64,000 nt of DNA from Candidatus Latescibacterota bacterium. GTDB taxonomy: Bacteria > Latescibacterota > UBA2968 > UBA8231. The position numbers and the translations under genes were made by a program. Under the pieces are notes generated by a model. That model was not told the DNA's origin. It did not search any database and saw nothing but the letters and a program-made list of their open reading frames with translations. The stretch lies in contig OZ242214.1 in NCBI GenBank assembly GCA_965206595.1, forward strand, positions 6,976,001 through 7,040,000, in the 5' to 3' direction. Positions 1-64,000 of this stretch are shown piece after piece. The number at the start of each line of letters is the position of its first letter. Positions within the stretch are counted from its first letter, which is position 1.

Positions 1-526
1 TTCGCTACCCCGGTCACCCAAATACCATGCAATGGGCGTGCCTGTACCTGGCCGGCAGAGCTCATGAATGGCGTATGTAGTTGCGTAACCTGTTGTTTTA
101 CTGTGTCTTACTAATATCACTTTTTCTTTTTTCGTCGCCATCAGCTCGTCCTTGTCGCTACCGGCTTCTCGGTCCCGCCGTATTATATACGGTTTTCACC
201 GACGGGCCGCCGCCCGCCCCTCCTCCTTCAAGCTCGGTTCTACTCGAAAGAAGCCGCGCCGTCTCAGGCGCTGGATCGCTGGTTTTTTTCCGAAAATGGA
301 AATTCTGCGAGGGAGTTCAGGTTTGACCCCCTTGCCGCGGGCAGGTGCCGAGCAGGCCCTGGCCGAACAGGCGGGTGATCTCGTCGACTTCGTAGCGCGG
401 AAGCGGCACCAGGCGGCCTCGCCTCCGCAGTGGCAGGCCGGCGGACCGGCCGACCGCACGGGCGAGGACCTCGGCACCGATCCGGAAGCCCGCCGGGAAA
501 TCGTGCAAATGCGAGAAAGATCGGGC
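1..526. repeat. Copy 1 of a near-identical ~0.53-kb direct repeat (region upstream of a peptide gene); copy 2 at 2131..2674
   Basis: Position 1 'ttcgctaccccggtcacccaaataccatgc...' recurs at 2131. Similarity continues into the 3' parts of the flanking paralogues (527.. vs 2675..). Confidence 0.95.
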
Positions 527-1504
527 TTACTCCATCTCCAACGAGGCTTTGATCCGCCCCCAGGAAACCGACTCGACCGCGCTGTCCCCTGGGTCGGTCG
601 AGCCCGCGGGCAGCAGCAGCCCGTCGAGAAAGGTATCCGCCCGATTAAAAGAAATGTTGTTAAAGAACGTGGTGGATGTCTCGTCTGGTTGCTGGACTTC
701 GACCGACCATCTTTGGGCATCAAATGCAGGCGGGTCATGGTCAAGCACTACCATCGCGAAACCGATCACCTGTCCCGCAGCAAAATCGCTGACCACGCTC
801 CCCTCGGGGCTTTGCCACGTTTCCCCCCAGCGGTCGAACGGGGTCACGTACAGCTCGATCACCCAGATGACCGGAGCTTCTCCGGCCGCGCCGCCGCCGC
901 TATCCCCATAGGGTGGCAAGGTCGTCCATGAAGCCTGTCCAATCTGGAATCTATACCTAAAATCATTCAGGGTCGGACCCCTGACAGTACGGGAAATAGC
1001 CTGGTAAAACGGAGCTTGCCCATGAATCTCGATAGCTTTTTCCAGTGGAGTTTCGGAATTACTCCCCTTTCCGCCGCTATGGTCTCCGTCGATCGCCAGC
1101 ATGATGCTGTCATACTGGGACATTCCATCACCAGAAGAACCGTAGTCGTGGGTGTTCTTGTACACGTCGTCGCTGGCCACGAAGCCGACATAGAGACGGG
1201 CCGGCTCGTCGTGCCAGGCCAGCCAGATGCGGAAGTCCAAGTCGGAAGGATCAGGTAGCAAAGGAGGCGAATGCGGCTCTTCTCCCGTGAAATCCAGTAG
1301 CGTCATAGTCGGCTCCCCGACCAGCTCGTACCACTCGTCTACCAACCCGTCGTCGAGTTGGATCTGTTCCAGCATTTCGTCACTGAGATAGGGAATCGGG
1401 AACACGCGGTCTCCGAGGTGGGCCTCTGCCCGGGCAGACAGCCCCAATCCGAGAAACAGAAAAAGGGCGGCGTGCCATTGCTTCCTGATACGAACACGGG
1501 TCAC
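527..1504 (-). CDS. Secreted CBM9/DOMON-like paralogue, type A (copy A3)
   Basis: Signal peptide ending ARAEA; motifs IQLDDG.VDEWY, DLDFRIWLAW, LY..FVASDD, DSIMLAIDGD, VIELYVTPFD, GQVIGFA.V.DHD; C-terminal SAVESVSWGRIKASLEME. Confidence 0.8.
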   Translation of the reverse strand: MTRVRIRKQWHAALFLFLGLGLSARAEAHLGDRVFPIPYLSDEMLEQIQLDDGLVDEWYELVGEPTMTLLDFTGEEPHSPPLLPDPSDLDFRIWLAWHDEPARLYVGFVASDDVYKNTHDYGSSGDGMSQYDSIMLAIDGDHSGGKGSNSETPLEKAIEIHGQAPFYQAISRTVRGPTLNDFRYRFQIGQASWTTLPPYGDSGGGAAGEAPVIWVIELYVTPFDRWGETWQSPEGSVVSDFAAGQVIGFAMVVLDHDPPAFDAQRWSVEVQQPDETSTTFFNNISFNRADTFLDGLLLPAGSTDPGDSAVESVSWGRIKASLEME

Positions 1505-1823
1505 GAGTTTTTCTCCTGTGTGAAGTTTGAACTGGCTTGCCTGCTTCGGGCAGGCATGGTGTGGTTAATGCAGGGCAGGCAGGCGCGGTGTCAATTCCTT
1601 CGTTCAGGTCTGGCTGCAACCCTTTGCTCACTTGCTCACCTATTGAGCGCTTGCGCGCGGGGCACCGCATCCGCCTGTCTGCCGGCACAGGCAGGCGGGC
1701 TGAACACCCTCCGTCGACGAGATCCCCGGATTCAAGCAGCCACTATCCCAGCATGGTCTATTTCCTGGACCGCTCCCTGCGCAGTGCGGCCAGGGCAGAA
1801 AGCCCGGCAGGAAAGGCGGAACA

Positions 1824-1897
1824 GCGCCCACACCCCTTAAAGAAACAGGGCATGGGCGCCTGAGCGACTGGAGCCTCCCCGCAGGAGGGGAGAGCTC
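1824..1897 (-). terminator. Two tandem stem-loops directly after the peptide stop codon (terminator, attenuator or mRNA stabiliser)
   Basis: Arms 1871-1880/1887-1897 and 1824-1835/1848-1859; both hairpins are conserved at 8101-8178. Confidence 0.6.
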
Positions 1898-2096
1898 AGT
1901 CGCAGTTGCAGCAGCCGTTGTAGGAGTACCCGTGCCCCAGTACGGAGCACAGGTAGGCGCACTCGCCGGCGGAGTTAACATTGGTGAAATGGTGCTGTCC
2001 GGTATGTGCGCTCAAGAAGACTGCACCGGCCGCGAGCATGACTCCCGCCGCAACGGCGAGGAAAGCCTTCCTGCTCCGATTCAATTGACGTTTCAT
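1896..2096 (-). CDS. 66-aa secreted Cys/His-rich peptide (P2)
   Basis: ATG at 2096 with GGAGG RBS; MKRQLNRSRKAFLAVAAGVMLAAGAVFLSA signal, then HTGQHHFTNVNSAGECAYLCSVLGHGYSYNGCCNCD; paralogue at 8177..8383. Confidence 0.85.
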   Translation of the reverse strand: MKRQLNRSRKAFLAVAAGVMLAAGAVFLSAHTGQHHFTNVNSAGECAYLCSVLGHGYSYNGCCNCD

Positions 2097-2130
2097 TTCT
2101 GCCTCCCTTTGGATTTTGGGGTCGCGCCTG

Positions 2131-2674
2131 TTCGCTACCCCGGTCACCCAAATACCATGCAATGGGCGTGCCTGTACCTGGCCGGCAGAGCTCATGAATG
2201 GCGTATGTAGTTACGTAACCTATTGTTTTACTGTGTCTTACTAATATCACTTTTTCTTTTTTCGTCGCCATCAGCTCGTCCTTGTCGCTACCGGCTTCTC
2301 GGTCTCGCCGTATTATATACGGTCTCGCCGTATTATATACGGTTTCGCCGACGGGCCGCCGCCCGCCCCTCCTCCTTCAAGCTCGGTTCTACTCGAAAGA
2401 AGCCGCGCCCGTCTCAGGCGCTGGATCGCTGGTTTTTTTCCGAAAATGGAAATTCTGCGAGGGAGTTCAGGTTTGACCCCCTTGCCGCGGACAGGTGCCG
2501 AGCAGGCCCTGGCCGAACAGGCGGGTGATCTCGTCGACTTCGTAGCGCGGAAGCGGCACCAGGCGGCCTCGCCTCCGCAGTTGCAGGCCGGCGGACCGGC
2601 CGACCGCACGGGCGACGACCTCGGCGCCGATCCGGAAGCCCGCCGGGAAATCGTGCAATGCGAGAAAGATCGGG
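2131..2674. repeat. Copy 2 of the direct repeat at 1..526, with an extra 20-bp tandem duplication at 2301-2340
   Basis: Direct comparison with 1..526; GGTCTCGCCGTATTATATAC occurs twice in tandem. Confidence 0.95.
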
Positions 2675-3661
2675 CTACTCCATCTCCAACGAGGCTTTGA
2701 TCCGCCCCCAGGAAACCGACTCGACCGCGCTGTCCCCTGGGCCGGCCGGATCGGCAGGCAGCAGCAGCCCGTCGAGAAAGGTATCCGCCCGATTAAAAGA
2801 AATGTTAAAGAACGTGGTGAACCAGGTGTATGTGTCGTCTGGTTGCTGGACTTCGGCCGACCATTCCTGGGGATCAAATGCAGGGGGGTCATGGTCGAGC
2901 ACTGCAATCGCGAAACCGATCACCTGGTCCGCGGCAAAACGGCTGACCACGCTCCCCTCCGGGCTTTGCCACGTTTCCCCCCAGCGGTCGAACGGGGTCA
3001 CGTACAGCTCGATCACCCAGATGACCGGAGCTTCTCCGGCCGCGCCGCCGCCGCTATCCCCATAGGGTGGCAAGGTCGCCCATGAAGCCTTTCCAATCTG
3101 GAATCTATACGAAGAATCATTCAGAGTCGGACCGCTGACAGTACGGGAAATAGCCTCGTAATCCGGAGCTTGCCCATAAAATTCGATAGCTTCTTCCCAT
3201 GGAGTGTTCTGGTCTCTCCCCCTTCCTCCGCTGTGGTCTCCGTCGATCGCCAACACGATGCTGTCATGCTCATTTCCGAAGGAAGGTGAACTACTGTAGT
3301 CGTGGGTGTTCTTGTACACGTCGTCGCTGGCCACGAAAGCGACGTAGAGACGGGCCGGCTCGTCGTGCCAGGCCAGCCAGATACGGAAGTCCAGGTCGGA
3401 AGGATCAGGCAGCAAAGGAGGCGAGTGCGGCATATGTCCCGTGAAATCCAGCAGGGTCATGGCCGGTTCGCCGATCAACTCGTACCACTCGTCTATGCGG
3501 CCGTCGTCGAGCCGGATCTGTTCCAGCATCTCGTCGGTAAGCTCGGCAATCGGGTACAGGCGATCGCCGAGGTGGGCCTCTGCTGGGACGGCGGATATTG
3601 CCAACCATAAAAGCAGGACCAAACTGCATTCAACTGCTTTTCGGATACGAACACGAGGCAT
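2675..3661 (-). CDS. Secreted CBM9/DOMON-like paralogue (A2: type A body with a B-type N-terminus)
   Basis: Same motif framework and C-terminal SAVESVSWGRIKASLEME. Confidence 0.8.
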   Translation of the reverse strand: MPRVRIRKAVECSLVLLLWLAISAVPAEAHLGDRLYPIAELTDEMLEQIRLDDGRIDEWYELIGEPAMTLLDFTGHMPHSPPLLPDPSDLDFRIWLAWHDEPARLYVAFVASDDVYKNTHDYSSSPSFGNEHDSIVLAIDGDHSGGRGRDQNTPWEEAIEFYGQAPDYEAISRTVSGPTLNDSSYRFQIGKASWATLPPYGDSGGGAAGEAPVIWVIELYVTPFDRWGETWQSPEGSVVSRFAADQVIGFAIAVLDHDPPAFDPQEWSAEVQQPDDTYTWFTTFFNISFNRADTFLDGLLLPADPAGPGDSAVESVSWGRIKASLEME

Positions 3662-3727
3662 GAGTCTTTCTCCATTCTGAGCGCTGTGAAAGCCCGAGGG
3701 CGATCACCGGAGAGGACGATACGCCGG
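3662..3727. repeat. 66-bp intergenic spacer repeated at 4703..4768 and 5753..5818
   Basis: gagtctttctccattctga(g/a)cgctgtgaaagcccgagggcgatcaccggagaggacgatacgccgg lies between consecutive paralogues. Confidence 0.95.
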
Positions 3728-4702
3728 TTACTCCATCTCCAGGGCGGCCTTGATTCGCCCCCAGGAAACCGACTCGACCGCGCTGTCTCCAGGCTGGGGC
3801 GAGCCCGCGGGCAGCAGGATGCCATCGACAAAGGTATCTCCTCTTACATCCCACAATTCTCCGAACACACTTCCATCAGACCGATGCATGGCTTCAGGTA
3901 CCCAACCCCTCCATCTCCCAGGTGGATCGCGGTCATGTACAATAATCGCAAAACCAATTACCTTCCCTGCGGCCAGGTCGCTGACCAGGTGATCCCCGGC
4001 GCTACTCCACCCTCCCCCCCAATGGTCGAAAGGGGTCACGTACAGTTCGATCACGCTGATGACGGGAGCTTCTCCGGCCACGCCTCCGCCCCCATCCCCA
4101 TAGGGAGGAAAAACCGTCCAAGGAAACTCCCCCGTCTGGTGTCTGACGCCCGGGTCATCCAGGGTCGGGCCGCCGACGGTGCGGGCAATTGCCTCGTACC
4201 ACTGAGTTTGCCCATGAGCTTCCGGCCAATCCGCTTCCAGTGAGCAACTCGAGGTACAACCCGCCCCCCCGCTGTGGTCTCCGTCGAATCCCATCATGAT
4301 ACTGTCATGATCCATCATATCATCTCTAGTAGATGATTCAAACCAATCCCCACTGTAGTCGTGGGTGTTTTTGTACAGGTCGTCGCCAGCCACGAAGGCC
4401 ACATAGATGCGAGCCGGGTCGTCGTGCCAGGCCAGCCAGATGCGGAAGTCCAGGTCGGACGGATCCGGTTCCAGGTTCTCCCACTCCTCTTTGAAATCCA
4501 GCAGGGTCATGGACGGCTCGCCGACCAACTCGTACCACTCGTCTATGCGCCCGTCGTCGAGCTGGATCTGTTCCAGCATCTCGTCTGTGAGCTCGGCAAT
4601 CGGGAACACGCGGTCGCCGACGTGGGCTTCGGCAGATATTGCCAACCATAAAAGCAGGACCAAACTGCATTCAACTGCTTTTCGGATACGAACACGAGGC
4701 AT
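3728..4702 (-). CDS. Secreted CBM9/DOMON-like paralogue, type B (B1)
   Basis: Framework motifs; GAGCTSSCS loop; C-terminal SAVESVSWGRIKAALEME. Confidence 0.8.
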   Translation of the reverse strand: MPRVRIRKAVECSLVLLLWLAISAEAHVGDRVFPIAELTDEMLEQIQLDDGRIDEWYELVGEPSMTLLDFKEEWENLEPDPSDLDFRIWLAWHDDPARIYVAFVAGDDLYKNTHDYSGDWFESSTRDDMMDHDSIMMGFDGDHSGGAGCTSSCSLEADWPEAHGQTQWYEAIARTVGGPTLDDPGVRHQTGEFPWTVFPPYGDGGGGVAGEAPVISVIELYVTPFDHWGGGWSSAGDHLVSDLAAGKVIGFAIIVHDRDPPGRWRGWVPEAMHRSDGSVFGELWDVRGDTFVDGILLPAGSPQPGDSAVESVSWGRIKAALEME

Positions 4703-4768
4703 GAGTCTTTCTCCATTCTGAGCGCTGTGAAAGCCCGAGGGCGATCACCGGAGAGGACGATACGCCGG

Positions 4769-5752
4769 TTACTCCATCTCCAGGGCGGCCTTGATTCGCC
4801 CCCAGGAAACCGACTCTACGGCGCTGTCTCCCGGCTCGGGGGGCAGCAGGAGGCCGTCGAGAAATGAATCTCCTCTTCTGTCCCACAATTCTCCAATCGC
4901 AATTCCATCAAGCCGCTGCATGGCTTCGGGTGCCCAACCCCTCCATCTCCCAGGTTGATCGCGGTCATGTACAATGATCGCAAAACCGATTACCTTCCAT
5001 GCGGCCAGGTCGCTGACCAGGTGATCCCCGGCGCTGTCCCATCCTCCCCCCCAATGGTCGAACGGGGTCACGTACAGCTCGATGACGCTGATGGTCGGGT
5101 TTTCTCCGGCCACGCCTCCGCCCCCATCCCCATAAGGAGGAAAAACCGTCCAAGGGAACTCCTCCGTCCGGTGTCTGACGCCCGGGTCATCCAGGGTCGG
5201 GCCGCCGACGGTACGCGCAATTGCCTCGTACCACTGAGTTTGCCCATGAGCTTCCGGCCAATCCTCCTGTGAGCAACTCGAGGTACAACCCGCCCCCCCG
5301 CTGTGGTCTCCGTCGAATCCCAGCATGATACTGTCATTATCCATCATATTATCTCTAGATGATCCGAACCAATCCCCCCCACTGTAGTCGTGGGTGTTCT
5401 TGTACACGTCGTCGCCGGCCACGAAGGCCACATAGATGCGAGCCGGCTCGTCGTGCCAGGCCAGCCAGACGCGGAAGTCCAGGTCGGACGGATCCGGTTC
5501 CAGGTCCTCCTCCCACTCCTCTTTGAAATCCAGCAGGGTCATGGACGGCTCGCCGACCAACTCGTACCACTCGTCTATGCGCCCGTCGTCGAGCCGGATC
5601 TGTTCCAGCATCTCGTCGCTGAGATAGGCAATCGGGAACACGCGGTCGCCGACGTGGGCCTCTGCCCGGGCAGACAGGCCGGCAGATATTGCCAACCATA
5701 GAAGCAGGACCAAACTGGCATTCAACTGCTTTCGGGTACGAGTACGGGTCAT
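4769..5752 (-). CDS. Secreted CBM9/DOMON-like paralogue, type B (B2)
   Basis: Close paralogue of 3728..4702 with the same tail. Confidence 0.8.
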   Translation of the reverse strand: MTRTRTRKQLNASLVLLLWLAISAGLSARAEAHVGDRVFPIAYLSDEMLEQIRLDDGRIDEWYELVGEPSMTLLDFKEEWEEDLEPDPSDLDFRVWLAWHDEPARIYVAFVAGDDVYKNTHDYSGGDWFGSSRDNMMDNDSIMLGFDGDHSGGAGCTSSCSQEDWPEAHGQTQWYEAIARTVGGPTLDDPGVRHRTEEFPWTVFPPYGDGGGGVAGENPTISVIELYVTPFDHWGGGWDSAGDHLVSDLAAWKVIGFAIIVHDRDQPGRWRGWAPEAMQRLDGIAIGELWDRRGDSFLDGLLLPPEPGDSAVESVSWGRIKAALEME

Positions 5753-5818
5753 GAGTCTTTCTCCATTCTGAACGCTGTGAAAGCCCGAGGGCGATCACCG
5801 GAGAGGACGATACGCCGG

Positions 5819-6778
5819 CTACTCCATCTCCAGGGAGGCCTTGATACGGCCCCAGGAAACCGACTCGACCGCGCTGTCTCCCGGGCCGGCCAAGTCGGCG
5901 GGCAGCAGCAGCCCATCGAGAAAGCCGTCTGCCCGGTGGTGAAAGAAAATTCGAAAAAGGTCCGTGGGGGTGTATTCTCCAGACTGCAGGGCTTCGGGTA
6001 CCCAATCCACCCAGTCGGAATCCGGCGACTCCCTATCCCGTACCGAAATCGCGAAGCCGATTACCTGTCCCGCTGTCAGATCGCTGACCGTGATCTCCCC
6101 GGGGCTGTGCCATCCCGCCCAGCGGTCGAACGGGGTGACGTACAGCTCGATGACGCTGATGGTCGGGTTTTCTCCGAACACCCCGCCACCGCCCTCCCCG
6201 TAGGGTGGAAAGACCGTCCAGGCGTACTCCCCCGTCTGGACTCTGGTGCCCCCGTCATCAAGGGTCGGGCCGATGGGAGTTCGGGCAATCGCCTCGTACA
6301 TCTGAGTCCGCCCGGCGATCTCCTCCCACTCTTCCAGCTGCGTACTGTTGCCAGCGCCGGCACCGCCGCTGTGATCTCCATCGATTACCAGCACAATACT
6401 GTCATTGTTGATGAAAAGTTCATCCGAGGCCCAACTGTGGGTGTTCTCGTACACGTCGTCGCTCGCGATGAAGGCGAGGTAGAATCGAGCCGGGTCGTCG
6501 TGCCAGGCCAGCCAGATGCGGAAGTCCAGATCGGACGGATCAGGTGTCACCTCTCCCCTCCGGTCGGCAAAATCCAGCACCGTCATGGTCGGTTCCCCGA
6601 CCAGCTCGGACCACTCGTCCACCAAGCCGTCCTTGAGATCGATCCTTTCCAGCATCTCGTCACTGAGATAGGGAATCGGGTACACGCGGTCTCCGAGGTG
6701 GGCCCCGGAGGACATCGCCAGTCCCAGGAGCAGAACGAGGGGGGCGTGCCATTGCTTCCTGATGGGAAAACCGATCAC
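5819..6778 (-). CDS. Secreted CBM9/DOMON-like paralogue, type C
   Basis: GTG at 6778 after a GGAG RBS gives a signal peptide that aligns with the paralogues; same tail. Confidence 0.8.
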   Translation of the reverse strand: MIGFPIRKQWHAPLVLLLGLAMSSGAHLGDRVYPIPYLSDEMLERIDLKDGLVDEWSELVGEPTMTVLDFADRRGEVTPDPSDLDFRIWLAWHDDPARFYLAFIASDDVYENTHSWASDELFINNDSIVLVIDGDHSGGAGAGNSTQLEEWEEIAGRTQMYEAIARTPIGPTLDDGGTRVQTGEYAWTVFPPYGEGGGGVFGENPTISVIELYVTPFDRWAGWHSPGEITVSDLTAGQVIGFAISVRDRESPDSDWVDWVPEALQSGEYTPTDLFRIFFHHRADGFLDGLLLPADLAGPGDSAVESVSWGRIKASLEME

Positions 6779-6851
6779 AAGTTTTCTCCCTTGTCTGACG
6801 CCCGGCGCGGTCGAGGCTCGAGAACCGCGCAAAGGATGGTCCGCATGCCGG

Positions 6852-7808
6852 CTACTCCATCTCCAGGGAAGCCTTGATCCGCCCCCAGGAAACCGACTCC
6901 ACCGCGCTGACACCCGGTCCGGCCGGATCGGCGGGCAGCAGCAGCCCGTCGAGAAAGGAATCCGCCCGATTGCGAATTATGTTCCAGAAGGTGGTGTCGG
7001 TCTCGTCTGACTGCTGGACTTCGACCGACCATCTTTTGACATCAATTGCAGGCGGGTCATGGTCAAGCACTACCATCGCGAAACCGATCACCTGTCCTGC
7101 GGCAAAATGGCTGACCACGCTCCCCTCGGGGCTTTCCCACGGTTCCCCCCAGCGGTCGAACGGCGTCACGTACAGCTCGATCACCCAGATGACCGGGGCT
7201 TCTCCGGCCACGCCGCCGCCGCCTTCCGCATAGGGTGGCAAGGTCGTCCATGAAGCCTGTCCAATCTGGACCCTATAGGGCACATCATTCAAGGTCGGAC
7301 CGCTGGCTGTGCGGGAAATAGCCTGGTAAGACGGAGCTTGCCCATGAATCTCGATAGCTTCTTCCAGTGGAGTGTTGGAGTCACCCCCCCTTCCTCCGCT
7401 ATGGTCTCCGTCGATTGCCAGCATGATGCTGTCATTTTCATGTAGGTATGGAGAACTACTGTAATCGTGGTTGTTCTTGTACACGTCGTCGCTGGCCACG
7501 AAGGCGACATAGAGGCGGGCCGGCTCGTCGTGCCAAGCCAGCCAGATGCGGAAGTCCAGATCCGCAGGATCGAGCGGCGATTGGTGGATTTCTTCGGTGA
7601 AGTCCAGCAGCGACAGGGTGGGCTCTCCGACCAACTCGTACCACTCGTCCACCAACCCGTCGTCGAGCTGGATTCCGGCCAGCATTTCGTCGCTGAGATA
7701 GGGAATCGGGTACACGCGGTCTCCGAGGTGGGCCCCGGAGGACATCGCCAGTCCCAGGAGCAGAACGAGAGCGGCGCGCCATGGCTTTTTGGTACAAACT
7801 CGGGTCAT
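6852..7808 (-). CDS. Secreted CBM9/DOMON-like paralogue, type A (A1)
   Basis: ATG at 7808 (MTRVCTKKPW...) after AGGAG; same framework and tail. Confidence 0.8.
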   Translation of the reverse strand: MTRVCTKKPWRAALVLLLGLAMSSGAHLGDRVYPIPYLSDEMLAGIQLDDGLVDEWYELVGEPTLSLLDFTEEIHQSPLDPADLDFRIWLAWHDEPARLYVAFVASDDVYKNNHDYSSSPYLHENDSIMLAIDGDHSGGRGGDSNTPLEEAIEIHGQAPSYQAISRTASGPTLNDVPYRVQIGQASWTTLPPYAEGGGGVAGEAPVIWVIELYVTPFDRWGEPWESPEGSVVSHFAAGQVIGFAMVVLDHDPPAIDVKRWSVEVQQSDETDTTFWNIIRNRADSFLDGLLLPADPAGPGVSAVESVSWGRIKASLEME

Positions 7809-8100
7809 GGGTCTTCTCCTGCGCGAAGTTTGGACCGGCTGCCTGCTTCGGGCAGGCATTGTGTGGATAAAGCCCGGATCAATGGAGCGCTTGCGGACGG
7901 CCGGGCCCGCAATCCGCCTTTCTGCCTCCTGCCTGTCTCCTCTCTGCCTCGGCACAGGCAGGCGGGGCTGAAGACTTCCATCGACGAGACTATCCTGATT
8001 CATGCGCCGTCGAAATGCCTAATGCCGTCTTTGGTTATTTCTTGGAGCGCTCCCTGCGAGTCGCAGGGGGACCCCAAGAACCCAGCAGGAAATGCGGAAA

Positions 8101-8178
8101 GGCGCCCACACCCTATAGAAACAGGGCGCGGGCGCCTGAGCGGACTCGAGCCTCCCCCTTGGCAGGAGGGGAGAGCTC
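8101..8178 (-). terminator. Two tandem stem-loops after the P1 stop codon
   Basis: Arms 8101-8114/8123-8136 and a second hairpin at 8148-8178; homologous to 1824-1897. Confidence 0.6.
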
Positions 8179-8383
8179 AGTTGCATTCGCAGCAGTTCCA
8201 AGAATCGTAGTAGGTGTACCCGTGCCCCAATTGAGAGCACATGTAGGCGCAATCATCTTCGGAGTCAACTCCGCTGAAATGGTGCGAACTGCCTGCGCTC
8301 AAGAAGGCCGCACCGGCCGCGAGCATGACCCCCGCCGCGATGGCGAGAAGGGCCTTTCTGCTCCGATTCAAATGACGTTTCAT
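8177..8383 (-). CDS. 68-aa secreted Cys/His-rich peptide (P1)
   Basis: GGAGG RBS; 30-aa signal, then GSSHHFSGVDSEDDCAYMCSQLGHGYTYYDSWNCCECN. Confidence 0.85.
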   Translation of the reverse strand: MKRHLNRSRKALLAIAAGVMLAAGAAFLSAGSSHHFSGVDSEDDCAYMCSQLGHGYTYYDSWNCCECN

Positions 8384-8624
8384 GGCTTCCTCCTGTGGTT
8401 TCGGGGCCGCGCCTTTCGCTAACCCCGTTCACCCAGAAGAGATGCAAACGGCGTGCCTGTACCTGGCCTGCGCCTCCACGAATGGGAACTGTAGTTCCGT
8501 AAGTCATTATTTTTCAGGTCTTTTACAAAATGTTTTTTATTTTTCGGGGGGCCGTCAGCTCGTTTTTGCCACGAACCGGCTTCCCGTGTCCGCCGTATTA
8601 AATACAAATTTTTGTATTTAATAC

Positions 8625-9952
8625 CACTACTGTCCGGTTGAGCGTTTTGAAGAATTGTGTAAATAACTAATCTACAATGAGTTGGGCGAATAAATGACCG
8701 TTTTCGATTTGAAATCGATCGTAGATTTGGGCCATTCAGCACTGCATTTAACCAGTGAGGGAATGGCCGATGCATACGGGACGAATGGTATTCTCACAGC
8801 TCATGGATTTCCTACCCAGGCACGAGTTCAACCGATGCGTGCGTCGGTATCATGGCAATTACAGGACACGGCACTTCAAGTGTCGCGATCAGTTTCTGTG
8901 CATGGCCTTTGCGCAACTGACCGGTCGGGAAAGCCTACGGGACATCGAGACCTGTTTACGCGCGATGCAGTCCAAGCTGTATCATGCCGGCATTCGATAC
9001 CCGGTTTCCCGGAGCACCCTGGCCGATGCCAACGAGCACCGGGACTGGCGCATCTATGCCGACTTCGCTCAGGTGCTCATTGGCCACGCCCGCAAGCTAT
9101 ACAGCCAAGACGACTTCGGAGTCCAACTCGAAGAGACCGCCTATGTCTTCGATTCCAGCACCATTGACTTGTGTCTTTCGCTGTTTCCGTGGGCCCGATT
9201 CCGTCAGCGCAAAGCCGCCATCAAGCTGCACACGTTGATGGATCTACGCGGCAATATCCCCTGTTTTATTCGCATTACAGAGGGGAAGACGCACGATGTC
9301 GGCCTGCTCGACGAATTGATTCTGGAACCGGGCGCCTTCTACATCATGGATCGCGGGTACATCGACTTTGCGCGGCTGTATACCTTCACTGAGCAGGCCG
9401 CTTTCTTTGTTATTCGAGCCAAACGCAATCTGGCCTATCGCCGGCGTGCCTCGCGTGGCGTCGACAAAACAACCGGCGTGCGTAGCGACCAGCGCATTGT
9501 CCTGTGCGGCCCCCAGACCAAAAAAGAATACCCGGATGCGCTTCGCCGCATAAGTTTTTTCGACGTCGAGTCGAAGAAGCGATTGGTCTTGCTGAGCAAC
9601 CAATTCCTGCTCCCTTCTTTTACCATCGCCCAATTGTATCGATGTCGCTGGCAGGTGGAGTTGTTCTTCAAGTGGATCAAGCAGCACCTGCGCATCAAGT
9701 CATTTTTCGGTACCTCCGAGAACGCGGTAAAGACTCAAATCTGGATCGCCATCAGCATGTACGTGATGGTGGCCATCATGAAGAAGCAGCTGCGGGTCGA
9801 GCGCAGTCTCTCCGAAATTCTGCAAATTCTCACCGTGTCACTTTTCGAGAAAGTTGATATTTTACAGGTACTTACAGAAATCCACCTCCAAAACCAATCG
9901 GCATACTCTTGTAACCAGTTGAATTTATTTGACTTATAACCGGACACTACTG
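8625..9952 (+). mobile_element. IS4-family insertion sequence
   Basis: Terminal IRs CACTACTGTCCGGTT / AACCGGACACTACTG (13/15 match); 9-bp target duplication ATTTAATAC at 8616-8624 and 9953-9961. Confidence 0.92.
8770..9939 (+). CDS. IS4-family transposase (DUF4372 + DDE)
   Basis: FDSSTIDL, MDRGYID and YRCRWQVELFFKWIKQ (YREK-type) motifs. Confidence 0.92.
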   Translation: MHTGRMVFSQLMDFLPRHEFNRCVRRYHGNYRTRHFKCRDQFLCMAFAQLTGRESLRDIETCLRAMQSKLYHAGIRYPVSRSTLADANEHRDWRIYADFAQVLIGHARKLYSQDDFGVQLEETAYVFDSSTIDLCLSLFPWARFRQRKAAIKLHTLMDLRGNIPCFIRITEGKTHDVGLLDELILEPGAFYIMDRGYIDFARLYTFTEQAAFFVIRAKRNLAYRRRASRGVDKTTGVRSDQRIVLCGPQTKKEYPDALRRISFFDVESKKRLVLLSNQFLLPSFTIAQLYRCRWQVELFFKWIKQHLRIKSFFGTSENAVKTQIWIAISMYVMVAIMKKQLRVERSLSEILQILTVSLFEKVDILQVLTEIHLQNQSAYSCNQLNLFDL

Positions 9953-9954
9953 AT

Positions 9955-11361
9955 TTAATACGAATCCTCCATGCGCAGCCGATGGGCCGCGGTCCCGCCC
10001 GGCTCCGCCTCTTCCCGCCTCAGCCGCCGGGAGATCCAGATCACCGACAGCAGCGACGAGGCGACCGCGGAAGCGACGAACGTCCACCAGACCGCGGTCA
10101 GTCCGAAGTCCCAGTAGCGGGTCAGGGCGTACGAGACCGGCACCGCGATCAGCACCACGCGAAGGGCGGTGATGACCATCGCCGGGACGCCGCTGCCGAG
10201 GCCCTGGAAGACCCTGCTGCTGATCAGCCCGGCCGCTATGAACGGGAAGGCGAGCACGAACACCCGCAGGTAGGAGGTCGCCACCCCGGCGATGCGCTCG
10301 TCGTCGGTGAAGGCTCCGGCCAGCTGCGGCGCGAACAGGTAGAAGCCGAGGCCGAAAACGACGGCGAGCACCTCCGCCCTGAGGATGGTGTAAACCAGGG
10401 TCTTCCTGACGAGGTCGATGCGCCCGGCCCCGGAGAACATCCCCGCCAGGGTCACCTGGCTGGTGGCGAGGGCGAACACCGGCATGAAGAAGATCGAGTC
10501 CATGCGCCCGGCGACGCCGAGGCCGGCCACCGCCTCGGAGCCGAACACCGACACAATGCGGTTGTAGAAGATGCCGCCGCCCGAGATCAGCAGCATCGAC
10601 GCCGAGGAGGGGAGCCCCACCTTGAGGATGAGGCCCGCGGTTGTCCGCGTCAGCCCCCATGGTCCGGAGCCCAGATTCAGGAAGGTGCCCCGGCGCACGA
10701 AGATGTAGAAAAGGAACACGAGCATCACCGCGAACTGACTGATGATCGTCGCCCAGGCGGCCCCGGCGATTCCCAGGCCGGCCGTGAAAATCAGCAGCGG
10801 ATCGAGGGCGACGTTGAGGAGGGTGCCCCCGGCCTGGAAGAGGACGGGGGTTCTGGTGTTGCCTTCCCCGGTCATGATCGAGCGGAAGCAGGTGTTGACC
10901 ACGACGAAGGCGAACCCCGGGGCGGCGACCTCGAAGTAGCGGACGGCGAGGGCGGCGACCTCGCCGGTGGCCCCCAGGGCCGTCATGATTCCCCCCTTGA
11001 AGAGGACGGCGACGGCGATGACGGCGGCGGCGAACAGGAGCCCCATTACGATGGTCTGGCGGGCGGCGTCCTCGGCCGCCTTCCTGTCGCCGGCCCCCAG
11101 CGAGCGCGCGATGGCGCTCGTCGCCCCGGCGCCGAGCCCGAAGACCATGCCGATGGCGAGAAAGACCACCGGCATGTTGAAGGTCAGGGCGGCCAGGGCG
11201 TCCCCCCCGAGCATGCCGACGAAGAACATGTCGGTCAGGTTGTAGAAGGTGTAGACCGCCATGCCCATCATCACCGGCAGCGACAGGGTCCAGACGGCGC
11301 GGCGCGGATTGGCGATGAACTCCCCTACCCGGCCGTGGCTCTTTTGCGGCGCTTCACTCAT
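9955..11361 (-). CDS. MATE family efflux transporter
   Basis: About 12 TM segments; TDMFFVGMLG, GEGNTRTP and LNVALDPLLIF motifs. Confidence 0.92.
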   Translation of the reverse strand: MSEAPQKSHGRVGEFIANPRRAVWTLSLPVMMGMAVYTFYNLTDMFFVGMLGGDALAALTFNMPVVFLAIGMVFGLGAGATSAIARSLGAGDRKAAEDAARQTIVMGLLFAAAVIAVAVLFKGGIMTALGATGEVAALAVRYFEVAAPGFAFVVVNTCFRSIMTGEGNTRTPVLFQAGGTLLNVALDPLLIFTAGLGIAGAAWATIISQFAVMLVFLFYIFVRRGTFLNLGSGPWGLTRTTAGLILKVGLPSSASMLLISGGGIFYNRIVSVFGSEAVAGLGVAGRMDSIFFMPVFALATSQVTLAGMFSGAGRIDLVRKTLVYTILRAEVLAVVFGLGFYLFAPQLAGAFTDDERIAGVATSYLRVFVLAFPFIAAGLISSRVFQGLGSGVPAMVITALRVVLIAVPVSYALTRYWDFGLTAVWWTFVASAVASSLLSVIWISRRLRREEAEPGGTAAHRLRMEDSY

Positions 11362-12419
11362 CGATTCGAAGTTACGCTATTGCCCCGAAGGGGGATCAAA
11401 TCGGGATTCCGGCCATGTGCGGCGATCGGTCGGCGGCTGCCGAGTTATTGGCTTCCTGGCCCTGTGCAGGATCTGCCGCCCAACCGGGGTGCGGTGAATC
11501 ACCGCATGGTCGCCCCCGAGAGCCTCGACGAAAACCGCCGGCGCGGCCTCCGTCGGGAGCCTGGAGGCCAAAACCATCCCAGGGGCGGGGCTACGTGACA
11601 TCCGCGATCAGCCTGGGTTAGTTTCCCGGCGTCCCGCGGACCAAACCGCCGCGGACATTCCGTGCTCCATCCGGGAAGCCGCCGCGGGCCCGCGAAAACA
11701 GGTAAACCGAGGCCGGCGCTCGCGGTCTCGCCCGCACTACTGTGGCCGCCGCCGTAGAAAGAACCGGCCGGAAGGAGAAGCAAGTGAACTACGACGCGAC
11801 GACGCGAACCTTCGATTGCGAACCGACTCTCACCGACTTCGAGGTGCTCGACTTCTGCATCAACGGGTACCTCATGCTGGAGGGAGTGGTGCCCGACGAC
11901 GTCAACCGGCGCGCCTGCAACTACCTCGACGGCAGGATCCCGGCGAACCCTTCCTGGATCCCCGACGGCCTCGACGAGGAGCAGCTCGAGCGTATCCGCA
12001 ACTCGCACGAGCCGAGCTCGATCTTTCTCGAGGACTGGTACCTCGAGCACGTGCTCCTCAACCCGGTGCTCTGCGGGGCCATGCGCTCCCTCCTGGGAAG
12101 GAACGTCGGCCTTCCGGTGCTGGCCAGCCTGCACAAGACCGAGGGGCCGAGGGAAGCCCAGGGATGGCACCAGGACGCCGACCGCATCTTCGGCCCGGAG
12201 CTCGAGTTCGTCGAGGTCTTCTACTTTCCGCAGGACACCCCGGCCGAGCTGGGGCCGACCGAGTTCGTCCCCGGCACCCACTTCAGGATGCAGGACCACC
12301 AGGGGGACCACGAGGGGGTGCTCGCCTCCGGGCCGGCCGGCACCATCGGCATCCACCACCAGAGCATCCTGCACCGCCGCGGCGAGTCGACGCCCGGGGT
12401 CCGGCGCATGCTCAAGTAC

Positions 12420-14279
12420 CCCTTGTTATTCATGGAATTTTAGTGGAGAGGGCTGTACTGGGTGCCTCCCATGCTTAGATTTCAGAGGGAAACACAAGGC
12501 AGTATCGCCCTTTGAACCCATCACACAGTAGGACACCCAATGGGTGAATTACCGTCACACACCGAGTCCGAGCAAGCCGGGCCGATTCAGCCGTCTTTCA
12601 ACCGCTCCATCCACATCGAAGCCCGCCCCACCCACCTTGGCAGCGACACCGGTGCGCTGATGTTGCGTCAACTGCTCGAACACAGCCGGGTTCTGGATTG
12701 GCTCGACGCCCACTTCGAGGATCTCCGTACCCAAGACCAGATCACGCACCCGCTGCCGGAGCTGCTGCGCACACAGATCGTGCTGCTGGCACAGGGCTGG
12801 ACCCACGCCGCCGACGCCGACGCGTTGCGCCAAGATCCGATCCTGCGTCTGGCGGTCAGCGATCGCAAAGGGCAGGCGCCGTTGCGCAGCGGCGACGAAG
12901 ACCGGCCGCAGGGACTGGCCAGTCAGCCGACGCTGTCGCGCCTGCTCGAGCAAGCCTCGACTGCCTATAACCGCGAGGTGTTGGAGGAAGCCGTCCTGCG
13001 CAGCGCCCGGTCTCGTTGCCGGCTGCTGGAAGGACGGATGAAATACGAGGAGTTGGCCGTCGACATGGATGCCCTGCCGATGCCGGCGCACGGGCACCAG
13101 GCGGGGGTCGAATACAACGGCTACTTCCACGCCTCGGGGTACCATCCCCTGCTCCTCGGCTCGGCGCAGACGGGCGATTTCTTCGGTGCCGTGCTGCGGC
13201 CGGGCAACGTGCACGCCCATGAGGGTGCCTCAGAGGCTCTCGGCAAGCGCTTGGACTGGATTCAGTCGCATCTGGCCCGGCGCCTCATCCTGCGCTTCGA
13301 CGCGGCCTCGGTGAGCGGGTCTTTCCTGAGTGAGCTGGAAGCGCGGGCCGACACCTCGTACGTGGCGCGCATCAAGAAGAATGCGCGCCTGGAGGAGCTG
13401 GCTCGTGCCTGGGTGGAAGGCTATCAGCAGGAGCTGGCGCAGCACCCGGAAGAGCTGCGGGAAGAGGGTTTTCGCTGTCGCGAGCTGCGTTATCAAGCCA
13501 GGTCCTGGGCGCAGCCCCGGCGGGTGGTGTTGGTCCTGGTCCCTTCCGAGACGGAAGAGCTGCCCATCGCCCGCCACTTCTTCCTGATCACCGACCAGAG
13601 TCCCCAGACGATGAGCGGCCGCGACCTGGTCGCCTTTTATCGTCAGCGCGGCCTTTTCGAGCGCATGCTCGGCGAGTTGAGCTCCACCCTCCAGCCTCAG
13701 CTCTCCTCTACCACCCGTCGCAAGCAACACTACCGGGGTCGAGAGCCGCGTCAGCGCACCCCGTCCCGGGATGCCTTCGCTGCCAACCAGGCGCTTCTGA
13801 CCTTGAACCTGCTGGCCTACAACCTGCTTCACCTGGGCCGCCAGGCCGCCGAACGCGCCGAGGCCCGACGCGGGCGGCCCCGCACATACGGACGCTCGAC
13901 GACGGCCCTGAGCCTGGACAGTTTTCGACGGCGCTACCTGCGCCTGCCGTCCCGCGTCACCTTGCATGGGCGCAGGGTGGGCGTCATCCTGACCCAAGGG
14001 ACGGCGGCTGCCTGGGATCGTCTGTGGAGATTTCTGGCCACGCTCAAACCGGTGGACGCGGCGATGGCGTAAGCGCAGGCCGGGTCGGTCGGGATGATGG
14101 GCTCGCAAAGGCAAGCGTCTTCGAGAAGGCGCGTACAATTTCAACAAGGTCGGTAGAGATAAGGAGACGGCTCTACCCAAAAAGCCGACTATAGAAGGGA
14201 CGCAAGCCTCTGAGGCTAAGCAAAGGGGTCTCGGAAGCGCCTATGTCCGCTTATGCGCGGGTTGAATGAATAACAAAGG
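12420..14279 (+). mobile_element. IS1380-family insertion sequence
   Basis: IRs CCCTTGTTATTCAT / ATGAATAACAAAGG; 5-bp target duplication AGTAC (12415-12419, 14280-14284). Confidence 0.92.
12540..14072 (+). CDS. IS1380-family transposase
   Basis: SDTGALML, LASQPTLSR, VDMD...HGHQ.G..YNGYF, LRPGN and FYRQRG..E motifs. Confidence 0.9.
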   Translation: MGELPSHTESEQAGPIQPSFNRSIHIEARPTHLGSDTGALMLRQLLEHSRVLDWLDAHFEDLRTQDQITHPLPELLRTQIVLLAQGWTHAADADALRQDPILRLAVSDRKGQAPLRSGDEDRPQGLASQPTLSRLLEQASTAYNREVLEEAVLRSARSRCRLLEGRMKYEELAVDMDALPMPAHGHQAGVEYNGYFHASGYHPLLLGSAQTGDFFGAVLRPGNVHAHEGASEALGKRLDWIQSHLARRLILRFDAASVSGSFLSELEARADTSYVARIKKNARLEELARAWVEGYQQELAQHPEELREEGFRCRELRYQARSWAQPRRVVLVLVPSETEELPIARHFFLITDQSPQTMSGRDLVAFYRQRGLFERMLGELSSTLQPQLSSTTRRKQHYRGREPRQRTPSRDAFAANQALLTLNLLAYNLLHLGRQAAERAEARRGRPRTYGRSTTALSLDSFRRRYLRLPSRVTLHGRRVGVILTQGTAAAWDRLWRFLATLKPVDAAMA

Positions 14280-14587
14280 AGTACAACTACTGGCGCACCA
14301 CGCCCCCGCAGAGGGACTGGGTGGCGGCGCCGGAGTTCGACTTCCGCAGCGCCTGGTACGGGGGCCACAACGCCGCCCGCTACGCCGCCCACATGTTCTA
14401 CTGGCTGTGCGGGAAGGGGGAAGAGTACCGCATCATCGGCGGCCAGGGCTGGCCGTGGCGCACCGAGAACCAGATCGGCCCCTCCTGGGGGTACGGCCGG
14501 ACCGAGGGGTACCTGCCGGACTGGCGCGACGGCAACCGCGACGGGTACTCGCGTTAGCCGCCCCTTGGCCGGGGCGCCGGCTCCCGG

Positions 14588-15340
14588 TCAGCCAGCCGGC
14601 TCGACGTTGCGCTTCAGCAGTTGCTGCTCCAGCTCCGGCAAGCTCTCCCAGAACTCCCGGCGCACCGGGTTGTGGTGCCTCAGGCTGATCAGGCGGTACC
14701 AGGAGCGCTCGAAGCCGAGCACCGCAACCGGCCGCGGTGTCGCGGTGCGGTTCGGGGTGCCGCGGTGAAGGCAGCGGGGGTCGCGGATCAGCACGTCCCC
14801 GACCTTCATCGGCAGCTCCCGCCGTGCGAACTCGCCGCGGCCGATACCCTCCAGGGCCTGCGGCCGCGGCATGCGGTGGCTGCCGTCGGCGACCTCGAAA
14901 GGGCCGTTCTCGCGGTCGACGTCGACGAAGGAAAAGTTGACGGCGATGAGGGCCGGCGGCGTCACCAGGTCCGGCTCCTCCGGAAACAGGGAGGGCACGT
15001 CGCCGTGCCAGTCCTGAAAGACGCTGCCTTTCGCCGGGGTATCCGTGGCGTACTGAACCAGCTCGACGTCCTCGCCGAGGAGCTGCCGAACGACCCCGAT
15101 GATGTCCGGGTCCCCGTGGATCCGCGACTGGTAGAAGGGGGGCTCGAACGGCAGCTGTATGTAGTGGCGCATCGGGCCGCGGTTGGGATTGGCGCGGATC
15201 TCTTCGAGGTGGTCCTCCCAGACCGGGGCGAACGCCGCGGCGACCTCGGCCACCGCGTCTGCCGGGATCTGGTCCCGCAGGATGGTGTAGCCGGTGCGGC
15301 GCACCTCCGCGGCGCGCTCGGCCAGCTGTTCTTCGGTCAT
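14588..15340 (-). CDS. PhyH-family Fe(II)/2OG dioxygenase
   Basis: QDWHGD, ENGPFEV..GSH and LHRGTPN motifs; ATG at 15340. The longer upstream part of the ORF track is an off-frame overlap of the enolase-family gene. Confidence 0.85.
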   Translation of the reverse strand: MTEEQLAERAAEVRRTGYTILRDQIPADAVAEVAAAFAPVWEDHLEEIRANPNRGPMRHYIQLPFEPPFYQSRIHGDPDIIGVVRQLLGEDVELVQYATDTPAKGSVFQDWHGDVPSLFPEEPDLVTPPALIAVNFSFVDVDRENGPFEVADGSHRMPRPQALEGIGRGEFARRELPMKVGDVLIRDPRCLHRGTPNRTATPRPVAVLGFERSWYRLISLRHHNPVRREFWESLPELEQQLLKRNVEPAG

Positions 15341-15429
15341 CTCCGATATTCCCGGAAGTGGCCGGACCCGCGGTCCCCTTGGTCCCTGTCGCGATCCCCT
15401 GGTCCCCGGAGCTCCCGCCAGCAGCCCGG

Positions 15430-16590
15430 CTACCGCTCGGCGACCACCAGCGACTGGTACTTCTCCTCGTCCCATTCCGCCCCCCAGCCCGGCAGGTCCG
15501 TGGGAGCGAGGCAGCCGTCCTCGACCAGCGGCGCGTTCATCATCCCCCAGGTCTCGCCCTGTTTTCTCAGGGCGTCCGCGTCGAGGCTCATGTACTCGTA
15601 GTAGGTGGTGTTGTCGATGCAGCAGCCCAGGGTCGCGTGGATGTGGCCGTAGACCCCGCCGGTGGCGTTCATCTCGACGGTGGTGTCGTACATCTCGGCG
15701 AAGTGGGCCATCTTGAGCACGAGGGTGGTGCCGTGGCGGGCGTTGGCGCGCAGCAGGTCGGTTCCCCCCTGGATCAGCCACTGCGTCGAGATCCCTATGT
15801 CGTGCATCAGCATCTCCGTCCCCATCACCGGAACCGTCAGCTCGCGGCACAGCTCCTGGTACTGGTTGAGCTTCTGCTCGTGGAACGGCTCTTCCAGCCA
15901 GATGAAGTCCAGCTCCTCCATGACGTGGCCGACCTCGATCGCCTCGCGCAGGTCGTAGGAGCAGACCGGGTCGTTGAGCAGCTGGTAGTCCGGTCCGACG
16001 GCGTCGCGCACCTCGCGGAAGATCGGTATGTCGTACTTGCCCCCCTTGTAGGTGTGAAACTTGTAGGCGTCGATGCCGATCTTCCTGCCCGCCTCGATCT
16101 GGTGGAAGTATCCCTGCAGGTCCATGTCCCCGCCGGTGAGATAGCAGGGAATGCGCTCCCGCACCCTGCCGATGAGGGCGTGCACCGGCAACCCCGCGGC
16201 CCTGCCGGCGATGTCCCACAGGCAGTTGTCGAAGTCGCCGAACCAGCCCGGTTTCTGGTACACCCAGCGCGTCCCCTTGTGGAACATCTGGTAAAGGCGC
16301 TCGCGGTGCAGGGGGTCCTCCCCGAGGGCCATCGAGTTGACGATGCCGAGGTGGTAGCCGTCCATGGTCGACACCGGCACGCGGCCGGTGATCCCCTCGT
16401 CGGTGCGCACCTCGAGGAAGGTCTCGCGCGGCTTCGACGGCGGCGTCTCGACCGGAATCCGCTCCGGGTCGTGGCCGGCGCGGTACTGGATGCGCCGCAG
16501 TCCGGGGACCTGCACGAGCTGCGGCATGCGGCCGGGGCCGCCCCCTTCGGGCAGCTCCAGGGTGACCATCTTGATCTCGGTGATTTTCAT
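15430..16590 (-). CDS. Mandelate racemase/muconate lactonising enzyme family (enolase superfamily)
   Basis: DNCLWDIAG, YKFH, LLND, WLEEP and GTE motifs. Confidence 0.88.
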   Translation of the reverse strand: MKITEIKMVTLELPEGGGPGRMPQLVQVPGLRRIQYRAGHDPERIPVETPPSKPRETFLEVRTDEGITGRVPVSTMDGYHLGIVNSMALGEDPLHRERLYQMFHKGTRWVYQKPGWFGDFDNCLWDIAGRAAGLPVHALIGRVRERIPCYLTGGDMDLQGYFHQIEAGRKIGIDAYKFHTYKGGKYDIPIFREVRDAVGPDYQLLNDPVCSYDLREAIEVGHVMEELDFIWLEEPFHEQKLNQYQELCRELTVPVMGTEMLMHDIGISTQWLIQGGTDLLRANARHGTTLVLKMAHFAEMYDTTVEMNATGGVYGHIHATLGCCIDNTTYYEYMSLDADALRKQGETWGMMNAPLVEDGCLAPTDLPGWGAEWDEEKYQSLVVAER

Positions 16591-16694
16591 TGTCTCGTCC
16601 TGTGGAAGAAGGGTCGGTTGGGTATATTGAGCATCGCTTCTATCCGCTCGTCAATTTTCCACAGCCAGTTCCATGCGATCGACCGGAGAAACCG

Positions 16695-17091
16695 ATGCCC
16701 TCAGTGCGCCACATCGCCCTGCGCTGCCGCGACTGCCGAGGTCACGCGGCGCTTCTACGCCGAAGTGCCGGGCATGCGCTTCGTCGACTACCGGGGCAGC
16801 GGCCCGGCCCTCGACATGAGCGATGGCTACTTCAACCTGACCCTGCTGCCCCACGACGGGGAGCGGCCCCCCGTGGTCGAGGGGGAGGAGTACATCCACT
16901 TCGGCCTGGTCGTCGACGACCTGCAGGAAACCTGGCGGCGGGTGCGCGCCTGGGGGGCGGATGCACCGAAGACGGTGAAGGGCCGCGTGGCGATCAGCAC
17001 CGACGAGCCGCCCTCGGTCGCCTTCAAGGCCTGTGATCCCGACGGCAACGTGCTCGACCTAACCAGCGACGAAGGGGAGTGGAAGATTTAG
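16695..17091 (+). pseudogene. VOC/glyoxalase family protein with a frameshift near 16737 (real or sequencing error)
   Basis: MPSVRHIALRC in one frame; TRRFY..., HFGLVVDD and DPDGNVLDL in another. Confidence 0.7.
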
Positions 17092-17299
17092 CCGACCGCT
17101 TCCGGGCAAGGTTCCCCGGTTGAATCCGCGCTGCGGCTGTAGAGGGGGCGCCCCTGCGAACGGAAAGGGGTGGTTCCCGGCGGCCGGCCGGTCCTGAGAG
17201 CCTGCGCAGGCAGCTCCGCGTGAATTCGGTCGCCGCTGAATCGGCTCCCCGGAGGACGCCCCTCCGACCCGGCAGGACTGATCCACCGGGCTGACAGGG

Positions 17300-18352
17300 C
17301 TACTCCCCGACCTCCACCCCCAGCTTCTTCGCGGTCGCGACCACGCTCTCCCAGACGTCGTCGGCAACCGGTATCCCGATCCGCTCCCGCTCCGCCTGCG
17401 CCCGCGCCTCCGGGTCGCCGGGAGCCAGCACTTCGCTGTGTCCCGGGGCCGGCGCCACCTTGCGCAGGCGTTCCGCCATCTCCGCGGCGCCCGCCTGAAA
17501 CTCCTCCAGCGGCCGGAACAGGTCCGCCCTGATCGCCAGGATGGTGGTGCCGTGATGGCGCAAGATGTCGGTGCTGCGGTGGTCCTCGGCGTACGTGTCG
17601 CTGCCGGTCAGGATGCGGCCGAGGTACTCGACCGCGACGTTCAGCGCGTACCCCTTGTGCCCGGCGAACGGCAGCTGGGCGCCCCCTTCCTCGAAAGCCC
17701 GGGGATCGGTGGTCGGCCGGCCCTCCCGGTCGACCATGCACCCGGGCGGCAGCTGCTCCCCGCGGCGGCTCGCGTTCAAAACCTTCACCCCCGATATCGC
17801 CGTCGTCGCGAAGTCGAACATCACCGGATCCGCGTCTTCCCCCGCGGGGAAGCCCATGGCGACCGGGTTGGTGCTCAGCACCCGCTCGCGCCCGCCGAAG
17901 GGGGCGGCCACCGGCACGATCTCGGAAAACCCTCCGGCGACGACGATGCCGACGCATCCCTTCGCCGCGGCCATCTCGACGAAGTGGCCGACGCGCCCGA
18001 TGTGATTGCAGCGCACCGTGCCGACGGCCGCCATTCCCTGGCCGAGGGCCTTCTCCACGGCGATTTCCGTGGCGACCATGGCGGTGGTCTGCCCGAAGGT
18101 CCAGTTGCCGTCGACGAGCGCGGAGACCGCGGTCTCGCGGATGACCTCCGGCCAGTTCGCCGGCAGCAGCTGCTCCGCGAGGATCTGATCGACGTAGAGC
18201 GGCAGGTGCCAGATGCCGTGGGTGTCGACGCCGCGCAGGTTGGACCGCACCTGGTGGTCGGCGAGACAGGAGGCGTTGCGCCCGTCCGCCCCGGCGGCGA
18301 TGCAGATATCGAAAACCAGCTTGTGCAGCTTGTCAGCGGCTATGACGTGCAT
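17300..18352 (-). CDS. Ldh-family (malate/L-lactate/ureidoglycolate dehydrogenase type 2) oxidoreductase
   Basis: LRGVDTHG, NHIGRVG, STNP, FDFATT and GHKGY motifs. Confidence 0.9.
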   Translation of the reverse strand: MHVIAADKLHKLVFDICIAAGADGRNASCLADHQVRSNLRGVDTHGIWHLPLYVDQILAEQLLPANWPEVIRETAVSALVDGNWTFGQTTAMVATEIAVEKALGQGMAAVGTVRCNHIGRVGHFVEMAAAKGCVGIVVAGGFSEIVPVAAPFGGRERVLSTNPVAMGFPAGEDADPVMFDFATTAISGVKVLNASRRGEQLPPGCMVDREGRPTTDPRAFEEGGAQLPFAGHKGYALNVAVEYLGRILTGSDTYAEDHRSTDILRHHGTTILAIRADLFRPLEEFQAGAAEMAERLRKVAPAPGHSEVLAPGDPEARAQAERERIGIPVADDVWESVVATAKKLGVEVGE

Positions 18353-18642
18353 CCGGTGTCTCTCTCTTTCTTTCAGGGGGGCGTGCAGAAGGGAACCGGG
18401 TGGTTTCACCGGAGGGGCTCAGCGGATTCGATGCGAGGCCGGCGCGGCCTCATGGCGAACTCCCTTCTGCCGCCTCACCTCCGCATTGACGCCGCCCGGG
18501 GTCATCCTATGTTCGACCCGGCTCCGGCCCGTTGAAGGCCTCCCCGGTTTCTTCAACATGCCCCGACGCGTTTTCGCAAAAGTCCATCCGGGCTGCGGCC
18601 TCCTGCAGATCAACTTTATCGACGCTGGCAAGGAGTGAAGGC

Positions 18643-19671
18643 ATGAAACTCAACGAGCGGCAAGCGATCGGCAAACTCGGCCTGGAGGTGACCCGCATGG
18701 GGTTCGGCGGGGCCCCCTTCGGCAACCTCTTCAACCCGATTTCCGAGGAGGACGTCGCCGACTGCCTCGAGGCGGCGTACGGCGCCGGTGTCCGCTACTT
18801 CGACACCGCTCCCCTCTACGGCTTCGGGCTCAGCGAGAGCCGTTACGGCACCCACCTGGCCCGCCGCCGGGAGGAGATCGTCCTTTCGACCAAGGTCGGC
18901 TACTCCCTTGTGCCGCGACAAAGCGGCGATCCCGAGGACGGCTTCTTCGTCGACCACCCGCCGCTGAAATCGGTTTTCGACTACTCCGCCGAGGCCGTCA
19001 AGCGCTCCCTCGGAGAAAGCCTCGAGCGCCTCCGCACCGACCGCATCGACATCGTCTTCATCCACGACCCGGACGAAGGGATCAGCCTGCAGCCCGGCTT
19101 CGATCCCTACGCCGTCAGCCACTTCCGGGAGGCGATGGAGGAGACCTACCCGGTGCTCGACGAGCTGCGCTCCCAGGGGGTGATCAAGGCGGTCGGCGCC
19201 GGCATGAACCAGTGGCAGGTCCTGGCCGACTTCGCGCGCGCCGGCGATTTCGACTGCTTCCTGCTCGCCGGGCGCTACACCCTGCTGGAGCAGACGTCGC
19301 TGGAGGGGCTGCTGCCGCTCTGCGAGGAGAAAGGGGTGCGCATCGTCATCGGCGGCCCCTACAACTCGGGGGTCCTCGCTACCGGCGTGGTCGAAGGGGC
19401 GTACTACAACTACGCTCCCGCCCCGCTCCACATCCTCGGCCTCGTCGCCCGCATCGAGGCGGTCTGCGCACGGCACGGGGTGCGGCTGCCCGCCGCGGCC
19501 CTGCAGTTCCCGCTGGCGCACCCGGCCGTCGCCTGCGTCATCCCCGGCGGGCGCACCCGCGCCGAAACCGAGGCCAACGCCGCCCTGCTCGAGGAGGAGA
19601 TCCCGGCGGCGTTCTGGTCCGAGCTGCAGGAGCGGGGACTGGTGGACCCGGCCGCGCCGCTGCCCTCCTGA
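18643..19671 (+). CDS. Aldo/keto reductase (D-threo-aldose dehydrogenase-like)
   Basis: YFDTAPLYG, STKVG, FDYS, IHDPD and LLAGRYTLL motifs; AAGGAG RBS. Confidence 0.9.
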   Translation: MKLNERQAIGKLGLEVTRMGFGGAPFGNLFNPISEEDVADCLEAAYGAGVRYFDTAPLYGFGLSESRYGTHLARRREEIVLSTKVGYSLVPRQSGDPEDGFFVDHPPLKSVFDYSAEAVKRSLGESLERLRTDRIDIVFIHDPDEGISLQPGFDPYAVSHFREAMEETYPVLDELRSQGVIKAVGAGMNQWQVLADFARAGDFDCFLLAGRYTLLEQTSLEGLLPLCEEKGVRIVIGGPYNSGVLATGVVEGAYYNYAPAPLHILGLVARIEAVCARHGVRLPAAALQFPLAHPAVACVIPGGRTRAETEANAALLEEEIPAAFWSELQERGLVDPAAPLPS

Positions 19672-19978
19672 GCGGAGGAGGGCCGCCGCCCCGGAAAAAC
19701 CCCTTCCCCTCGCCGCAGAGGCCGTCAGCAGGCCCGGTGAAGCCGCGGCGCCGATCAGGCGGAGGACCCGTCGAGAGAAACCGAATCGCGCGCCCCGCGG
19801 CCGGCCCGGTGGAAGTGAGTGCGGCGATCCGGCCGGAGACCCGGAGGAAAGCACGGGATCACGTTCCGCCGGGGGGCCGCATACGACCTTCTGCCGCTGC
19901 CGCTGCAAAACCGCGTTATCTTTCCACCGACGCTGCCCGAACCTGACACAACCGCACGACCAACCCACGGAAGCCGCC

Positions 19979-21298
19979 ATGACCGTCGAAGCCCTCAAGA
20001 GCCTTGATCTCCGCCGGGAGGCCGCCCGCTACATGCCGGGCGGCGTCGGCGCCGCCGGCCGCATCAACTCCTGCCTCGGCTACGCCCTGCACATCCAGTC
20101 CGCCGAAGGCTGCCGCATCCGCGACGTCGACGGCGACGAGTACATCGACTTCAACCTCGCCCACGGCGCCGCCTTCCTGGGATACAACCACCCGGCGACG
20201 AAACAGGCGATGGAGTCGGTTCTCGAAGCCGGCATCCTGTGCGGGTACGAAACCGAGGCCCACGTAGAGCTGGCCCGCCGCATCACCGAGATCATCCCCT
20301 GCGCCGAGGCGGTTCGCTACGGCAACACCGGCTCCGAGGGAACGATGATCTGCGTGCGCCTGGCCCGCGCCCACACCGGCAGACCGAAGATCCTGAAGTT
20401 CTGGGGGCACTTTCACGGGCTCTACGACTACGTGATGTACAACTCCCACTCGCCGCTCACCCCCGTAGAGCCCGGCAGCATCATACCGCCGCAGCGGGAA
20501 TCGGCCGGCATGCCGGAGGTGCTCGACGACCTCGTCGTCGTCGTCCCGTGGAAGGACGAGGCCGCTCTCGAGCGCGCCATGGAGAAGCACGGGGACGAGA
20601 TCGGCGGCATCATCATGGAGCCCATCAACTACAACCAGGGCTGCATCACCGCCGATGCCGGGTACATGCGCTTCGTCCGCGAGCGGGCAACGGCCAGCGG
20701 CAGTGTCCTCATCTACGACGAGACCCTGTCGGCCTTCCGCACCGGACCGGGCTGCGCCCAGGGGTACTACGGCGTCACCCCCGACCTCTGCGTGCTCGGC
20801 AAGGCGGTCGCCAACGGCGGCGCCGTGGTCGTAGTCGCAGGCAAGGCCGAGATAATGAACCAGGTGAATCCGCACGGGGAGGTTTGCCAGAGCGGGACCT
20901 TCACCGGCAACCCGCCGGCGATCAACTGCGCCCTCGCTTCCGTGAACGAGATCACCAGCTTCGGTTTTTACGACCACATCGAAATGACCTCGCAACGGTT
21001 GTATACAGGGATGACGGAGATCTTCGACCGTGCAGGGGTTCCCGCCCGCGTGCAGGGCCTGGGCGCCCGCTTCGGAATCTTCTTCGGATTCACCGATCCG
21101 GTGGAACGCTTCGACGACACCCTGAAGCGGGACCGCGAAACGGGCACGCGTTTCATCCGCGCCTGCGCCGACAGCGGCGTCTACTTCCACGACTACGGCG
21201 ACCTGGTCGCCGGGCATCACGGCGTTTCGGCCTCGCACTCCCTCGCCGACATCGACGAAGCCCTCAACCGCATCGAGAGCGCCGTCGCCATCATGTAG
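19979..21298 (+). CDS. Class III PLP aminotransferase (glutamate-1-semialdehyde aminomutase-like)
   Basis: DVDGDEYID, NTGSE, FHG, LIYDE, LGKAVANG and GTFTGNP motifs. Confidence 0.88.
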   Translation: MTVEALKSLDLRREAARYMPGGVGAAGRINSCLGYALHIQSAEGCRIRDVDGDEYIDFNLAHGAAFLGYNHPATKQAMESVLEAGILCGYETEAHVELARRITEIIPCAEAVRYGNTGSEGTMICVRLARAHTGRPKILKFWGHFHGLYDYVMYNSHSPLTPVEPGSIIPPQRESAGMPEVLDDLVVVVPWKDEAALERAMEKHGDEIGGIIMEPINYNQGCITADAGYMRFVRERATASGSVLIYDETLSAFRTGPGCAQGYYGVTPDLCVLGKAVANGGAVVVVAGKAEIMNQVNPHGEVCQSGTFTGNPPAINCALASVNEITSFGFYDHIEMTSQRLYTGMTEIFDRAGVPARVQGLGARFGIFFGFTDPVERFDDTLKRDRETGTRFIRACADSGVYFHDYGDLVAGHHGVSASHSLADIDEALNRIESAVAIM

Positions 21299-21548
21299 GA
21301 CAACCGCTCCGGATCGCCCGATCCGTGGGCAGCGGTACTTCCGGTCGCTCTCCTTCCACCTGCCGGGGCATTCCCGGGGTTTCACGGTGGAAAACATGGC
21401 CCCATTGTTTCCATGGGTGCCGAATTCGCCGTTCCTACTTATATTTCCAAAATCAGCCGCTTTTGTGTGCCGGATTGGCCTACGCTTATGTGTTTGTCAA
21501 ATTCGCCATTAAACCAACTGCAAACTCTTAATTTAAGGAAGGAGCTTC

Positions 21549-21980
21549 ATGCCTGACCTAGGTAGAACACTCAGGGAAGAAATGTCGCGGGTGGCCGCCA
21601 GAGAACTGCGAGCCGCCCTGAACCCGTTGAACGAACAAATCCGCAGCCTGGAGCGGGAAGTGTCCGCGCTCAGCTCGCAGATTGCCGGCACGCGGAAGCC
21701 GGCCCCCAAACCTTCCGGGAACTCCCCCGGGGACGCCAAGCCCGCCGCCAAGAACGAGACCGCCGCGGTCAGGGTTACCCCGGCATCGATCAAGAAGCAT
21801 CGCAAGCGGCTGCGCCTGTCCCAGGCCCAGATGGGCAAGCTGCTCGGAGTCAGTGCCATAACGATATTGAACTGGGAGCAGGGCAAGTCGAAACCGCGCG
21901 CGGCCAACAGGGATGCGATCGCCGAGCTGCGCACCATGAAACTGAAAGACGCCGAGCTGATGCTCGAGAGCATGGGCTAA
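21549..21980 (+). CDS. XRE-family helix-turn-helix protein
   Basis: LSQAQMGKLLGVSAITILNWEQGKSKP; N-terminal coiled coil; AAGGAG RBS. Confidence 0.85.
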   Translation: MPDLGRTLREEMSRVAARELRAALNPLNEQIRSLEREVSALSSQIAGTRKPAPKPSGNSPGDAKPAAKNETAAVRVTPASIKKHRKRLRLSQAQMGKLLGVSAITILNWEQGKSKPRAANRDAIAELRTMKLKDAELMLESMG

Positions 21981-22037
21981 AGGCGCTGCACGCCGACAAA
22001 CAGAAACACCGCGCGGCTGACTCTTCAGGTGTTCTGT

Positions 22038-22078
22038 AGTGAAGTCGGGTGGTGGCCGAGGCCCCACCCGACTTCACT
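22038..22078. terminator. Strong hairpin between convergent genes
   Basis: AGTGAAGTCGGGTGG / CCACCCGACTTCACT form a perfect 15-bp stem. Confidence 0.7.
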
Positions 22079-22169
22079 CCTCGTTCTGCCGGACCCGGAA
22101 GTGTCCTCGCTCAGCCCCCCTCGCTTCAGCCCTGCACAACCGCGGAACCCCCAGCGGCGCAACAGTCCT

Positions 22170-23831
22170 TCACTCTTCCCCTTTGCGAATCTGCAAGCTC
22201 GCCGCTACCTGCCTTATACGTTCGTCGCGCCATTCGACCCCGCTCCGGTAGCGGTGGCGCAGCCCCTCGACGTACTTCTCGAACGCCTTCCTGTTCCTGG
22301 CCTGCCTGACCTGGTGCCGCAGAATCGGGGTCAGTTCCTCGAACGCGCGCGGCCTCCGGGGCAGCCGCTCTTCGACGCGCACGACCGCGAACCCGCCTTC
22401 GATTTCAAGCGGACCCAGCAGCGCTCCCTCTGGCGCTTCCCGGACGAGATCGAAGAGCCGTTCCCGTTTTTCCCCTTCCCCGTCTTTCAGGTGTAAATGC
22501 CCGCCGGTTCCGTCGGCCCCCGGACGGATGCTGTGGTCCCGGGCCAGCTTCTCCATGTCCGCGCCCGACTCGATCCGCCGCCGCAGCGCGGCCGCGGCGG
22601 CCCGTGACTCGACGAAGATCTCTACCGCCTCCACCGACGCCGGCAGCATGAACTCTCCCTTGACTTCCTCGTACCGGTGACGCAGCTCCTCCTCCGTGGG
22701 GGCGCCGACCTGATCGATAACCTCCCGGCGCCGCAGCCGATCGAGGAGCAGCCTCTTCAGCTCCCGCTCCATCGCCGACGCGAACTCATCGGTTTCGTGA
22801 AGGACGCGGCGCTCCGCTTCCAGCACCGCCAGGGTGTCGGCCATCACCCAGTGGCGGAGAGCCCAGGCGACTGAGGCGCTGTCCTTCAGGGCAGGGGGTT
22901 TCATCCCCCTTCTAACCAGGATTCGTCCGGCCTCCTGCGCGGAGATCTTTCTGTCGCCCGCCCAGGCAAGGGCGGGGTCGTCCTGGTGTGCCTCGGTCCC
23001 GGGATCCCGCTGCGCCGCCCCAACCATGGCGACCACCGCTTCGGGCCGGTAGGCGACCTCGAATTTGCGTGCCAGCGTGTCGAAAAAGGCCTCGCGGAGG
23101 GTTGCGGCTTTGCGGCGCTTCAGGGCCGCGGCGACCGCCGGCCCAGCCTCCTCGATGGGGACCGGGACGGCATCGAGAACCTTGAGCAGCTCGAAACCGC
23201 TTCCCGCGGGCAGCGGTCCGGCGACTTCGCCCGGGGACACCCCGCGCACCGCCATCCAGAGCTCACGCGGCAGCTCGCCGGCCCCGAGATAGCCGCCCAG
23301 GTCCCCGCCCCGTTCGGCGTCGGGCGCGGCCGAGCGCCTCCTGGCCAGCTCGGCGAAGTCCGCCCCCTCCTTCAGGGCGCGGCCGACCTCTTCCGCTTCC
23401 GCCTTCGTAGCGCAGGAGATATGGGCGATCCGCACCTTCGCGTCCCATCCGTCCCGCCGGTACGCCGCCTCGATCTCCTCCTCTCCGACGGAGACGGAAT
23501 CACCCAGGGCCTCGGCGAGGACCCGATCCCTGAGCCGCTTCACGTAGGTTTTGCGGAGCGGCCTGACGATCTCGGGTCTTTCAGGGTATCCGAGGGCCCT
23601 CGCCTCGGCGAGCATCAGCTCGCGGTCGACGAGACTCTGGAGCATATCGCGGACCGTCCCCTCCCGCGATTCGGACGCGGCCGGATCCGGCCTCAGGCCG
23701 TCCGGCAGCCTCGACACATACTCGGCAAGCTCCCCTTCCCGGATGGGGACGTCCAGCACCCGCACGAGGGGTTCGTCGGCGGGCACGCCGCAGCCGATCA
23801 GGAGGAGGAGCGCCGGCGCCGCCCGGTTCAC
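22170..23831 (-). CDS. Parvulin-type peptidyl-prolyl isomerase lipoprotein (two rotamase domains, SurA/PrsA-like)
   Basis: GTG at 23831 overlaps the upstream stop; lipobox-like LIGC; GADFAELARRRS...GGDLG and GADMEKLARDHS...GGHL. Confidence 0.8.
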   Translation of the reverse strand: MNRAAPALLLLIGCGVPADEPLVRVLDVPIREGELAEYVSRLPDGLRPDPAASESREGTVRDMLQSLVDRELMLAEARALGYPERPEIVRPLRKTYVKRLRDRVLAEALGDSVSVGEEEIEAAYRRDGWDAKVRIAHISCATKAEAEEVGRALKEGADFAELARRRSAAPDAERGGDLGGYLGAGELPRELWMAVRGVSPGEVAGPLPAGSGFELLKVLDAVPVPIEEAGPAVAAALKRRKAATLREAFFDTLARKFEVAYRPEAVVAMVGAAQRDPGTEAHQDDPALAWAGDRKISAQEAGRILVRRGMKPPALKDSASVAWALRHWVMADTLAVLEAERRVLHETDEFASAMERELKRLLLDRLRRREVIDQVGAPTEEELRHRYEEVKGEFMLPASVEAVEIFVESRAAAAALRRRIESGADMEKLARDHSIRPGADGTGGHLHLKDGEGEKRERLFDLVREAPEGALLGPLEIEGGFAVVRVEERLPRRPRAFEELTPILRHQVRQARNRKAFEKYVEGLRHRYRSGVEWRDERIRQVAASLQIRKGEE

Positions 23832-26467
23832 AGCTGAACTCCTGCGTAGATGGTGATGAAGCTTCGCGTCGTCACCTCCGGCCTCAGACCCTCCGGGTCC
23901 GTGCGCACCAGCTCGAAACCGAAGGTCGTCATCAGGTCGTACCCCATGTACGCGGAGGCGTTGCGCAGCTGTACCGCGGTCGTCAGCCCGGTCGAGCTGT
24001 CCTCGCTGTCGGGCGGAGGCGGGTCCCGCAGCTGCCTGAAGATCTCGTACTCCATCCCCAGCTCGACGAAGCTCTTCCGCATCACCGGAAAGCGCAGCAT
24101 CGCCATGAACAGCTCGGTCAGCTCGCGGCGCTTGAATTCGTCGGCGAACACCGGCACCTGGCGCCGGTACTCGCTCTTCCAGCGCGGCACCAGGGTCCAC
24201 TTGCCGAGCTCGAGGGTGTACTCCGCCTTGTTGATAATGCCCAGGAAGGAGCCGTCCCGGCGCGTCCCGTGCCGGCGCAGCTCGAGGTCCTCGTCGAGCT
24301 GGTGGTAGCGCTGCCATTTGAGCTTGTGGGTCAGACTGATCCCGGCCGGAACCCGGTGATGCAGCCCCAGCCAGGTGGTGTTGATCCAAGTGTTCCTCGC
24401 CGGCCTCCGGTCCTCGACCAGCTGCAGCGCCCCGCGGGTGCCCGCGGGCTGGCGCCACTGCAGGAGATCGTCGGCGATCGTGTCCCTGACCCGGCGAAAA
24501 TCCTGGAAAACCAGGAGGCGGCCCCAGCGCGGGTGGTCGCGCTCGCCGACCAGGGTGACGTAGGACGCCTCGGTGACGCGGTCGTCGGTCTGCTGGTCCA
24601 TCTGCAGGCGCCCCACCATGAGGCGGGAGTCCGGGCCGAGGTTGGCGCCGCCGAACAGGTTGAAACCCTCCCGGTCCCGCTTGTACGGGTAGTCCGGCTC
24701 CTCGTCGTTCTCGAAGCGGTCTACGACGGCGTTGTGGTTCATGTCGACGCCGTAGAGGAACTCCGGCCGGTCGGCGTGGAAACGCAGGAACGGCTCCTCG
24801 TAGTCGGGGATCAGGTTGGGGCGGTCCTCGTTGTCGTTCTGGTTGAAATCGGAGATGAAATCGTTGTTCTCGTCCCAGCCGGGGAACACCTCGTCGTCGC
24901 CGGCCCCCCAGCCCTTGCGCCGCCAGTCCGGCCGCTGGTCCTGGTCGTCGTTGTCCTCGACCATCTCGTAGAGCTCGAAATCGTTCCCGAAGTCGAGCAC
25001 CCCGGTCTCGTTCGAGGTGACAAACGAGGTCGAGTAGCGCGGCGAAACGCTGAACAGCTCGACGAAACCGAACCAGGGAAGGGCCGTCTTCGACAGGTTG
25101 GCCATCCAGGCCAGCGCCTGGCTGCTCGCGGAGTGGTGGCTCTTCAGTCCGGGGTTGGGGTACTGGCGGAACTGGTGGTTGACGTCGATCTCGGCGTACC
25201 CCTTGAACCCGTGCAGTTCGGCGACCTCGAGGGTGAACCCGGCGATCTGGTTGGCCGTCGGCAGGCCGTAGTCGAGCGCCAGCACGCGCTGGTTGGAGCC
25301 GTCCTTGACGTTGCCCGAGGCCTGCGCCGCCGGCAGGAAGACCCGCTGGTCCCTGCCGTTGTACTGGCGGTCGGAAGACATCTCGACCAGGTAGTCGTTG
25401 GCGACCACCAGTTCCACCTGGACCTGCTCGATGTCGGTGGTGCTCGGACCGATGTAGCTGACGTCGGTGAAGTCGTAGCGCAGCTGGATCTCCTCGGTGC
25501 CGTCGGCGGAGAGATAGCCGCGGCGCTCGAAGCCGCCGTCGACGAAGGGACGGAACCCGATCTCGCTGCCGCGCACCTCGTTCCCCTCTACGTCGCGGAT
25601 GAGGATGTCGCTGGAGAAGAAGGCGCCGCCCCCTTCGTTGTCCCCGGGTGAGTCGTCCTTGATCGCCACGGCGATCTCCGTCACCGCGGCGAAGTTCATC
25701 GCCTCGGTCAGCTGCCCCTGGAAGATGTCGCCGTTGACCGCCTCGAGCTGGGACTGCGAGTGGTGGGTGTTTACATAGGTGCCGCCGATGCGGGCGAAGT
25801 CGCCGACCTGGGCGACCACCCTTCCCCCGAAGAGGTTGGTGTTGTTGGTCCGCGCCTCCCCGGCGAACCCGGACGAGTTGGGGGCGCTCACCCGCGACAT
25901 CAGCACCGTAGCCTCGTACTTGTCGGAGGAGAAATCCCACTGGACGCCGTTGAACAGCGGCTTGGAGAAGGTCATCGGCGTCAGGGTGGTGCGGATCCGG
26001 CTGCCCACGGTGATCGCGTAGTGGTACTGCCCCTTGTGGTCGGCGGCGACGACGAGGTTGTTGAACCAGGCATTGAACTGGCCCGTCTTCTCGAGGGTGC
26101 TGCCGAAAGGCTGCGGGTTCCGCTGCCGCCAGTCGTAGATCAGCCAGCCCCGCGTCAGGTAGTTCCCGTATACGTCGTAGAAATACTCCCCCTCGAGGGC
26201 GGTTCTGACGTAGCGCTGGTACTGGCGCCTCGAGTAGTTCGAGTACTCCCGCTGGCGCCACTGGTACTCGATGTAGAGCTCCTGGGGCACGTACCACTTG
26301 TGCACCGCCGGATCGAGGGCGTCGGTGAGAATCCCCGGGCCGGTCGGCTCGAAGGTCACCCGTCCCCCTCGCGTCACCGTTCCCAGGCGGGCGCCGAACT
26401 CCTGGGCTTCGAGGGCGGTTGCGGCCAGCAGCAGGGCGGCCGCGATAGTGAGAATCGGAGGTGTCAT
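23828..26467 (-). CDS. ~880-aa secreted/outer-membrane hypothetical protein (paralogue of 28371..31046)
   Basis: Signal peptide; shared LTP.TF.KP.FNG, GGTYVN.H and D.N.N...DRFEND motifs; beta-strand-like C-terminus. Confidence 0.75.
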   Translation of the reverse strand: MTPPILTIAAALLLAATALEAQEFGARLGTVTRGGRVTFEPTGPGILTDALDPAVHKWYVPQELYIEYQWRQREYSNYSRRQYQRYVRTALEGEYFYDVYGNYLTRGWLIYDWRQRNPQPFGSTLEKTGQFNAWFNNLVVAADHKGQYHYAITVGSRIRTTLTPMTFSKPLFNGVQWDFSSDKYEATVLMSRVSAPNSSGFAGEARTNNTNLFGGRVVAQVGDFARIGGTYVNTHHSQSQLEAVNGDIFQGQLTEAMNFAAVTEIAVAIKDDSPGDNEGGGAFFSSDILIRDVEGNEVRGSEIGFRPFVDGGFERRGYLSADGTEEIQLRYDFTDVSYIGPSTTDIEQVQVELVVANDYLVEMSSDRQYNGRDQRVFLPAAQASGNVKDGSNQRVLALDYGLPTANQIAGFTLEVAELHGFKGYAEIDVNHQFRQYPNPGLKSHHSASSQALAWMANLSKTALPWFGFVELFSVSPRYSTSFVTSNETGVLDFGNDFELYEMVEDNDDQDQRPDWRRKGWGAGDDEVFPGWDENNDFISDFNQNDNEDRPNLIPDYEEPFLRFHADRPEFLYGVDMNHNAVVDRFENDEEPDYPYKRDREGFNLFGGANLGPDSRLMVGRLQMDQQTDDRVTEASYVTLVGERDHPRWGRLLVFQDFRRVRDTIADDLLQWRQPAGTRGALQLVEDRRPARNTWINTTWLGLHHRVPAGISLTHKLKWQRYHQLDEDLELRRHGTRRDGSFLGIINKAEYTLELGKWTLVPRWKSEYRRQVPVFADEFKRRELTELFMAMLRFPVMRKSFVELGMEYEIFRQLRDPPPPDSEDSSTGLTTAVQLRNASAYMGYDLMTTFGFELVRTDPEGLRPEVTTRSFITIYAGVQL

Positions 26468-28371
26468 CACCAGGCCACCGCCAGGACGCCGGAGTGGGTC
26501 TCCTCGAATGCATCCGCGGCGACCCGGAGCACCCAGACGTAGGTCCCGGGAAGCGCCCTGCGGCCCTCGGCCGTGCGCCCGTCCCAGGTGAAGGCGGCCG
26601 GCCCCAGGCCCCGCTCCGCCTGCAGCGAGGCGATGGAGCGGCCAGACAGATCGTACAGCTCCAGGGATACCGGCACCGCCCGGACCACCTGCAGCAGGTT
26701 GAAACGGACCCGCAGCTCGTCGTTGGCGCCGTCCCCGTTCGGGGTGACGACGCGGCTGTCGAGGGCGATCTCCCCGACCAGCCGGCCGATCTGATCCTTG
26801 GGGATCTCGACGGTGAGGTTGGACAGCTCGTCGACGTCGTCCGGCCCGAAGTCGACGGCGTTGCCCGGCTCGAGCCGCTGCGGCACGGTAGGGAAGCGGC
26901 TGTCGAACACCCTCCCTGTGAAGGTCGTGCCGAAGCGGAAGATCGGGATGTCGAAGGTCAGCTCGAGGACGGAGCCGTCGCGGTCGATCCTCGGCAGGCT
27001 GATGCGGAAGCCGTCCCGGGTCGAGGACTCGATCTCGAACTCGACCGGGACGCCGTCGACCTGGACGTTGCCGATCCCCTCGACCGGGGCGTTGCTGTCG
27101 ATCTCGAGGCGGTCGTACCCGTGGATCTCGCCCCCGCGGCGCAGGAGCACGGCGTAGCGGAAGGTCGCCGGCTCCTCCGCCCTGGCCAGCCGCGGGTACA
27201 CCTCGGCGCGCAGGGTGTCGGCGATCGGAGGCTGCAGGTAGTCGAACTCGATCCTCTCGAGGAGCCGCGTGTCGAAGAGGCCGCCGGCGAACTCCATGCG
27301 GAAGCGGAGGAATCGCCGCGGCGCCGGCGCCGGGTTGAGGCCGCGGTTCTCCACCGTCTTCCAGGGGCTCCAGTTTTCCAGGTCTTCCTGGAGCGTCACC
27401 TGCTCGGACCGGGGCAGGGCCCAGTACTCCTCTCCCGTCACCTCGTCGAGGCGGACGAACATAAACTCCTGAATCCGCTGCAGGAACAGGATCGGCGTAT
27501 CGTCGAGGCCGGAGCGCATGCCGACGGTCAGGTTGGAGAAGAGCTCCTCCCCCACGACCTGCTCGCGCCAGCGGATCGACCCGATGGTAGCCGGCGCCCC
27601 CAGGTCGATCAGGTCCGACAGGAAGGTGCCCCGGGGCAGGTACCCGGACCCGTACACCTCGATCTCGTCGACCTCGAACGGCAGCTCGGTCAGGGAACGC
27701 AGCTTGATGAGGCGGACGTACTGCGGGGTCAGCGGCACGTCGACCACCGGCTCCTCGTTGTCGTGCTCCCGCACCGCGAGGCGGTCGGGGGCTCCCTCGA
27801 TCGTGCTGGTCAGCTGCTCGTTCAGCCAGACCTCGTAGCCGCGCAGGAAGTCGTTGTGGAAGGGATGGTCGGGACTGGCGGCCACGGTGTTGCGCGGGTA
27901 GAAGCGGATGCGCTCGACCCCGACCCGCTGACCGAAGTCGAGGATGATCCAGATGCCGAACGCCGGCACCACCGGGTTGAACGGCACCGGCTTGCGCTCG
28001 AAGGCGACCTCGTGATCGCCGTTGACCGTGCCCTCGAGCTGCGTTCGGCGCAGCACCGTCGCCGAGGTCGAGGAGTTGGGCGCCGTGATCGAGCCCTCCC
28101 CCTCGAGCACCAGCGCTGCGATGTTACGGCTGCCGTCGAAGAAAGTCGGGCTGACCCAGCCGCGCCGGGCAGCGAACTCGATGTCGTTGTCCGGGGTGTT
28201 GGTCGTGTCGAGGGTGGGGCTGAAGCGGCTGCCGGCAAGGATCACCGGATCGGTGCCGTCGCCGCCTCCCTCCCAGGGATGCTCGCTGCCCCCGAGAACG
28301 AAGGTCCGCATCTCTGCGGCCGCCGCGGACAGCGCCAGCAGAACCAGGGCGGCCGCCAGGGTCGGCGCCAT
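26467..28371 (-). CDS. Secreted protein with a discoidin-like region and a C-terminal TPNGDG/FlgD-Ig domain
   Basis: ATG at 28371 (TGATG overlap); signal peptide; ILDFG...RIRFYPR; VTPNGDGANDEL...WDGR...PGTY. Confidence 0.75.
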   Translation of the reverse strand: MAPTLAAALVLLALSAAAAEMRTFVLGGSEHPWEGGGDGTDPVILAGSRFSPTLDTTNTPDNDIEFAARRGWVSPTFFDGSRNIAALVLEGEGSITAPNSSTSATVLRRTQLEGTVNGDHEVAFERKPVPFNPVVPAFGIWIILDFGQRVGVERIRFYPRNTVAASPDHPFHNDFLRGYEVWLNEQLTSTIEGAPDRLAVREHDNEEPVVDVPLTPQYVRLIKLRSLTELPFEVDEIEVYGSGYLPRGTFLSDLIDLGAPATIGSIRWREQVVGEELFSNLTVGMRSGLDDTPILFLQRIQEFMFVRLDEVTGEEYWALPRSEQVTLQEDLENWSPWKTVENRGLNPAPAPRRFLRFRMEFAGGLFDTRLLERIEFDYLQPPIADTLRAEVYPRLARAEEPATFRYAVLLRRGGEIHGYDRLEIDSNAPVEGIGNVQVDGVPVEFEIESSTRDGFRISLPRIDRDGSVLELTFDIPIFRFGTTFTGRVFDSRFPTVPQRLEPGNAVDFGPDDVDELSNLTVEIPKDQIGRLVGEIALDSRVVTPNGDGANDELRVRFNLLQVVRAVPVSLELYDLSGRSIASLQAERGLGPAAFTWDGRTAEGRRALPGTYVWVLRVAADAFEETHSGVLAVAW

Positions 28372-31046
28372 CACTCCAGCCCCGCGTTCACGGTGAAGAA
28401 CATCAGGTTCGCCCGCTCGCGGCGCCCGAACTCGAAGGCCCGCCGCGTCCACTGCATTCCGGTGCGCGTGACGATCCGGTACCCCTGGTAGGCGACCTGA
28501 TTGGTCAGCTGCACGACCACCGTCCAGGAGCGCAGGTCCTGGTCGATTTCCGCCCGCCTCCCCTTCAGCATCCACAGCTTCGACAGCTCGAGGCCGACCC
28601 GCAGCTCGGTGTCGAAGATCTGCCTGCCGTATCTGGCGAAGTACGAGGCCCGCGTCTGCTCGGCCAGCAGCGGCTGCGACCAGGTCAGGAAAACCGTCTC
28701 CTCGACGCTGGCCGCCTTCTCCCGGCGGCTCCGGTAGGGGCGGTCGAAGCGCACCTCGCTCTTCCAGCGCGGCTGGAAGAACCCGAGGCCGACCGGCAGC
28801 GACCACTCCGCCTTGTCGATGAGGCCGACGAACCCGGACCGCTTGCGCGCCAGCCTGCGCGCCACGGTCTCGTCGCCGTCGCGCTGGAGGGCGATGTCCC
28901 ACTTGAAGCGGTGCAGCAGGCGCAGGTCCTCGACGAGGCGGTGGCTGAGGTCGGCGTAGAAGGAGTTCTTCCAGGTGTTGCGCGCCGCCAGCGGGTCCTC
29001 GAGGTCGCGCATGCGCCCGATGGCGCCGACCGGCTGCACCCACTGCTGCAGGTCGTCGGGGACGTCGTCCCTGACCAGGGCGCCGAAGTCGAAGACCCGC
29101 ACCTTCCCGAACCCGGACAGCTCCCGCTTCCAGGCCGCCATCCCGTACACCGCCCGGGTGTGCCCGTCGCCGGAGATCAGGCCGCTGTTCTGGCGGCCGG
29201 CGAGGAGACTGCCGCCCCCTCCGGCCTGCACTTTCAGGTAGAGGTTGTAGCCGCGCTGATCCCTTCGGTACGGATAGTCCGGGAGGCGGTCGTTCTCGAA
29301 CCGGTCGATGGTGCCGTTGTGGTTCATGTCGGTGCCGAAGAGGAACTCCGGGCGGTCCGAGCGGTAGCGCAGGAACGGCTCGTCGTAGTCGGGGAACAGG
29401 TTGAGGTTCTGGTTGTGGTCGTGGATGAAGTCGCCGTTCTCGTCGTACCCCGGCCAGGCGACTTCCCGCGTCGAGGGCTGGAACGGCCGCTCCCATTCCG
29501 GGACGGCGTTGAAGTCGTCGTCGTCGACGACGAACTCGTAGAGGTCGGCTATGCGCGCCTTGAAGCGGATGGTGCCGTCCGATTGCGTCAACCAGTAGGC
29601 GGTCGCGTAGGCGTCGTCGATGGAGAACAGCTCGGCGTACAGCTTCCACGGGAAGCGCTGGTACGCGGCCTGGGCGTAGCCGGCGCGGGCGTTGCGGGTC
29701 GCGTGGTGCTGGAGCCCCTCCTCGAGGTTGGGGTACTTGCCGTGGCGCCGGTTGAGCACCGCCTCCCCCTGCAGCGACAGGCCGCCGGCGTCGACGACGT
29801 TGAAGTCGACGCCGATCAGCTCGTTCCCGGTCGGCAGCAGGTAGTCGAGCTTCAGCACCCTGCTGTTGCTGTTGTCGCTGACGTTGCCGCGGGCGCGGGC
29901 GACGGTGGTGAAGACCGGCTCGGCGTTGCGGACCTCGCCGTCGGTCTGCAGGTCGGAGGCCATCTCGACCCGGTAGTCGTCGGCCACCGCCAGCTCGAAG
30001 CTGAGGCGCTGCAGGTCGAGCGACTCCATCCCCTGCTCCTCGCCGAGGGAGGCGAGGTCGTACTCGAGCACCGCGGCCTCGCTGCCGTCGGCGGCGATCG
30101 CCCCTTCGCGCAGCACCCCGCCCCGTATCGTCGGCACCAGGCCGATGTCGCGGCCCCGGTGCACGCGCCCCGACTGGTCGACGAGGATGATCTCGTGGCG
30201 GAACAGCGCGGCCCCGCCGACACCGTCTTCCGGGGAGTCGTCGCGCAGGCGCACCCACACCTTCTTCAGCGGCTGGTTCTGCTTGGTCGTCAGCGCCCCG
30301 TGCAGCGGGTTGCCGACGTTGAAGTCGACCTGCGTCTGCGCGTTGTGGGCGTTTACATAGGTAGCCCCCATGGCGACCGCGTCGAGGACGCGGAACGAGG
30401 TGTGGCCGCCGAACAGGTGGGTCGAGTTGCTGCGCCGCGCCTGATCCGGGCTGCTGGGCCGCGAAAGCAGCAGCGACGACTGGTGGCGGTCGGAGGCGAT
30501 CTCGAGACGCAGGCCGTTGAAGCGGGGCTTGTTGAAGGTGAGCGGCGTCAGGTGGGTGGAGATCTGGTCGCCGATCATCAGACGGAACTGGTGGTCCCAG
30601 TGCCCGTCCGAGGCGATGACGAGGTTCTGGAAGATGCTGCCGTAGAAATCGGTGGCGGCCGGGTCGGCCGGCCTCTTGCGCAGGAAGCTGCCGTTGCGCA
30701 GCGACTGCCGCTGTTCCCAGGAGTAGACCAGCCAGCCGCGGCCGAGATGGTTGCCGAAGGAGTCGTACCACTCGTCCCCTTCGAGCTGGCGGTCCAGGTA
30801 GCGCTTGTAGAATTGGGTCGAGTAGCCGGTGTCGGTGGCGAACCAGGGATAGCGGTGGTACTCCGGCAGGTGGATGGGGACGTAGTTCTTGTGCACCTCG
30901 GGAACGACGTCCTCCATGCCGAAGGAGGGAGCGAGCCTGACTGGCAGGGCCGACGGCGTCGCCCCGGGAACGGCGCCCGGGTACTGGGCCCAGCACAGCT
31001 GCGCCGCGGCCCCCGCGACGGCCAGGGATGTCAGCAGCCTTCCCAT
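28371..31046 (-). CDS. 891-aa secreted/outer-membrane hypothetical protein (paralogue of 23828..26467)
   Basis: Signal peptide; colinear motifs with the paralogue. Confidence 0.75.
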   Translation of the reverse strand: MGRLLTSLAVAGAAAQLCWAQYPGAVPGATPSALPVRLAPSFGMEDVVPEVHKNYVPIHLPEYHRYPWFATDTGYSTQFYKRYLDRQLEGDEWYDSFGNHLGRGWLVYSWEQRQSLRNGSFLRKRPADPAATDFYGSIFQNLVIASDGHWDHQFRLMIGDQISTHLTPLTFNKPRFNGLRLEIASDRHQSSLLLSRPSSPDQARRSNSTHLFGGHTSFRVLDAVAMGATYVNAHNAQTQVDFNVGNPLHGALTTKQNQPLKKVWVRLRDDSPEDGVGGAALFRHEIILVDQSGRVHRGRDIGLVPTIRGGVLREGAIAADGSEAAVLEYDLASLGEEQGMESLDLQRLSFELAVADDYRVEMASDLQTDGEVRNAEPVFTTVARARGNVSDNSNSRVLKLDYLLPTGNELIGVDFNVVDAGGLSLQGEAVLNRRHGKYPNLEEGLQHHATRNARAGYAQAAYQRFPWKLYAELFSIDDAYATAYWLTQSDGTIRFKARIADLYEFVVDDDDFNAVPEWERPFQPSTREVAWPGYDENGDFIHDHNQNLNLFPDYDEPFLRYRSDRPEFLFGTDMNHNGTIDRFENDRLPDYPYRRDQRGYNLYLKVQAGGGGSLLAGRQNSGLISGDGHTRAVYGMAAWKRELSGFGKVRVFDFGALVRDDVPDDLQQWVQPVGAIGRMRDLEDPLAARNTWKNSFYADLSHRLVEDLRLLHRFKWDIALQRDGDETVARRLARKRSGFVGLIDKAEWSLPVGLGFFQPRWKSEVRFDRPYRSRREKAASVEETVFLTWSQPLLAEQTRASYFARYGRQIFDTELRVGLELSKLWMLKGRRAEIDQDLRSWTVVVQLTNQVAYQGYRIVTRTGMQWTRRAFEFGRRERANLMFFTVNAGLE

Positions 31047-33682
31047 CAGTACACCACCCCGACCGCGGCCAGCGCCGATCCTGCGGCATCGGCATCGGTA
31101 GGTACCGAGACGCGCACGAGGTACAGGCCCGGACCGACCCGCCGGCCCTCGTCGTCGCGGCCGTCCCAGGGAACCGCGTGCTGTCCGCTGGGAATCTCCC
31201 GCACCCCCCCGAGGTCGCGCACCTTGCGGCCCGACAGGTCGTACACCCCCACCCGCAGGTCGCGCTCCCCCTTGATGCGGAACACGGAGAAGCGGATCCG
31301 GGTGGCCTCGTTGACGCCGTCGCCGTTGGGCGTGAACAAGGCCGGCTCGGCCCGCACGTTTTCGAGAATGGGGGCGTCCTCGACATCGGCGACCACCACC
31401 ATCGACTCGCTGCGCACATCGCTGCTCGCGTCCCCTTCGGTGAAGGCCTGCACCACCCCGGGCCGCTGCGAGTTCAGCAGCTCCACCGTGAACGTGGTCC
31501 CGCTCAGGAACACCTGCGTCCGTATCTCCGCCCTGTAGAGCAGGGAACCGCCCGAAACCCGCTGCGGCAGCTCGACGACGACCCCGCCTTCCTCAAGGGC
31601 TTCGATGCGGGCGCCGCCGGGCCACAGGCTCCTGCCGCGGCCGCCGCGCAGCTGCGCCTCGCTCCCCGACTGCAGCGACACCAGCTCGATCGGGGCCGCC
31701 GAGGAGGAGCGCAGGCGCATGCGGTCGAACCCGGAATCGCCGCTCTGGAACTCCGGCCGCATCCAGATGGCGAACTCCTCCTCCCTTCCGGGGCGCACCC
31801 CCTGGTTCGGCCAGATCTCGGCGAAGGTCTGTTCGACCAGCGGCGCCTCCAGCCCCAGCTCGATGCCCCGGATGCTCGCCGCGCGCAGCGGGTCGGCCGT
31901 CGACAGGCGCACCTGCAGCATCAGCATGCGCCGCGGACCGGGAGACCTGAACGGTTCCCCCTGCTCCCGGTACGGCTCGCTCCAGGCGCTCCAGCCTTCC
32001 CCGGGGAACTCCTCCGAGGTGGTGAACCCCCGGTTGCGCTCCGCGGTCGCATCCCACTGCTGCTCGCTGATCTCGCGCCCGAACAGGTCGTAGTACCTCT
32101 TGACCTCCAGCAGGTCGTCGCCGCTGCGGCTGCGCACCTCGAGGCGGGTGCCCTCCGGCGCCTCCCCGTCCCAGGAGACCCCGGTGAAGATGCGCGAGGT
32201 CCCCAGCTTGATGATCGGGGACTCCAGGACGACCTCGGAGACGAACCCCTCGCCGTACGCCTGCAGCTCGCTCAGGCTGCGGTTGATCTCGCTCCGCGCC
32301 CCGGAGAGCTCGAGACGGCGCAGCTCGATCAGGCGCACCTCTCGCGCCGGGAAGCGCTCCTCGAGCTGCAGGAACGCCTCCCTGTTATGGCGCTCCTCGA
32401 AATCCTCCCAGACCCGGTTGCCGTTGGGGTCGACCGAGCCGTCCGAAACGCGCAGCTGGTAGGCGGTGAGGGCGTCCTGGGCGCTGAGCAGCCGGAGGCG
32501 GTCGATCCAGAACTTTGCCCCCAGGTCGACGAGAAGCTGGTTGCGGTTGCGCAGCGGGTCGTACAGCCGCATCGGGTAGAAGGAGGAGTAGAGACCGTCT
32601 GTCGAGACCGTCAGGACGATGTCCTCGAACAGGTCGGTGGCGCGGTTGCGCAGGCGCTGCGTCAGCCCGACTGCGTTGTCGCCGAGGGTGATGACCTCGA
32701 GCTCGGCGACGCGGGGGCGCTCGTGCCGGTAGTAGCGGACCGGGCCCTGCTCCTCGTCGGGCAGTTCCCCCCAGGTCTCCTCATCGACCAGAATCTCGCG
32801 GCCGGCTACGGTCTGGCGGAAATGCTCGACTGCCCCCCGGTCGTGGTCGGACAGCAGGGCGTACTCCTCCCCGGTGACCTCCTCGCCGCGCGGACCGTCG
32901 GTGTCGAGCGCCTCGAGGCGGACGATCTGCGCCACTTCGCCGGCGACCCCGGGGGGCAGCGGCCGCTGCAGCGGCACCTCGAACTCGAACTCCCGCTGCT
33001 CCTTGTTGCGGCGGGTCACCTGGGCGACGCGGTAGAACTCGGCGTCGTAGCGGCTCGCGGTGTTGACGGAGGCGCGCCCGTTGGACATCAGCACGCGGAA
33101 CTTCAGGAAGGGGTCCCCCGCCCCTTCATCGGCGAACTGCACCCGCACCCGGTCGGCGATCACGGCGCGCCCGAGGTCCACCTCGATAAACCAGTTTTGC
33201 AGCGAGTCGGGGTCGACGGGCTCCCAGTAGGTCAGGGGGTCGCCGTCCATGACCAGGGCCGCGGTCTCCCGGCCGGTGCCGACCTGCCGCACTCCCCCGA
33301 TGATGGTATCCCCACTGGCGATCACCTCGAAGTCGGTGGCGTTCAGCATGGCGTTGATGCCGCGCCGCAGGTATCTCGGCCTCACTTCCCCCTCCTCGAC
33401 CAGGTAACCGCCCACGGCCCCCAGCCAGTCCCGCCAGTGGCCGTCCCCGCTCACGGTGAGGCGGTTCCCGGCGACGGTGTAGCCGTCCTGGGCGTTCCCC
33501 GCCGCGGTGCCGAGCAGGACCACGGACAGCAGGACCAAGTGACGGTGCCGCGTGAGGAGGTTCGGGGAAGGCTGCGCGGCTTGGAACGACCGACAACAAT
33601 CAGGGTGAGGCCCTGTTCCCGTCGCGATCCGTCCGGCTCGTTTCGCCGGGGAGGTTGCCCCGCAGGTCGACAGGCCACGCAT
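31046..33682 (-). CDS. Secreted protein with discoidin-like repeats and a C-terminal TPNGDG/FlgD-Ig domain
   Basis: TAATG overlap at 33682; MDGDPLTYW..EVDLG, VDLGAKF; FTPNGDGVNE...WDGRD...PGLY. Confidence 0.75.
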   Translation of the reverse strand: MRGLSTCGATSPAKRAGRIATGTGPHPDCCRSFQAAQPSPNLLTRHRHLVLLSVVLLGTAAGNAQDGYTVAGNRLTVSGDGHWRDWLGAVGGYLVEEGEVRPRYLRRGINAMLNATDFEVIASGDTIIGGVRQVGTGRETAALVMDGDPLTYWEPVDPDSLQNWFIEVDLGRAVIADRVRVQFADEGAGDPFLKFRVLMSNGRASVNTASRYDAEFYRVAQVTRRNKEQREFEFEVPLQRPLPPGVAGEVAQIVRLEALDTDGPRGEEVTGEEYALLSDHDRGAVEHFRQTVAGREILVDEETWGELPDEEQGPVRYYRHERPRVAELEVITLGDNAVGLTQRLRNRATDLFEDIVLTVSTDGLYSSFYPMRLYDPLRNRNQLLVDLGAKFWIDRLRLLSAQDALTAYQLRVSDGSVDPNGNRVWEDFEERHNREAFLQLEERFPAREVRLIELRRLELSGARSEINRSLSELQAYGEGFVSEVVLESPIIKLGTSRIFTGVSWDGEAPEGTRLEVRSRSGDDLLEVKRYYDLFGREISEQQWDATAERNRGFTTSEEFPGEGWSAWSEPYREQGEPFRSPGPRRMLMLQVRLSTADPLRAASIRGIELGLEAPLVEQTFAEIWPNQGVRPGREEEFAIWMRPEFQSGDSGFDRMRLRSSSAAPIELVSLQSGSEAQLRGGRGRSLWPGGARIEALEEGGVVVELPQRVSGGSLLYRAEIRTQVFLSGTTFTVELLNSQRPGVVQAFTEGDASSDVRSESMVVVADVEDAPILENVRAEPALFTPNGDGVNEATRIRFSVFRIKGERDLRVGVYDLSGRKVRDLGGVREIPSGQHAVPWDGRDDEGRRVGPGLYLVRVSVPTDADAAGSALAAVGVVY

Positions 33683-35664
33683 TAGTACACCACCGCCACG
33701 ATTCCCTGCCGCACCTCGGGATCGCCGTCGCCGCGCACCCTGAGCCGGTAGATGTAGGTTCCCGGGGGTACGAGGGCGCCGTCGCTGCGGCGGCCGTCCC
33801 ATACCTGCCGGTGGTTGCCGACCGGCTGCACCGCCTCGACCGCCGCCACCCGGCGCCCCCCGAGATCGAACAACAACAGCTCCACCGGAGAAGGCCGCGT
33901 CACCGTAAGCAGGGAGTAACCGATCTTCAACTCGTCGTTGATCCCGTCCCCGTTCGGGGTCAGCACCGGGTGTTGGAGCTCGAAGTTGGCCAGCAGCGGG
34001 GCGCGTTCCCCCTGTTTCTCCAGGGAGACGACCAGGCCCTGCGCCGCGGTTTCCGAATCGGCGTCTCCCGGGACCGCGAAGTGATACCCCGTCTCCTCGA
34101 CATCGACCGTCCCTTCAGAGGTCCGCCTGCCTACGACGCGGTCGTCGAGGACGCGGACCCGGAACGCGGTCTTGTCGCGGTACACCGTGCCCAGAAAGAT
34201 CACCTGGATGAACGACCCGTCCTGCTCAACCTGCCGCCGCAGGTCGACGTACACGCCGTCCGGGTGCCGCCGGGAGATGAAAGCCACAGCGCGGTCGTCG
34301 ATGCGGACCTGCCGCACCCGCCCGATGTCAGCATCGGTCTCTATCAGGATGCGTTGGAAACCGGTATCGCTGCGTCCGACCCGGCTTCCGGAAGTGGCAA
34401 TCTTCATGTGGGCCAGCATCGCCAGGGAGAACTCCGTCTCCACCCCCGCGGCCACCGTGTCGGGGCTCACCTCCGCGACCACGCCTTGCACCAGCGGCGG
34501 GAAGATGGTCTCGAACACCAGACGGTCGAGGCGCACCCCGGGGGTGAACAGGCGCACCCGGAACTGCATGTACGTCTCGAGATTCCGGGAACGCACTACC
34601 CCCTGCGACACCGGCTCCCAGCTGCTCCAGTTCGGGTTCGGGCGGATCGGTCCCCGCAGGTGAGGTTTCGCGGCCGTGTACTCGGCCCGGTCCTTGGCCC
34701 TGACGATCTCGTCCCCATCCTCCTCGCGAAGGAAGTACCACTCCGCCTCCTTGTCGGGTCCCACCCGGGTATGGATCAGCACGGGGGAGGAATCGACCCC
34801 CCGACCCTCGAAGCGGACCAGGCCGAACACCCTCAACCCCAACCGCATCGACTTCGAGCGGAACTCACCCGTCGGCAGCGAGCCGTCCCCGTAGACCTCC
34901 AGCTCGGCGATCTCCCAGGGCCGCTGCGAGGTCGGGGCGATGCGGACGTAGCGGACGTCCCGGGATTCGAACCGCTTCTCGACCACCGGCTGGAAGTTGG
35001 GAAGGGCGGGGTAGAAGGAGAACAGCTCCTCGAAGTCGCCGAGGACGCCCGAAGGGTGGGTGGCGACGGAGAACTCCTGCAGAAAGCGGCGCTGGTTGCG
35101 CGGGTCGAGGCGGGGAAACAACCGAATCCGGTTGACGCGGAAGGTTGCCCCGAGGTCGAGGTGGATGGCGGTGGTCCGCCCGAGCCCCGGCCTCCGGGCC
35201 TGCTGTGAGATCACGTCGGCGTCGTAGTAGGTAACGGGGTCGCCGTCGGAGAGCACCTCGGCGCCGGCTATCTCTACTGGAACCGGCCCTAAAAATCCCG
35301 GTACGATCCGGAGAATCCGGCCATTCCGCTGACCCATGGTCAGGGACAGGTTGGCGTCCGGCTCGACGCCCCACATCCAGATCGAGTCGGGCCCGACTCC
35401 CATGAACCGGGAGGCCTCCCGGAGCTCATTCCAGCCGCCCTGCCGGGAGTTAAGGCCGACGACGAGGGAGTCGACGGCGGCGGCGGATTCGACCAGAACG
35501 AGAAGAGAAAGGAGAATGGAGGCGGGAACAGCGGGGGCGAACTTCGAGGCAGGAAGGGGAAATCGCCCTGTAATCGCATCGCACCTCTTTCCAAGCGCTG
35601 TGCTCATTCCCATTTCCCTCCGCGGAGCGGGCCGAAAGGGGCCGGCTCCAACCCAAAGGTTCAC
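33682..35664 (-). CDS. Secreted protein with a discoidin-like region and a C-terminal TPNGDG/FlgD-Ig domain (start uncertain)
   Basis: SDGDPVT..LDLGATF.V.RIRLFPR; LTPNGDGINDEL...WDGR...PGTY. Confidence 0.75.
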   Translation of the reverse strand: MNLWVGAGPFRPAPRREMGMSTALGKRCDAITGRFPLPASKFAPAVPASILLSLLVLVESAAAVDSLVVGLNSRQGGWNELREASRFMGVGPDSIWMWGVEPDANLSLTMGQRNGRILRIVPGFLGPVPVEIAGAEVLSDGDPVTYYDADVISQQARRPGLGRTTAIHLDLGATFRVNRIRLFPRLDPRNQRRFLQEFSVATHPSGVLGDFEELFSFYPALPNFQPVVEKRFESRDVRYVRIAPTSQRPWEIAELEVYGDGSLPTGEFRSKSMRLGLRVFGLVRFEGRGVDSSPVLIHTRVGPDKEAEWYFLREEDGDEIVRAKDRAEYTAAKPHLRGPIRPNPNWSSWEPVSQGVVRSRNLETYMQFRVRLFTPGVRLDRLVFETIFPPLVQGVVAEVSPDTVAAGVETEFSLAMLAHMKIATSGSRVGRSDTGFQRILIETDADIGRVRQVRIDDRAVAFISRRHPDGVYVDLRRQVEQDGSFIQVIFLGTVYRDKTAFRVRVLDDRVVGRRTSEGTVDVEETGYHFAVPGDADSETAAQGLVVSLEKQGERAPLLANFELQHPVLTPNGDGINDELKIGYSLLTVTRPSPVELLLFDLGGRRVAAVEAVQPVGNHRQVWDGRRSDGALVPPGTYIYRLRVRGDGDPEVRQGIVAVVY

Positions 35665-35951
35665 CTAAAAAGTTGCGGGCAATGTAGCTGAAACGAATAC
35701 GCACACCAACTTTAAAATTAAATTTCCCGAGGACGGGATGTTCAGGACGTATTCTTTGCAAAAACGGCTCATAGGTTCGACGTCCGGCTCCAGTGCAATT
35801 CAGGATTGGTCGATAGCTTCTTCCCGCGGACCGTTGGATACCCCCGCACCTCCGCTGTGATCTCCGTTTCCGGCGAGGGACGACCAATCGGGACAGAGGC
35901 AGATGCCGCAATCCGGGGGCGAGGTGGGGGTTTGGCATGATCCCAGCCTTG

Positions 35952-36383
35952 TTACGAGGTCCGGCTCCCTCCTTCGATGTCGTCCAGTCCGTCGATCTCC
36001 GGGCGGAAATACCGCTTGCCCGCGGCAATGCTTTGGATCGCCGGGACCAGGTCACGAGCTATCGAATTCTTGACGACGTACCCCGAAGCGCCCGCATCGA
36101 GCATCGCCTGGACGTAGATCCTTTCGCAGTGAATGGAAAGGGCCACCACCCGCACCTCAGGCAGTTCGGCGCCGATCTGCCGGGTGGCGCTGATGCCGCC
36201 GCCCCCCGGCATGCTGATGTCCATGACGACGACGTCCGGTTGCAGCAGGCGCGCCTGTTCCAGGGCGGATTCCCCGTCGACCGCCTCGCCGACCACCTCC
36301 ATGCCGTCCTGCCCGACAAGAAGCGCCTTGACCTCTTCTCTCAGCATTTCGTGGTCGTCTGCCAGAACTATCCTGATGGTCAT
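35952..36383 (-). CDS. NarL-type response regulator receiver domain without an output domain
   Basis: IVLADDH, PDVVVMDISMP and GASGYVVK motifs; ends shortly after the REC domain. Confidence 0.85.
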   Translation of the reverse strand: MTIRIVLADDHEMLREEVKALLVGQDGMEVVGEAVDGESALEQARLLQPDVVVMDISMPGGGGISATRQIGAELPEVRVVALSIHCERIYVQAMLDAGASGYVVKNSIARDLVPAIQSIAAGKRYFRPEIDGLDDIEGGSRTS

Positions 36384-36643
36384 GATACTTTCACACTTTC
36401 TCACGCGTTGCGCGCGTAGCTGGCCGCTGCTTCATGATGCAGATCTGGTTGTCCCCGTAGCGAGAGGAAACGAACGAGATCTCATTGGCTTGCGGCGAAG
36501 GTGACCTCACGTCGGGATGCCAGAACAGGCCTGCCGTGAAACCGGACAGCCGGCGAATCTCACCGTCCCGAGAGCGGTATGCGCTCCCATCCAGATCGTG
36601 CGCATTCGCCTGAGCGGACAGGAGTATGAGGATGATGAAGGTC

Positions 36644-37498
36644 GAACCTATCTCAAAATTGAAATTGTTTAAGTAAAATCAAAATGGATGCAAGTTGGAC
36701 GAAGCCAAGAAAATTCTCCGGATACAATTCCCAGCGAGTGATCACTCGACGCTGCCATTGAAGCCAAGCAAAGAATCTCTCAACCATCCAAGGCCGCACA
36801 TAACGCCGCAATCGCCGTCCGTCCTGAGTCTTTTTCTTGGTCCGATTCTGGCGATGCGGGGCGATCATCTCGATCCCGTCTTTCTTAAGCTCTTCATCCA
36901 ACGAATCGCTGTCGTACGCCTTGTCGCCGATCAAGTTGTCAGGTTGGTCTTCGATCAGGTAAAAGTCAAAGGTCAACTGAACCAGCGTCACTTCATGATG
37001 GTTCGCTGCATGCGTGCTCACCGACAAGGGAAGCCCATTGCCGTCCACGATCCCCATGACCCGCACCCCCTTACCTCGCTTGGTGTGGCCGATATCGGCA
37101 CCTCCACCCTTGGCCGCCGAGAACAGGCCGTCGATGAAAGCCTCCGATTCGTCCAGGTCCCCTTGCTCGTGAAGGGTCTGGGCCAGGTCCATGAGAACAT
37201 CGCGCAGCACCTCGTTGCGACACCAATTTTGAAAGCGACGATGCACCGTTTTGTAGTTCGGATAGCCCTGCGGCAGCATGTGCCATTGGGCACCGGTATT
37301 GAGAATCCAAAGGACGGCTTCAAGAACCTCACGTGTGGCAACTGGTTTGCGGCCCGGATGGCTTTTGGGACGATTTTCTTCAGGAAAGTGATGACGGATT
37401 CGCTCCCATTGCTTGTCGGTCAAAGTAACCATATAAATAATGATACATTATCATCAATCAGAACCCAAGATTAAATTTTGTGATTTTGAGATAGGTTC
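36644..37498 (-). mobile_element. IS5-family element, copy A (transposase 36653..37432)
   Basis: Perfect IRs GAACCTATCTCAAAA / TTTTGAGATAGGTTC; DUF4096-like N-terminus, IGDKAYDS and W.VERFF motifs. Confidence 0.9.
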
Positions 37499-37583
37499 AT
37501 GTCGGTCAGGTTGACCATACACCAATGGTACATCACTGTCATTTCGAAAACAAGTTTAAGTTTGCCTATTTTGAGATAGATTC
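37499..37583 (-). mobile_element. 85-bp remnant of the left end of a B-type IS5 element
   Basis: Matches 38780..38864 and ends TTTTGAGATAGATTC. Confidence 0.85.
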
Positions 37584-38010
37584 TTGTCAAGAGGTGAACC
37601 GCTTCCATTCACCGCTGAAATCGTTGGTGACGATAGAGAAGGTATGGGAAAGATCCTTTCCCATACCAGGGATACTATCCGAACTTGTGGCGTAGCCACG
37701 TTCAGTACCACCCCATATGAGATCCTCATGTGGTCTCATTATGCCGACCACCATAAAGGATTTTGTATCGAATTTGAGCGTAATTCCACGAATATGTTGA
37801 GAGGAGATGGAGGCAAAACTGTAAACTATCAAGATCGGCGTCCAATAATCGATGGGCTGGACTTTTTCAGGGATCCTGAAGGTGTCCTTAACGACATCCT
37901 ATACACCAAAGCTCCTTGTTGGTGCTACGAATTTGAGTGGCGGCTAGTTTACTTTTCAGAAACTCCCGGAAGTCTTGTCCGGGAAAAGCCGATGGATGCA
38001 AGAATGAAGT
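37584..38010 (+). pseudogene. DUF2971-like gene fragment bounded by IS5 ends
   Basis: LMWSHYADHHKGFCIEF and K..CW.YE.EWR motifs; lower GC; both ends abut IS termini. Confidence 0.75.
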
Positions 38011-38864
38011 GAACCTATCTCAAAATTGAAATTGTTTAAGTAAAATCAAAATGGATGCAAGTTGGACGAAGCCAAGAAAATTCTCCGGATACAATTCCCA
38101 GCGAGTGATCACTCGACGCTGCCATTGAAGCCAAGCAAAGAATCTCTCAACCATCCAACGCCGCACATAACGCCGCAATCGCCGTCCGTCCTGAGTCTTT
38201 TTCTTGGTCCGATTCTGGCGATGCGGGGCGATCATCTCGATCCCGTCTTTCTTACGTTCTTCATCCAACGAATCGCTGTCGTACGCTTTGTCGCCGATCA
38301 AGTTGTCAGGTTGGTCTTCGATGAGGTAAAAGTCAAAGGTCAACTGAACCAGCGTCACTTCATGATGGTTCGCTGCATGCGTGCTCACCGACAAGGGAAG
38401 CCCATTGCCGTCCACGATCCCCATGACCCGCACCCCCTTACCTCGCTTGGTGTGGCCGATATCGGCACCTCCACCCTTGGCCGCCGAGAACATGCCGTCG
38501 ATGAAAGCCTCCGATTCGTCCAGGCCCCCTTGCTCGTGAAGGGTCTGGGCCAGGTCCATGAGAACTTCGCGTACCACCCCTTGACGACACCCGTTTTGAA
38601 AACGGCGATGAACGGTTTTGTAGTTCGGATAGCACGGCGGCAACATAGGCCATTGAGCCCCGGTGTTTAGAATCCAAAGGACGGCTTCAAAAACATCACG
38701 GGTGCAAACCGGTTTGCGACCCGGATGGCTCTTGGGACGAAGTTCTTCAGGAAAGTGATGGCGGATTCGTTGCCATTGCATGTCGGTCAGGTTGACCATA
38801 CACCAATGGTACATCACTGTCATTTCGAAAACAAGTTTAAGTTTGCCTGTTTTGAGATAGGTTC
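38011..38864 (-). mobile_element. IS5-family element, copy B
   Basis: Same IRs; intact transposase ORF ending at 38020. Confidence 0.9.
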
Positions 38865-38867
38865 TCA

Positions 38868-39714
38868 TTACCGCAGCGATGCCTTGATACGTCCCCAGGT
38901 GACGGACTCGACGGCTGTATCCTGAGCGCGAAGCAGCACCCCGTCCAGGAAGCCATTAGCCTTGCCATTAAGAAGATCAAGATCATCTATGCGTTCAGCG
39001 TATATATCTACCGGAAGCCAGAATGGACCCATTCCGCGCTCTCTTCCGTCAGTATCGTTAACTATAATGGAAAAACCTATTACCTGGTGTGCAGACAGTT
39101 CGCTGAATTCGGTTTGGTCTACCTCATCCCACGCCCCCCACCAGTTATATGGTGTGACATACATCTCGATCACGCTGACGGTAGGATTTTCTCCGGCTGC
39201 TGTTCCCCCCGCATCCCCATAGGGAGGATAAACCTTCCACGAGTTAGGTAGCCCGCGGTCATACCAAATTGGGGAATGGCCCACTCTGATTTGGTTGTCC
39301 AACGTAGGGCCGCTTACTGTTTGAGCTATGACTGTGATCTGCATCAATATTGAAAAGTACACTGTCAAACAGAAGCACAGACGCGTTATTGTCCTCAGTA
39401 TAGTTATGTGTGTTGTTGTATTCGTCGTCTATAATGATGAAGGCCGCATAAATGCGATTCGACTCGTCATGCCAAGCCAGCCAAATGCGAAAATCCAGGT
39501 TGGATGGTTCGGGCGGGATCAGATTGCCCAAAGTCTGGAAATCCAGGAGGGTCATACTGGGCTCGCCGATCTCGTACCATTCGTCAATCAGCCCGTCATG
39601 CAAGTCGATCGTTCCCAGCATCTCATCCGTAAGCTCGTAGATGGGATACAGGCGATCCCCGCTGTGAGCTGAGGCCACGGCGGTCCATATGAGCAGTGCG
39701 ATCAGTTGTTTCAT
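38868..39714 (-). pseudogene. Divergent CBM9/DOMON-like family member with an internal deletion and frameshift near 39325
   Basis: MKQLIALL..AHSGDRLYPIYELTDEM..LDFRIWLAWHD..DADHS, then in another frame IAQTVSGPTLD..DTAVESVTWGRIKASLR. Confidence 0.8.
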
Positions 39715-40018
39715 TTTTGGTTTCCTTTCAAAAAACAAGTGGATGGCGTTCTCAAAGAGCTTCATCCACTTGTTGATAACCGCCACGAGAACCTGACCTC
39801 CATTTCCGTGAAACCATGGGGCCTTTCGTTCGTCCTGGATTGAAAGATCGCAACAGACAGGCGGCTCCGGTATCACCCGATCGGGTGAATCTGCGGAAAA
39901 ATGGCCGGTTTTTTTCCGAAACCGGCGCCGCCGGCGCAGGACTGTTTGCGGAATGGGTGCTGAAACCGGGGGGGGGGGGGGGGGGGATATAAGGGAGTGA
40001 CTGCCGCGACGAGGGCAG

Positions 40019-40237
40019 CTACAGCGAAGTGAGCCCTGTGCTGACCGCGTACTTGGTCAAGGCCGCTATGCCGTGCCGGTCGAGCTTCTTCACGATGTGC
40101 TTCCGGTGCGTGTGGACGGTGTGCTCGCTCAGGTTCAGTTGCCTGGCAATTTGCGGCGTCGTCAGGTCCTCGCTGATGAGCCGAACCACCTCGCGCTCGC
40201 GCGGGCTCAGCTCCGGATGGGCGACAAGGGCCTGCAC
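40019..40237 (-). CDS. Stand-alone or fragmentary LuxR/NarL C-terminal HTH
   Basis: LSPREREVVRLI...IARQLNLSEHTVHTHRKHIVKKL. Confidence 0.75.
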   Translation of the reverse strand: MQALVAHPELSPREREVVRLISEDLTTPQIARQLNLSEHTVHTHRKHIVKKLDRHGIAALTKYAVSTGLTSL

Positions 40238-40270
40238 CTGGTCCAGGGCCGCCCAGCCCGTCGCATCCTT

Positions 40271-40695
40271 TTAATCCAACAAACCCATCAGCCAATGGAA
40301 GAAAGGTTCCGGCCGGCTGGAGACAAAACAGAGGCTTCTACCATCGGGCGACCAGGACAGCTGCCAGTCACCTTCCCGGACCTGGGGAAGGCGCCTTATA
40401 CCGGTTCCATCAGCCGCCATGCCGTAAATCCCGCTGATTCCTTCCCGATCGGACACGAAGGCGATTTCTCTCGTGGAGGACCAGGCCGGGTTCCAGTCCT
40501 TTCTTCCGGGGTTGTGTGCTGGGCCCACAGGATGCGCCGGCCATCCGGCGACCACCGCGGCGAGGCCGCCCCGTATTCAGACAACCGCCGGACTTGGGTA
40601 CCGTCCAGAGAGGCGAGGTATACGCTGCCGCTAAGATCGTGCGCAGGGACACCGCCCGACCACAGAGGCAGCAGAACGAGCAAGCATCTTTTCAT
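40271..40695 (-). pseudogene. TolB-like/PD40-repeat secreted protein, frameshifted
   Basis: SPRWSPDGRRI, PAWS...IAFVSDR and LSWSPDG in two frames. Confidence 0.7.
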
Positions 40696-40901
40696 TTCGA
40701 CAACGATGCCTTTATGCGGCCCCAGGTATCGGATTCAACCGTGGCTTCCGACGAGTCAGCAGGTAAAAGCAGACCGTCCAGGAAAAAATCTGCCCGCCTA
40801 TGATTCAAGTCTATTATGGGATCTTCGGTTTGAATTGCTTCCGGGGTCAGGTATCTGACCTGGAAATCGTCAATGTCATACACCGCAATCCCGAACCCGA
40901 T
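40692..40901 (-). pseudogene. 3' remnant of another CBM9/DOMON-like family gene, cut by IS256
   Basis: IGFGIAVYDID...RADFFLDGLLLP...TVESDTWGRIKASLSK. Confidence 0.75.
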
Positions 40902-42213
40902 GGGAGCTACCTTCAAAAGGTGTGGAAAAAGAGAAAAGGCGACCCTAACCTTCCATTTTACAGTTCCAACCAAAACCGCCCGGTAGCCTCCGGGCACGGA
41001 AGGAGAGAGTCGCCATGAGAGAATCTACGCTGGAATCTGTAGCCCCGGCCATGCCCACGTTCGCCACGTTGGAGACCTGGGCCCGATCCTCGATCCAGGA
41101 TCTGTTGCAACGGGTTCCGGAGGAGGAGGTGACGGAGTTTCTGGGACGGACGCGCTACCGGCGACGGTCCGCCGTAGACGGCACTCCCGGCTCCCGCAAC
41201 GGGCACGGCAAACCGCGACAGGTGTCGTTGATGTCGGGCACCATCGAGGTGAGACGGCCGCGCGTTCGGGGATTGGAAGAGCGCTTCGAGAGTCGTATTC
41301 TGCCGCTGTTCATGCGCCGTACCCACGAGGTGACCCGGATGCTGCCCGAGCTCTACCTGCACGGGCTGTCTCAGGGTGACTTCGAACGGGCTTTGCGGGG
41401 GCTTTTGGGCAACGGCGCTCCCCTGTCGGCTTCGTCCATTGGCCGGCTGCGGGCGCAGTGGGAGGAGGAGCTGGAGACTTGGCGAGAGCGACGTCTCGAC
41501 GACCGCGAACTGGTGTATGCGTGGGCGGATGGCATCTACGTCAAGGCCGGGTTGGAGAAGGACAAGGCGGCCCTGCTGGTCGTCATCGGCGCCCTGAGTG
41601 ATGGCCGGAAAGAGGTACTGGCCGTGTGGCCCGGCCACCGCGAGTCGACGGAGTCCTGGCTGAAGGTCCTGCGCGACCTGCGCGATCGGGGTCTGCGGGC
41701 CCCGCTGCTGTTGATGGCCGACGGGGGCCTCCCAATTTGGAGCGCCACCGAACAGGTGTGGCCGCAGGCATCGCACCAGCGCTGCTGGAATCACAAGATC
41801 CTCAACGTGCTCGATGACCTGCCGAAGCGGGTTCAGGGAAAAGCGCGGGCGTTGTTGACGCAGATCCCTTCGGCGGAGACGCGCCAGGAGGCCGAGAACC
41901 GACGTAGCACGTTTGCCCGCCGCTACCGCGACCGGTATCCGCAGGCGGTAGCCACCCTCGAACGCGACTGGAAGCGCATGGTCACCTTCTACGACTTTCC
42001 CAGGGAGCACTGGAAACACCTGCGCACAACCAATCCGGTCGAGAGCCCCTTTGCGTCGCTACGCTTGAGGACCAATGCCGGAAAACGTTACAAACGCGTC
42101 CAGGGAGCAACCGCTCTGATTTGGCGCGTGTTGATGGTGGCAGAAAAACGCTTTCGAAAACTCAATGCGCCCGAATTACTGCCCCTCGTCTACGCCGGAC
42201 AACAATACCAGGT
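40902..42213 (+). mobile_element. IS256-family element (transposase from 41015), right end lost at the ISKra4 junction
   Basis: RNGHGKPR, LYLHGLS, WADGIY, QRCWNHK and RTTNPVES motifs; left-end position approximate. Confidence 0.85.
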
Positions 42214-43791
42214 GGGCGTCTTAAGTAATTGTCATAGCGCAATTCAGGTGGCGTATGTGTATATTTTACAGTAAGTTGCTTTCTTTTGCCGCATCCCCTG
42301 CGGCGCGCTCCCCTGATTTCAGAAAGAAGGGGAGCGATGAGTGCGATTCTCTCTCTGGAAGTTTTTCAGGAGCGGCAGAGTCAGGACCGCTTTCGAAGCC
42401 GGGCGCATGAAGCCTTGGACCAATGGCTGGATCGGGTGGAGGCGCAAATGAGCGCGCGCGGATCTTGTGCGCCGACGTTGATGGAGATCACCGCGGCGAT
42501 GTCTCAAGAGCGCTCCGGGCTCCCCGCGGCCTTGGTGGAAGCCTTCGTCGAACGCCGCCACGGCCATTTCCTGGCCCAGGAAGAGGCGGCCTGCCCCAAG
42601 TGCAAAGGCCTGCTGCGAGCGCGCCCGTCTCGCTCGCGCACGCAGGAGACGCTGCTCGGGCCGGTGACCTTGGAGCGTCCCTATTTCTACTGCGTTGGCT
42701 GTCAGTACGGGTTCTATCCGCTGGACGAAGCTCTCGGTCTGTCGGCGCAGCGCAAGCAGTGGGACGTGCAGCAGGCCGGGGTCAAGCTGGGGCTGGAGAT
42801 GCCCCACCGGCGCGCCGCCGAACTGTTGGACGAGCTCACCGACGCGTCGATGAGCGATTGTGTGATTCACGAGGTGCTGCAACAGACCGGGTCGTTGGAC
42901 GTGCTGCAGGTGTGTCCGGACGCGGCCGACATCCAGGATCGCATTGCGCACGCCGCCGCCGGTCGCAAGTGGCGGCCCATCGTGGTGTTGGCCATCGACT
43001 AAGGCCGACGTGCCCCGTCGTCCCCAGACCGCCAAAGGCACCCGTCCCGGACGCAAGAAGAGCCGGTCTCGGCGAAGGCGTTGGCAGGGGGAATACCACG
43101 AAGCCAAGGGCTTTCGCTTCTACCTGATAGACGATGAGCGCATCGAGCAGCTGATCTCCTGGCACCAGATGGGCAACGAACAGGCCTTCGGCGCGGCCTT
43201 GCGCCAGGTCAAGGAGGCGGGGCTGATCCCGGAGGATCAGGTGCGCTTGTGTGCCATCGGAGATGGCGCTCCGTGGATCTGGAAGGGGGTGGAAGAGCTG
43301 TTCCCCGGCGCCCGTCAGATCCTCGACTACTCCCATTGCAGCCGCTACCTGCACGCGGTGGCCGAGGCCCAATACGGCGCCGATGCGGCGCGTGCTGCCC
43401 ATTGGCTGGAAGCGACCTTGGCTTTGCCTGTTCTGCGGCGAGGGCACCGGCGTGGTCTGGGGGCTGCAGCGCATGCAGCCGCTCTCGGAAGAGGCCGGAG
43501 AGGCCATCGGCACGGCCTTGACCTACCTGCAAAAGCGACTGCACCAAGTCGATTTCGGCAGCCATCGCAAGGGGGGATACCCGATCGGGTCGGGGGCGAT
43601 CGAATCGGCGCATCGCTTCATCGGCCATGTTCGTCTGAAACGGTCGGGCGCTTGGTGGTATAAGGAAAACAGCAACGCCATTCTGGCCCTGCGCTGCGCC
43701 TTGTACAATGGAACGCTTGACCGGGTCTTTCAGCAGTACCGAGAAAACCTGAAAACAACCACCGAAACCGTAACAATCAGCTAAGACACCC
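42214..43791 (+). mobile_element. ISKra4-family element with a disrupted transposase
   Basis: Imperfect IRs GGGCGTCTTAAGTAATTGT / ACAATCAGCTAAGACACCC; CPKC, YFYC..C..G.YPLD, IGDGAPWIW and IGSGAIES motifs; stop/frameshifts near 43000 and 43425. Confidence 0.85.
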
Positions 43792-46503
43792 GGATCGAAC
43801 CATCGTCGATACCGCCCCTCCGACCGCAGAACAAATGAAGTTCCCTGGAACCACTGATAACCCAAACCGAACCCGGCGGAGTAATTGGAATAGCCGATAT
43901 CGAGAGGAGCACCAGAATGAGCCGTGACTGCCCAAGCGCCTAGTCCTAGCATGTAAGGGCCAGGCATCGAGTTGCTTTTCGGAAAGAACGCACTCCGACA
44001 TCCCAGATAGAAGGTGGTGTCGGACAAATCGTAATCATCATCGTCATCATACCCATAATCTATTGAAATTCGCCCAAAACTGAACTCGGGTCCGAGAGTT
44101 ACTTTCTCACTCGGAAACCACGAAACCGACAGCGATGGAACAATGGAGGGGAAATAGATAATTGGTGGAACTGGCACTCCGATCATCGTGACACTTCCGC
44201 CGTCAGAAGAAAGGCGGGAGAGCCCGAACAGGGTTCCGATCTCAACCTCTTGAGTCGGTGCTTTCCTGTCACTGTCAGTGTCCAAGCGCTGTTCCCTGGT
44301 GCCCAATCCAAAGATAAGGGAGAAATCATGAACCTCTCCCTCAAACTGCCGTCGATACTGTCCTTCCAGCCGCAGCGAAAAAGCAGGCCCCTGCCGCCAC
44401 TGATTGCCTAGGCCGAATCCGGCGATAAACTCAGTATGGGATCTTTCACCATGTTTTGTGACTCCTATAGCCCCCAGTCCCAGAATGTAGAGACCGGACA
44501 TTGAGCTGCCTTGCGGGAAAAATGCTCCCCGACCGGCAAGGTAGCTATAAGAAGCAACTTCACTATTTGAACTTCGTCCAATAGCGACTTCCGGGCCAAG
44601 TGCCAGCTGTTCAATGGGAGACCACGAAAGGTAAAGCGAAGAAATAGAAATATTGAGGCCACGGTAACCTGGACTCGGTACCCCGAGCACATTGGCGCTC
44701 CAGCCAATATCATGGGAAAGGTGGGAGAACCCGAACAGCGTTCCAACCTCAATTTTCGGAGAAAGACCAACCGGGACCTGACTATAGCCCCGCTGCGCTA
44801 GTGTCCTGTCGTGTAATTAACTGTACAAACAATTGAAGGTGCCGTAGGTTTCTCTTATCCCCTTTCTGAAAGGAGAGACCTATGGTGACGGGGCGTCCAT
44901 TACCGCCGTTAGAGCTGAGTCCGTCGGACCGGGAACGATTGGAATCGATGGCCAAATCCCGGAGCCTTTCCCACGGGTTGGTGCGGCGAGCCGAGATTAG
45001 TCTGCTGGCCGCAGAAGGCTGGCCCAATGAAGCCGTCGCCGCCGCCGTGGGTGTGACGCGTGCTACGGTCGGCAAGTGGCGCCGGCGCTTTCTCGAAAAC
45101 GGGCTCCAGGGCTTGCATGATGAGCTGCGCTCAGGGGCGCCACGATCGAGTACGGATGAACAGGTAGCCGAGGTGGTATACAAGACCCTGAAGACCAAGC
45201 CCAAAGACGAAACACAGTGGTCGGTGCGCTCCATGGGCGAAGAAACCGGCTTGACCAAGGACGCGGTTCATCGCATTTGGCGCACGTATGGTTTGCAGCC
45301 CCATCGACACAAGCACTTCACGCTTTCCACCGATCCTTTCTTTGTCGACAAAGTACGGGATATCGTCGGCTTGTACCTGAATCCCCCCGAGCACGCCCTG
45401 GTGCTGTGCGTCGACGAGAAGAGCCGGATCCAGGCGTTGGAACGAAGTCAGCCCATGCTGCCCCTGGGACTGGGATACGTGGAAGGGATTACGCACGATT
45501 ACAAGCGCCATGGCACCACCACCCTGTTCGCCGCCTTGGACGTAGCCACCGGGGAAGTGATGACCCAGTGCAAGCCCCGTCATCGTCACCAGGAGTTCCT
45601 TCAGTTCCTGCGCCACATCGAGGCCCACGTCCCCGCTGACCTCGATATTCATCTCGTCGTCGACAACTACGCCACGCATAAGCAGGCCAAGGTCAAGCGA
45701 TGGCTGGCACGGCGTCCCCGATTTCACGTTCACTACACCCCCACCTATGCTTCGTGGCTCAATCAGGTGGAGATCTGGTTCAATATCCTTACCCGCCAGG
45801 CGGTTCGGCGCGATTCGTTCCGCAAGGTGTCGGAGCTCATCGAGCGCATCGAACGCTACACGGCAAATGGAACGCCAACGCACACCCTTTCGTGTGGACG
45901 GCTACGGCCGATTCCATCCTCGCGAAAATCAAGAGACTTTGCGAACGAATCTCTGCGACACAACACTAGCCCGGAATCTGCTTTCGAACTGTGAAGGGCG
46001 GATCCAGGGGCAGGTGCATCGTCAGCCGCTTCGACCTCCCTGTCCTCGGTGGCACTGTCGCGATTCTCCGGTCCCTCGGTTGATGATTGCTCCTCGCGGA
46101 AAATCCTTTCGGTCGTGGGAATACCGATCCCCTCCACCTCCCTGCTGGAGCGCGATCCTACCAGGACCAGTGTTAGAATGCGGTCCAGCGCAATCTGCTC
46201 CCTCGGACCATCTCGTCCCCGGGAAAGGGTTAATGTCTCCGAGCCGCAGGCTTGAATGTAGCCTCGCGTGGTAAGCAGCTGTTCCCAATCCCCGGTGACA
46301 GGATTCGGCTCCCCCCGCCCATGGATGACCACTGCAAAGGCACCCACTTCAACCGTGCTGCCGTCGATCTCGCCGGCTTCCAGAATCGTCCCCGCCTGTA
46401 CCCTCTCGGCTGGATCACCGGCCGAATCCGCGTGCCCACGGTCTGCCGAGGCCGACAGAACTGCTGCGAGCAGGAAGCGGATCACTGTTTCGCGCAACGT
46501 CAT
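43792..46503 (-). pseudogene. Secreted protein with two beta-barrel-like repeats, split by IS630 and truncated by ISKra4
   Basis: Removing IS630 joins ...ADSGL|AQRGYSQVPVGLSPKIEVGTLFGFSHL in frame; repeated E.GTLFG.S.LS...LS.SW.P....LGPE...AGFGLG.QW..G..F.LR.EG.YRR.F. Confidence 0.75.
44801..45966 (+). mobile_element. IS630-family element (transposase from 44882, frameshift near 45865)
   Basis: TA duplication (44799-44800, 45967-45968) in CTAG context; IRs GTGTCCTGTCG / CGACACAACAC; [14 protein letters not shown] and SWLNQVE motifs. Confidence 0.9.
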
Positions 46504-46592
46504 CTCCACCCTGACCCTTGCATGAGACGAGATGAGAGAAATAAACCGGTTTCGAAAGTCCCGCCTCAGATGTCCCGGTGATGCCCTGGGGC

Positions 46593-48302
46593 TCAGGCGA
46601 AGTCGGATCGCCAGAGATGAACCGCCCGCGCAGCAAGGCGACTTTGACGCTCGTTCAGCAGCTCCGGGGTCCATTCCTCGGGGGCCATCTGCTGGATCTG
46701 CCGGGTGAGGGCATAGGTACTTCCCCCGTAGGCCTCCAGCTTGTCGCGATACCCGGCGTTGCCGACGCGCCGGTTAAGGGCCGACTCGAGCAGGGCAAGG
46801 TTTCCGAGCCGGTACGCCGAGGCTTCCCACATCGCGGGATCGAAGACCTTTCCCCATGCATCCGAGGGATTTTCCGGAAGGACGTGCTCGATGGTGCCGG
46901 GGTCGGTATCGGGATCGCAAGCTTTACCTGCCGCGTCCTGTTCAAGTCGAGCGAGGATATACCTGGCCAACTTCCTCTGCCTGCCGCTGGTCCCGACGGC
47001 CAGGCCGGCAAAATCCTGCCGCATCTTCTCATCCGCCACGTAGATCGGTCTCAGGCGCTCGAACACTTCGGCGGGAGTGGTCGCCGCTCCATCCTTGACA
47101 GGCTTTGCCGCCTCATGGAACGCGGCTTCCAGGGCGCTCGGGTTGAGGCCGCTGACCACCGTGTATCGAAATGACACCACGCTGACGACCCGCAATACGC
47201 GGACGAAGTCCCCGGGTGAGAACGATTCCCAGGCAGTAAACAACAGCGGCATCATCTGGCGTACGCGGAACAGGCTGAGCTCGCGGATGTAGGGCTTGGC
47301 GTCCGGCAGCTCCACCCAATAGGCATGGTTCGGATCGGAGACCGCAACGAACAGCTCGGCGCGCCTCTCGAGCTCCTCGAGCAGCTCGAATACGTCGTCA
47401 GGAGTCGTAGTCCGGTCTCGCACCAGCTTGAACAGCCGTTGGCTGCGCACCCTCGGCAGCTCACAGAGCAGGTGGTATCGAAGCAGCTCCGGGAACCGCT
47501 CCTGCTCCACGGTGTCGACGAGCCAGCGCCAGCGGCGCTGGAGCGCCTCGAGGTCGGCGGCGACGCGAACCCGCGAGAACAGATAGTTCTTCAGCAGGTC
47601 GGTGGTGGTCAGCTCCAGGCCGCGGGCATTGAGCGTCTCGAACACCGTGTAGGCGTTCAGTTCATCGTCGACCGTGATCAGTATGAACAGCAGTTGCCGC
47701 GCTATGGTTTCGGAGAGCAGACTCGCCAGGGCTCTCCCGTCCCGCTCCAGATCAGGCAGCTTTTGAAGGCGGTTCTTGAAGGTGCGAAAGCACTGCCACA
47801 GGAGCCGGTTCGATTTCGGCAAGCCCCTCGGGTTTCGCGGCTCCCTGATCTGTACCAGGTATTCCTGATAGAAGTCGTTGTCGGTCTCGTTCAGGTACAG
47901 CCGGCCGCTCTCGATGAGCGACGCCGGATCCTTTTCTCCGATAAATCGGTTGCGCAGCTCCTGCGCTCGTTCGCTGTTGGGGCTGGCATCGATCCCCCCG
48001 TCCGCCATGGTGCGCAGCTGGGCGATCACTGCCAGGGCCAGCACGCTTAGAGTGGCGAGCCGCTGCTGGCCGTCGATGATCAGGAACTCCCGGTCACCCC
48101 TCTCCTCCACCACCAGGGCGCCGAGATAGTGGCGTTCGTCCGGATCCTTGCGCAGATCCATCAGGTCGTTCCACAGGTCCTCCCATTGCTCCTCCGACCA
48201 GGAGTAGTCGCGCTGGTACGGAGGCACGCGATACTGTTTGCCGTTGCCGATCAACTCCAAGTAGTTGATCGTCCGCGTGTTCAATACGTTGCTTCTCGCC
48301 AT
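46593..48302 (-). CDS. GmrSD-like fused DUF262-DUF1524 (type IV, modification-dependent restriction) protein
   Basis: VPPYQRDYSW, IIDGQQRL, VFETLNARG; C-terminal TIEHVLP...RLGNL..L...LN. Confidence 0.85.
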   Translation of the reverse strand: MARSNVLNTRTINYLELIGNGKQYRVPPYQRDYSWSEEQWEDLWNDLMDLRKDPDERHYLGALVVEERGDREFLIIDGQQRLATLSVLALAVIAQLRTMADGGIDASPNSERAQELRNRFIGEKDPASLIESGRLYLNETDNDFYQEYLVQIREPRNPRGLPKSNRLLWQCFRTFKNRLQKLPDLERDGRALASLLSETIARQLLFILITVDDELNAYTVFETLNARGLELTTTDLLKNYLFSRVRVAADLEALQRRWRWLVDTVEQERFPELLRYHLLCELPRVRSQRLFKLVRDRTTTPDDVFELLEELERRAELFVAVSDPNHAYWVELPDAKPYIRELSLFRVRQMMPLLFTAWESFSPGDFVRVLRVVSVVSFRYTVVSGLNPSALEAAFHEAAKPVKDGAATTPAEVFERLRPIYVADEKMRQDFAGLAVGTSGRQRKLARYILARLEQDAAGKACDPDTDPGTIEHVLPENPSDAWGKVFDPAMWEASAYRLGNLALLESALNRRVGNAGYRDKLEAYGGSTYALTRQIQQMAPEEWTPELLNERQSRLAARAVHLWRSDFA

Positions 48303-48399
48303 CGCTGGTTTGGGAGGGCCTTGGGTGTCAGGATGTATCAGGAAAGATAAGGCACTTTTTGGAGCCTCTTTCTAAGGAACCCGGGGCAAGGGCCAGGGC

Positions 48400-48687
48400 A
48401 GCCGTCGGCAACATCAAGGTGCTGATCATGAGCCGCGCCACCTACGACTGGTCCGACGAGCAGTTCCGCGCCGTCGGCATCGACCCGGCCGCGGCGAAGT
48501 TCATCGTCGCCAAAAACCCGATGAACTACCGCCTCGCCTACGGGGGGATCGCCAGGGGAATGATCGTTCTCGACACCCGGGGCCGACTCCGGCGACCCTC
48601 AGGCACGTGCGGTTCAGGAAATTGAAGCGCCCTTACTTCCCCGCGGACCCCGAGGCGCCTGGGATGGAGCCCACAATTCTCAGCTGA
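48400..48687 (+). pseudogene. C-terminal remnant of an MlrC/M81-like protein
   Basis: FRAVGIDP....IVAK...Y and DT.G...RPYFP motifs; no N-terminal part, frameshifted. Confidence 0.55.
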
Positions 48688-49043
48688 GAAGGGTCTGCGT
48701 CAGGTATTGCGGAGGGTAACTGGTGGAGAGCAACGCCGGTTTCACAGGGGGCATCCGTTAAGGCGCTGCAAGGAAGCGCTTCGGGCAGAGTGGCCGGCCG
48801 GGGAGAACTCGAGGCGGCGACCTCCTGCCCTGTTGGGACGCCGCAACTTCGGATGTCAGGATAAAATCAGGCCCAGTTTCGGCCATCGGTTCGGTTACAT
48901 CGGCACGACCGGAGCCGTGCGTCTGGGTATCCGTTTCTGAAAATGAACGCAAAAAAACGCCGGTACCTGCCCGGAGGGGCAAGTACCGGCTGAAGCGATC
49001 GCGAAGGTAGTCCCGGATCAATCCGGCGGAGCCGGAAGCATGC

Positions 49044-49685
49044 TCACTGACGCCAATTCGCTTTCAGACCCCCCCAGGTCGTCCCGGCCACGGCAGTGTC
49101 GGCGTCGACGCGCTGGAATTGCATGGTCTCTTCTCCCCCGTCCTCCGTGGGAGAGGTGATGGACAGGGTGTCACCCTCGATGGCGTAGGTCACGTCCTGC
49201 TCGGAAAATCCGGCGAGGAACTGGTCCTCGTCCATCCCGGCGAGGAACTCGTCGACAAAGTTCTGCTCGAAGGCCGGGTAGTCCTCCTCGGAGACTCCGG
49301 CAAAGTCCGCTGCAAAACGGGCCAGGGCGCGGGCGACCTCGGCGAGGACCTCGAAGAAGTCCCGGTCGCCGACGCGTATTTCCACCTCGGTGATGTCGAC
49401 CGAGAGCTTGTCGCCGTCGACCTCGTAGGTGCCGATGCCCTGGATGGTGACCTCCTCCACGGGTATTTCCGTGTTTTCGACAACGGACTGGAAGTCTTCT
49501 CCCAGCTCGACGACCTGGTTGAGCTCGAAGGCGCCATCCTCCTCAAAGGACAGGCGCATGGTGATCGCGTTGCCTTCCTCGTCCACGAAGCTCCCCTCCC
49601 AGGTGCCCTGGAGGGCCTCTTCCTGGGCGGAGAGGGGTAGGACGAGAAGGCCGAGGAAAACGAGTGATGACAGGATCCGGCGCAT
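49044..49685 (-). CDS. Acidic secreted hypothetical protein with a C-terminal TAVAGTTWGGLK tail
   Basis: AGGAGG RBS; signal peptide MRRILSSLVFLGLLVLPLSA; LQGTW start of a beta-rich domain. Confidence 0.75.
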   Translation of the reverse strand: MRRILSSLVFLGLLVLPLSAQEEALQGTWEGSFVDEEGNAITMRLSFEEDGAFELNQVVELGEDFQSVVENTEIPVEEVTIQGIGTYEVDGDKLSVDITEVEIRVGDRDFFEVLAEVARALARFAADFAGVSEEDYPAFEQNFVDEFLAGMDEDQFLAGFSEQDVTYAIEGDTLSITSPTEDGGEETMQFQRVDADTAVAGTTWGGLKANWRQ

Positions 49686-49933
49686 GAGGCACCTCCTGGT
49701 TTGTTGGTGAATGAAAAGGGCAATGTCGGCGAACTGCATTTCACTTCCGCGATTTTCAACCGTCGGACCTTATAAATCTACGACGTATCCATCGGTTATG
49801 GGTTCCTCGGTCATTCGCCGAACGCGGTTGAGCCCTTGGGCGGCGGCAACCACGGATTCATGCGGCTTTGTCTCAGTCGTGAGCTTCCTTGTCGCGTCCG
49901 ATACATGGCGGACATGATTCTGCGCGCCGGCTC

Positions 49934-51109
49934 CTACGAGTGGTCGAGCTCCCAGATCGGGAAGTGGAAGGGAAACAGCCTGCCCAACAGGGCGGCGGCT
50001 CCCGCGGGCAGGTCCAGCGGGTCGCAGGAGGGATGGCCGCCGAAGATCAGCTGCACCATCTGCCGCGCGTTCAGGGCCACCCTGTCGGAAGCCGTACCGG
50101 AATCGAAGCGCACCTCGCCGTCGCGGAACCCAAGGGTAACCGCCTCGCCGGTGTCCGTGCACTCCAGCGACACCGCCCCGGAGAGCCCCGCCGACCGTGA
50201 GCGCAGGTGGCTCTCGATGCTCCTCAGCAGCAGGCCCAGGCTGTTGATCCGCATCATCTGGGGGCCGACACCAGCGGCAAGCTCGACCGGCTTCCGCGAA
50301 AATCCCACATGGGTAGCGAGGAAGTCGTCCAGCACTGAGGGGGTCAGGTTCGTTATGGCCTGGACCGGGCCGTGGGTCCTCGCCGCCTCCGCCACCAGGG
50401 CTTCCACCGCGGCGGGGCTTCCGCCCGCCTCGATCAGGCCCGGTTTGTTCGTTCCCGACCCCACGCACAGATAGCCTGCCACCTCGCCGCCGGCCAGGGC
50501 CAGCCTCGTTTCGATCTTCGGCAGCGTCAGCAGGGCGGCGTACTCCTCCCTGGTGCGGGCGACGCGGAAGGTTTCGGCGTCGTGGAAGCCGATGATGGCG
50601 TCGAGGTGTCCGGGACGGGCCGGATCGAAGGAGAGGATCTCGAAGCCGCCCCGGTCGAACAACACCGCGTCGCCGGGCGCGAGGATGTACATCCACCCCT
50701 GGTTGTCCACCGCCTCCCACCCGGAGTGATGGTAGAAGGGGAAGGTGGCGTGCTGCGTCCACAGCACCGACACGGGCCAGCCGTTCTCCTCCATGATGCG
50801 GACGCAGTCCCGAAGGCAGCGGGTGGCGTACCCCTTGTGGCGGTGGCTGGGATGGGTGACGGTGGGGCTGATGATGCCGGCGGTGAAGGAGTCCCCGCCT
50901 GCGACGATCCGGCGCGGGGCCACCGGGACGTGGGCGACCACTTGGCCGGCGACCTTGAGGATGCGCATGTAGCCGAGCCCCTGCTGGTTGAAGATCAGGG
51001 GGTAGTCGGTGCGGATGTTCTGGTCCGAGTCGGGGCGGAAGGTGGCGTTGATCAGGGCGATGGTCTCGTCGAACTCTTCCGGTCTGCAGGCGCGGGGTCC
51101 CTCGATCAT
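49934..51109 (-). CDS. GNAT acetyltransferase (Eis-like, C-terminal SCP2-like region)
   Basis: VTHPSHRHKGYA and FY...GWE motifs. Confidence 0.8.
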   Translation of the reverse strand: MIEGPRACRPEEFDETIALINATFRPDSDQNIRTDYPLIFNQQGLGYMRILKVAGQVVAHVPVAPRRIVAGGDSFTAGIISPTVTHPSHRHKGYATRCLRDCVRIMEENGWPVSVLWTQHATFPFYHHSGWEAVDNQGWMYILAPGDAVLFDRGGFEILSFDPARPGHLDAIIGFHDAETFRVARTREEYAALLTLPKIETRLALAGGEVAGYLCVGSGTNKPGLIEAGGSPAAVEALVAEAARTHGPVQAITNLTPSVLDDFLATHVGFSRKPVELAAGVGPQMMRINSLGLLLRSIESHLRSRSAGLSGAVSLECTDTGEAVTLGFRDGEVRFDSGTASDRVALNARQMVQLIFGGHPSCDPLDLPAGAAALLGRLFPFHFPIWELDHS

Positions 51110-51179
51110 GGGTTCTCCTTCTGGTTTCGATTGCGCCATCCGCAGTGGGGTCCACCGGGCCTGGTGCCGCGTGCGGGCA

Positions 51180-52739
51180 CTATCCTCCCGCCCCTGCCCA
51201 CTCCGGCAGCACCCCGGGTTCGATCCCGAACAGGAGCGGGCCCATGGCGCGGAAAACCAGGGTGATGACGACGGCGCCGACAAGGTTGAGGACGATGCCG
51301 ACCCGCGCCATCTCCGCGACCTTGACGCGGTCGCTGCCGAAGACCACGGCGTTGGGGGGCGTGGCCACCGGCATCATGAAGGCGCACGAGGCGGACAGCG
51401 TCGCCGGGATCATCAGCAGCAGCGGGTGAACGCCGGCGGACACGGAGACGGCCGCGAAGATGGGGAGCACCATCTCGGTGGTGGCCGTGTTCGAGGTGAG
51501 CTCCGTGAGGAAGGTGATCGTCAGGCAGATGACGAAGATGAGGACCAAAGGCGGAACCGAGCCGAGCCCGCTGAAGCCGTCGCCGATGAAGCGGGCGAGT
51601 CCGGTGGTCTGGAAGCCGTGGGCGAGGGCGAAGCCTCCCCCGAACAGCAGCACGATGTTCCAGGGCAGCCCGCGCACCACGTCCGGCCCCATCACCATCC
51701 GGGACTTCGCGCCGGGAGACCGGGCCGGAACCAGGAAGAGGAGACTGGCCATGGCGATCGCCACGGTGCCGTCGTCGATGAGGTTGCCGTAGGGCAAGAG
51801 GGTGGACCAGCCGGGTATCGTCAGCCCTCCGATCTCGATCGGCGCGCGGAAGACCCAGAGCAGGGCGGTCGCGGCGAACACCGCGAGGATCACCCGTTCC
51901 TCGAAGGAGATGGGGCCGAGCTTCCGGGTCTCCGACTCGAGGACCTCCCGGTCGACGGCGACCTCGGCCGGTATGCGGAAGAAAACCTGCGTGATCAGCA
52001 GCCAGGCGGAGGCGAGCATGAGCAAGGAGATGGGGGCGGCCATGACGAACCACACCCCGAACGATAGGTGCGGCGCCTCCGGGAAAGTGATCTGGAAGAT
52101 CCGCTCCAGGGAGAGGTTCGGCGGCGTGCCCACCAGGGTGGCGATGCCCCCGGCGGAGCAGGCGTAGGCGATCCCGAGCATGACGGCCACGGAGAAGGCG
52201 CGCGTCCGCTCCCGCCCGAACTGCTCCTCCATTCTCAGGATCACCGCGAGGCCGACCGGAATCATCATGATCGCCGTGGCCGTGTTCGAGATCCACATCG
52301 ACAGGAAGGCCGCGGCGAGCATGAACCCGAGCACGATCCGCGCCGGCCCCCCGCCCACCGAGCGGATGACCCAGAGGGCGATGCGGCGGTGGACGTCCCA
52401 CTTCTCCATGGTCAGGGCGACCATGAAGCCGCCGAGGAAGAGGACGATGGTGCTGTTGAAGTAGACCGGCGCCGTGGCGCGGGTCTGCTCGATCCCGAGA
52501 AGCGGATACAGGAGCAGCGGCAGCAGCGCGGTCGCGAACAGCGGGATGGCGTCGGTGATCCACCAGGTGGCCATGAGCAGGGCCACCGCGGCCATGCGCG
52601 TGATCTCCGGCCTGCCGGGCTCGAGGTCGAGCAGCAGGGTGAGCGCGAACAGCAGGGGGCCAAGCCACAGGCCGATGCGCTGGCCGCGCGACCGGGTTTC
52701 GGCGGTGGGCGGAGTGGTGTGATCGGGTGGAGTGGTCAT
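51180..52739 (-). CDS. SLC13/DASS sodium:dicarboxylate/sulfate symporter
   Basis: SMWISNTAT, GTPPN, TELTSNTAT and AFMMPVATPPNA motifs. Confidence 0.92.
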   Translation of the reverse strand: MTTPPDHTTPPTAETRSRGQRIGLWLGPLLFALTLLLDLEPGRPEITRMAAVALLMATWWITDAIPLFATALLPLLLYPLLGIEQTRATAPVYFNSTIVLFLGGFMVALTMEKWDVHRRIALWVIRSVGGGPARIVLGFMLAAAFLSMWISNTATAIMMIPVGLAVILRMEEQFGRERTRAFSVAVMLGIAYACSAGGIATLVGTPPNLSLERIFQITFPEAPHLSFGVWFVMAAPISLLMLASAWLLITQVFFRIPAEVAVDREVLESETRKLGPISFEERVILAVFAATALLWVFRAPIEIGGLTIPGWSTLLPYGNLIDDGTVAIAMASLLFLVPARSPGAKSRMVMGPDVVRGLPWNIVLLFGGGFALAHGFQTTGLARFIGDGFSGLGSVPPLVLIFVICLTITFLTELTSNTATTEMVLPIFAAVSVSAGVHPLLLMIPATLSASCAFMMPVATPPNAVVFGSDRVKVAEMARVGIVLNLVGAVVITLVFRAMGPLLFGIEPGVLPEWAGAGG

Positions 52740-53029
52740 GGGGCCGCCGCCTGAAGTAGATCTTTTCCCAGGATCGGTTCCAATGCGATCCGGTTCGGCT
52801 TCACCTCGAGTTCCGTTGTGAGAATGTTTTTCGATGTTTGAACCCTCAAGGTCGGATCGCTGAATCCAGCCGAGGTCTCTCTCCTCAGTCCAGTATATCC
52901 CCCCGGGGTCCGGCTGACCGTGGCTGGCTCCCTGTGGGCCAAGGACCAAGAACGCCGCTGCTAAATGGGAAGCGTGGCCTTTGGGGTGCGATTCGGTTAT
53001 TCATCAGGTGCACCACCTCACCGGAATGG

Positions 53030-56000
53030 CTACTTGAGGTAGAGCAGCCGCCGTGTCTCCGCACCCCCGCGATAGTTAAGGCGAGCCAGATAAACGCCGG
53101 CCGACACTACGGCGCCCTCCTGGTCGCGGGCGTCCCAGAGAACCTGGAAAAAACCGGCGGGTTGGGCTTCGTCTACCAGCGTCCGCACCCGCTGGCCGAG
53201 GGTATTGTAGATCTCCAGACGCACCGGGCCGGGGGTGGCCATACGGTAGGAAATCCGAGTGGTGGTGTTGAAGGGATTGGGCGCAATCGCATCCAGGCCG
53301 CTGACGAAAGGCACCGCTGGTTCTACGGCAGATACGACCGTAACATCAGAAGGATCCGTGATGAAGGGCGACATGTCCCACAAACGGATGCCATCGTTAC
53401 TCGCACTGGCTAGAAAAGTCCCGTCCGGTGAAAACGCTATCGAATGGATATTACTCTCAGTCAGAGAGTCCTCCAGGGTGGCCTTGTGTTGACCGGTTTC
53501 CGCATCCCACAAGCGGATTATCGTGTTCCCCGGGGGCGGATCAGGGATGTTAGTAATACTTTCGTACCCTATGACCAATCGCCAAGGTGAGGCCATCCGG
53601 AGAGAAGGCCACGTGCCCCGTCTCCCGAAGGGTGATCTGCTGGTCACTGTCCCGATCCCACAACCGGGTTCCGTAGTCCAATTCCAATCCCCAGGCGAAC
53701 TTGCTGCCATCCAGAGAAAACGAGACGGTACCGACCCCTATGGGGATTTCAATGATTGACTCCCTCGTAGAAACCCGGTTTCCGCGGGTAAGAATTGGCA
53801 CCCAAAGCTAAAGTTTTCAACTATGAAACGAATCCGGAATGCGCTGCCATGAAGCTGCCTTCGGGCGCTATCGGCGCAGGGGCTCGATCCAAGACTTCAA
53901 GGGCCTTTTTCGGCGCCGAAAGGGACCTCTGCCCCCCTTTTCAGCCCATCGCCGGACTCATGGCTCCGGGTTTGGGCGCAAGCGCCCGCAGCATTCTCTT
54001 GATATTGCAGGCCAGGGCTTTCAGGTAGACGGCCAGCTCCACGCGCCAGCGTCCGCGCACACGCAGGGCGCCCAGCCCGTGTCTTCGTTTCAGTTCCGAG
54101 ACCGTGGCCTCGATGCCGGCGCGAATGCGATAGCGCTCCCGGAAGGCGCCGCTGGCGATGGCGCGACGGCGACGTTCGAGGTTGACGGCTTTCAGGTCCA
54201 CGGTCACGGCGTAGCCGTCCCGGGTCCTGTTCCGTTTCACCGGACAGACGGAAAGCAGGGCGCAGGTCTCACAGCCCTCGCGCTCGAAGGTCAGGGCCAC
54301 ATGATGGGACTTCTTCTCACACGGCGTTTGCTCTCTAGCCAAGTGTCCGGCCGGGCAGATGGCCGGATCCCGGAGACGGGCCTCGACGAGGAAGTCGGCC
54401 TCGGTCACCGTTTCGGGCCGCTCCTCGACGTCCACCTGCGGGCCTTTGACCGGGCTGACCAACTCGGTGCCGAGGCGTTCGGCGTGGATGGCATGGTCGC
54501 CGGAGCCGAAGGCGGTGTCGGCGACCAGCTCGTCGGGTCGTTGCCCGCGCTCTTCGAGGGCCTCCAGCACCGGCATCGTCGCGTGCTCGTCACTGGCGCA
54601 GGCAGCGGTCACCGCTACGTGGGTGATCCTGTTCACGGTGTCAGTCTGGTCGTCGTCGGCCTGGTCGTCGTCGGCCTGGTCGTCGTCGGCCTCGACGCAG
54701 GTCTCGGCGATCTGCACCTCATACCCTTTGCCCTTGCGGGCGTTGTAGGTGGCCTCGGCATCATGAGGGCTTTGCAGCGAGTCGCTGCCGACGTGCTCAG
54801 GCGCCTTCAGCGCCACCGGCACGCCGCCTTCGCCGGCGTCGTCGTCCTCGGTCGAGGGGCGTTGCTTGTCCGCGATCACCTCACACTGCTCCCACAGCAG
54901 GCGCTGCAGCAGCGCGTAGGATGCCAGGCCCTCGGCCGCGGTGCCCGCACACAGCTGATGGAGACGATACAGATCGCGCGCGCACACCGGCAGCCGCCTC
55001 TTGCCCGTGCCGGAGGGCGCGTCCTGGTAGGCCGTGGCGCTGCCGTCCTCCTTCAGGTAGCGCTCGCGCAGGCGCTTCGGCACCCGCCCGTACAGGCGTG
55101 GATGCTCCGCGGCCAGGGTTTTCAGAAAGTGACGGAGGGTCTCACACAACAGCCCCAGACGCGACAACACCGCGATGTTGCTGAGCACATGGGTGGAGTC
55201 CAGACGTTGCCGGGTGACCTTCGTACCCAGCGCTTGGAGAATGCGATCCGTGGTCGCCTCGAAGGCCTGCCGGCCGCGGTCATGGGCCAGCAAGCCAGCG
55301 CGGAAGTTGTGCAGCGTCAGCAAGACCGTCGCCACCGGCTGGTTGGGACGACCGTTGTCGTCGCAATACAAGGACGCAAACTGCGCTTCATCGATCAGCG
55401 GCAAGGCACGCGTGCGAAAGGTCTCCGCCCAGCTCGCCTGCAGGCGCCGCCGCTTGGCCGCAGGCACCAGGTTGCGGCTCTCGAACAGGGTGCGTTGCGA
55501 ATCCTTCTTACGAAACATCAGCCCCATCCAGTAAAGAGGAAGTGTGTGACGGATTGGTATAACCCAATATACCAAGAATCCCTGATTATCGGGGCTGTGA
55601 GAGGGGGGTTTTTACGAGAGAATCAATGATTGGTTCAATGTCCGTCCTCTTCGGTGCACCGCCATCCGGTACAAGATTCCCATCCGGGACCCTTTGGAGC
55701 CCCTCAGGGCCAATTTCATAAAGGCGAAGCCCACCTCCGTTAATCCCACAGGCCAGTGTTTTGCCATCCGGAGAAAACGCCAGGGAACTGCAACCCCTAC
55801 CGTGGAAATCAACGCTGGTTTCGAGTTGGCCCGTTCCCACATCCCACAGCCCAATCTTGCCGTGAAAAGTTCCACTGGCCAAGGTGCGGCCATCCTGGGA
55901 AAACGCCAGGGAGATGATCCAATAAGAAATATCAACATGATGAAGTGTAAGGCGGGTTCCGGGTTGGCCCGTTCTCATATCCCACAGCCGAATCGTGTCG

Positions 56001-56511
56001 TCGTTACTTCCACTGGCCAGGGTATGGCCATCCGGAGAAAAGGCCACCGCACCGACCCCACCCGTATGGCCTTCCAGGGTGGCCTGGAGGGTGCCGGTGC
56101 GGACATCCCATAGCCGAACTGTGCTGTCCGCACCGCTACTGGCCAGGGTGTTCCCATCCGGTGAAAACGTCAGGAACCAAACGAAACGTGACAGCTCACC
56201 GATGCGCCTCCAGGATGTCCACTTGACAACCGAATCGTCGTCCATCTCCTGGCAAGGACAGGGAGGCGGGTCGGGTAGGGTGGGCGTCCAGGGCCCTGGA
56301 GAGAACACGTCATAGTCGACCGGTTCCAGAAGAAAGTCCGAAATCGAGGCCGAAGTTTTCCACTGATCGTATTCCTCGCTCTCGCTGCAATAAAACCAGT
56401 TCGTTAACCCCTTATCGTCATCGTTGACGTATATCCATCCCAGGCCGATGATGTGGCCCTCTTCGAGATCGGTTTGAACGGAGGCGTCCGGGTCGTTCCA
56501 GATAAAATCGT
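53030..56511 (-). pseudogene. WD40-repeat protein with a FlgD/T9SS type A-like tail, split by an IS1182-like element, frameshifted, and 5'-truncated by IS5
   Basis: FSPDG..LAS...D.T.RLWD repeats; IAPNPFN.T..ISY...VRLEIYN.LGQ.V..LV...WD.RD...AGVY; the halves join across the IS as EPII|EIPIG. Confidence 0.8.
53758..55624 (-). mobile_element. IS1182-like element (transposase about 53941..55518)
   Basis: IRs GACTCCCTCGTAGAAACCC / GGGTTTTTACGAGAGAATC; duplication AATGATT (53751-53757, 55625-55631); RLDSTH, SPHD.EA, VADTAFGS and YRIRAGIE motifs. Confidence 0.85.
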
Positions 56512-57365
56512 GAACCTATCTCAAAACAGGCAAACTTAAACTTGTTTTCGAAATGACAGTGATGTACCATTGGTGTATGGTCAACCTGACCGACATGCAA
56601 TGGCAACGAATCCGGCATCACTTTCCTGAAGAACTTCGTCCCAAGAGCCATCCGGGTCGCAAACCGGTTTGCACCCGTGATGTTTTTGAAGCCGTCCTTT
56701 GGATTCTAAACACCGGGGCTCAATGGCCTATGTTGCCGCCGTGCTATCCGAACTACAAAACCGTGCATCGCCGTTTTCAAAACGGGTGTCGTCAAGGGGT
56801 GGTACGCGAAGTTCTCATGGACCTGGCCCAGACCCTTCACGAGCAAGGGGGCCTGGACGAATCGGAGGCTTTCATCGACGGCCTGTTCTCGGCGGCCAAG
56901 GGTGGAGGTGCCGATATCGGCCACACCAAGCGAGGTAAGGGGGTGCGGGTCATGGGGATCGTCGACGGCAATGGGCTTCCCTTGTCGGTGAGCACGCATG
57001 CAGCGAACCATCATGAAGTGACGCTGGTTCAGTTGACCTTTGACTTTTACCTGATCGAAGACCAACCTGACAACTTGATCGGCGACAAAGCGTACGACAG
57101 CGATTCGTTGGATGAAGAACGTAAGAAAGACGGGATCGAGATGATCGCCCCGCATCGCCAGAATCGGACCAAGAAAAAGACTCAGGACGGACGGCGATTG
57201 CGGCGTTATGTGCGGCGTTGGATGGTTGAGAGATTCTTTGCTTGGCTTCAATGGCAGCGTCGAGTGATCACTCGCTGGGAATTGTATCCGGAGAATTTTC
57301 TTGGCTTCGTCCAACTTGCATCCATTTTGATTTTACTTAAACAATTTCAATTTTGAGATAGGTTC
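56512..57365 (+). mobile_element. IS5-family element, copy C (B-type, opposite orientation)
   Basis: Same IRs; near-identical to 38011..38864. Confidence 0.9.
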
Positions 57366-59026
57366 GTGGCAGATTGGGGCCGGGGGCGGAATGGTAGCAG
57401 GTTAAGTTTTACGAAGGGTGGGGTGGGTTGGAGGCAGCAGCGAGGGCGCCGGCTGTTGCGGCACCGCAGCCTGACAGGCCCCCCTGAGATAGTCGAGGAC
57501 GTTGCGCTGTTGCTGGCGCAGGGTATCGCGCACCGTGAGCAGACGCTCTACAAAACGGCTGCCTCCGGCACTGTGGGTGCCGATTGGGGGTAAAAAAGCA
57601 CTCCATTATGGATTCCGGTATCCGTGCTTTTTTACCCCCAAAAGCTGGTGTGACGCCACAGCACGCCATGACGAAGGGCTCGTTCGGCTTCGTTGTTGGT
57701 CGGCTCGACGCCTTGTGTGCGCACGAAGGTCCACCGGGCCGGCCCGAGGTCTCGGAGGTTGGCGCAGGTGGCCGCCGTCTTGGCGTCGGCGAACTGCTGA
57801 CCATACCCCAAGTAGTTTATGAAACCGCCCACGCAAGCCGCTGACGTAGACCTGGAAGCCGGACCGTTGCAAGGTGCCGTCGCGGACGCGGTGCCACCAG
57901 CCAAACACCTGGTCGCTGGAATCCAACAGCCGTTGCCCGACCCAGGCGGCCTCTCCTCCCCGGGCCACGAACTCCTCGAAGGTGCGCCGCAGATGCGCCC
58001 AGCAGACGTGCCGGCGTCGAAGCGGCAGATGCCCATAGGCCGAATAGCGATCGGAGCCGACCACCGCCCGGGTATCGGCCCCCAGCACCTCATCGACCCC
58101 GTCCCGTCCCCGGCCTTTTCGAATGGCGAACACGGTGACGCCCTCCGTCACTGCGGTCCACAACCAGGCCTTGGCGCGGCGCTGCCGCCAGCCGGTCTCG
58201 TCGACGTTGACTATGGGCTGTCGGCGAACAAAGGCGCGCGCCTCCTCGACCGCACCCGCCAGGGCCGCGGCCACCTCCTGTTGCAGTCGGCTGACCGTGC
58301 CCAGCGACACCTCAAGCCCGAAGGCGTCGGACAACAGCGACTGAATGTTGCGCTTGCTCATCCGGTAGGCCCCGGCCAACAGGCCGACCCAGGCCTGCAC
58401 GCTGGGGCCGAAGGTGTGCCGCGACACGCCCTCGGGCCAACCGGCTTCGGTCAGGCGGTCGCAGTGAGCGCAGCGCAGGGTGTGCAACTGATACTCGATG
58501 ACCTCGGCGCGCAGCGCAGGGAGGACGACTTCCTGGTGACGCTGCGGATGAGGATCGTCTCCCGTCAACGGGTGCCCGCATCCGTGGCACTGGCTGGGCT
58601 TGACCGGGATCCGTTCGTCCACCTGCTCGACGGTTACCCACGAGCGGCCGGGTCCTTCGTGCCCGGGCTGTGCGCCCGGCGAGCGCCCCGAGGATCGGCG
58701 TCGCGAGGCATCGGTGCGCGGCGAAGAGGAAGCGCCCGATTCCGAGGAGGCGGCTCCCCGGCGGGATCGTCCCTTGCGGCGGGCCAATTCCTGCTCCAGC
58801 TCGGCGAGGCGCGCCGTCAGTTGTTCCACGATCTGCTCGAGCTGGGCAATACGCTTGCGCAAGTCGCTTGCGGAAATCGCACTCTCAGGAGGTCTTTTCA
58901 TGGGGGTCGCCGTATCCGGAAAAATCAAAAACACACACCCAATCCCGAAGATACCGACGGACCTGAAAACACGCTAGGTATTTTTTTAGATGCTCAAACT
59001 ACAACCGCAGGGGACTGAACGGTTAC
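57366..59026 (-). mobile_element. IS66-family single-ORF element with a disrupted transposase
   Basis: End GTAACCGTTCAG on the minus strand at 59026; GAQPGHEG, CHGCG, VDETGW, SDRYSAY, CWAHL.R and PTNNEAER motifs; frameshift near 57810; other end not found. Confidence 0.85.
57584..57641. repeat. 58-bp palindromic insert with perfect 18-bp inverted arms, inside the IS66 transposase
   Basis: TTGGGGGTAAAAAAGCAC-N22-GTGCTTTTTTACCCCCAA interrupts WRHTSF|GTHSAGG. Confidence 0.9.
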
Positions 59027-59056
59027 GTTCGCCAGAAGTGAAGCTACCCCCGATTT

Positions 59057-59127
59057 CAATGTCCGCGCTTCACCGCGTCGCTTCACCGCGTCAATGTCCG
59101 CGCTTCACCGCGTCGCTTCACCGCGTC
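59057..59127. repeat. 35-bp tandem duplication built from 13-bp subrepeats
   Basis: CAATGTCCGCGCTTCACCGCGTCGCTTCACCGCGT x2; CGCTTCACCGCGT x4. Confidence 0.9.
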
Positions 59128-59833
59128 CATGAGCGCCCGTATGTAGCCCATGGCGTAGGAGCGGGTGCGGAACTGACGGGTGTCGTCTTCCTTCAGGCGG
59201 GGAACGTGGTCTTCGACGATCGGGGCGTCGACACCCGACTCGTGGAACGCCTTCATCGCTTCCATCATGTCGAGGTGGCCCTCGCCGATGAAGGTTTCCG
59301 AGAACTTCGGGACCGGGCCGGTCACGCTCCGGAAGTGGATGTGGAAGATCTTGCCGCGGCTGCCGAAGTAGCGGATGGCGTCGAGCACGTTCTCCGGCAT
59401 GGCGCCGAACGTCCCGGTGCAGAAGGTCAGGCCGTTGCAGTCGCTCGGCACGATCTCGATGAACCGCCGCAACGCCGCGTGGCTGCGGAAGACCCTGGCG
59501 ACCCCGGCGATGGGCGAGATAGGAGGGTCGTCCGGATGCAGCCATCCTGCCAGCCTCCCCCATGTTGCGGATCGTCCTGCACCAGTTTTCGATCTGCTCT
59601 TCCCTGCCCGGCAGCCCGAGCTTGATTTTGAAGGTCAGCTCCTCGGGCAGCCCGCTGATGACCGACAGTTTCAGGCCCGCCTCCTCGACCCTTTCGCGAA
59701 GACGCGCGAGGTCTTCCAGGGTGTAGTAGCCCTTGTCCGCCGGCAGGGTGCCGCCGCCGACCGCGTCGGTGGCCCCCACCTGATGGGCGAGCCGGAAGCC
59801 CTCGTCGGTCGTGCCGGAAATCGCCAGTCTCAA
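59083..59833 (-). pseudogene. Mannonate dehydratase (UxuA-like), internal deletion and frameshift near 59545
   Basis: IKLGLPGREEQIEN...IRNMGEAG, then HPDDPP, NGLTFCTG, HIHFR, EDHVP and YAMGYIRAL; the middle part is missing. Confidence 0.75.
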
Positions 59834-59971
59834 TTCCAGGCTCCTTTTTGGTTCAAGGATTGGGTTGGCAGGCCCTATTTTTGACCTGACTTTCGCAACA
59901 ACAAAGGCAATCGGCAGATGGGGCACTAATCGTCGACATTGACGAGAGGGAGCAGGTTAACAGGCGATACG

Positions 59972-60739
59972 ATGGGACTTTCACAGGCACAGATAGAGCA
60001 GTTCCGGGAGGATGGGGTTCTCGTCGTCGAAGGTTTGCTGGACGAGGATGAGGTCGCCGTCCTCAGGGAACGCGCCGAGTGGGTGGCGCGCGGGGAGGCC
60101 TCCCACATATCAGACCAGCATATCCAGGTCGAGCCGGCGGTAGCGGCTTGCGAAGCAGAGGCGGACAGCCGCGCCGGGTCGCTGCGCAAGCTCATGCACC
60201 TCGCCTTCGTCGACGAGGTCTTCGAGGCGCACGCACGCAACCCCGGGATTCTCGACTGCATCGAGGGGCTGCTCGGTCCCGAGGTCAAGCTGTACCAGGA
60301 CCAGCTGTTCATGAAGCCGGCCCGGATCGGGTCGAGGCAGCCGTACCACCAGGACCAGCCGCTCGGGTTCCACATCGAGCCGGCTTCCGAGCTGGTCGCC
60401 TGCTGGGCCGCCCTCGACGATTCCACCGTCGACAACGGCTGTCTCTGGGTCGTGCCGAGCACCCACAAACGGGGTGTGCTCGAAGACCGGGAGCGCGCCG
60501 AAATCGAAGCGCAGTCCCTGGCCGGCAAGCTGCCCCGGGAGCGCCCGATCGAGCTCGAACCGGGCGATTGCAGCTTCCACCACGGCCACGTCCTCCACTC
60601 GAGTCGGGCCAATGTCAGCGGCCGGCGCCGGCGCGGCTACGCCACGCATTACGTGAGCGCTCATTGCCGCTACACGGGTCCCGAAGGAAAGAACGACGCC
60701 CTGCTGGTGCGGGGCCAGTCGATTCCGGGCTGTATCTGA
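59972..60739 (+). CDS. PhyH-family Fe(II)/2OG dioxygenase
   Basis: FREDG, LFMKP..IGS..PYHQD, DNGCL.VVP.TH and LHSS.AN motifs. Confidence 0.9.
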   Translation: MGLSQAQIEQFREDGVLVVEGLLDEDEVAVLRERAEWVARGEASHISDQHIQVEPAVAACEAEADSRAGSLRKLMHLAFVDEVFEAHARNPGILDCIEGLLGPEVKLYQDQLFMKPARIGSRQPYHQDQPLGFHIEPASELVACWAALDDSTVDNGCLWVVPSTHKRGVLEDRERAEIEAQSLAGKLPRERPIELEPGDCSFHHGHVLHSSRANVSGRRRRGYATHYVSAHCRYTGPEGKNDALLVRGQSIPGCI

Positions 60740-61267
60740 GGGCGGCGTTCATGCGCCAGGGACGGGATCGCCGGGTGCGGACATCATGCGGCCGGCCATC
60801 ACATCGCCCTGTTCCCCAGGGCATCGCACCCATCCTCAGATCCATGTTCGTCGCCAACTCTCCCGGGGCCACGGCGTGGATGCGAATGTTGAGGGGCGAA
60901 GTTGCTCGCGGGCGACCAGGACCAGCCCTCGGACCCCCCCTTTACTAGATCCGTACGGAAGGGAAGTACTGCCGCCCAAAACTCCCGCGCCGGAGTGATC
61001 GTGACTTTCGTCTTGCGCGCGGGGCGCTCCGCCTTGAGGTGTATCCCGTCAACTGGACACAAATTGGGCTTGCATATGCTACAAGGGCGCCAAGGACCAC
61101 TCCTGCCGCGGCGGGCTAAGCTGGCCCGCGAGCTGCGCGCCACCCTCGGCGACGACTTCATCCTCCTGCACGACCAGATGGAGCGGGATGCGGTGGTGGT
61201 GGCGGTGTGAGGGAGGGCGCCAGGTGGGACCACCATACGGCCCTGCGCCAGGCGCCCCGGCTCCTGC

Positions 61268-64000
61268 CTACCGCAGCAGGGTCAGCTTGCGCGTCTGCAC
61301 GCCGTCGCCCGTGACCAGGCGGTACACGTAGACCCCGCTGGCCAGGGGGTGACCCAGGTCGCTCCGGCCCTCCCAATGCAGGCGGTGGAGGCCGGCCTTC
61401 TCTACACCCTCGTGCAACAGTGCCACCCGCTGCCCCGTCAGCGAAAACACCTCCAACCGGGCCAGACCCGGACGCAGCAAGAAGTAGGACAGGACCGTCT
61501 GGCTGTTGAACGGATTGGGGGTGTTCTGCTGCAACTGCGGGCCATCGGGCAGGCCAATGCGCTCTCGGGCCAGTGCCATCAGTTTGGCACGCGCTGGCTG
61601 GCCGAAGTGATCGGCGAGGAGGAAGAAGTCGCCGAAGCCGACCTGACCATCGCCGTCGAGGTCGAAGTGGGGTTCGCTGGTGCCGAAGTAGTCGACGAAC
61701 AGGAAGAAGTCGCCAAAGCCGACCTGGCCATCGCCGTCGAAGTCGGGGGAGGCCTGCCCGACGGCGGTGAAAATCACCGGCTCCAACCCTTCTACGGTTA
61801 CCTCTACGCTGATGCCCTCCCCCACCTCCCCGAGGGTCAGCGTGGCGGCAGCGCGGCCTTGGGCATCGGTAGTGGCGGTTTCTACAGACAGCGTGCCGTC
61901 GCCAGCGGTGATCGCGAAGGCGACTTGAACCCCTTCGAGCACATTGCCATTCTGATCCACCACCTCCACGACCAACGGCTCGGCCAACGCCGCGCTGCCC
62001 CGTCCCCGCTGCTCATCTCCGGAGAGCTTGGTCAGCATCTTGGGGATCAGGTGCCCGCCGGCAGTGAAGATCACCGGCTCCAACCCCTCCACGGTCACCT
62101 CTACGCTGACGGTCCCCGCCATCAACGGCGTCAGCGTGGTGGCTGCGCGGCCTCGGGCGTCGGTAGTGGCGGTCTCGACAGACAGCGCCCCCTCCCCCCT
62201 GATAACCGCAAATGTAACGGCTGATCCGGGCAGGCCCACACCGTTCTGGTCCCGCACCTCGACGATCAGGGGGTCCTCGACTGGAGTGCCCGACGGGGCC
62301 TGCTGGCCGTCGCCCGAGAGCTTGGCCAAGGCCTGGGGGCTCCGCGGGAACAGGACCCCCACACCCCTGGCTTCCAGGGCCGGCAGGTGGGTGTTGGCGG
62401 CTAACGAATTCAGGGGATTGCCCTCGAGATTCAGGTGGGTCAGTTGCGTCGCCCACTCGAGACCGGTCAGATCGCGGATCTCCCGGTTCCTCACGTCAAG
62501 GGTGGTCAAGCGCTCCATGTCGTCCCTGGTGAGAGGTCCGTAGCCGGATTTGCCCAGGGCTTCCCGAATGGCCGCTTTCAGGTTGAAGTCGGCCACATGT
62601 ACCACGGGGGTTACGTAAGGAGACAGGTCCCACAAGACGATGGTGTAGTCCCCCCCTCTTTCATAACCGCTGCCTAATGATGTGGCAAAAGTTGTGCCAT
62701 CCGGGGAAAATGTTGCACGCGCACCAAGCAGTTGGTCGCCACTGTTGCCTTGAAGTCTCGCGATGCGTCTGTATGCTTTCGCATCCAGATCCACCTCCCA
62801 GATCTTGATGTCTCCATCCTGTGAAGCGGTGACGATTCTGCCGCCATCCAGGGTAAATGACGCATAGCGGAGAAGATTGACCGACCTTACCAGAAACTGA
62901 TCCTTGAAGGCTCTCTTGCCCACGTCCCAAAAAGCGACCTTGCCATTGAATGCACTCGAAACGAGTGTTTTCCCATCCGGTGAGAACGACACGGAAGTGA
63001 CCGAGTCCTCATAGGGAATCTTGGCAATCTCGGTCTTTGTCGCCACGTCCCATAGCCTGATCGTGCTATCAAAAGAACCCGAAGCCAGGGTCTTTCCATC
63101 CGGTGAAAAGGTCACGCTCTGGACACCATGTGTATGGCCTGCAAGAGGGGGGAGTTGGGTTTTTGTCTCCATGTCCCATAGCCTGATTATGCTTGGGCCG
63201 GTCCAATCATCCGTTATTCCTGAGGCGAGGATTTCTCCATCGGGCGAAAAGGCCAAAGACATGATCCGACTGCGATAAGCACTAAGCGTGAAGGTGGTTA
63301 TCTCCGTCCTCGTTGCCACGTCCCACAGCTTGATGCTGCCATGCCATGTTCCCGTGGCGAGGATTTTCCCATCGGGCGAAAAGGCCAAAGAAAAGACCTG
63401 GTGAACACGCCCCCGATAAGGGTCATATCCCTCAAGGGTGGCGATGTGTGCGCCGGTCTCTGCGTTCCACAGTTCAACAGTTAGATTCTCTGACGCTGCG
63501 GCGAGGATTTTCCCATCGGGCGAAAAGGCCACACCATTGGCTCCATTCCCCTTCTGTCGGTCCAGGGGGATGATGAGTTTGTGGGTCGACTCATGCAGCA
63601 GCGAAAGACCTATTGTGCGGATATTCCCGCGTAGATCCACAACCTCGATCGCCATCTTGTGAGTGAGGAGGGTGGAGAGACTCGCGGCACCGGGGTCCGA
63701 TGGGGGAATGCCGTCATACTGGAGGTCGACAGCCGCATTCGTCACACCTCCCAATAGACGACCTGTCTTCAACTCTGGAGAGCCTGCAGAAAAGTGCGTT
63801 TCTGGTGTTGTGACAAATAGAGATACTTGCTGAAGACCGTCAGGGTCGCTGAGTTCCAGTTGGATAGGGACGCTTGTTGCTCCTGTCCGATATGAACGCG
63901 ATGAAAGGATCTCACACGTTGGCAAATCCAGCACATACTCCTGATACGTTGAGCTATCGGAATTGAAATGGGGGTGTACGGCCAAATGCCCGGCGCTCAA
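61268..64000 (-). CDS. Large surface protein (5'-partial): WD40 repeats, internalin-like LRR, two Big_1 Ig domains, EF-hand/dockerin-like pair, FlgD/T9SS-like tail
   Basis: FSPDG repeats; DFNLKAAIREAL...IRDLTGLE; SGD.Q..PL.VEV.DQNG..TTDA.GRA x2; DFDGDGQVGFGDF x2; QNTPNPFNS...ASGVY. Confidence 0.85.
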   Translation of the reverse strand: MSAGHLAVHPHFNSDSSTYQEYVLDLPTCEILSSRSYRTGATSVPIQLELSDPDGLQQVSLFVTTPETHFSAGSPELKTGRLLGGVTNAAVDLQYDGIPPSDPGAASLSTLLTHKMAIEVVDLRGNIRTIGLSLLHESTHKLIIPLDRQKGNGANGVAFSPDGKILAAASENLTVELWNAETGAHIATLEGYDPYRGRVHQVFSLAFSPDGKILATGTWHGSIKLWDVATRTEITTFTLSAYRSRIMSLAFSPDGEILASGITDDWTGPSIIRLWDMETKTQLPPLAGHTHGVQSVTFSPDGKTLASGSFDSTIRLWDVATKTEIAKIPYEDSVTSVSFSPDGKTLVSSAFNGKVAFWDVGKRAFKDQFLVRSVNLLRYASFTLDGGRIVTASQDGDIKIWEVDLDAKAYRRIARLQGNSGDQLLGARATFSPDGTTFATSLGSGYERGGDYTIVLWDLSPYVTPVVHVADFNLKAAIREALGKSGYGPLTRDDMERLTTLDVRNREIRDLTGLEWATQLTHLNLEGNPLNSLAANTHLPALEARGVGVLFPRSPQALAKLSGDGQQAPSGTPVEDPLIVEVRDQNGVGLPGSAVTFAVIRGEGALSVETATTDARGRAATTLTPLMAGTVSVEVTVEGLEPVIFTAGGHLIPKMLTKLSGDEQRGRGSAALAEPLVVEVVDQNGNVLEGVQVAFAITAGDGTLSVETATTDAQGRAAATLTLGEVGEGISVEVTVEGLEPVIFTAVGQASPDFDGDGQVGFGDFFLFVDYFGTSEPHFDLDGDGQVGFGDFFLLADHFGQPARAKLMALARERIGLPDGPQLQQNTPNPFNSQTVLSYFLLRPGLARLEVFSLTGQRVALLHEGVEKAGLHRLHWEGRSDLGHPLASGVYVYRLVTGDGVQTRKLTLLR

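Follow-up and report, generated by a model that had tools for sequence, protein, structure and literature searches.

What does an uncultured Latescibacterota bacterium do with a growing tandem array of exported proteins that resemble sugar-binding modules, and what part is played by the tiny exported protein, bearing Cys and His residues, that heads each of its units? The array lies at the beginning of a window of 64,000 nucleotides, by which we mean the whole stretch of DNA that was analysed. The locus has the organization of a set of enhancer-dependent sigma-54 transcription units exporting a mini-protein together with an array of CBM9-like proteins, each unit consisting, in this order, of one or two GTAT-N3-ATAC palindromes, an AT-rich stretch, an exact -24/-12 element, the mini-protein gene, two hairpins, and one to five genes for proteins of ~320 aa. 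This architecture and type of regulation we regard as very probable. For the locus as a whole, we lean slightly toward sigma-54 units that encode a repertoire of glycan-binding modules with the mini-protein as an accessory.

Gene Organization of the Locus

The gene map confirmed the order and strand given in a preliminary description of this DNA, with eight genes, all on the minus strand, arranged as P1, hairpins, A1, C, B2, B1, A2, a spacer, P2, hairpins, A3, and a repeat of the spacer. P1 (8177..8383) encodes a 68-aa pre-peptide composed of a signal peptide and a 38-aa acidic core with CxxxC, a His, and CCxC. It is directly followed, as the next gene, by A1 (6852..7808; 318 aa), and then by C (5819..6778; 319 aa, GTG start), B2 (4769..5752; 327 aa), B1 (3728..4702; 324 aa), and A2 (2675..3661; 328 aa), which closes the P1 unit. 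The second unit contains P2 (1896..2096), a 66-aa pre-peptide whose mature 36 aa start with His, and A3 (527..1504; 325 aa), the protein used for modelling. The two peptides share 65% identity; A3 shares 79% identity with A2 and the same with A1, and 61–62% with B1, B2, and C, these six being the exported paralogues with a predicted CBM9 fold. The claim that all members have signal peptides also held in a simple check of the charge and hydropathy of the N-termini, which found 2–5 Lys/Arg residues and, after them, a hydrophobic core of 11 residues (hydropathy 2.4–2.75) in 8 of 8 proteins and yields a predicted cleavage site.

Two stable hairpins on the minus strand lie 3' of the stop codon of each peptide gene, at 8100..8178 for P1 (z -5.3) and 1823..1900 for P2 (z -4.2), and are conserved between the two copies. 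Their folding energies were -63.3 and -56.5 kcal/mol, respectively, and none of 200 shuffles was equally stable. The hairpins fail a simple terminator rule and represent a putative attenuator, processing site, or 3'-end stabiliser; they might let the peptide message exceed the downstream message in amount. The regions between peptide and paralogue measure 367 and 391 nt and are homologous, at a mean column identity of 81% over 410 columns, in agreement with the homologous region of ~370–390 bp described previously.

A Pfam scan of the large flanking ORFs detected MatE, PhyH, IS4, PD40, bEBP, SDR, and GH32. The IS4-family insertion (8625..9952, plus strand; transposase 8755–9939) abuts the distal palindrome of the P1 promoter and is absent from the orthologous locus of the sister genome G002. 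No carbohydrate-active enzyme is encoded inside the units, the nearest being the GH32 gene ~11 kb off, which counts against a glycan reading.

A Predicted Sigma-54 Enhancer/Promoter Cassette within the Array

The spacer noted in the preliminary description is indeed a repeat, positions 1–508 repeating 2131–2658 with 98–99% identity, and what had been overlooked was its identity as a sigma-54 enhancer/promoter cassette. The copy upstream of P2 (2097..2674, minus strand) contains two palindromes (2310–2320 and 2330–2340) within a 20-bp tandem duplication, an AT-rich stretch, and a -24/-12 element (2158–2172). The second copy (1..526, minus strand), with a palindrome at 180–190 and a -24/-12 element at 28–42, would drive a unit outside the window. 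Before P1, the element GGCACG-N4-TTGCA (8443..8457, minus strand) is an exact match of the sigma-54 type, and two GTAT-N3-ATAC palindromes (8595–8605 and 8614–8624), putative sites for an activator (bEBP), are located ~140–170 nt upstream of this promoter. The three exact -24/-12 matches in the array occupy homologous positions. The palindrome occurs five times in 64 kb (expectation, 0.06), each time upstream of one of these three elements, and it was also found upstream of 7 of 7 promoter copies examined genome-wide. The genome contains 17 strict -24/-12 matches, 5 of which fall in the 6.97–6.98 Mb region, and one rpoN gene.

Enhancer-dependent sigma-54 promoters served by a dedicated activator are known from the NtrC/NifA/XylR type. 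The cassette resembles them in its -24 GG/-12 GC element with correct spacing, its palindromic upstream sites at about -125 to -170, the AT-rich stretch between sites and element, the presence of rpoN, and an AAA+ activator gene nearby, and sigma-54 dependence of the units is predicted from these elements. No RNA run contained the locus. The cassette departs from that type in the Reg_prop/Y_Y_Y sensor of its activator, in having been duplicated within the array, and in its uncharacterised targets. The activator adjoining the window is encoded 2.2–5.4 kb to its left, where a Y_Y_Y + Sigma54_activat gene and a Reg_prop ORF are found; it is divided between two ORFs and may no longer be intact. 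Other clusters with this promoter, at 0.52, 5.79, and 6.47 Mb, have activator genes nearby as well. Reg_prop/Y_Y_Y sensors are known from glycan-sensing hybrid two-component systems, typically of Bacteroidota, and a neighbouring activator with such a sensor would turn the units on. At several peptide-led loci elsewhere in the genome, a -24/-12 element was absent within 140 nt, so that sigma-54 regulation is not general to the family.

CBM9-like Fold and Genome-wide Expansion of the Paralogues

An AF2 model of A3 (pLDDT 64.7, pTM 0.72; medium confidence) was compared with the PDB by Foldseek. The CBM9 entries 7nwn, 7nwo, and 1i82 were matched with E values of 5e-7 to 1e-6, a probability of 1.00, and TM scores of 0.71–0.76 (normalised by target length), and weaker matches were obtained for NxrC, EbdC, and DOMON proteins. 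Among the ESM Atlas neighbours of the paralogues, PF06452 was present in 13–97% of members. The CBM9/DOMON-like fold proposed earlier was thus recovered by both approaches. No Pfam/NCBIfam family, PF06452 and PF16011 included, was matched by the six paralogues, even with the threshold relaxed to E <= 1, so that the CBM9 assignment rests on the medium-confidence model and the language-model neighbours; a profile of 50 homologues likewise found no sequence relative in the PDB. By the model, the paralogues are exported proteins of ~320 aa with a predicted beta-sandwich fold of the CBM9/DOMON type.

A conserved His, preceded by Ala, directly follows the predicted signal-peptide cleavage site of the paralogues, and all family members end in the C-terminal tail ...SWGRIKA(S/A)LEME. 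The same tail ends 35 unrelated exported proteins of this genome; a Pfam search with 20 of the 35 detected PD40, BNR, Kelch, LTD, FN3, and lipocalin-like domains, and 10 were without a match. The family occupies 93 loci in this genome, forming 64 arrays or single genes. The array is one case of this genome-wide expansion, which the preliminary description had missed. The family was present in 24 of 24 related genomes tested and is confined to one Latescibacterota family.

CBM9 modules bind carbohydrates at reducing ends through an aromatic clamp. The paralogues are similar to CBM9 (PF06452, CBM9_1; 1i82, 7nwn, 7nwo) of the DOMON-like superfamily in their predicted beta-sandwich, their CBM9_1-annotated language-model neighbours, and their export. 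They differ in that they stand alone instead of being appended to an enzyme, lack a Pfam match, possess an invariant N-terminal His and the C-terminal tail, and are expanded to 93 loci, and sugar binding is only conjectured for them. The proteins may be displayed or docked via the tail and could make up a repertoire of diverse binding modules whose most likely ligands are glycans, a role that we consider a serious possibility rather than a probable one. The histidine kinase PghK, which has a CBM9-like sensor domain (bioRxiv 10.1101/2023.05.05.539549), shows that CBM9/DOMON-like modules also recognise ligands in the cell envelope as domains of proteins other than glycoside hydrolases. In PghK the module forms the periplasmic portion of the kinase, whereas the proteins of the array are free-standing, tagged, and massively multiplied.

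The Mini-protein Family and Its Relation to the Paralogues

The 37 peptide sequences share the invariant positions C46, C50, H55, C63, and C65 (CxxxC, His, CxC), and the family comprises 34 cluster representatives among 1.84 billion proteins. Most mature peptides are net negative (29/37) and start with His (25/37), and the median number of His residues is 4. An AF2 model of P2, with the signal peptide included, gave a strand-helix-strand-strand arrangement (core pLDDT 75–88), in which helix 43–53 holds C46 and C50 and strand 63–65 holds C63 and C65, the candidate disulfide partners. The predicted topology is defensin-like; a fold search with this model gave nothing at E <= 0.001, and ZmD32, a plant defensin, ranked 9th (E 5.6, TM 0.46 by target). 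The mature part evolves fast, with dN/dS of 0.35–1.4 as compared with 0.18–0.59 for most leaders. The leader is more conserved than the core among close homologues, whereas the core motif, and not the leader, is conserved across distant ones.

The combination of a signal peptide with a small core, CxxxC in the modelled helix, CxC in the last strand, and a fast-evolving mature part recalls the cis-defensins and CS-alpha-beta peptides. The peptides are unlike cis-defensins in having only four invariant Cys residues and in being mostly acidic and His-rich. The six-Cys framework C..CxxxC..C..CxC was not found, P1 and P2 having no Cys before CxxxC. In PMC11561630, five bacterial classes of cis-defensins are described, the six-Cys pattern is used as a filter, and three phyla are reported; the present peptides belong to a phylum outside the three reported there, and their gene lies upstream of a CBM9-like gene.

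The preliminary description had proposed conserved adjacency and co-divergence as checks on a peptide-partner pair, and both were observed. In this genome (G000), each of the 17 peptide-like ORFs is followed, at a distance of <=1.7 kb, by a same-strand family gene, and within the genus the arrangement recurs in 23 of the 24 loci fetched from G000 and G002. A motif search detected peptide-like ORFs at 10 of 64 array heads compared with 4 of 2000 random places, and the divergence of the peptide correlated with that of the next gene (Mantel r = 0.835, 11 pairs), a value reached in 1 of 5000 permutations. Together with the duplication of the unit along with its promoter, these data are consistent with a cognate pair, in which the mini-protein would be a ligand, subunit, or chaperoned cargo that binds the first (A-type) paralogue, and those farther along would be spare or diversified receptors. 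However, such a correlation arises from linkage alone, and adjacency and co-divergence fit a physical pair and mere linkage equally well. Further, an obligatory pairing was not supported: 49 of 64 arrays here are without a detected peptide, and only 5 of 76 related genomes have a profile-detectable one; the genomes G012, G019, and G001, with 25–58 family matches, gave no or one peptide match. The third unit has lost its peptide, and the paralogues in first position show no special similarity from one array to another. A direct contact between peptide and paralogue seems to us rather doubtful, and the cognate pair with its receptor tail unlikely. The mini-protein would be an accessory factor of one unit subfamily and not an obligatory cognate of the family; it could partner or carry metal for the first paralogue, or act independently as a secreted factor.

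Metal, Toxin, and RiPP Readings

Histidine-brace proteins of the LPMO type have His as the first mature residue and a second His that completes the brace. The paralogues might likewise form a copper-type, histidine-brace-like site from the N-terminal His and His142 on the CBM9/DOMON scaffold, with the mini-protein capturing or delivering the metal. The His at +1 (His29), which is first in the mature protein by the predicted cleavage site, occurs without exception in an alignment of 50 homologues, immediately preceded by a conserved Ala. Of the 57 copies in this genome, 50 have His at both positions 29 and 142, 6 have it at neither, and one is mixed. This co-variation and the His-rich, mostly net-negative peptides with their one invariant His would suit a metal site more than a simple lectin, and DOMON relatives holding redox cofactors are among the weaker fold matches. 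The co-variation, however, reflects one or two clades only; neither an LPMO fold nor a cupredoxin was found among the best 50 Foldseek matches to the A3 model, and the units contain no metal transporter or chaperone gene. We regard such a site as improbable, and a shade more so a complete new extracellular metal system, in which both gene products would present an N-terminal His once the signal peptide is removed and histidine-brace-like CBM9/DOMON metalloproteins would be supplied by a dedicated mini metallochaperone (HxH motif, invariant His, disulfide brace). If true, this system would possibly be redox-active on polysaccharides, multiplied into a substrate repertoire, and induced via a glycan-sensing sigma-54 activator.

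The analogy with polymorphic toxin/immunity loci drawn in the preliminary description was not supported. A toxin/immunity or bacteriocin locus, with the peptide as a secreted toxin, the next gene as its immunity gene, and the remaining paralogues as orphan immunity genes, would be in keeping with the layout (a cognate pair trailed by divergent paralogues), the recombination between copies, the fast evolution of the mature peptide, and the defensin-like topology of the model. It is nevertheless very improbable, because no toxin, immunity, trafficking, or bacteriocin-export family was matched in Pfam/NCBIfam scans of the locus and its flanks, the supposed immunity proteins are exported, have 320 aa and a predicted beta-sandwich, and belong to a family of 93 loci that mostly lacks peptides, and the peptides are acidic, in contrast to cationic defensins, and lack the canonical six-Cys framework. 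Still less credible is a bufferin-like RiPP, in which dedicated enzymes would modify the Cys residues of the precursor encoded by the small gene, since, despite a Cys-rich core behind a Sec-type signal peptide and the greater conservation of the leader among close homologues, the large ORFs within ~14 kb to the left (>=150 aa scanned) and 4 kb to the right included no modifying-enzyme family, distant homologues keep the core motif and not the leader, and the core is predicted to fold autonomously.

Duplication and Evolution of the Array

The locus also records how the units have multiplied. That the pair was duplicated as a unit, as suggested previously, was corroborated, the promoter being included and the orthologous locus of a sister species having fewer copies (one peptide and 4 paralogues, against 2 peptides and 7 here). 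The 5' end of B1 and its upstream spacer are 98–100% identical to those of A2 (repeat family D6), a near-identity that is apparent gene conversion. Identity between paralogues is mosaic, ranging from 20 to 100% in 60-nt windows, and their dN/dS is 0.34–0.48. At the level of sequence, these comparisons demonstrate that the family evolves by duplication of units, promoter included, and by patchy gene conversion, under purifying selection. In the third unit, beyond the window edge, ~5 codons of the peptide gene are left and the paralogue is frameshifted.

Organization of the Array

Every gene in positions 1–8383 lies on the minus strand, in an order that is also the order of transcription. The array opens with P1 (8383–8177, 68 aa), a gene for a small Cys-rich exported peptide, followed by the CBM9/DOMON-like paralogues A1 (7808–6852), C (6778–5819, with a GTG start), B2 (5752–4769), B1 (4702–3728), and A2 (3661–2675). 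After a spacer of 578 nt, a second peptide gene, P2 (2096–1896, 66 aa), and a further paralogue, A3 (1504–527), lead into an edge spacer (526–1). P1 and P2 were 65% identical, and A3 showed 79% identity to each of A1 and A2 and 61–62% to B1, B2, and C. The two peptide-to-first-paralogue regions, which had been described as homologous stretches of about 370–390 bp, measured 367 and 391 nt and aligned with a mean column identity of 81%; two hairpins open each of them (z-scores of −5.3 and −4.2), and 0 of 200 shuffles were equally stable. Positions 1–508 of the edge spacer repeated positions 2131–2658 with 98–99% identity, and in a crude check the N-terminus of all eight proteins showed basic residues followed by a hydrophobic core. 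These measurements confirm the preliminary description, and the anatomy of the array is established. The hairpins may cause a surplus of peptide message over downstream message. An Rfam search of positions 1–9000 returned only a chance miRNA match (E 0.52).

Contigs from two runs of two studies (X3 and X4) join position 1600 to 1837 and thus omit 236 nt of the P2–A3 region (window 1601–1836), including part of the second hairpin, indicating that a strain variant with a shorter spacer exists. In the four DNA contig sets compared with the array, contigs were not long enough to span its repeats, and among the sequencing runs listed for the locus none was of RNA.

Fold of the Paralogues

No match to the paralogues was found in Pfam or NCBIfam, even at E ≤ 1. 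Of the 730 homologues obtained by a word-based search, the 120 listed carried neither a name nor a domain. Comparison of a 50-homologue profile with PDB sequences gave only a chance match (E 0.27). An AF2 model of A3, built with 50 homologues, reached a pLDDT of 64.7 and a pTM of 0.72, and its top three PDB matches by Foldseek were all CBM9 structures (E 5e-7 to 1e-6, TM 0.71–0.76 by target). Weaker matches to NxrC, ethylbenzene dehydrogenase gamma (EbdC), dopamine beta-hydroxylase, and the cytochrome domain of cellobiose dehydrogenase are a DOMON-like set. The ESM Atlas neighbours of the paralogues were clusters from Latescibacterota, Gemmatimonadota, and Poribacteria, with PF06452 in part of them. 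Because CBM9-like fold matches were obtained but no Pfam or NCBIfam match, the CBM9/DOMON-like nature claimed earlier is supported by fold (Foldseek and ESM Atlas) and not by sequence models, and it is on this basis that the fold class is established.

Evolution of the Array

A2 and B1 were 98–100% identical over the upstream spacer and gene start and 35–65% identical in later windows, C and A1 shared one 60-nt window at 100% identity, and dS along a single paralogue pair ranged from 0 to above 1. Such patchy identity, with dS swinging within one pair, is a signature of gene conversion. The overall dN/dS of the paralogues was 0.34–0.48, which places all six genes under purifying selection; windowed dN/dS was mostly below 1, and we do not claim diversifying selection.

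The orthologous locus in the sister genome G002, flanked like the window's array by MatE, PD40, and activator genes, contains one promoter, one peptide, four paralogues, and no IS4 element. It follows that the second unit and the cassette belonging to it were either gained in the genome of the window or lost in G002. A third cassette leads, just past the window edge, only into a peptide-gene remnant and a frameshifted paralogue. The G002 peptide (6435–6686 of the orthologous locus, L096) stands where P1 does in the array. Its leader resembles that of P1 (dN 0.055), and the dN of its mature part was 0.127 to P2 versus 0.364 to P1, indicating that the peptides are mosaic too.

The Peptide Family

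The word-based search with P1 found 11 homologues, and a profile of 21 peptide sequences, run against 1.84 billion proteins, matched 34 cluster representatives. Two of these are long and apparent chance matches (the one examined was an Ig-repeat protein). A related-locus search with the peptide alignment recovered a single true relative, along with a Streptomyces match at 36% identity. Residues C46, C50, H55, C63, and C65 were invariant in 37 aligned peptides, whose mature parts had a median length of 45 aa and a median of 4 His; 29 of the 37 were net negative and 25 started with His. Between close copies, dN/dS of the mature part was 0.35–1.4 on about 36 codons, and the leader mostly evolved more slowly. 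The AF2 model (core pLDDT 75–88) predicts a strand, a helix carrying CxxxC, and two further strands, the last carrying CxC; as modeled, this is the layout of the cysteine-stabilised helix motif of cis-defensins. Foldseek matched the model significantly to no solved structure in the PDB, and the best ESM Atlas score for P1, 0.83, was below the level that counts. The peptides of the array do not fit the six-Cys framework by which bacterial defensins have been defined (PMC11561630). The peptide would be a new four-Cys, acidic, His-rich branch of the few bacterial defensin-like folds, and the first among them whose genomic partner is fixed.

In a second class of small Cys-rich ORFs, the N-terminus is longer, contains SE[DS]G followed by an LPVAW-type hydrophobic segment, and may resemble that of Flp-type pilins (L045 1479–1784 in G019, L049 1138–1425 in G012, L074 1468–1854 in G077, and one upstream of 5331804 in the genome of the window). 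Three of these four stand directly before CBM9-like genes, and in the related genomes G019 and G077 a prepilin-type-peptidase-like ORF precedes them.

Linkage of Peptides and Paralogues

Each of the 17 peptide-like ORFs in the genome of the window has a same-strand gene of the paralogue family no more than 1.7 kb downstream. Of 24 loci examined in this genome and G002, 23 have a same-strand family gene downstream of the peptide inside the locus, and in the 24th the family gene lies 1501 nt downstream. A motif-only search placed peptide-like ORFs at 10 of 64 array heads versus 4 of 2000 random places. Further, pairwise identities of the peptides correlated with those of the next family genes (r = 0.835, 11 pairs, 1 of 5000 permutations), as joint duplication would lead one to expect with or without contact. 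These data demonstrate a genomic linkage of peptide and paralogue and are consistent with a direct pair, in which the peptide may physically partner the paralogue. An obligatory pair is argued against: no peptide was detected at 49 of the 64 arrays, and peptide profiles matched in just 5 genomes each time, out of 61 and of 76 searched across the taxonomic family, essentially those of the window's genus. Visual inspection of ten array heads in G012 and G019 revealed divergent Cys-rich small ORFs of other kinds at two of them, so peptide detection is incomplete. A complex prediction of mature A3 with mature P2, from their own alignments and without controls, scored 0.28 (mark 0.32) and spoke neither for nor against binding. 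Within the units, the mini-protein may have an accessory role. Weak peptide matches in genus g14 (L017–L019, L074, L075) were rejected, having no family gene within 1.5 kb; L018 and L019 are apparent chance frames, and L074 and L075 represent a different class of peptide.

The units may also represent a metal system built on exposed histidines. Among the residues invariant in aligned paralogue homologues are His98, His142, and His29, the predicted first mature residue, which directly follows a conserved signal-peptide Ala. In 57 copies from the genome of the window, positions 29 and 142 were both His in 50, both replaced in 6, and mixed in 1, and the replacements were confined to one or two clades. 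Should these histidines form part of a metal site, the paralogues might represent a new class of extracellular metalloproteins that act on polymers. The CBM9-like proteins may be displayed as a diversified set of binding modules. A divergent subfamily (genome positions 2190167, 2436570, 2439255, 4939155, 5331657, and 5332684) has Gln for His as the first mature residue and Lys or Arg mostly in place of His142. The suggested likeness to polymorphic toxin/immunity loci was not borne out, as the analogy fails its defining tests.

A Sigma-54 Cassette and Its Putative Activator

Perfect matches to GGCACG-N4-TTGCA occur exactly three times in the window, each on the minus strand (8443–8457, 2158–2172, and 28–42). 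These −24/−12 elements lie 60–75 nt upstream of the P1 and P2 start codons and, for the third, at the homologous position of the edge spacer. Five of the 17 strict matches genome-wide fall within the 6.97–6.98 Mb region of the array. GTAT-N3-ATAC palindromes are found about 125–170 nt upstream of the −24/−12 elements, with a stretch of 65–75% A+T in between. The 64-kb window holds five palindromes versus 0.06 expected, none away from the cassettes, and all seven cassette copies examined across the genome have the palindrome upstream. These results demonstrate that the spacer is a sigma-54 promoter-type cassette, and such a compact cassette, copied with its genes, illustrates the growth of a regulated secreted repertoire. 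No −24/−12 element was present within 140 nt at several other peptide-led loci of the genome, so sigma-54 regulation is a feature of a subset. In a scan for sigma-70 promoters and terminators, counts did not differ from those in shuffles.

A single rpoN gene is present, and the sigma-54 activator domain is matched 25 times in the genome. An activator with Y_Y_Y and Sigma54_activat domains lies 2.2–3.7 kb left of the window with a separate Reg_prop-repeat ORF before it, and the activator gene may be split into two ORFs. In the region left of the window (L052), the Reg_prop repeats occupy 8566–10146 (+) and the Y_Y_Y and sigma-54 AAA+ domains 10272–11774 (+); the pair represents a two-protein system or, alternatively, one sensor-activator whose gene has been split or frameshifted. 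Propeller sensors of the Reg_prop/Y_Y_Y type are known from glycan-sensing hybrid two-component systems. Activator genes also adjoin clusters at 0.52, 5.79, and 6.47 Mb, where the peptides share the promoter type. A propeller-sensor activator may induce the units.

The promoter of a peptide gene left of the window (6969868–6970119) is tandemly duplicated (L052 8150–8260, genome about 6970150–6970260), with two exact −24/−12 copies 32 nt apart. Its −12 TTGCA continues into a short ATTGC repeat, and the promoter could be variable in length. An IS4-family element (8625–9952, transposase 8755–9939), the one missing from the G002 locus, has integrated a single base upstream of the P1 cassette's distal palindrome, and read depth suggests that it is multi-copy.

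Family Size and the C-Terminal Tail

A profile of the six window genes matched 104 ORF pieces in the 7.05-Mb genome, which merged into 93 loci (52 intact) forming 64 arrays or single genes; the largest is the window's array, with seven loci. The family was present in 24 of 24 other genomes searched from the same taxonomic family and in 0 of 16 searched from other families of the class, with 1 to at least 58 matches per genome, scoring being capped at 54 candidates per genome. The family is thus expanded, 93 loci of one genome being given to a single unannotated family of exported, binding-module-like proteins. In the literature searched, we found no description of such a family. Latescibacterota are uncultured, and we know of no account of their surface biology. 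The present value of the system is that it is well defined and testable, rather than functional knowledge as yet. Broken family copies occur about 30 kb from the array (38868–41024, minus strand), as three ORF pieces with partial profile coverage. A 923-aa frame in L052 (5164–7935, minus strand) begins with the first 245 profile positions, goes on for about 600 residues that have no Pfam match, and is either a fusion or the read-through of a broken copy.

All paralogues terminate in ...SWGRIKA(S/A)LEME. The tail motif [ST]WGx[IVL]K occurred 106 times in ORFs of the genome: 61 times C-terminally in the family, 35 times in other ORFs, no further than 12 residues from their end, and 10 times elsewhere. 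PTAV-like residues usually precede it in the 35 non-family ORFs. Twenty of these were searched against Pfam, 10 with and 10 without a match, and the carriers included PD40, BNR, and Kelch propellers, a lamin-tail domain, an FN3 giant, and a lipocalin-like protein. Being present on unrelated carriers, the tail resembles a general tag for addressing or docking; it looks like a sorting or docking tag that has not been described previously, and its sharing between the family and unrelated exported proteins suggests that proteins are sorted or docked by a route not yet described. One carrier, a lipocalin-like/DUF5640 protein, is encoded inside the window (49044–49769, minus strand). In three loci at 2.74–2.75 Mb (2743243–2753812 in the genome of the window), a PD40 gene stands between peptide and paralogue. 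Genes for PD40 (TolB-like) beta-propellers are repeatedly found with the system, including next to the window's array at L052 11872–13047, and the C-terminal tail also occurs on several PD40 proteins.

Follow-up and report, generated by a model that had tools for sequence, protein, structure and literature searches.

We identified P1, a small gene in the genome of a Candidatus Latescibacterota bacterium, as the head of a cassette of CBM9-like and PD40 genes, and its predicted product is an exported anionic mini-protein rich in Cys and His. With a probability of roughly 35%, we take the product of P1 to be a metal-binding or thiol-active accessory of its CBM9-like/PD40 cassette, and the strongest clue to such a function is the fixed place of the peptide gene before these cassettes under what appears to be sigma-54 control. 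In this mechanism, the four core Cys would staple the helix to the sheet, most likely through two disulfides (C15-C35 and C19-C37). On the exposed side, the conserved His and the lone Cys would provide either a reactive thiol or a metal site of the Zn or Cu type. Outside the cytoplasm, the peptide would assist the CBM9-like/PD40 proteins with which it is co-regulated, and membrane-lytic antimicrobial action would not be expected of it. Positions below are those of the window, the whole stretch of 64,000 nucleotides that was analysed (contig OZ242214.1, 6,976,001 to 7,040,000), unless another numbering is stated.

P1 lies on the minus strand at 8177..8383 as an ORF of 68 codons and a stop codon, and the 68 aa that we re-derived from the window agree with the original prediction. 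A Shine-Dalgarno sequence, AGGAGG, is located 5 nt before the ATG (8389..8394, minus strand). The N-terminus has 5 K/R, then a 17-residue hydrophobic stretch and then LSA/G, and looks like a Sec-type signal peptide of 30 aa (8294..8383, minus strand) with a putative cleavage site between the A and the G. The predicted mature mini-protein of 38 aa (8180..8293, minus strand) carries 5 Cys, namely C15, C19, C34, C35 and C37; the CxxxC, the C-terminal CCxC, the HHF and LGHGY motifs and the acidic character that were first attributed to the peptide are all present in it, and with 6 D/E and 0 K/R its net charge is -6.

The ORF was found letter-identical in DNA contigs from runs of three other studies. 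These three contigs cover 7740-8500 with 0, 1 and 1 differences, the sole differing site (7867) being outside the ORF. In addition, one 223-nt contig from an RNA-library run covers 8356-8500 with 2 differences, which includes the leader and the first 28 nt of the ORF; no contig over the mature part was found in that one run, and such libraries can contain DNA. Since the paralogues (seven close ones, and about 17 by the family HMM) keep the frame, the Shine-Dalgarno site and the core motif, the ORF is beyond chance, and at the level of sequence P1 is confirmed as a genuine small gene whose family is conserved. It is hardly credible that the ORF is untranslated and that what is conserved here is an RNA or regulatory element, as might be suggested by the strongly structured leader and 3′ region and by the sole RNA-library contig, which reaches over the 5′ end but leaves out the mature part. 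Against this, the 52 sequences have diverged at most other codons and yet preserve the frame, the Shine-Dalgarno site, the signal peptide and the invariant Cys and His, and a search of the P1 region against Rfam gave just two chance miRNA rows, well below threshold.

Searching P1 against its own genome (7.05 Mb, single contig, 92.9% complete) gave nine places, seven of which are clear paralogues with their own Shine-Dalgarno sequences; the paralogue P2 lies inside the window (1896..2096, minus strand). A profile of the seven paralogues matched 55 proteins among 5.8 billion, none of them named and none with a Pfam domain. Against 1.84 billion cluster representatives, the same profile had 23 matches, of which 5 were long proteins matched through their signal-peptide part only, and all the others were members of the P1 family. 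Seventeen ORFs in the source genome were detected at E < 0.1 with an HMM made from the 52-row family alignment, and among 168 Latescibacterota species genomes the family was present in 2, the source genome and one of its two congeners. No Pfam family matched P1 at E <= 0.01; the sole NCBIfam row, midcut_by_XrtH, was far sub-threshold (E 0.046, 13.8 bits versus a cut-off of 45), and the ESM Atlas returned only unnamed clusters (best score 0.83). Supplements aside, we found no description of the family in the literature on bacterial defensins, AdDLP, Latescibacteria and CBM9/DOMON.

Residue conservation was counted over the 52 aligned family members. C19, C35 and C37 are present in 52/52 and C15 in 51/52, which shows that the spacing CxxxC...CxC is kept among the homologues as the conserved core. 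Among the His residues, H24 is found in 51/52, H5 in 45/52 and H4 in 44/52, and other kept positions are G23 (49/52), A16 (47/52) and S20 (45/52). The family core can thus be written as G-x-C-A-[YS]-x-C-S-x-x-G-H ... C-x-C, with a (W)HH strand before it. The net charge is negative in 48/52 members (median -3), with a median of 4 His per member; an anionic family argues against a cationic membrane-lytic peptide, as had been concluded from the acidic charge of P1.

The odd number of Cys, which was pointed out in the original prediction, is indeed usual in the family, as 38 members have five, 11 have four, 2 have six and 1 has seven, but the fifth Cys has no fixed site. Extra Cys residues occur in the N-terminal His strand (alignment indices 81-90), at the end of strand 2 and in the hairpin loop (119-125), and at the residue before CxC (131), the last being the type found in P1. 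A tree was built with this residue masked; it is poorly resolved, and by parsimony the extra Cys must have changed place, or been gained or lost, at least 26 times on it. Even near-identical sisters differ in it: the extra Cys is before WHH in P0024 and before CxC in P0023, and P0026/P0027 differ from P0028 in the same manner. The distribution suggests that selection keeps a single spare thiol within one part of the surface, without fixing its exact place. As the extra Cys is found on both faces of the predicted strand 1 (alignment indices 87-90), a generic accessible thiol fits better than a precise metal site; likewise, H4 and H5 are adjacent residues of the predicted strand and would hardly point to a single site together.

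With the 52-row alignment, AlphaFold2 predicted the mature part of P1 as a beta-alpha-beta-beta fold at a pLDDT of 92.7, with a strand at residues 4-7, a helix at 12-22 and strands at 26-29 and 34-37. CxxxC is on the predicted helix and CxC is on the last strand of the three-stranded sheet, which is the geometry of a cystine-stabilised helix (CSH), and in the model C34 would face the opposite side of that last strand. Structure prediction followed by Foldseek and an aligner had been proposed as a check of the defensin fold: an alpha/beta mini-fold is predicted confidently, but Foldseek gave no match at E <= 0.001, with about ten plant defensin entries among the matches listed. The best hit of an exhaustive aligner was a designed EHEE mini-protein (Z 4.7), followed by PAN/apple cores (Z 4.4 at an rmsd of 1.3 A), plant defensins (3.5-4.1), and scorpion toxins and drosomycin (3.4-3.5). 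Re-alignment of the Foldseek candidates gave 7rjf at Z 5.3, plant defensins at 3.3-4.5 and the APP copper-binding domain at 4.0. By the aligner's own warning, a Z under 8 may be merely a common arrangement; since all the scores are low, the topology of P1 is defensin-like without established homology. A PDB profile search with the family returned one row, at E 1.2.

The peptide had been described as defensin/CSH-like, and this claim stands in one part and falls in another. The CxxxC helix/CxC strand motif is there in the family, by sequence and by model, together with the alpha/beta fold. On the other hand, the four conserved Cys, with an extra one that is single in 38/52 members and absent in 11/52, provide no third conserved disulfide; the G-x-C of the family precedes the helix as a helix N-cap, rather than forming the gamma-core GXC of a beta-hairpin, and its G is present in 47/52 members at the position of P1's D13. 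None of the 52 members matched the defensin, gamma-thionin or scorpion-toxin families of Pfam at E <= 10, and the charge of -6 is opposite to the cationic charge of cis-defensins. On four counts, namely the missing third disulfide, the gamma-core, the charge and the lack of Pfam matches, the P1 family thus falls outside the definition of defensins.

CxxxC on a helix and CxC on a strand form a canonical disulfide geometry, while Zn knuckles usually use CxxC. However, no match to DsbB, VKOR or Thioredoxin_4 was found in the source genome (92.9% complete), where one ambiguous match to the DSBA family was detected; given that neither DsbB nor VKOR was detected, disulfides in P1 are not to be assumed. 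We also compared the parity of Cys counts between exported-like proteins, 237 of which were flagged by a crude signal-peptide rule on gene calls, and the rest. Even counts were in no excess among the former (81/171 versus 1948/4188), and proteins with zero Cys were commoner among them (66/237 versus 497/4685). With no even-Cys excess in this crude test and no match to DsbB, VKOR or Thioredoxin_4, the disulfide staples of P1 are an assumption, although both may still form in an oxidising habitat.

Downstream of P1, and on the same strand, is the first gene for a CBM9/DOMON-like secreted protein (6852..7808; Foldseek match to the CBM9 module 1i82, E 7.9e-9), whose mature chain starts with His and ends in the conserved ..SWGRIKASLEME tail. 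Five further CBM9-like genes follow in tandem on the minus strand (5819..6913, 4769..5752, 3728..4702, 2675..3661 and 527..1504), with P2 sitting between the last two of the array, and a PD40 propeller gene just before the window start (6973953-6974795 of the source genome) closes it. The linkage is general, as each of the 17 family HMM matches at E < 0.1 in the source genome has a CBM9-like ORF at most 1.5 kb downstream on the same strand; 16 of these were counted by script and the seventeenth was added from the CBM9-like match listed at 6968826-6969638. The same order of peptide and CBM9-like gene was found in 6/6 fetched loci of the sister species (G104), and synteny with the P1 locus is kept at the orthologous locus L009. 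A cassette runs from the peptide through one to five CBM9-like genes to PD40, except at two loci where the order is peptide, PD40, CBM9-like.

The CBM9-like family consists of secreted proteins of 325 aa with 87-89 matches in the source genome, and it has at least 500 database relatives, all without names. It is present in 100/168 genomes of the phylum and in 75/75 genomes of the taxonomic family f1; as the peptide family is present in just 2, the peptide is dispensable for the CBM9-like proteins. The predicted model (pLDDT 89.2) is a beta-sandwich that matches solved CBM9 modules, with Foldseek hits to 1i82 (E 7.9e-9), 7nwn (1.4e-8) and the DOMON-type NxrC (2.3e-4), and no Pfam CBM9 model matches these proteins at E <= 0.01. 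Their mature chains nearly always start with His, some with Gln; at the other end, a conserved ..SWGRIKASL.. helix follows a linker that is modelled at low confidence. The translations are mostly devoid of Cys. We considered a His-brace or LPMO-like role from the His at the mature start and rejected it, since some chains start with Gln and the fold is CBM9-like. The PD40 gene that closes many cassettes (PF07676, E 7e-31) encodes a mature chain that starts with an invariant His, and the single nearly invariant Cys of its family is in a strand-like motif. The CBM9-like/PD40 proteins are probably glycan-binding. Complex prediction of PD40 and CBM9-like proteins with the peptide as partner gave a median score of 0.30 at a mark of 0.32, which speaks neither for nor against binding.

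Around the 17 peptide loci we found CBM9-like genes, PD40 genes, a sigma-54 activator and IS elements. Neither an immunity gene nor a dedicated exporter is conserved at the peptide loci, and none of the 17 shares a conserved RiPP modifying enzyme (radical SAM, YcaO, LanM or similar). The reading of P1 as a RiPP precursor was rejected because no modifying enzyme is conserved there, and its N-terminus is of Sec type. PhyH-like and MATE genes, which are found near P1, are absent from the other peptide loci of the source genome, and the MATE gene is kept at L009.

In another genus, a different exported peptide with 8 Cys, including CxxxC and a C-terminal CxC, is encoded upstream of a CBM9-like array, with an IS element inserted between the peptide gene and the array. 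Relatives of this peptide, matched mostly through a conserved leader motif, were detected in 30/76 genomes of the taxonomic family; several of them directly precede CBM9-like genes, two of these in the source genome. A profile comparison between the P1-family alignment and one such peptide aligned H..CxYxC..CxC (E 8.6e-4, probability 24%). The P1 family may hence belong, as one branch, to a wider group of such head peptides.

Upstream of P1, the pattern GGCACG-N4-TTGCA (8443..8457, minus strand) starts 74 nt before the ATG, and from the -24/-12 consensus we take it to be a sigma-54 element. There are 17 such sites in the 7.05 Mb, 4 of which precede P1, P2 and P5, and two further paralogues have near-consensus -24/-12 copies and the common leader; rpoN is present in the source genome. 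The 5′ leader of P1 (8384..8445, minus strand) is structured (-31.1 kcal/mol, z -4.05), with the Shine-Dalgarno sequence paired in the minimum-energy fold. Its inner hairpin is common to five paralogue leaders, and the leader may have a regulatory role. Directly after the stop codon are two strong hairpins (8100..8178, minus strand; -57.1 kcal/mol, z -6.83), the second of which, with its 17-bp stem and the U-rich tail behind it, resembles a terminator. These hairpins and the sigma-54 element came from pattern search and folding; a scan for consensus promoters and terminators found nothing.

About 140 nt upstream of the -24 element lies a 30-bp perfect palindrome (GTATTAAATACAAA..TTTGTATTTAATAC, 8595..8624, no strand), one of 3 such dyads in the genome, which is kept at the sister-species orthologous locus and is a candidate activator-binding site. 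Between this dyad and the MATE gene (9955..11361) sits an IS4-family insertion (8630..9950, plus strand, ends approximate; transposase at 8755..9939 with DUF4372 and DDE_Tnp_1). The syntenic locus L009 lacks this insertion, and its homology to the P1 locus ends just upstream of the dyad. Adjoining the paralogue P7, a divergent activator was found that combines Reg_prop, Y_Y_Y and Sigma54_activat domains. In the hybrid two-component systems of Bacteroides, sensors of the Reg_prop/Y_Y_Y type bind glycans, and by this analogy it is plausible that the P1 cassette is glycan-responsive.

Sequence divergence is uneven along the gene. Comparing paralogues and the sister-species orthologue, pN/pS of the signal peptide was 0.2-0.6 in six of the seven pairs; the P1/G104 pair shows almost no change in this part (pS 0.043, pN 0.045, ratio 1.03). 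The mature part of the same pairs had pN/pS values of 0.5-1.3, and the signal peptide is thus more conserved than the part that it would export. Between P1 and the sister-species orthologue, pS reaches 0.34 in the mature part versus 0.04 in the signal part, and over the 244 nt that run from the dyad to the ATG the identity is about 96%. Such mosaic divergence fits either a mature-coding segment that is swapped between copies or one that changes very fast. In a mirror-tree comparison of the peptide with the next CBM9-like gene, the correlation over 105 non-independent pairs was weak (Pearson 0.32, Spearman 0.15), so we make no claim of co-evolution for the peptide and its neighbour.

Several other explanations compete with an accessory that binds metal or uses a thiol. 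P1 might, though this is doubtful, be a metal-free ligand or adaptor, with the lone Cys forming an intermolecular disulfide (a homodimer, or a link to another exported protein) and the variable surface recognising a CBM9-like, PD40 or host partner. That exactly one extra Cys is found in 38/52 members, free in position and on both faces of strand 1, agrees with this, as do the fast-evolving mature part (pN/pS 0.5-1.3) behind a conserved signal peptide, the tight linkage to the cassettes, and the presence of SCR9 and LURE1.2, Cys-rich ligands of the same topology, among the structural matches at Z 3.1. The proposed partners fit it poorly, however, as the CBM9-like proteins mostly lack Cys, the PD40 family has just the one nearly invariant Cys in its strand-like motif, and peptide and neighbour co-diverge weakly; the three conserved His would also be left unexplained. 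A bolder form of the idea, a long shot in our view, is that hypervariable Cys-stapled peptides are the cognate ligands of the CBM9 lectin-like proteins encoded downstream of them, as a bacterial counterpart of the plant SCR/SRK or LURE pairs. A sponge-associated symbiont would use this system to recognise kin or host, with glycan-sensing control through sigma-54 and with the lone Cys or the His site locking the complex.

It is unlikely that the four core Cys hold a structural metal as a Zn(Cys)4-type staple, maybe together with a second His/Cys site, in which case the likeness to a cystine-stabilised helix would be formal only. The genome without DsbB, VKOR and Thioredoxin_4, the exported-like proteins with no even-Cys bias and more often no Cys at all, and the His-rich family would all suit such a staple; but the Cys positions have the geometry of disulfides and not the usual CxxC of Zn knuckles, P1 would be Sec-exported into an oxidising habitat, one DSBA-family gene exists, and the parity test rests on a crude rule that flagged only 237 proteins. 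A defensin-like effector, that is, a secreted peptide harming competitors or eukaryotic cells as AdDLP, xanthusin or actifensin, is clearly unlikely. Although the CSH Cys pattern, the alpha/beta fold, the plant defensins, scorpion toxins and drosomycin among the structural matches listed, and a multi-copy, fast-evolving family would be in line with it, 48/52 members are anionic, the third disulfide is missing, 0/52 match a Pfam defensin family, and the Z-scores of 3.3-4.5 are in the range of a common arrangement. Moreover, the peptide loci have no conserved immunity gene or dedicated exporter and their linkage to CBM9-like/PD40 genes is invariable. Precedents for an effector do exist in bacteria, where cis-defensins are documented (PMC11561630, in the part available) and the four-Cys AdDLP acts on Plasmodium (PMC5116183, likewise).

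Should P1 be a metal- or partner-binding accessory rather than an antibiotic, the defensin scaffold would serve non-defensive roles in bacteria, a point of relevance to the debate on whether cis-defensins arose in bacteria. P1 would also offer a way into a very large and so far uncharacterised family of secreted proteins, of which the source genome has about 87 copies and which is present in 100/168 genomes of the phylum. If the ligand-receptor reading were true, the second family of head peptides (30/76 genomes) would make a two-part recognition module general in the lineage. That CSH-type peptides are rare in bacteria, as the original prediction held, agrees with the available text of PMC11561630, in which 74 bacterial CSH-type defensin peptides are reported from three phyla, and to these bacterial helix-stapled mini-proteins the P1 family would add a fourth phylum, Latescibacterota. 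Its form is unusual, being anionic, with three conserved His, one position-variable Cys, many copies and lectin-like cassettes that are apparently driven by sigma-54.

Among known systems, the best geometric fits to the P1 model are the PAN/apple core (HGF N domain, MIC4 and SML-2) and designed EHEE mini-proteins, in which a helix is tied to a central strand (7rjf, Z 5.3, rmsd 1.4 A; 5jg9, Z 4.7-4.8; 7mob, Z 4.4, rmsd 1.3 A). PAN modules are, however, larger domains of eukaryotic proteins, EHEE proteins have no biology, and neither has a sequence relation to P1. HMA metallochaperones (CopZ/MerP/HAH1) share the first four elements, beta-alpha-beta-beta, and a G-x-C at the helix start, a weak likeness at Z of about 3, but their fold is beta-alpha-beta-beta-alpha-beta with CxxC and no C-terminal CxC. 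Plant defensins/gamma-thionins, SCR and LURE have the same beta-alpha-beta-beta order (Z 3.3-4.5, in the range of a common arrangement, and rmsd 2.6-3.4 A over 37-38 residues); unlike P1, they are cationic and eukaryotic and have four disulfides.

Bacterial cis-defensins of classes I-V, such as xanthusin-1 (PMC11561630), and actifensins (PMC6989792) are, as far as the available text of these papers goes, Sec-exported Cys-rich peptides with a CSH and an alpha/beta fold. None of them was among the structural matches listed for the P1 model. The cis-defensins are described from Proteobacteria (including myxobacteria), Acidobacteria and Actinobacteria, and carry a GXC gamma-core between the strands in addition to their three or four disulfides (PMC11561630, in the part available), whereas P1 has two potential disulfides. 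By description, the closest known kind is that of the four-Cys CSH peptides of myxobacteria, AdDLP of Anaeromyxobacter dehalogenans and StDLP (Zhu 2007 and Gao 2009, as described in PMC5116183 and PMC11561630, in the parts available), which are secreted bacterial peptides with four conserved Cys as CxxxC...CxC and, like P1, have no gamma-core hairpin motif. Classical antibacterial activity is not reported for AdDLP in the available text, nor is it expected for P1. They differ in that no relationship by sequence was detected, the profile matches among the 1.84 billion representatives being, signal-peptide matches aside, of the P1 family only, and in that the last Cys of AdDLP is, by the same text, 9 residues from the C-terminus, compared to 0-3 in the P1 family. 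The P1 family, in turn, comes from Latescibacterota, is anionic and His-rich, usually has a position-variable fifth Cys, and occurs in about 17 copies per genome that always head CBM9-like/PD40 cassettes.

Between the MATE efflux gene and the palindrome upstream of P1, the exported Cys/His mini-protein, an IS4-family element is inserted (8630..9950), which was recognised by the DUF4372 and DDE_Tnp_1 domains of its transposase ORF (8755..9939). In the sister species, the syntenic locus lacks this element. Also close to the MATE gene are two ORFs resembling PhyH-type Fe(II)/2-oxoglutarate dioxygenases (11742..12443 (+) and 14588..16219 (-)), which were not seen at the other peptide loci.

Further into the window, a decayed cassette was identified at 38868..41024. 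Its CBM9-like remnants lie at about 38871-39705 and at about 40698-40907, and a remnant of PD40 at 40498-40674; on one side the cassette is bordered by an IS4/5 transposase (38020..38868), on the other by one of the Mutator family (41015..42274). Other genes within the window encode a GmrSD-type restriction endonuclease (46593..48302 (-)) and a large protein with WD40 and Big_1 repeats that extends past the window end (61268..64000 (-)).

Apart from the family of P1, a second and wider family of head peptides was observed, the members of which are exported and Cys-rich, with 6-10 Cys each. In the source genome, G000, they were found outside the window at fetched loci L062 (1438-1722 (-)) and L066 (1459-1794 (-)), and also at L065, L070 and L072. 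A leader motif, ..EF..S.SG.V..[RK]QG.., is conserved N-terminal to their hydrophobic stretch. Of the 76 genomes in the taxonomic family, 30 contain such peptides, and at 4/10 fetched loci a CBM9-like gene lies immediately downstream of the peptide. No match to DsbB, VKOR or Thioredoxin_4 was found anywhere in G000, and its exported-like proteins, which are often Cys-free, showed no even-Cys bias; against this background, the many exported Cys-rich head peptides are conspicuous.

Three large secreted proteins encoded in the window (26467..31419, 31046..33802 and 33682..35664, all (-)), one of which also has a discoidin-like domain, carry C-terminal domains of the type IX secretion kind (CHU_C, FlgD_ig), and judging from these domains the organism probably has a T9SS.

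In each of the cassette's three secreted families, both in the window (527..7808) and genome-wide, the mature chains tend to start with His, straight after an AxA-type site. This was seen among the CBM9-like proteins, is invariant in the PD40 propeller (H1, 10/10), and holds for 15 of the 51 peptide-family members. The N-terminal His could serve in metal binding or as a sorting cue. At the other end of the CBM9-like proteins (6852..7808 and paralogues), a low-confidence linker is followed by a nearly invariant C-terminal helix, ..SWGRIKASL.., with W282 and K286 invariant, which resembles a tag for docking or addressing.
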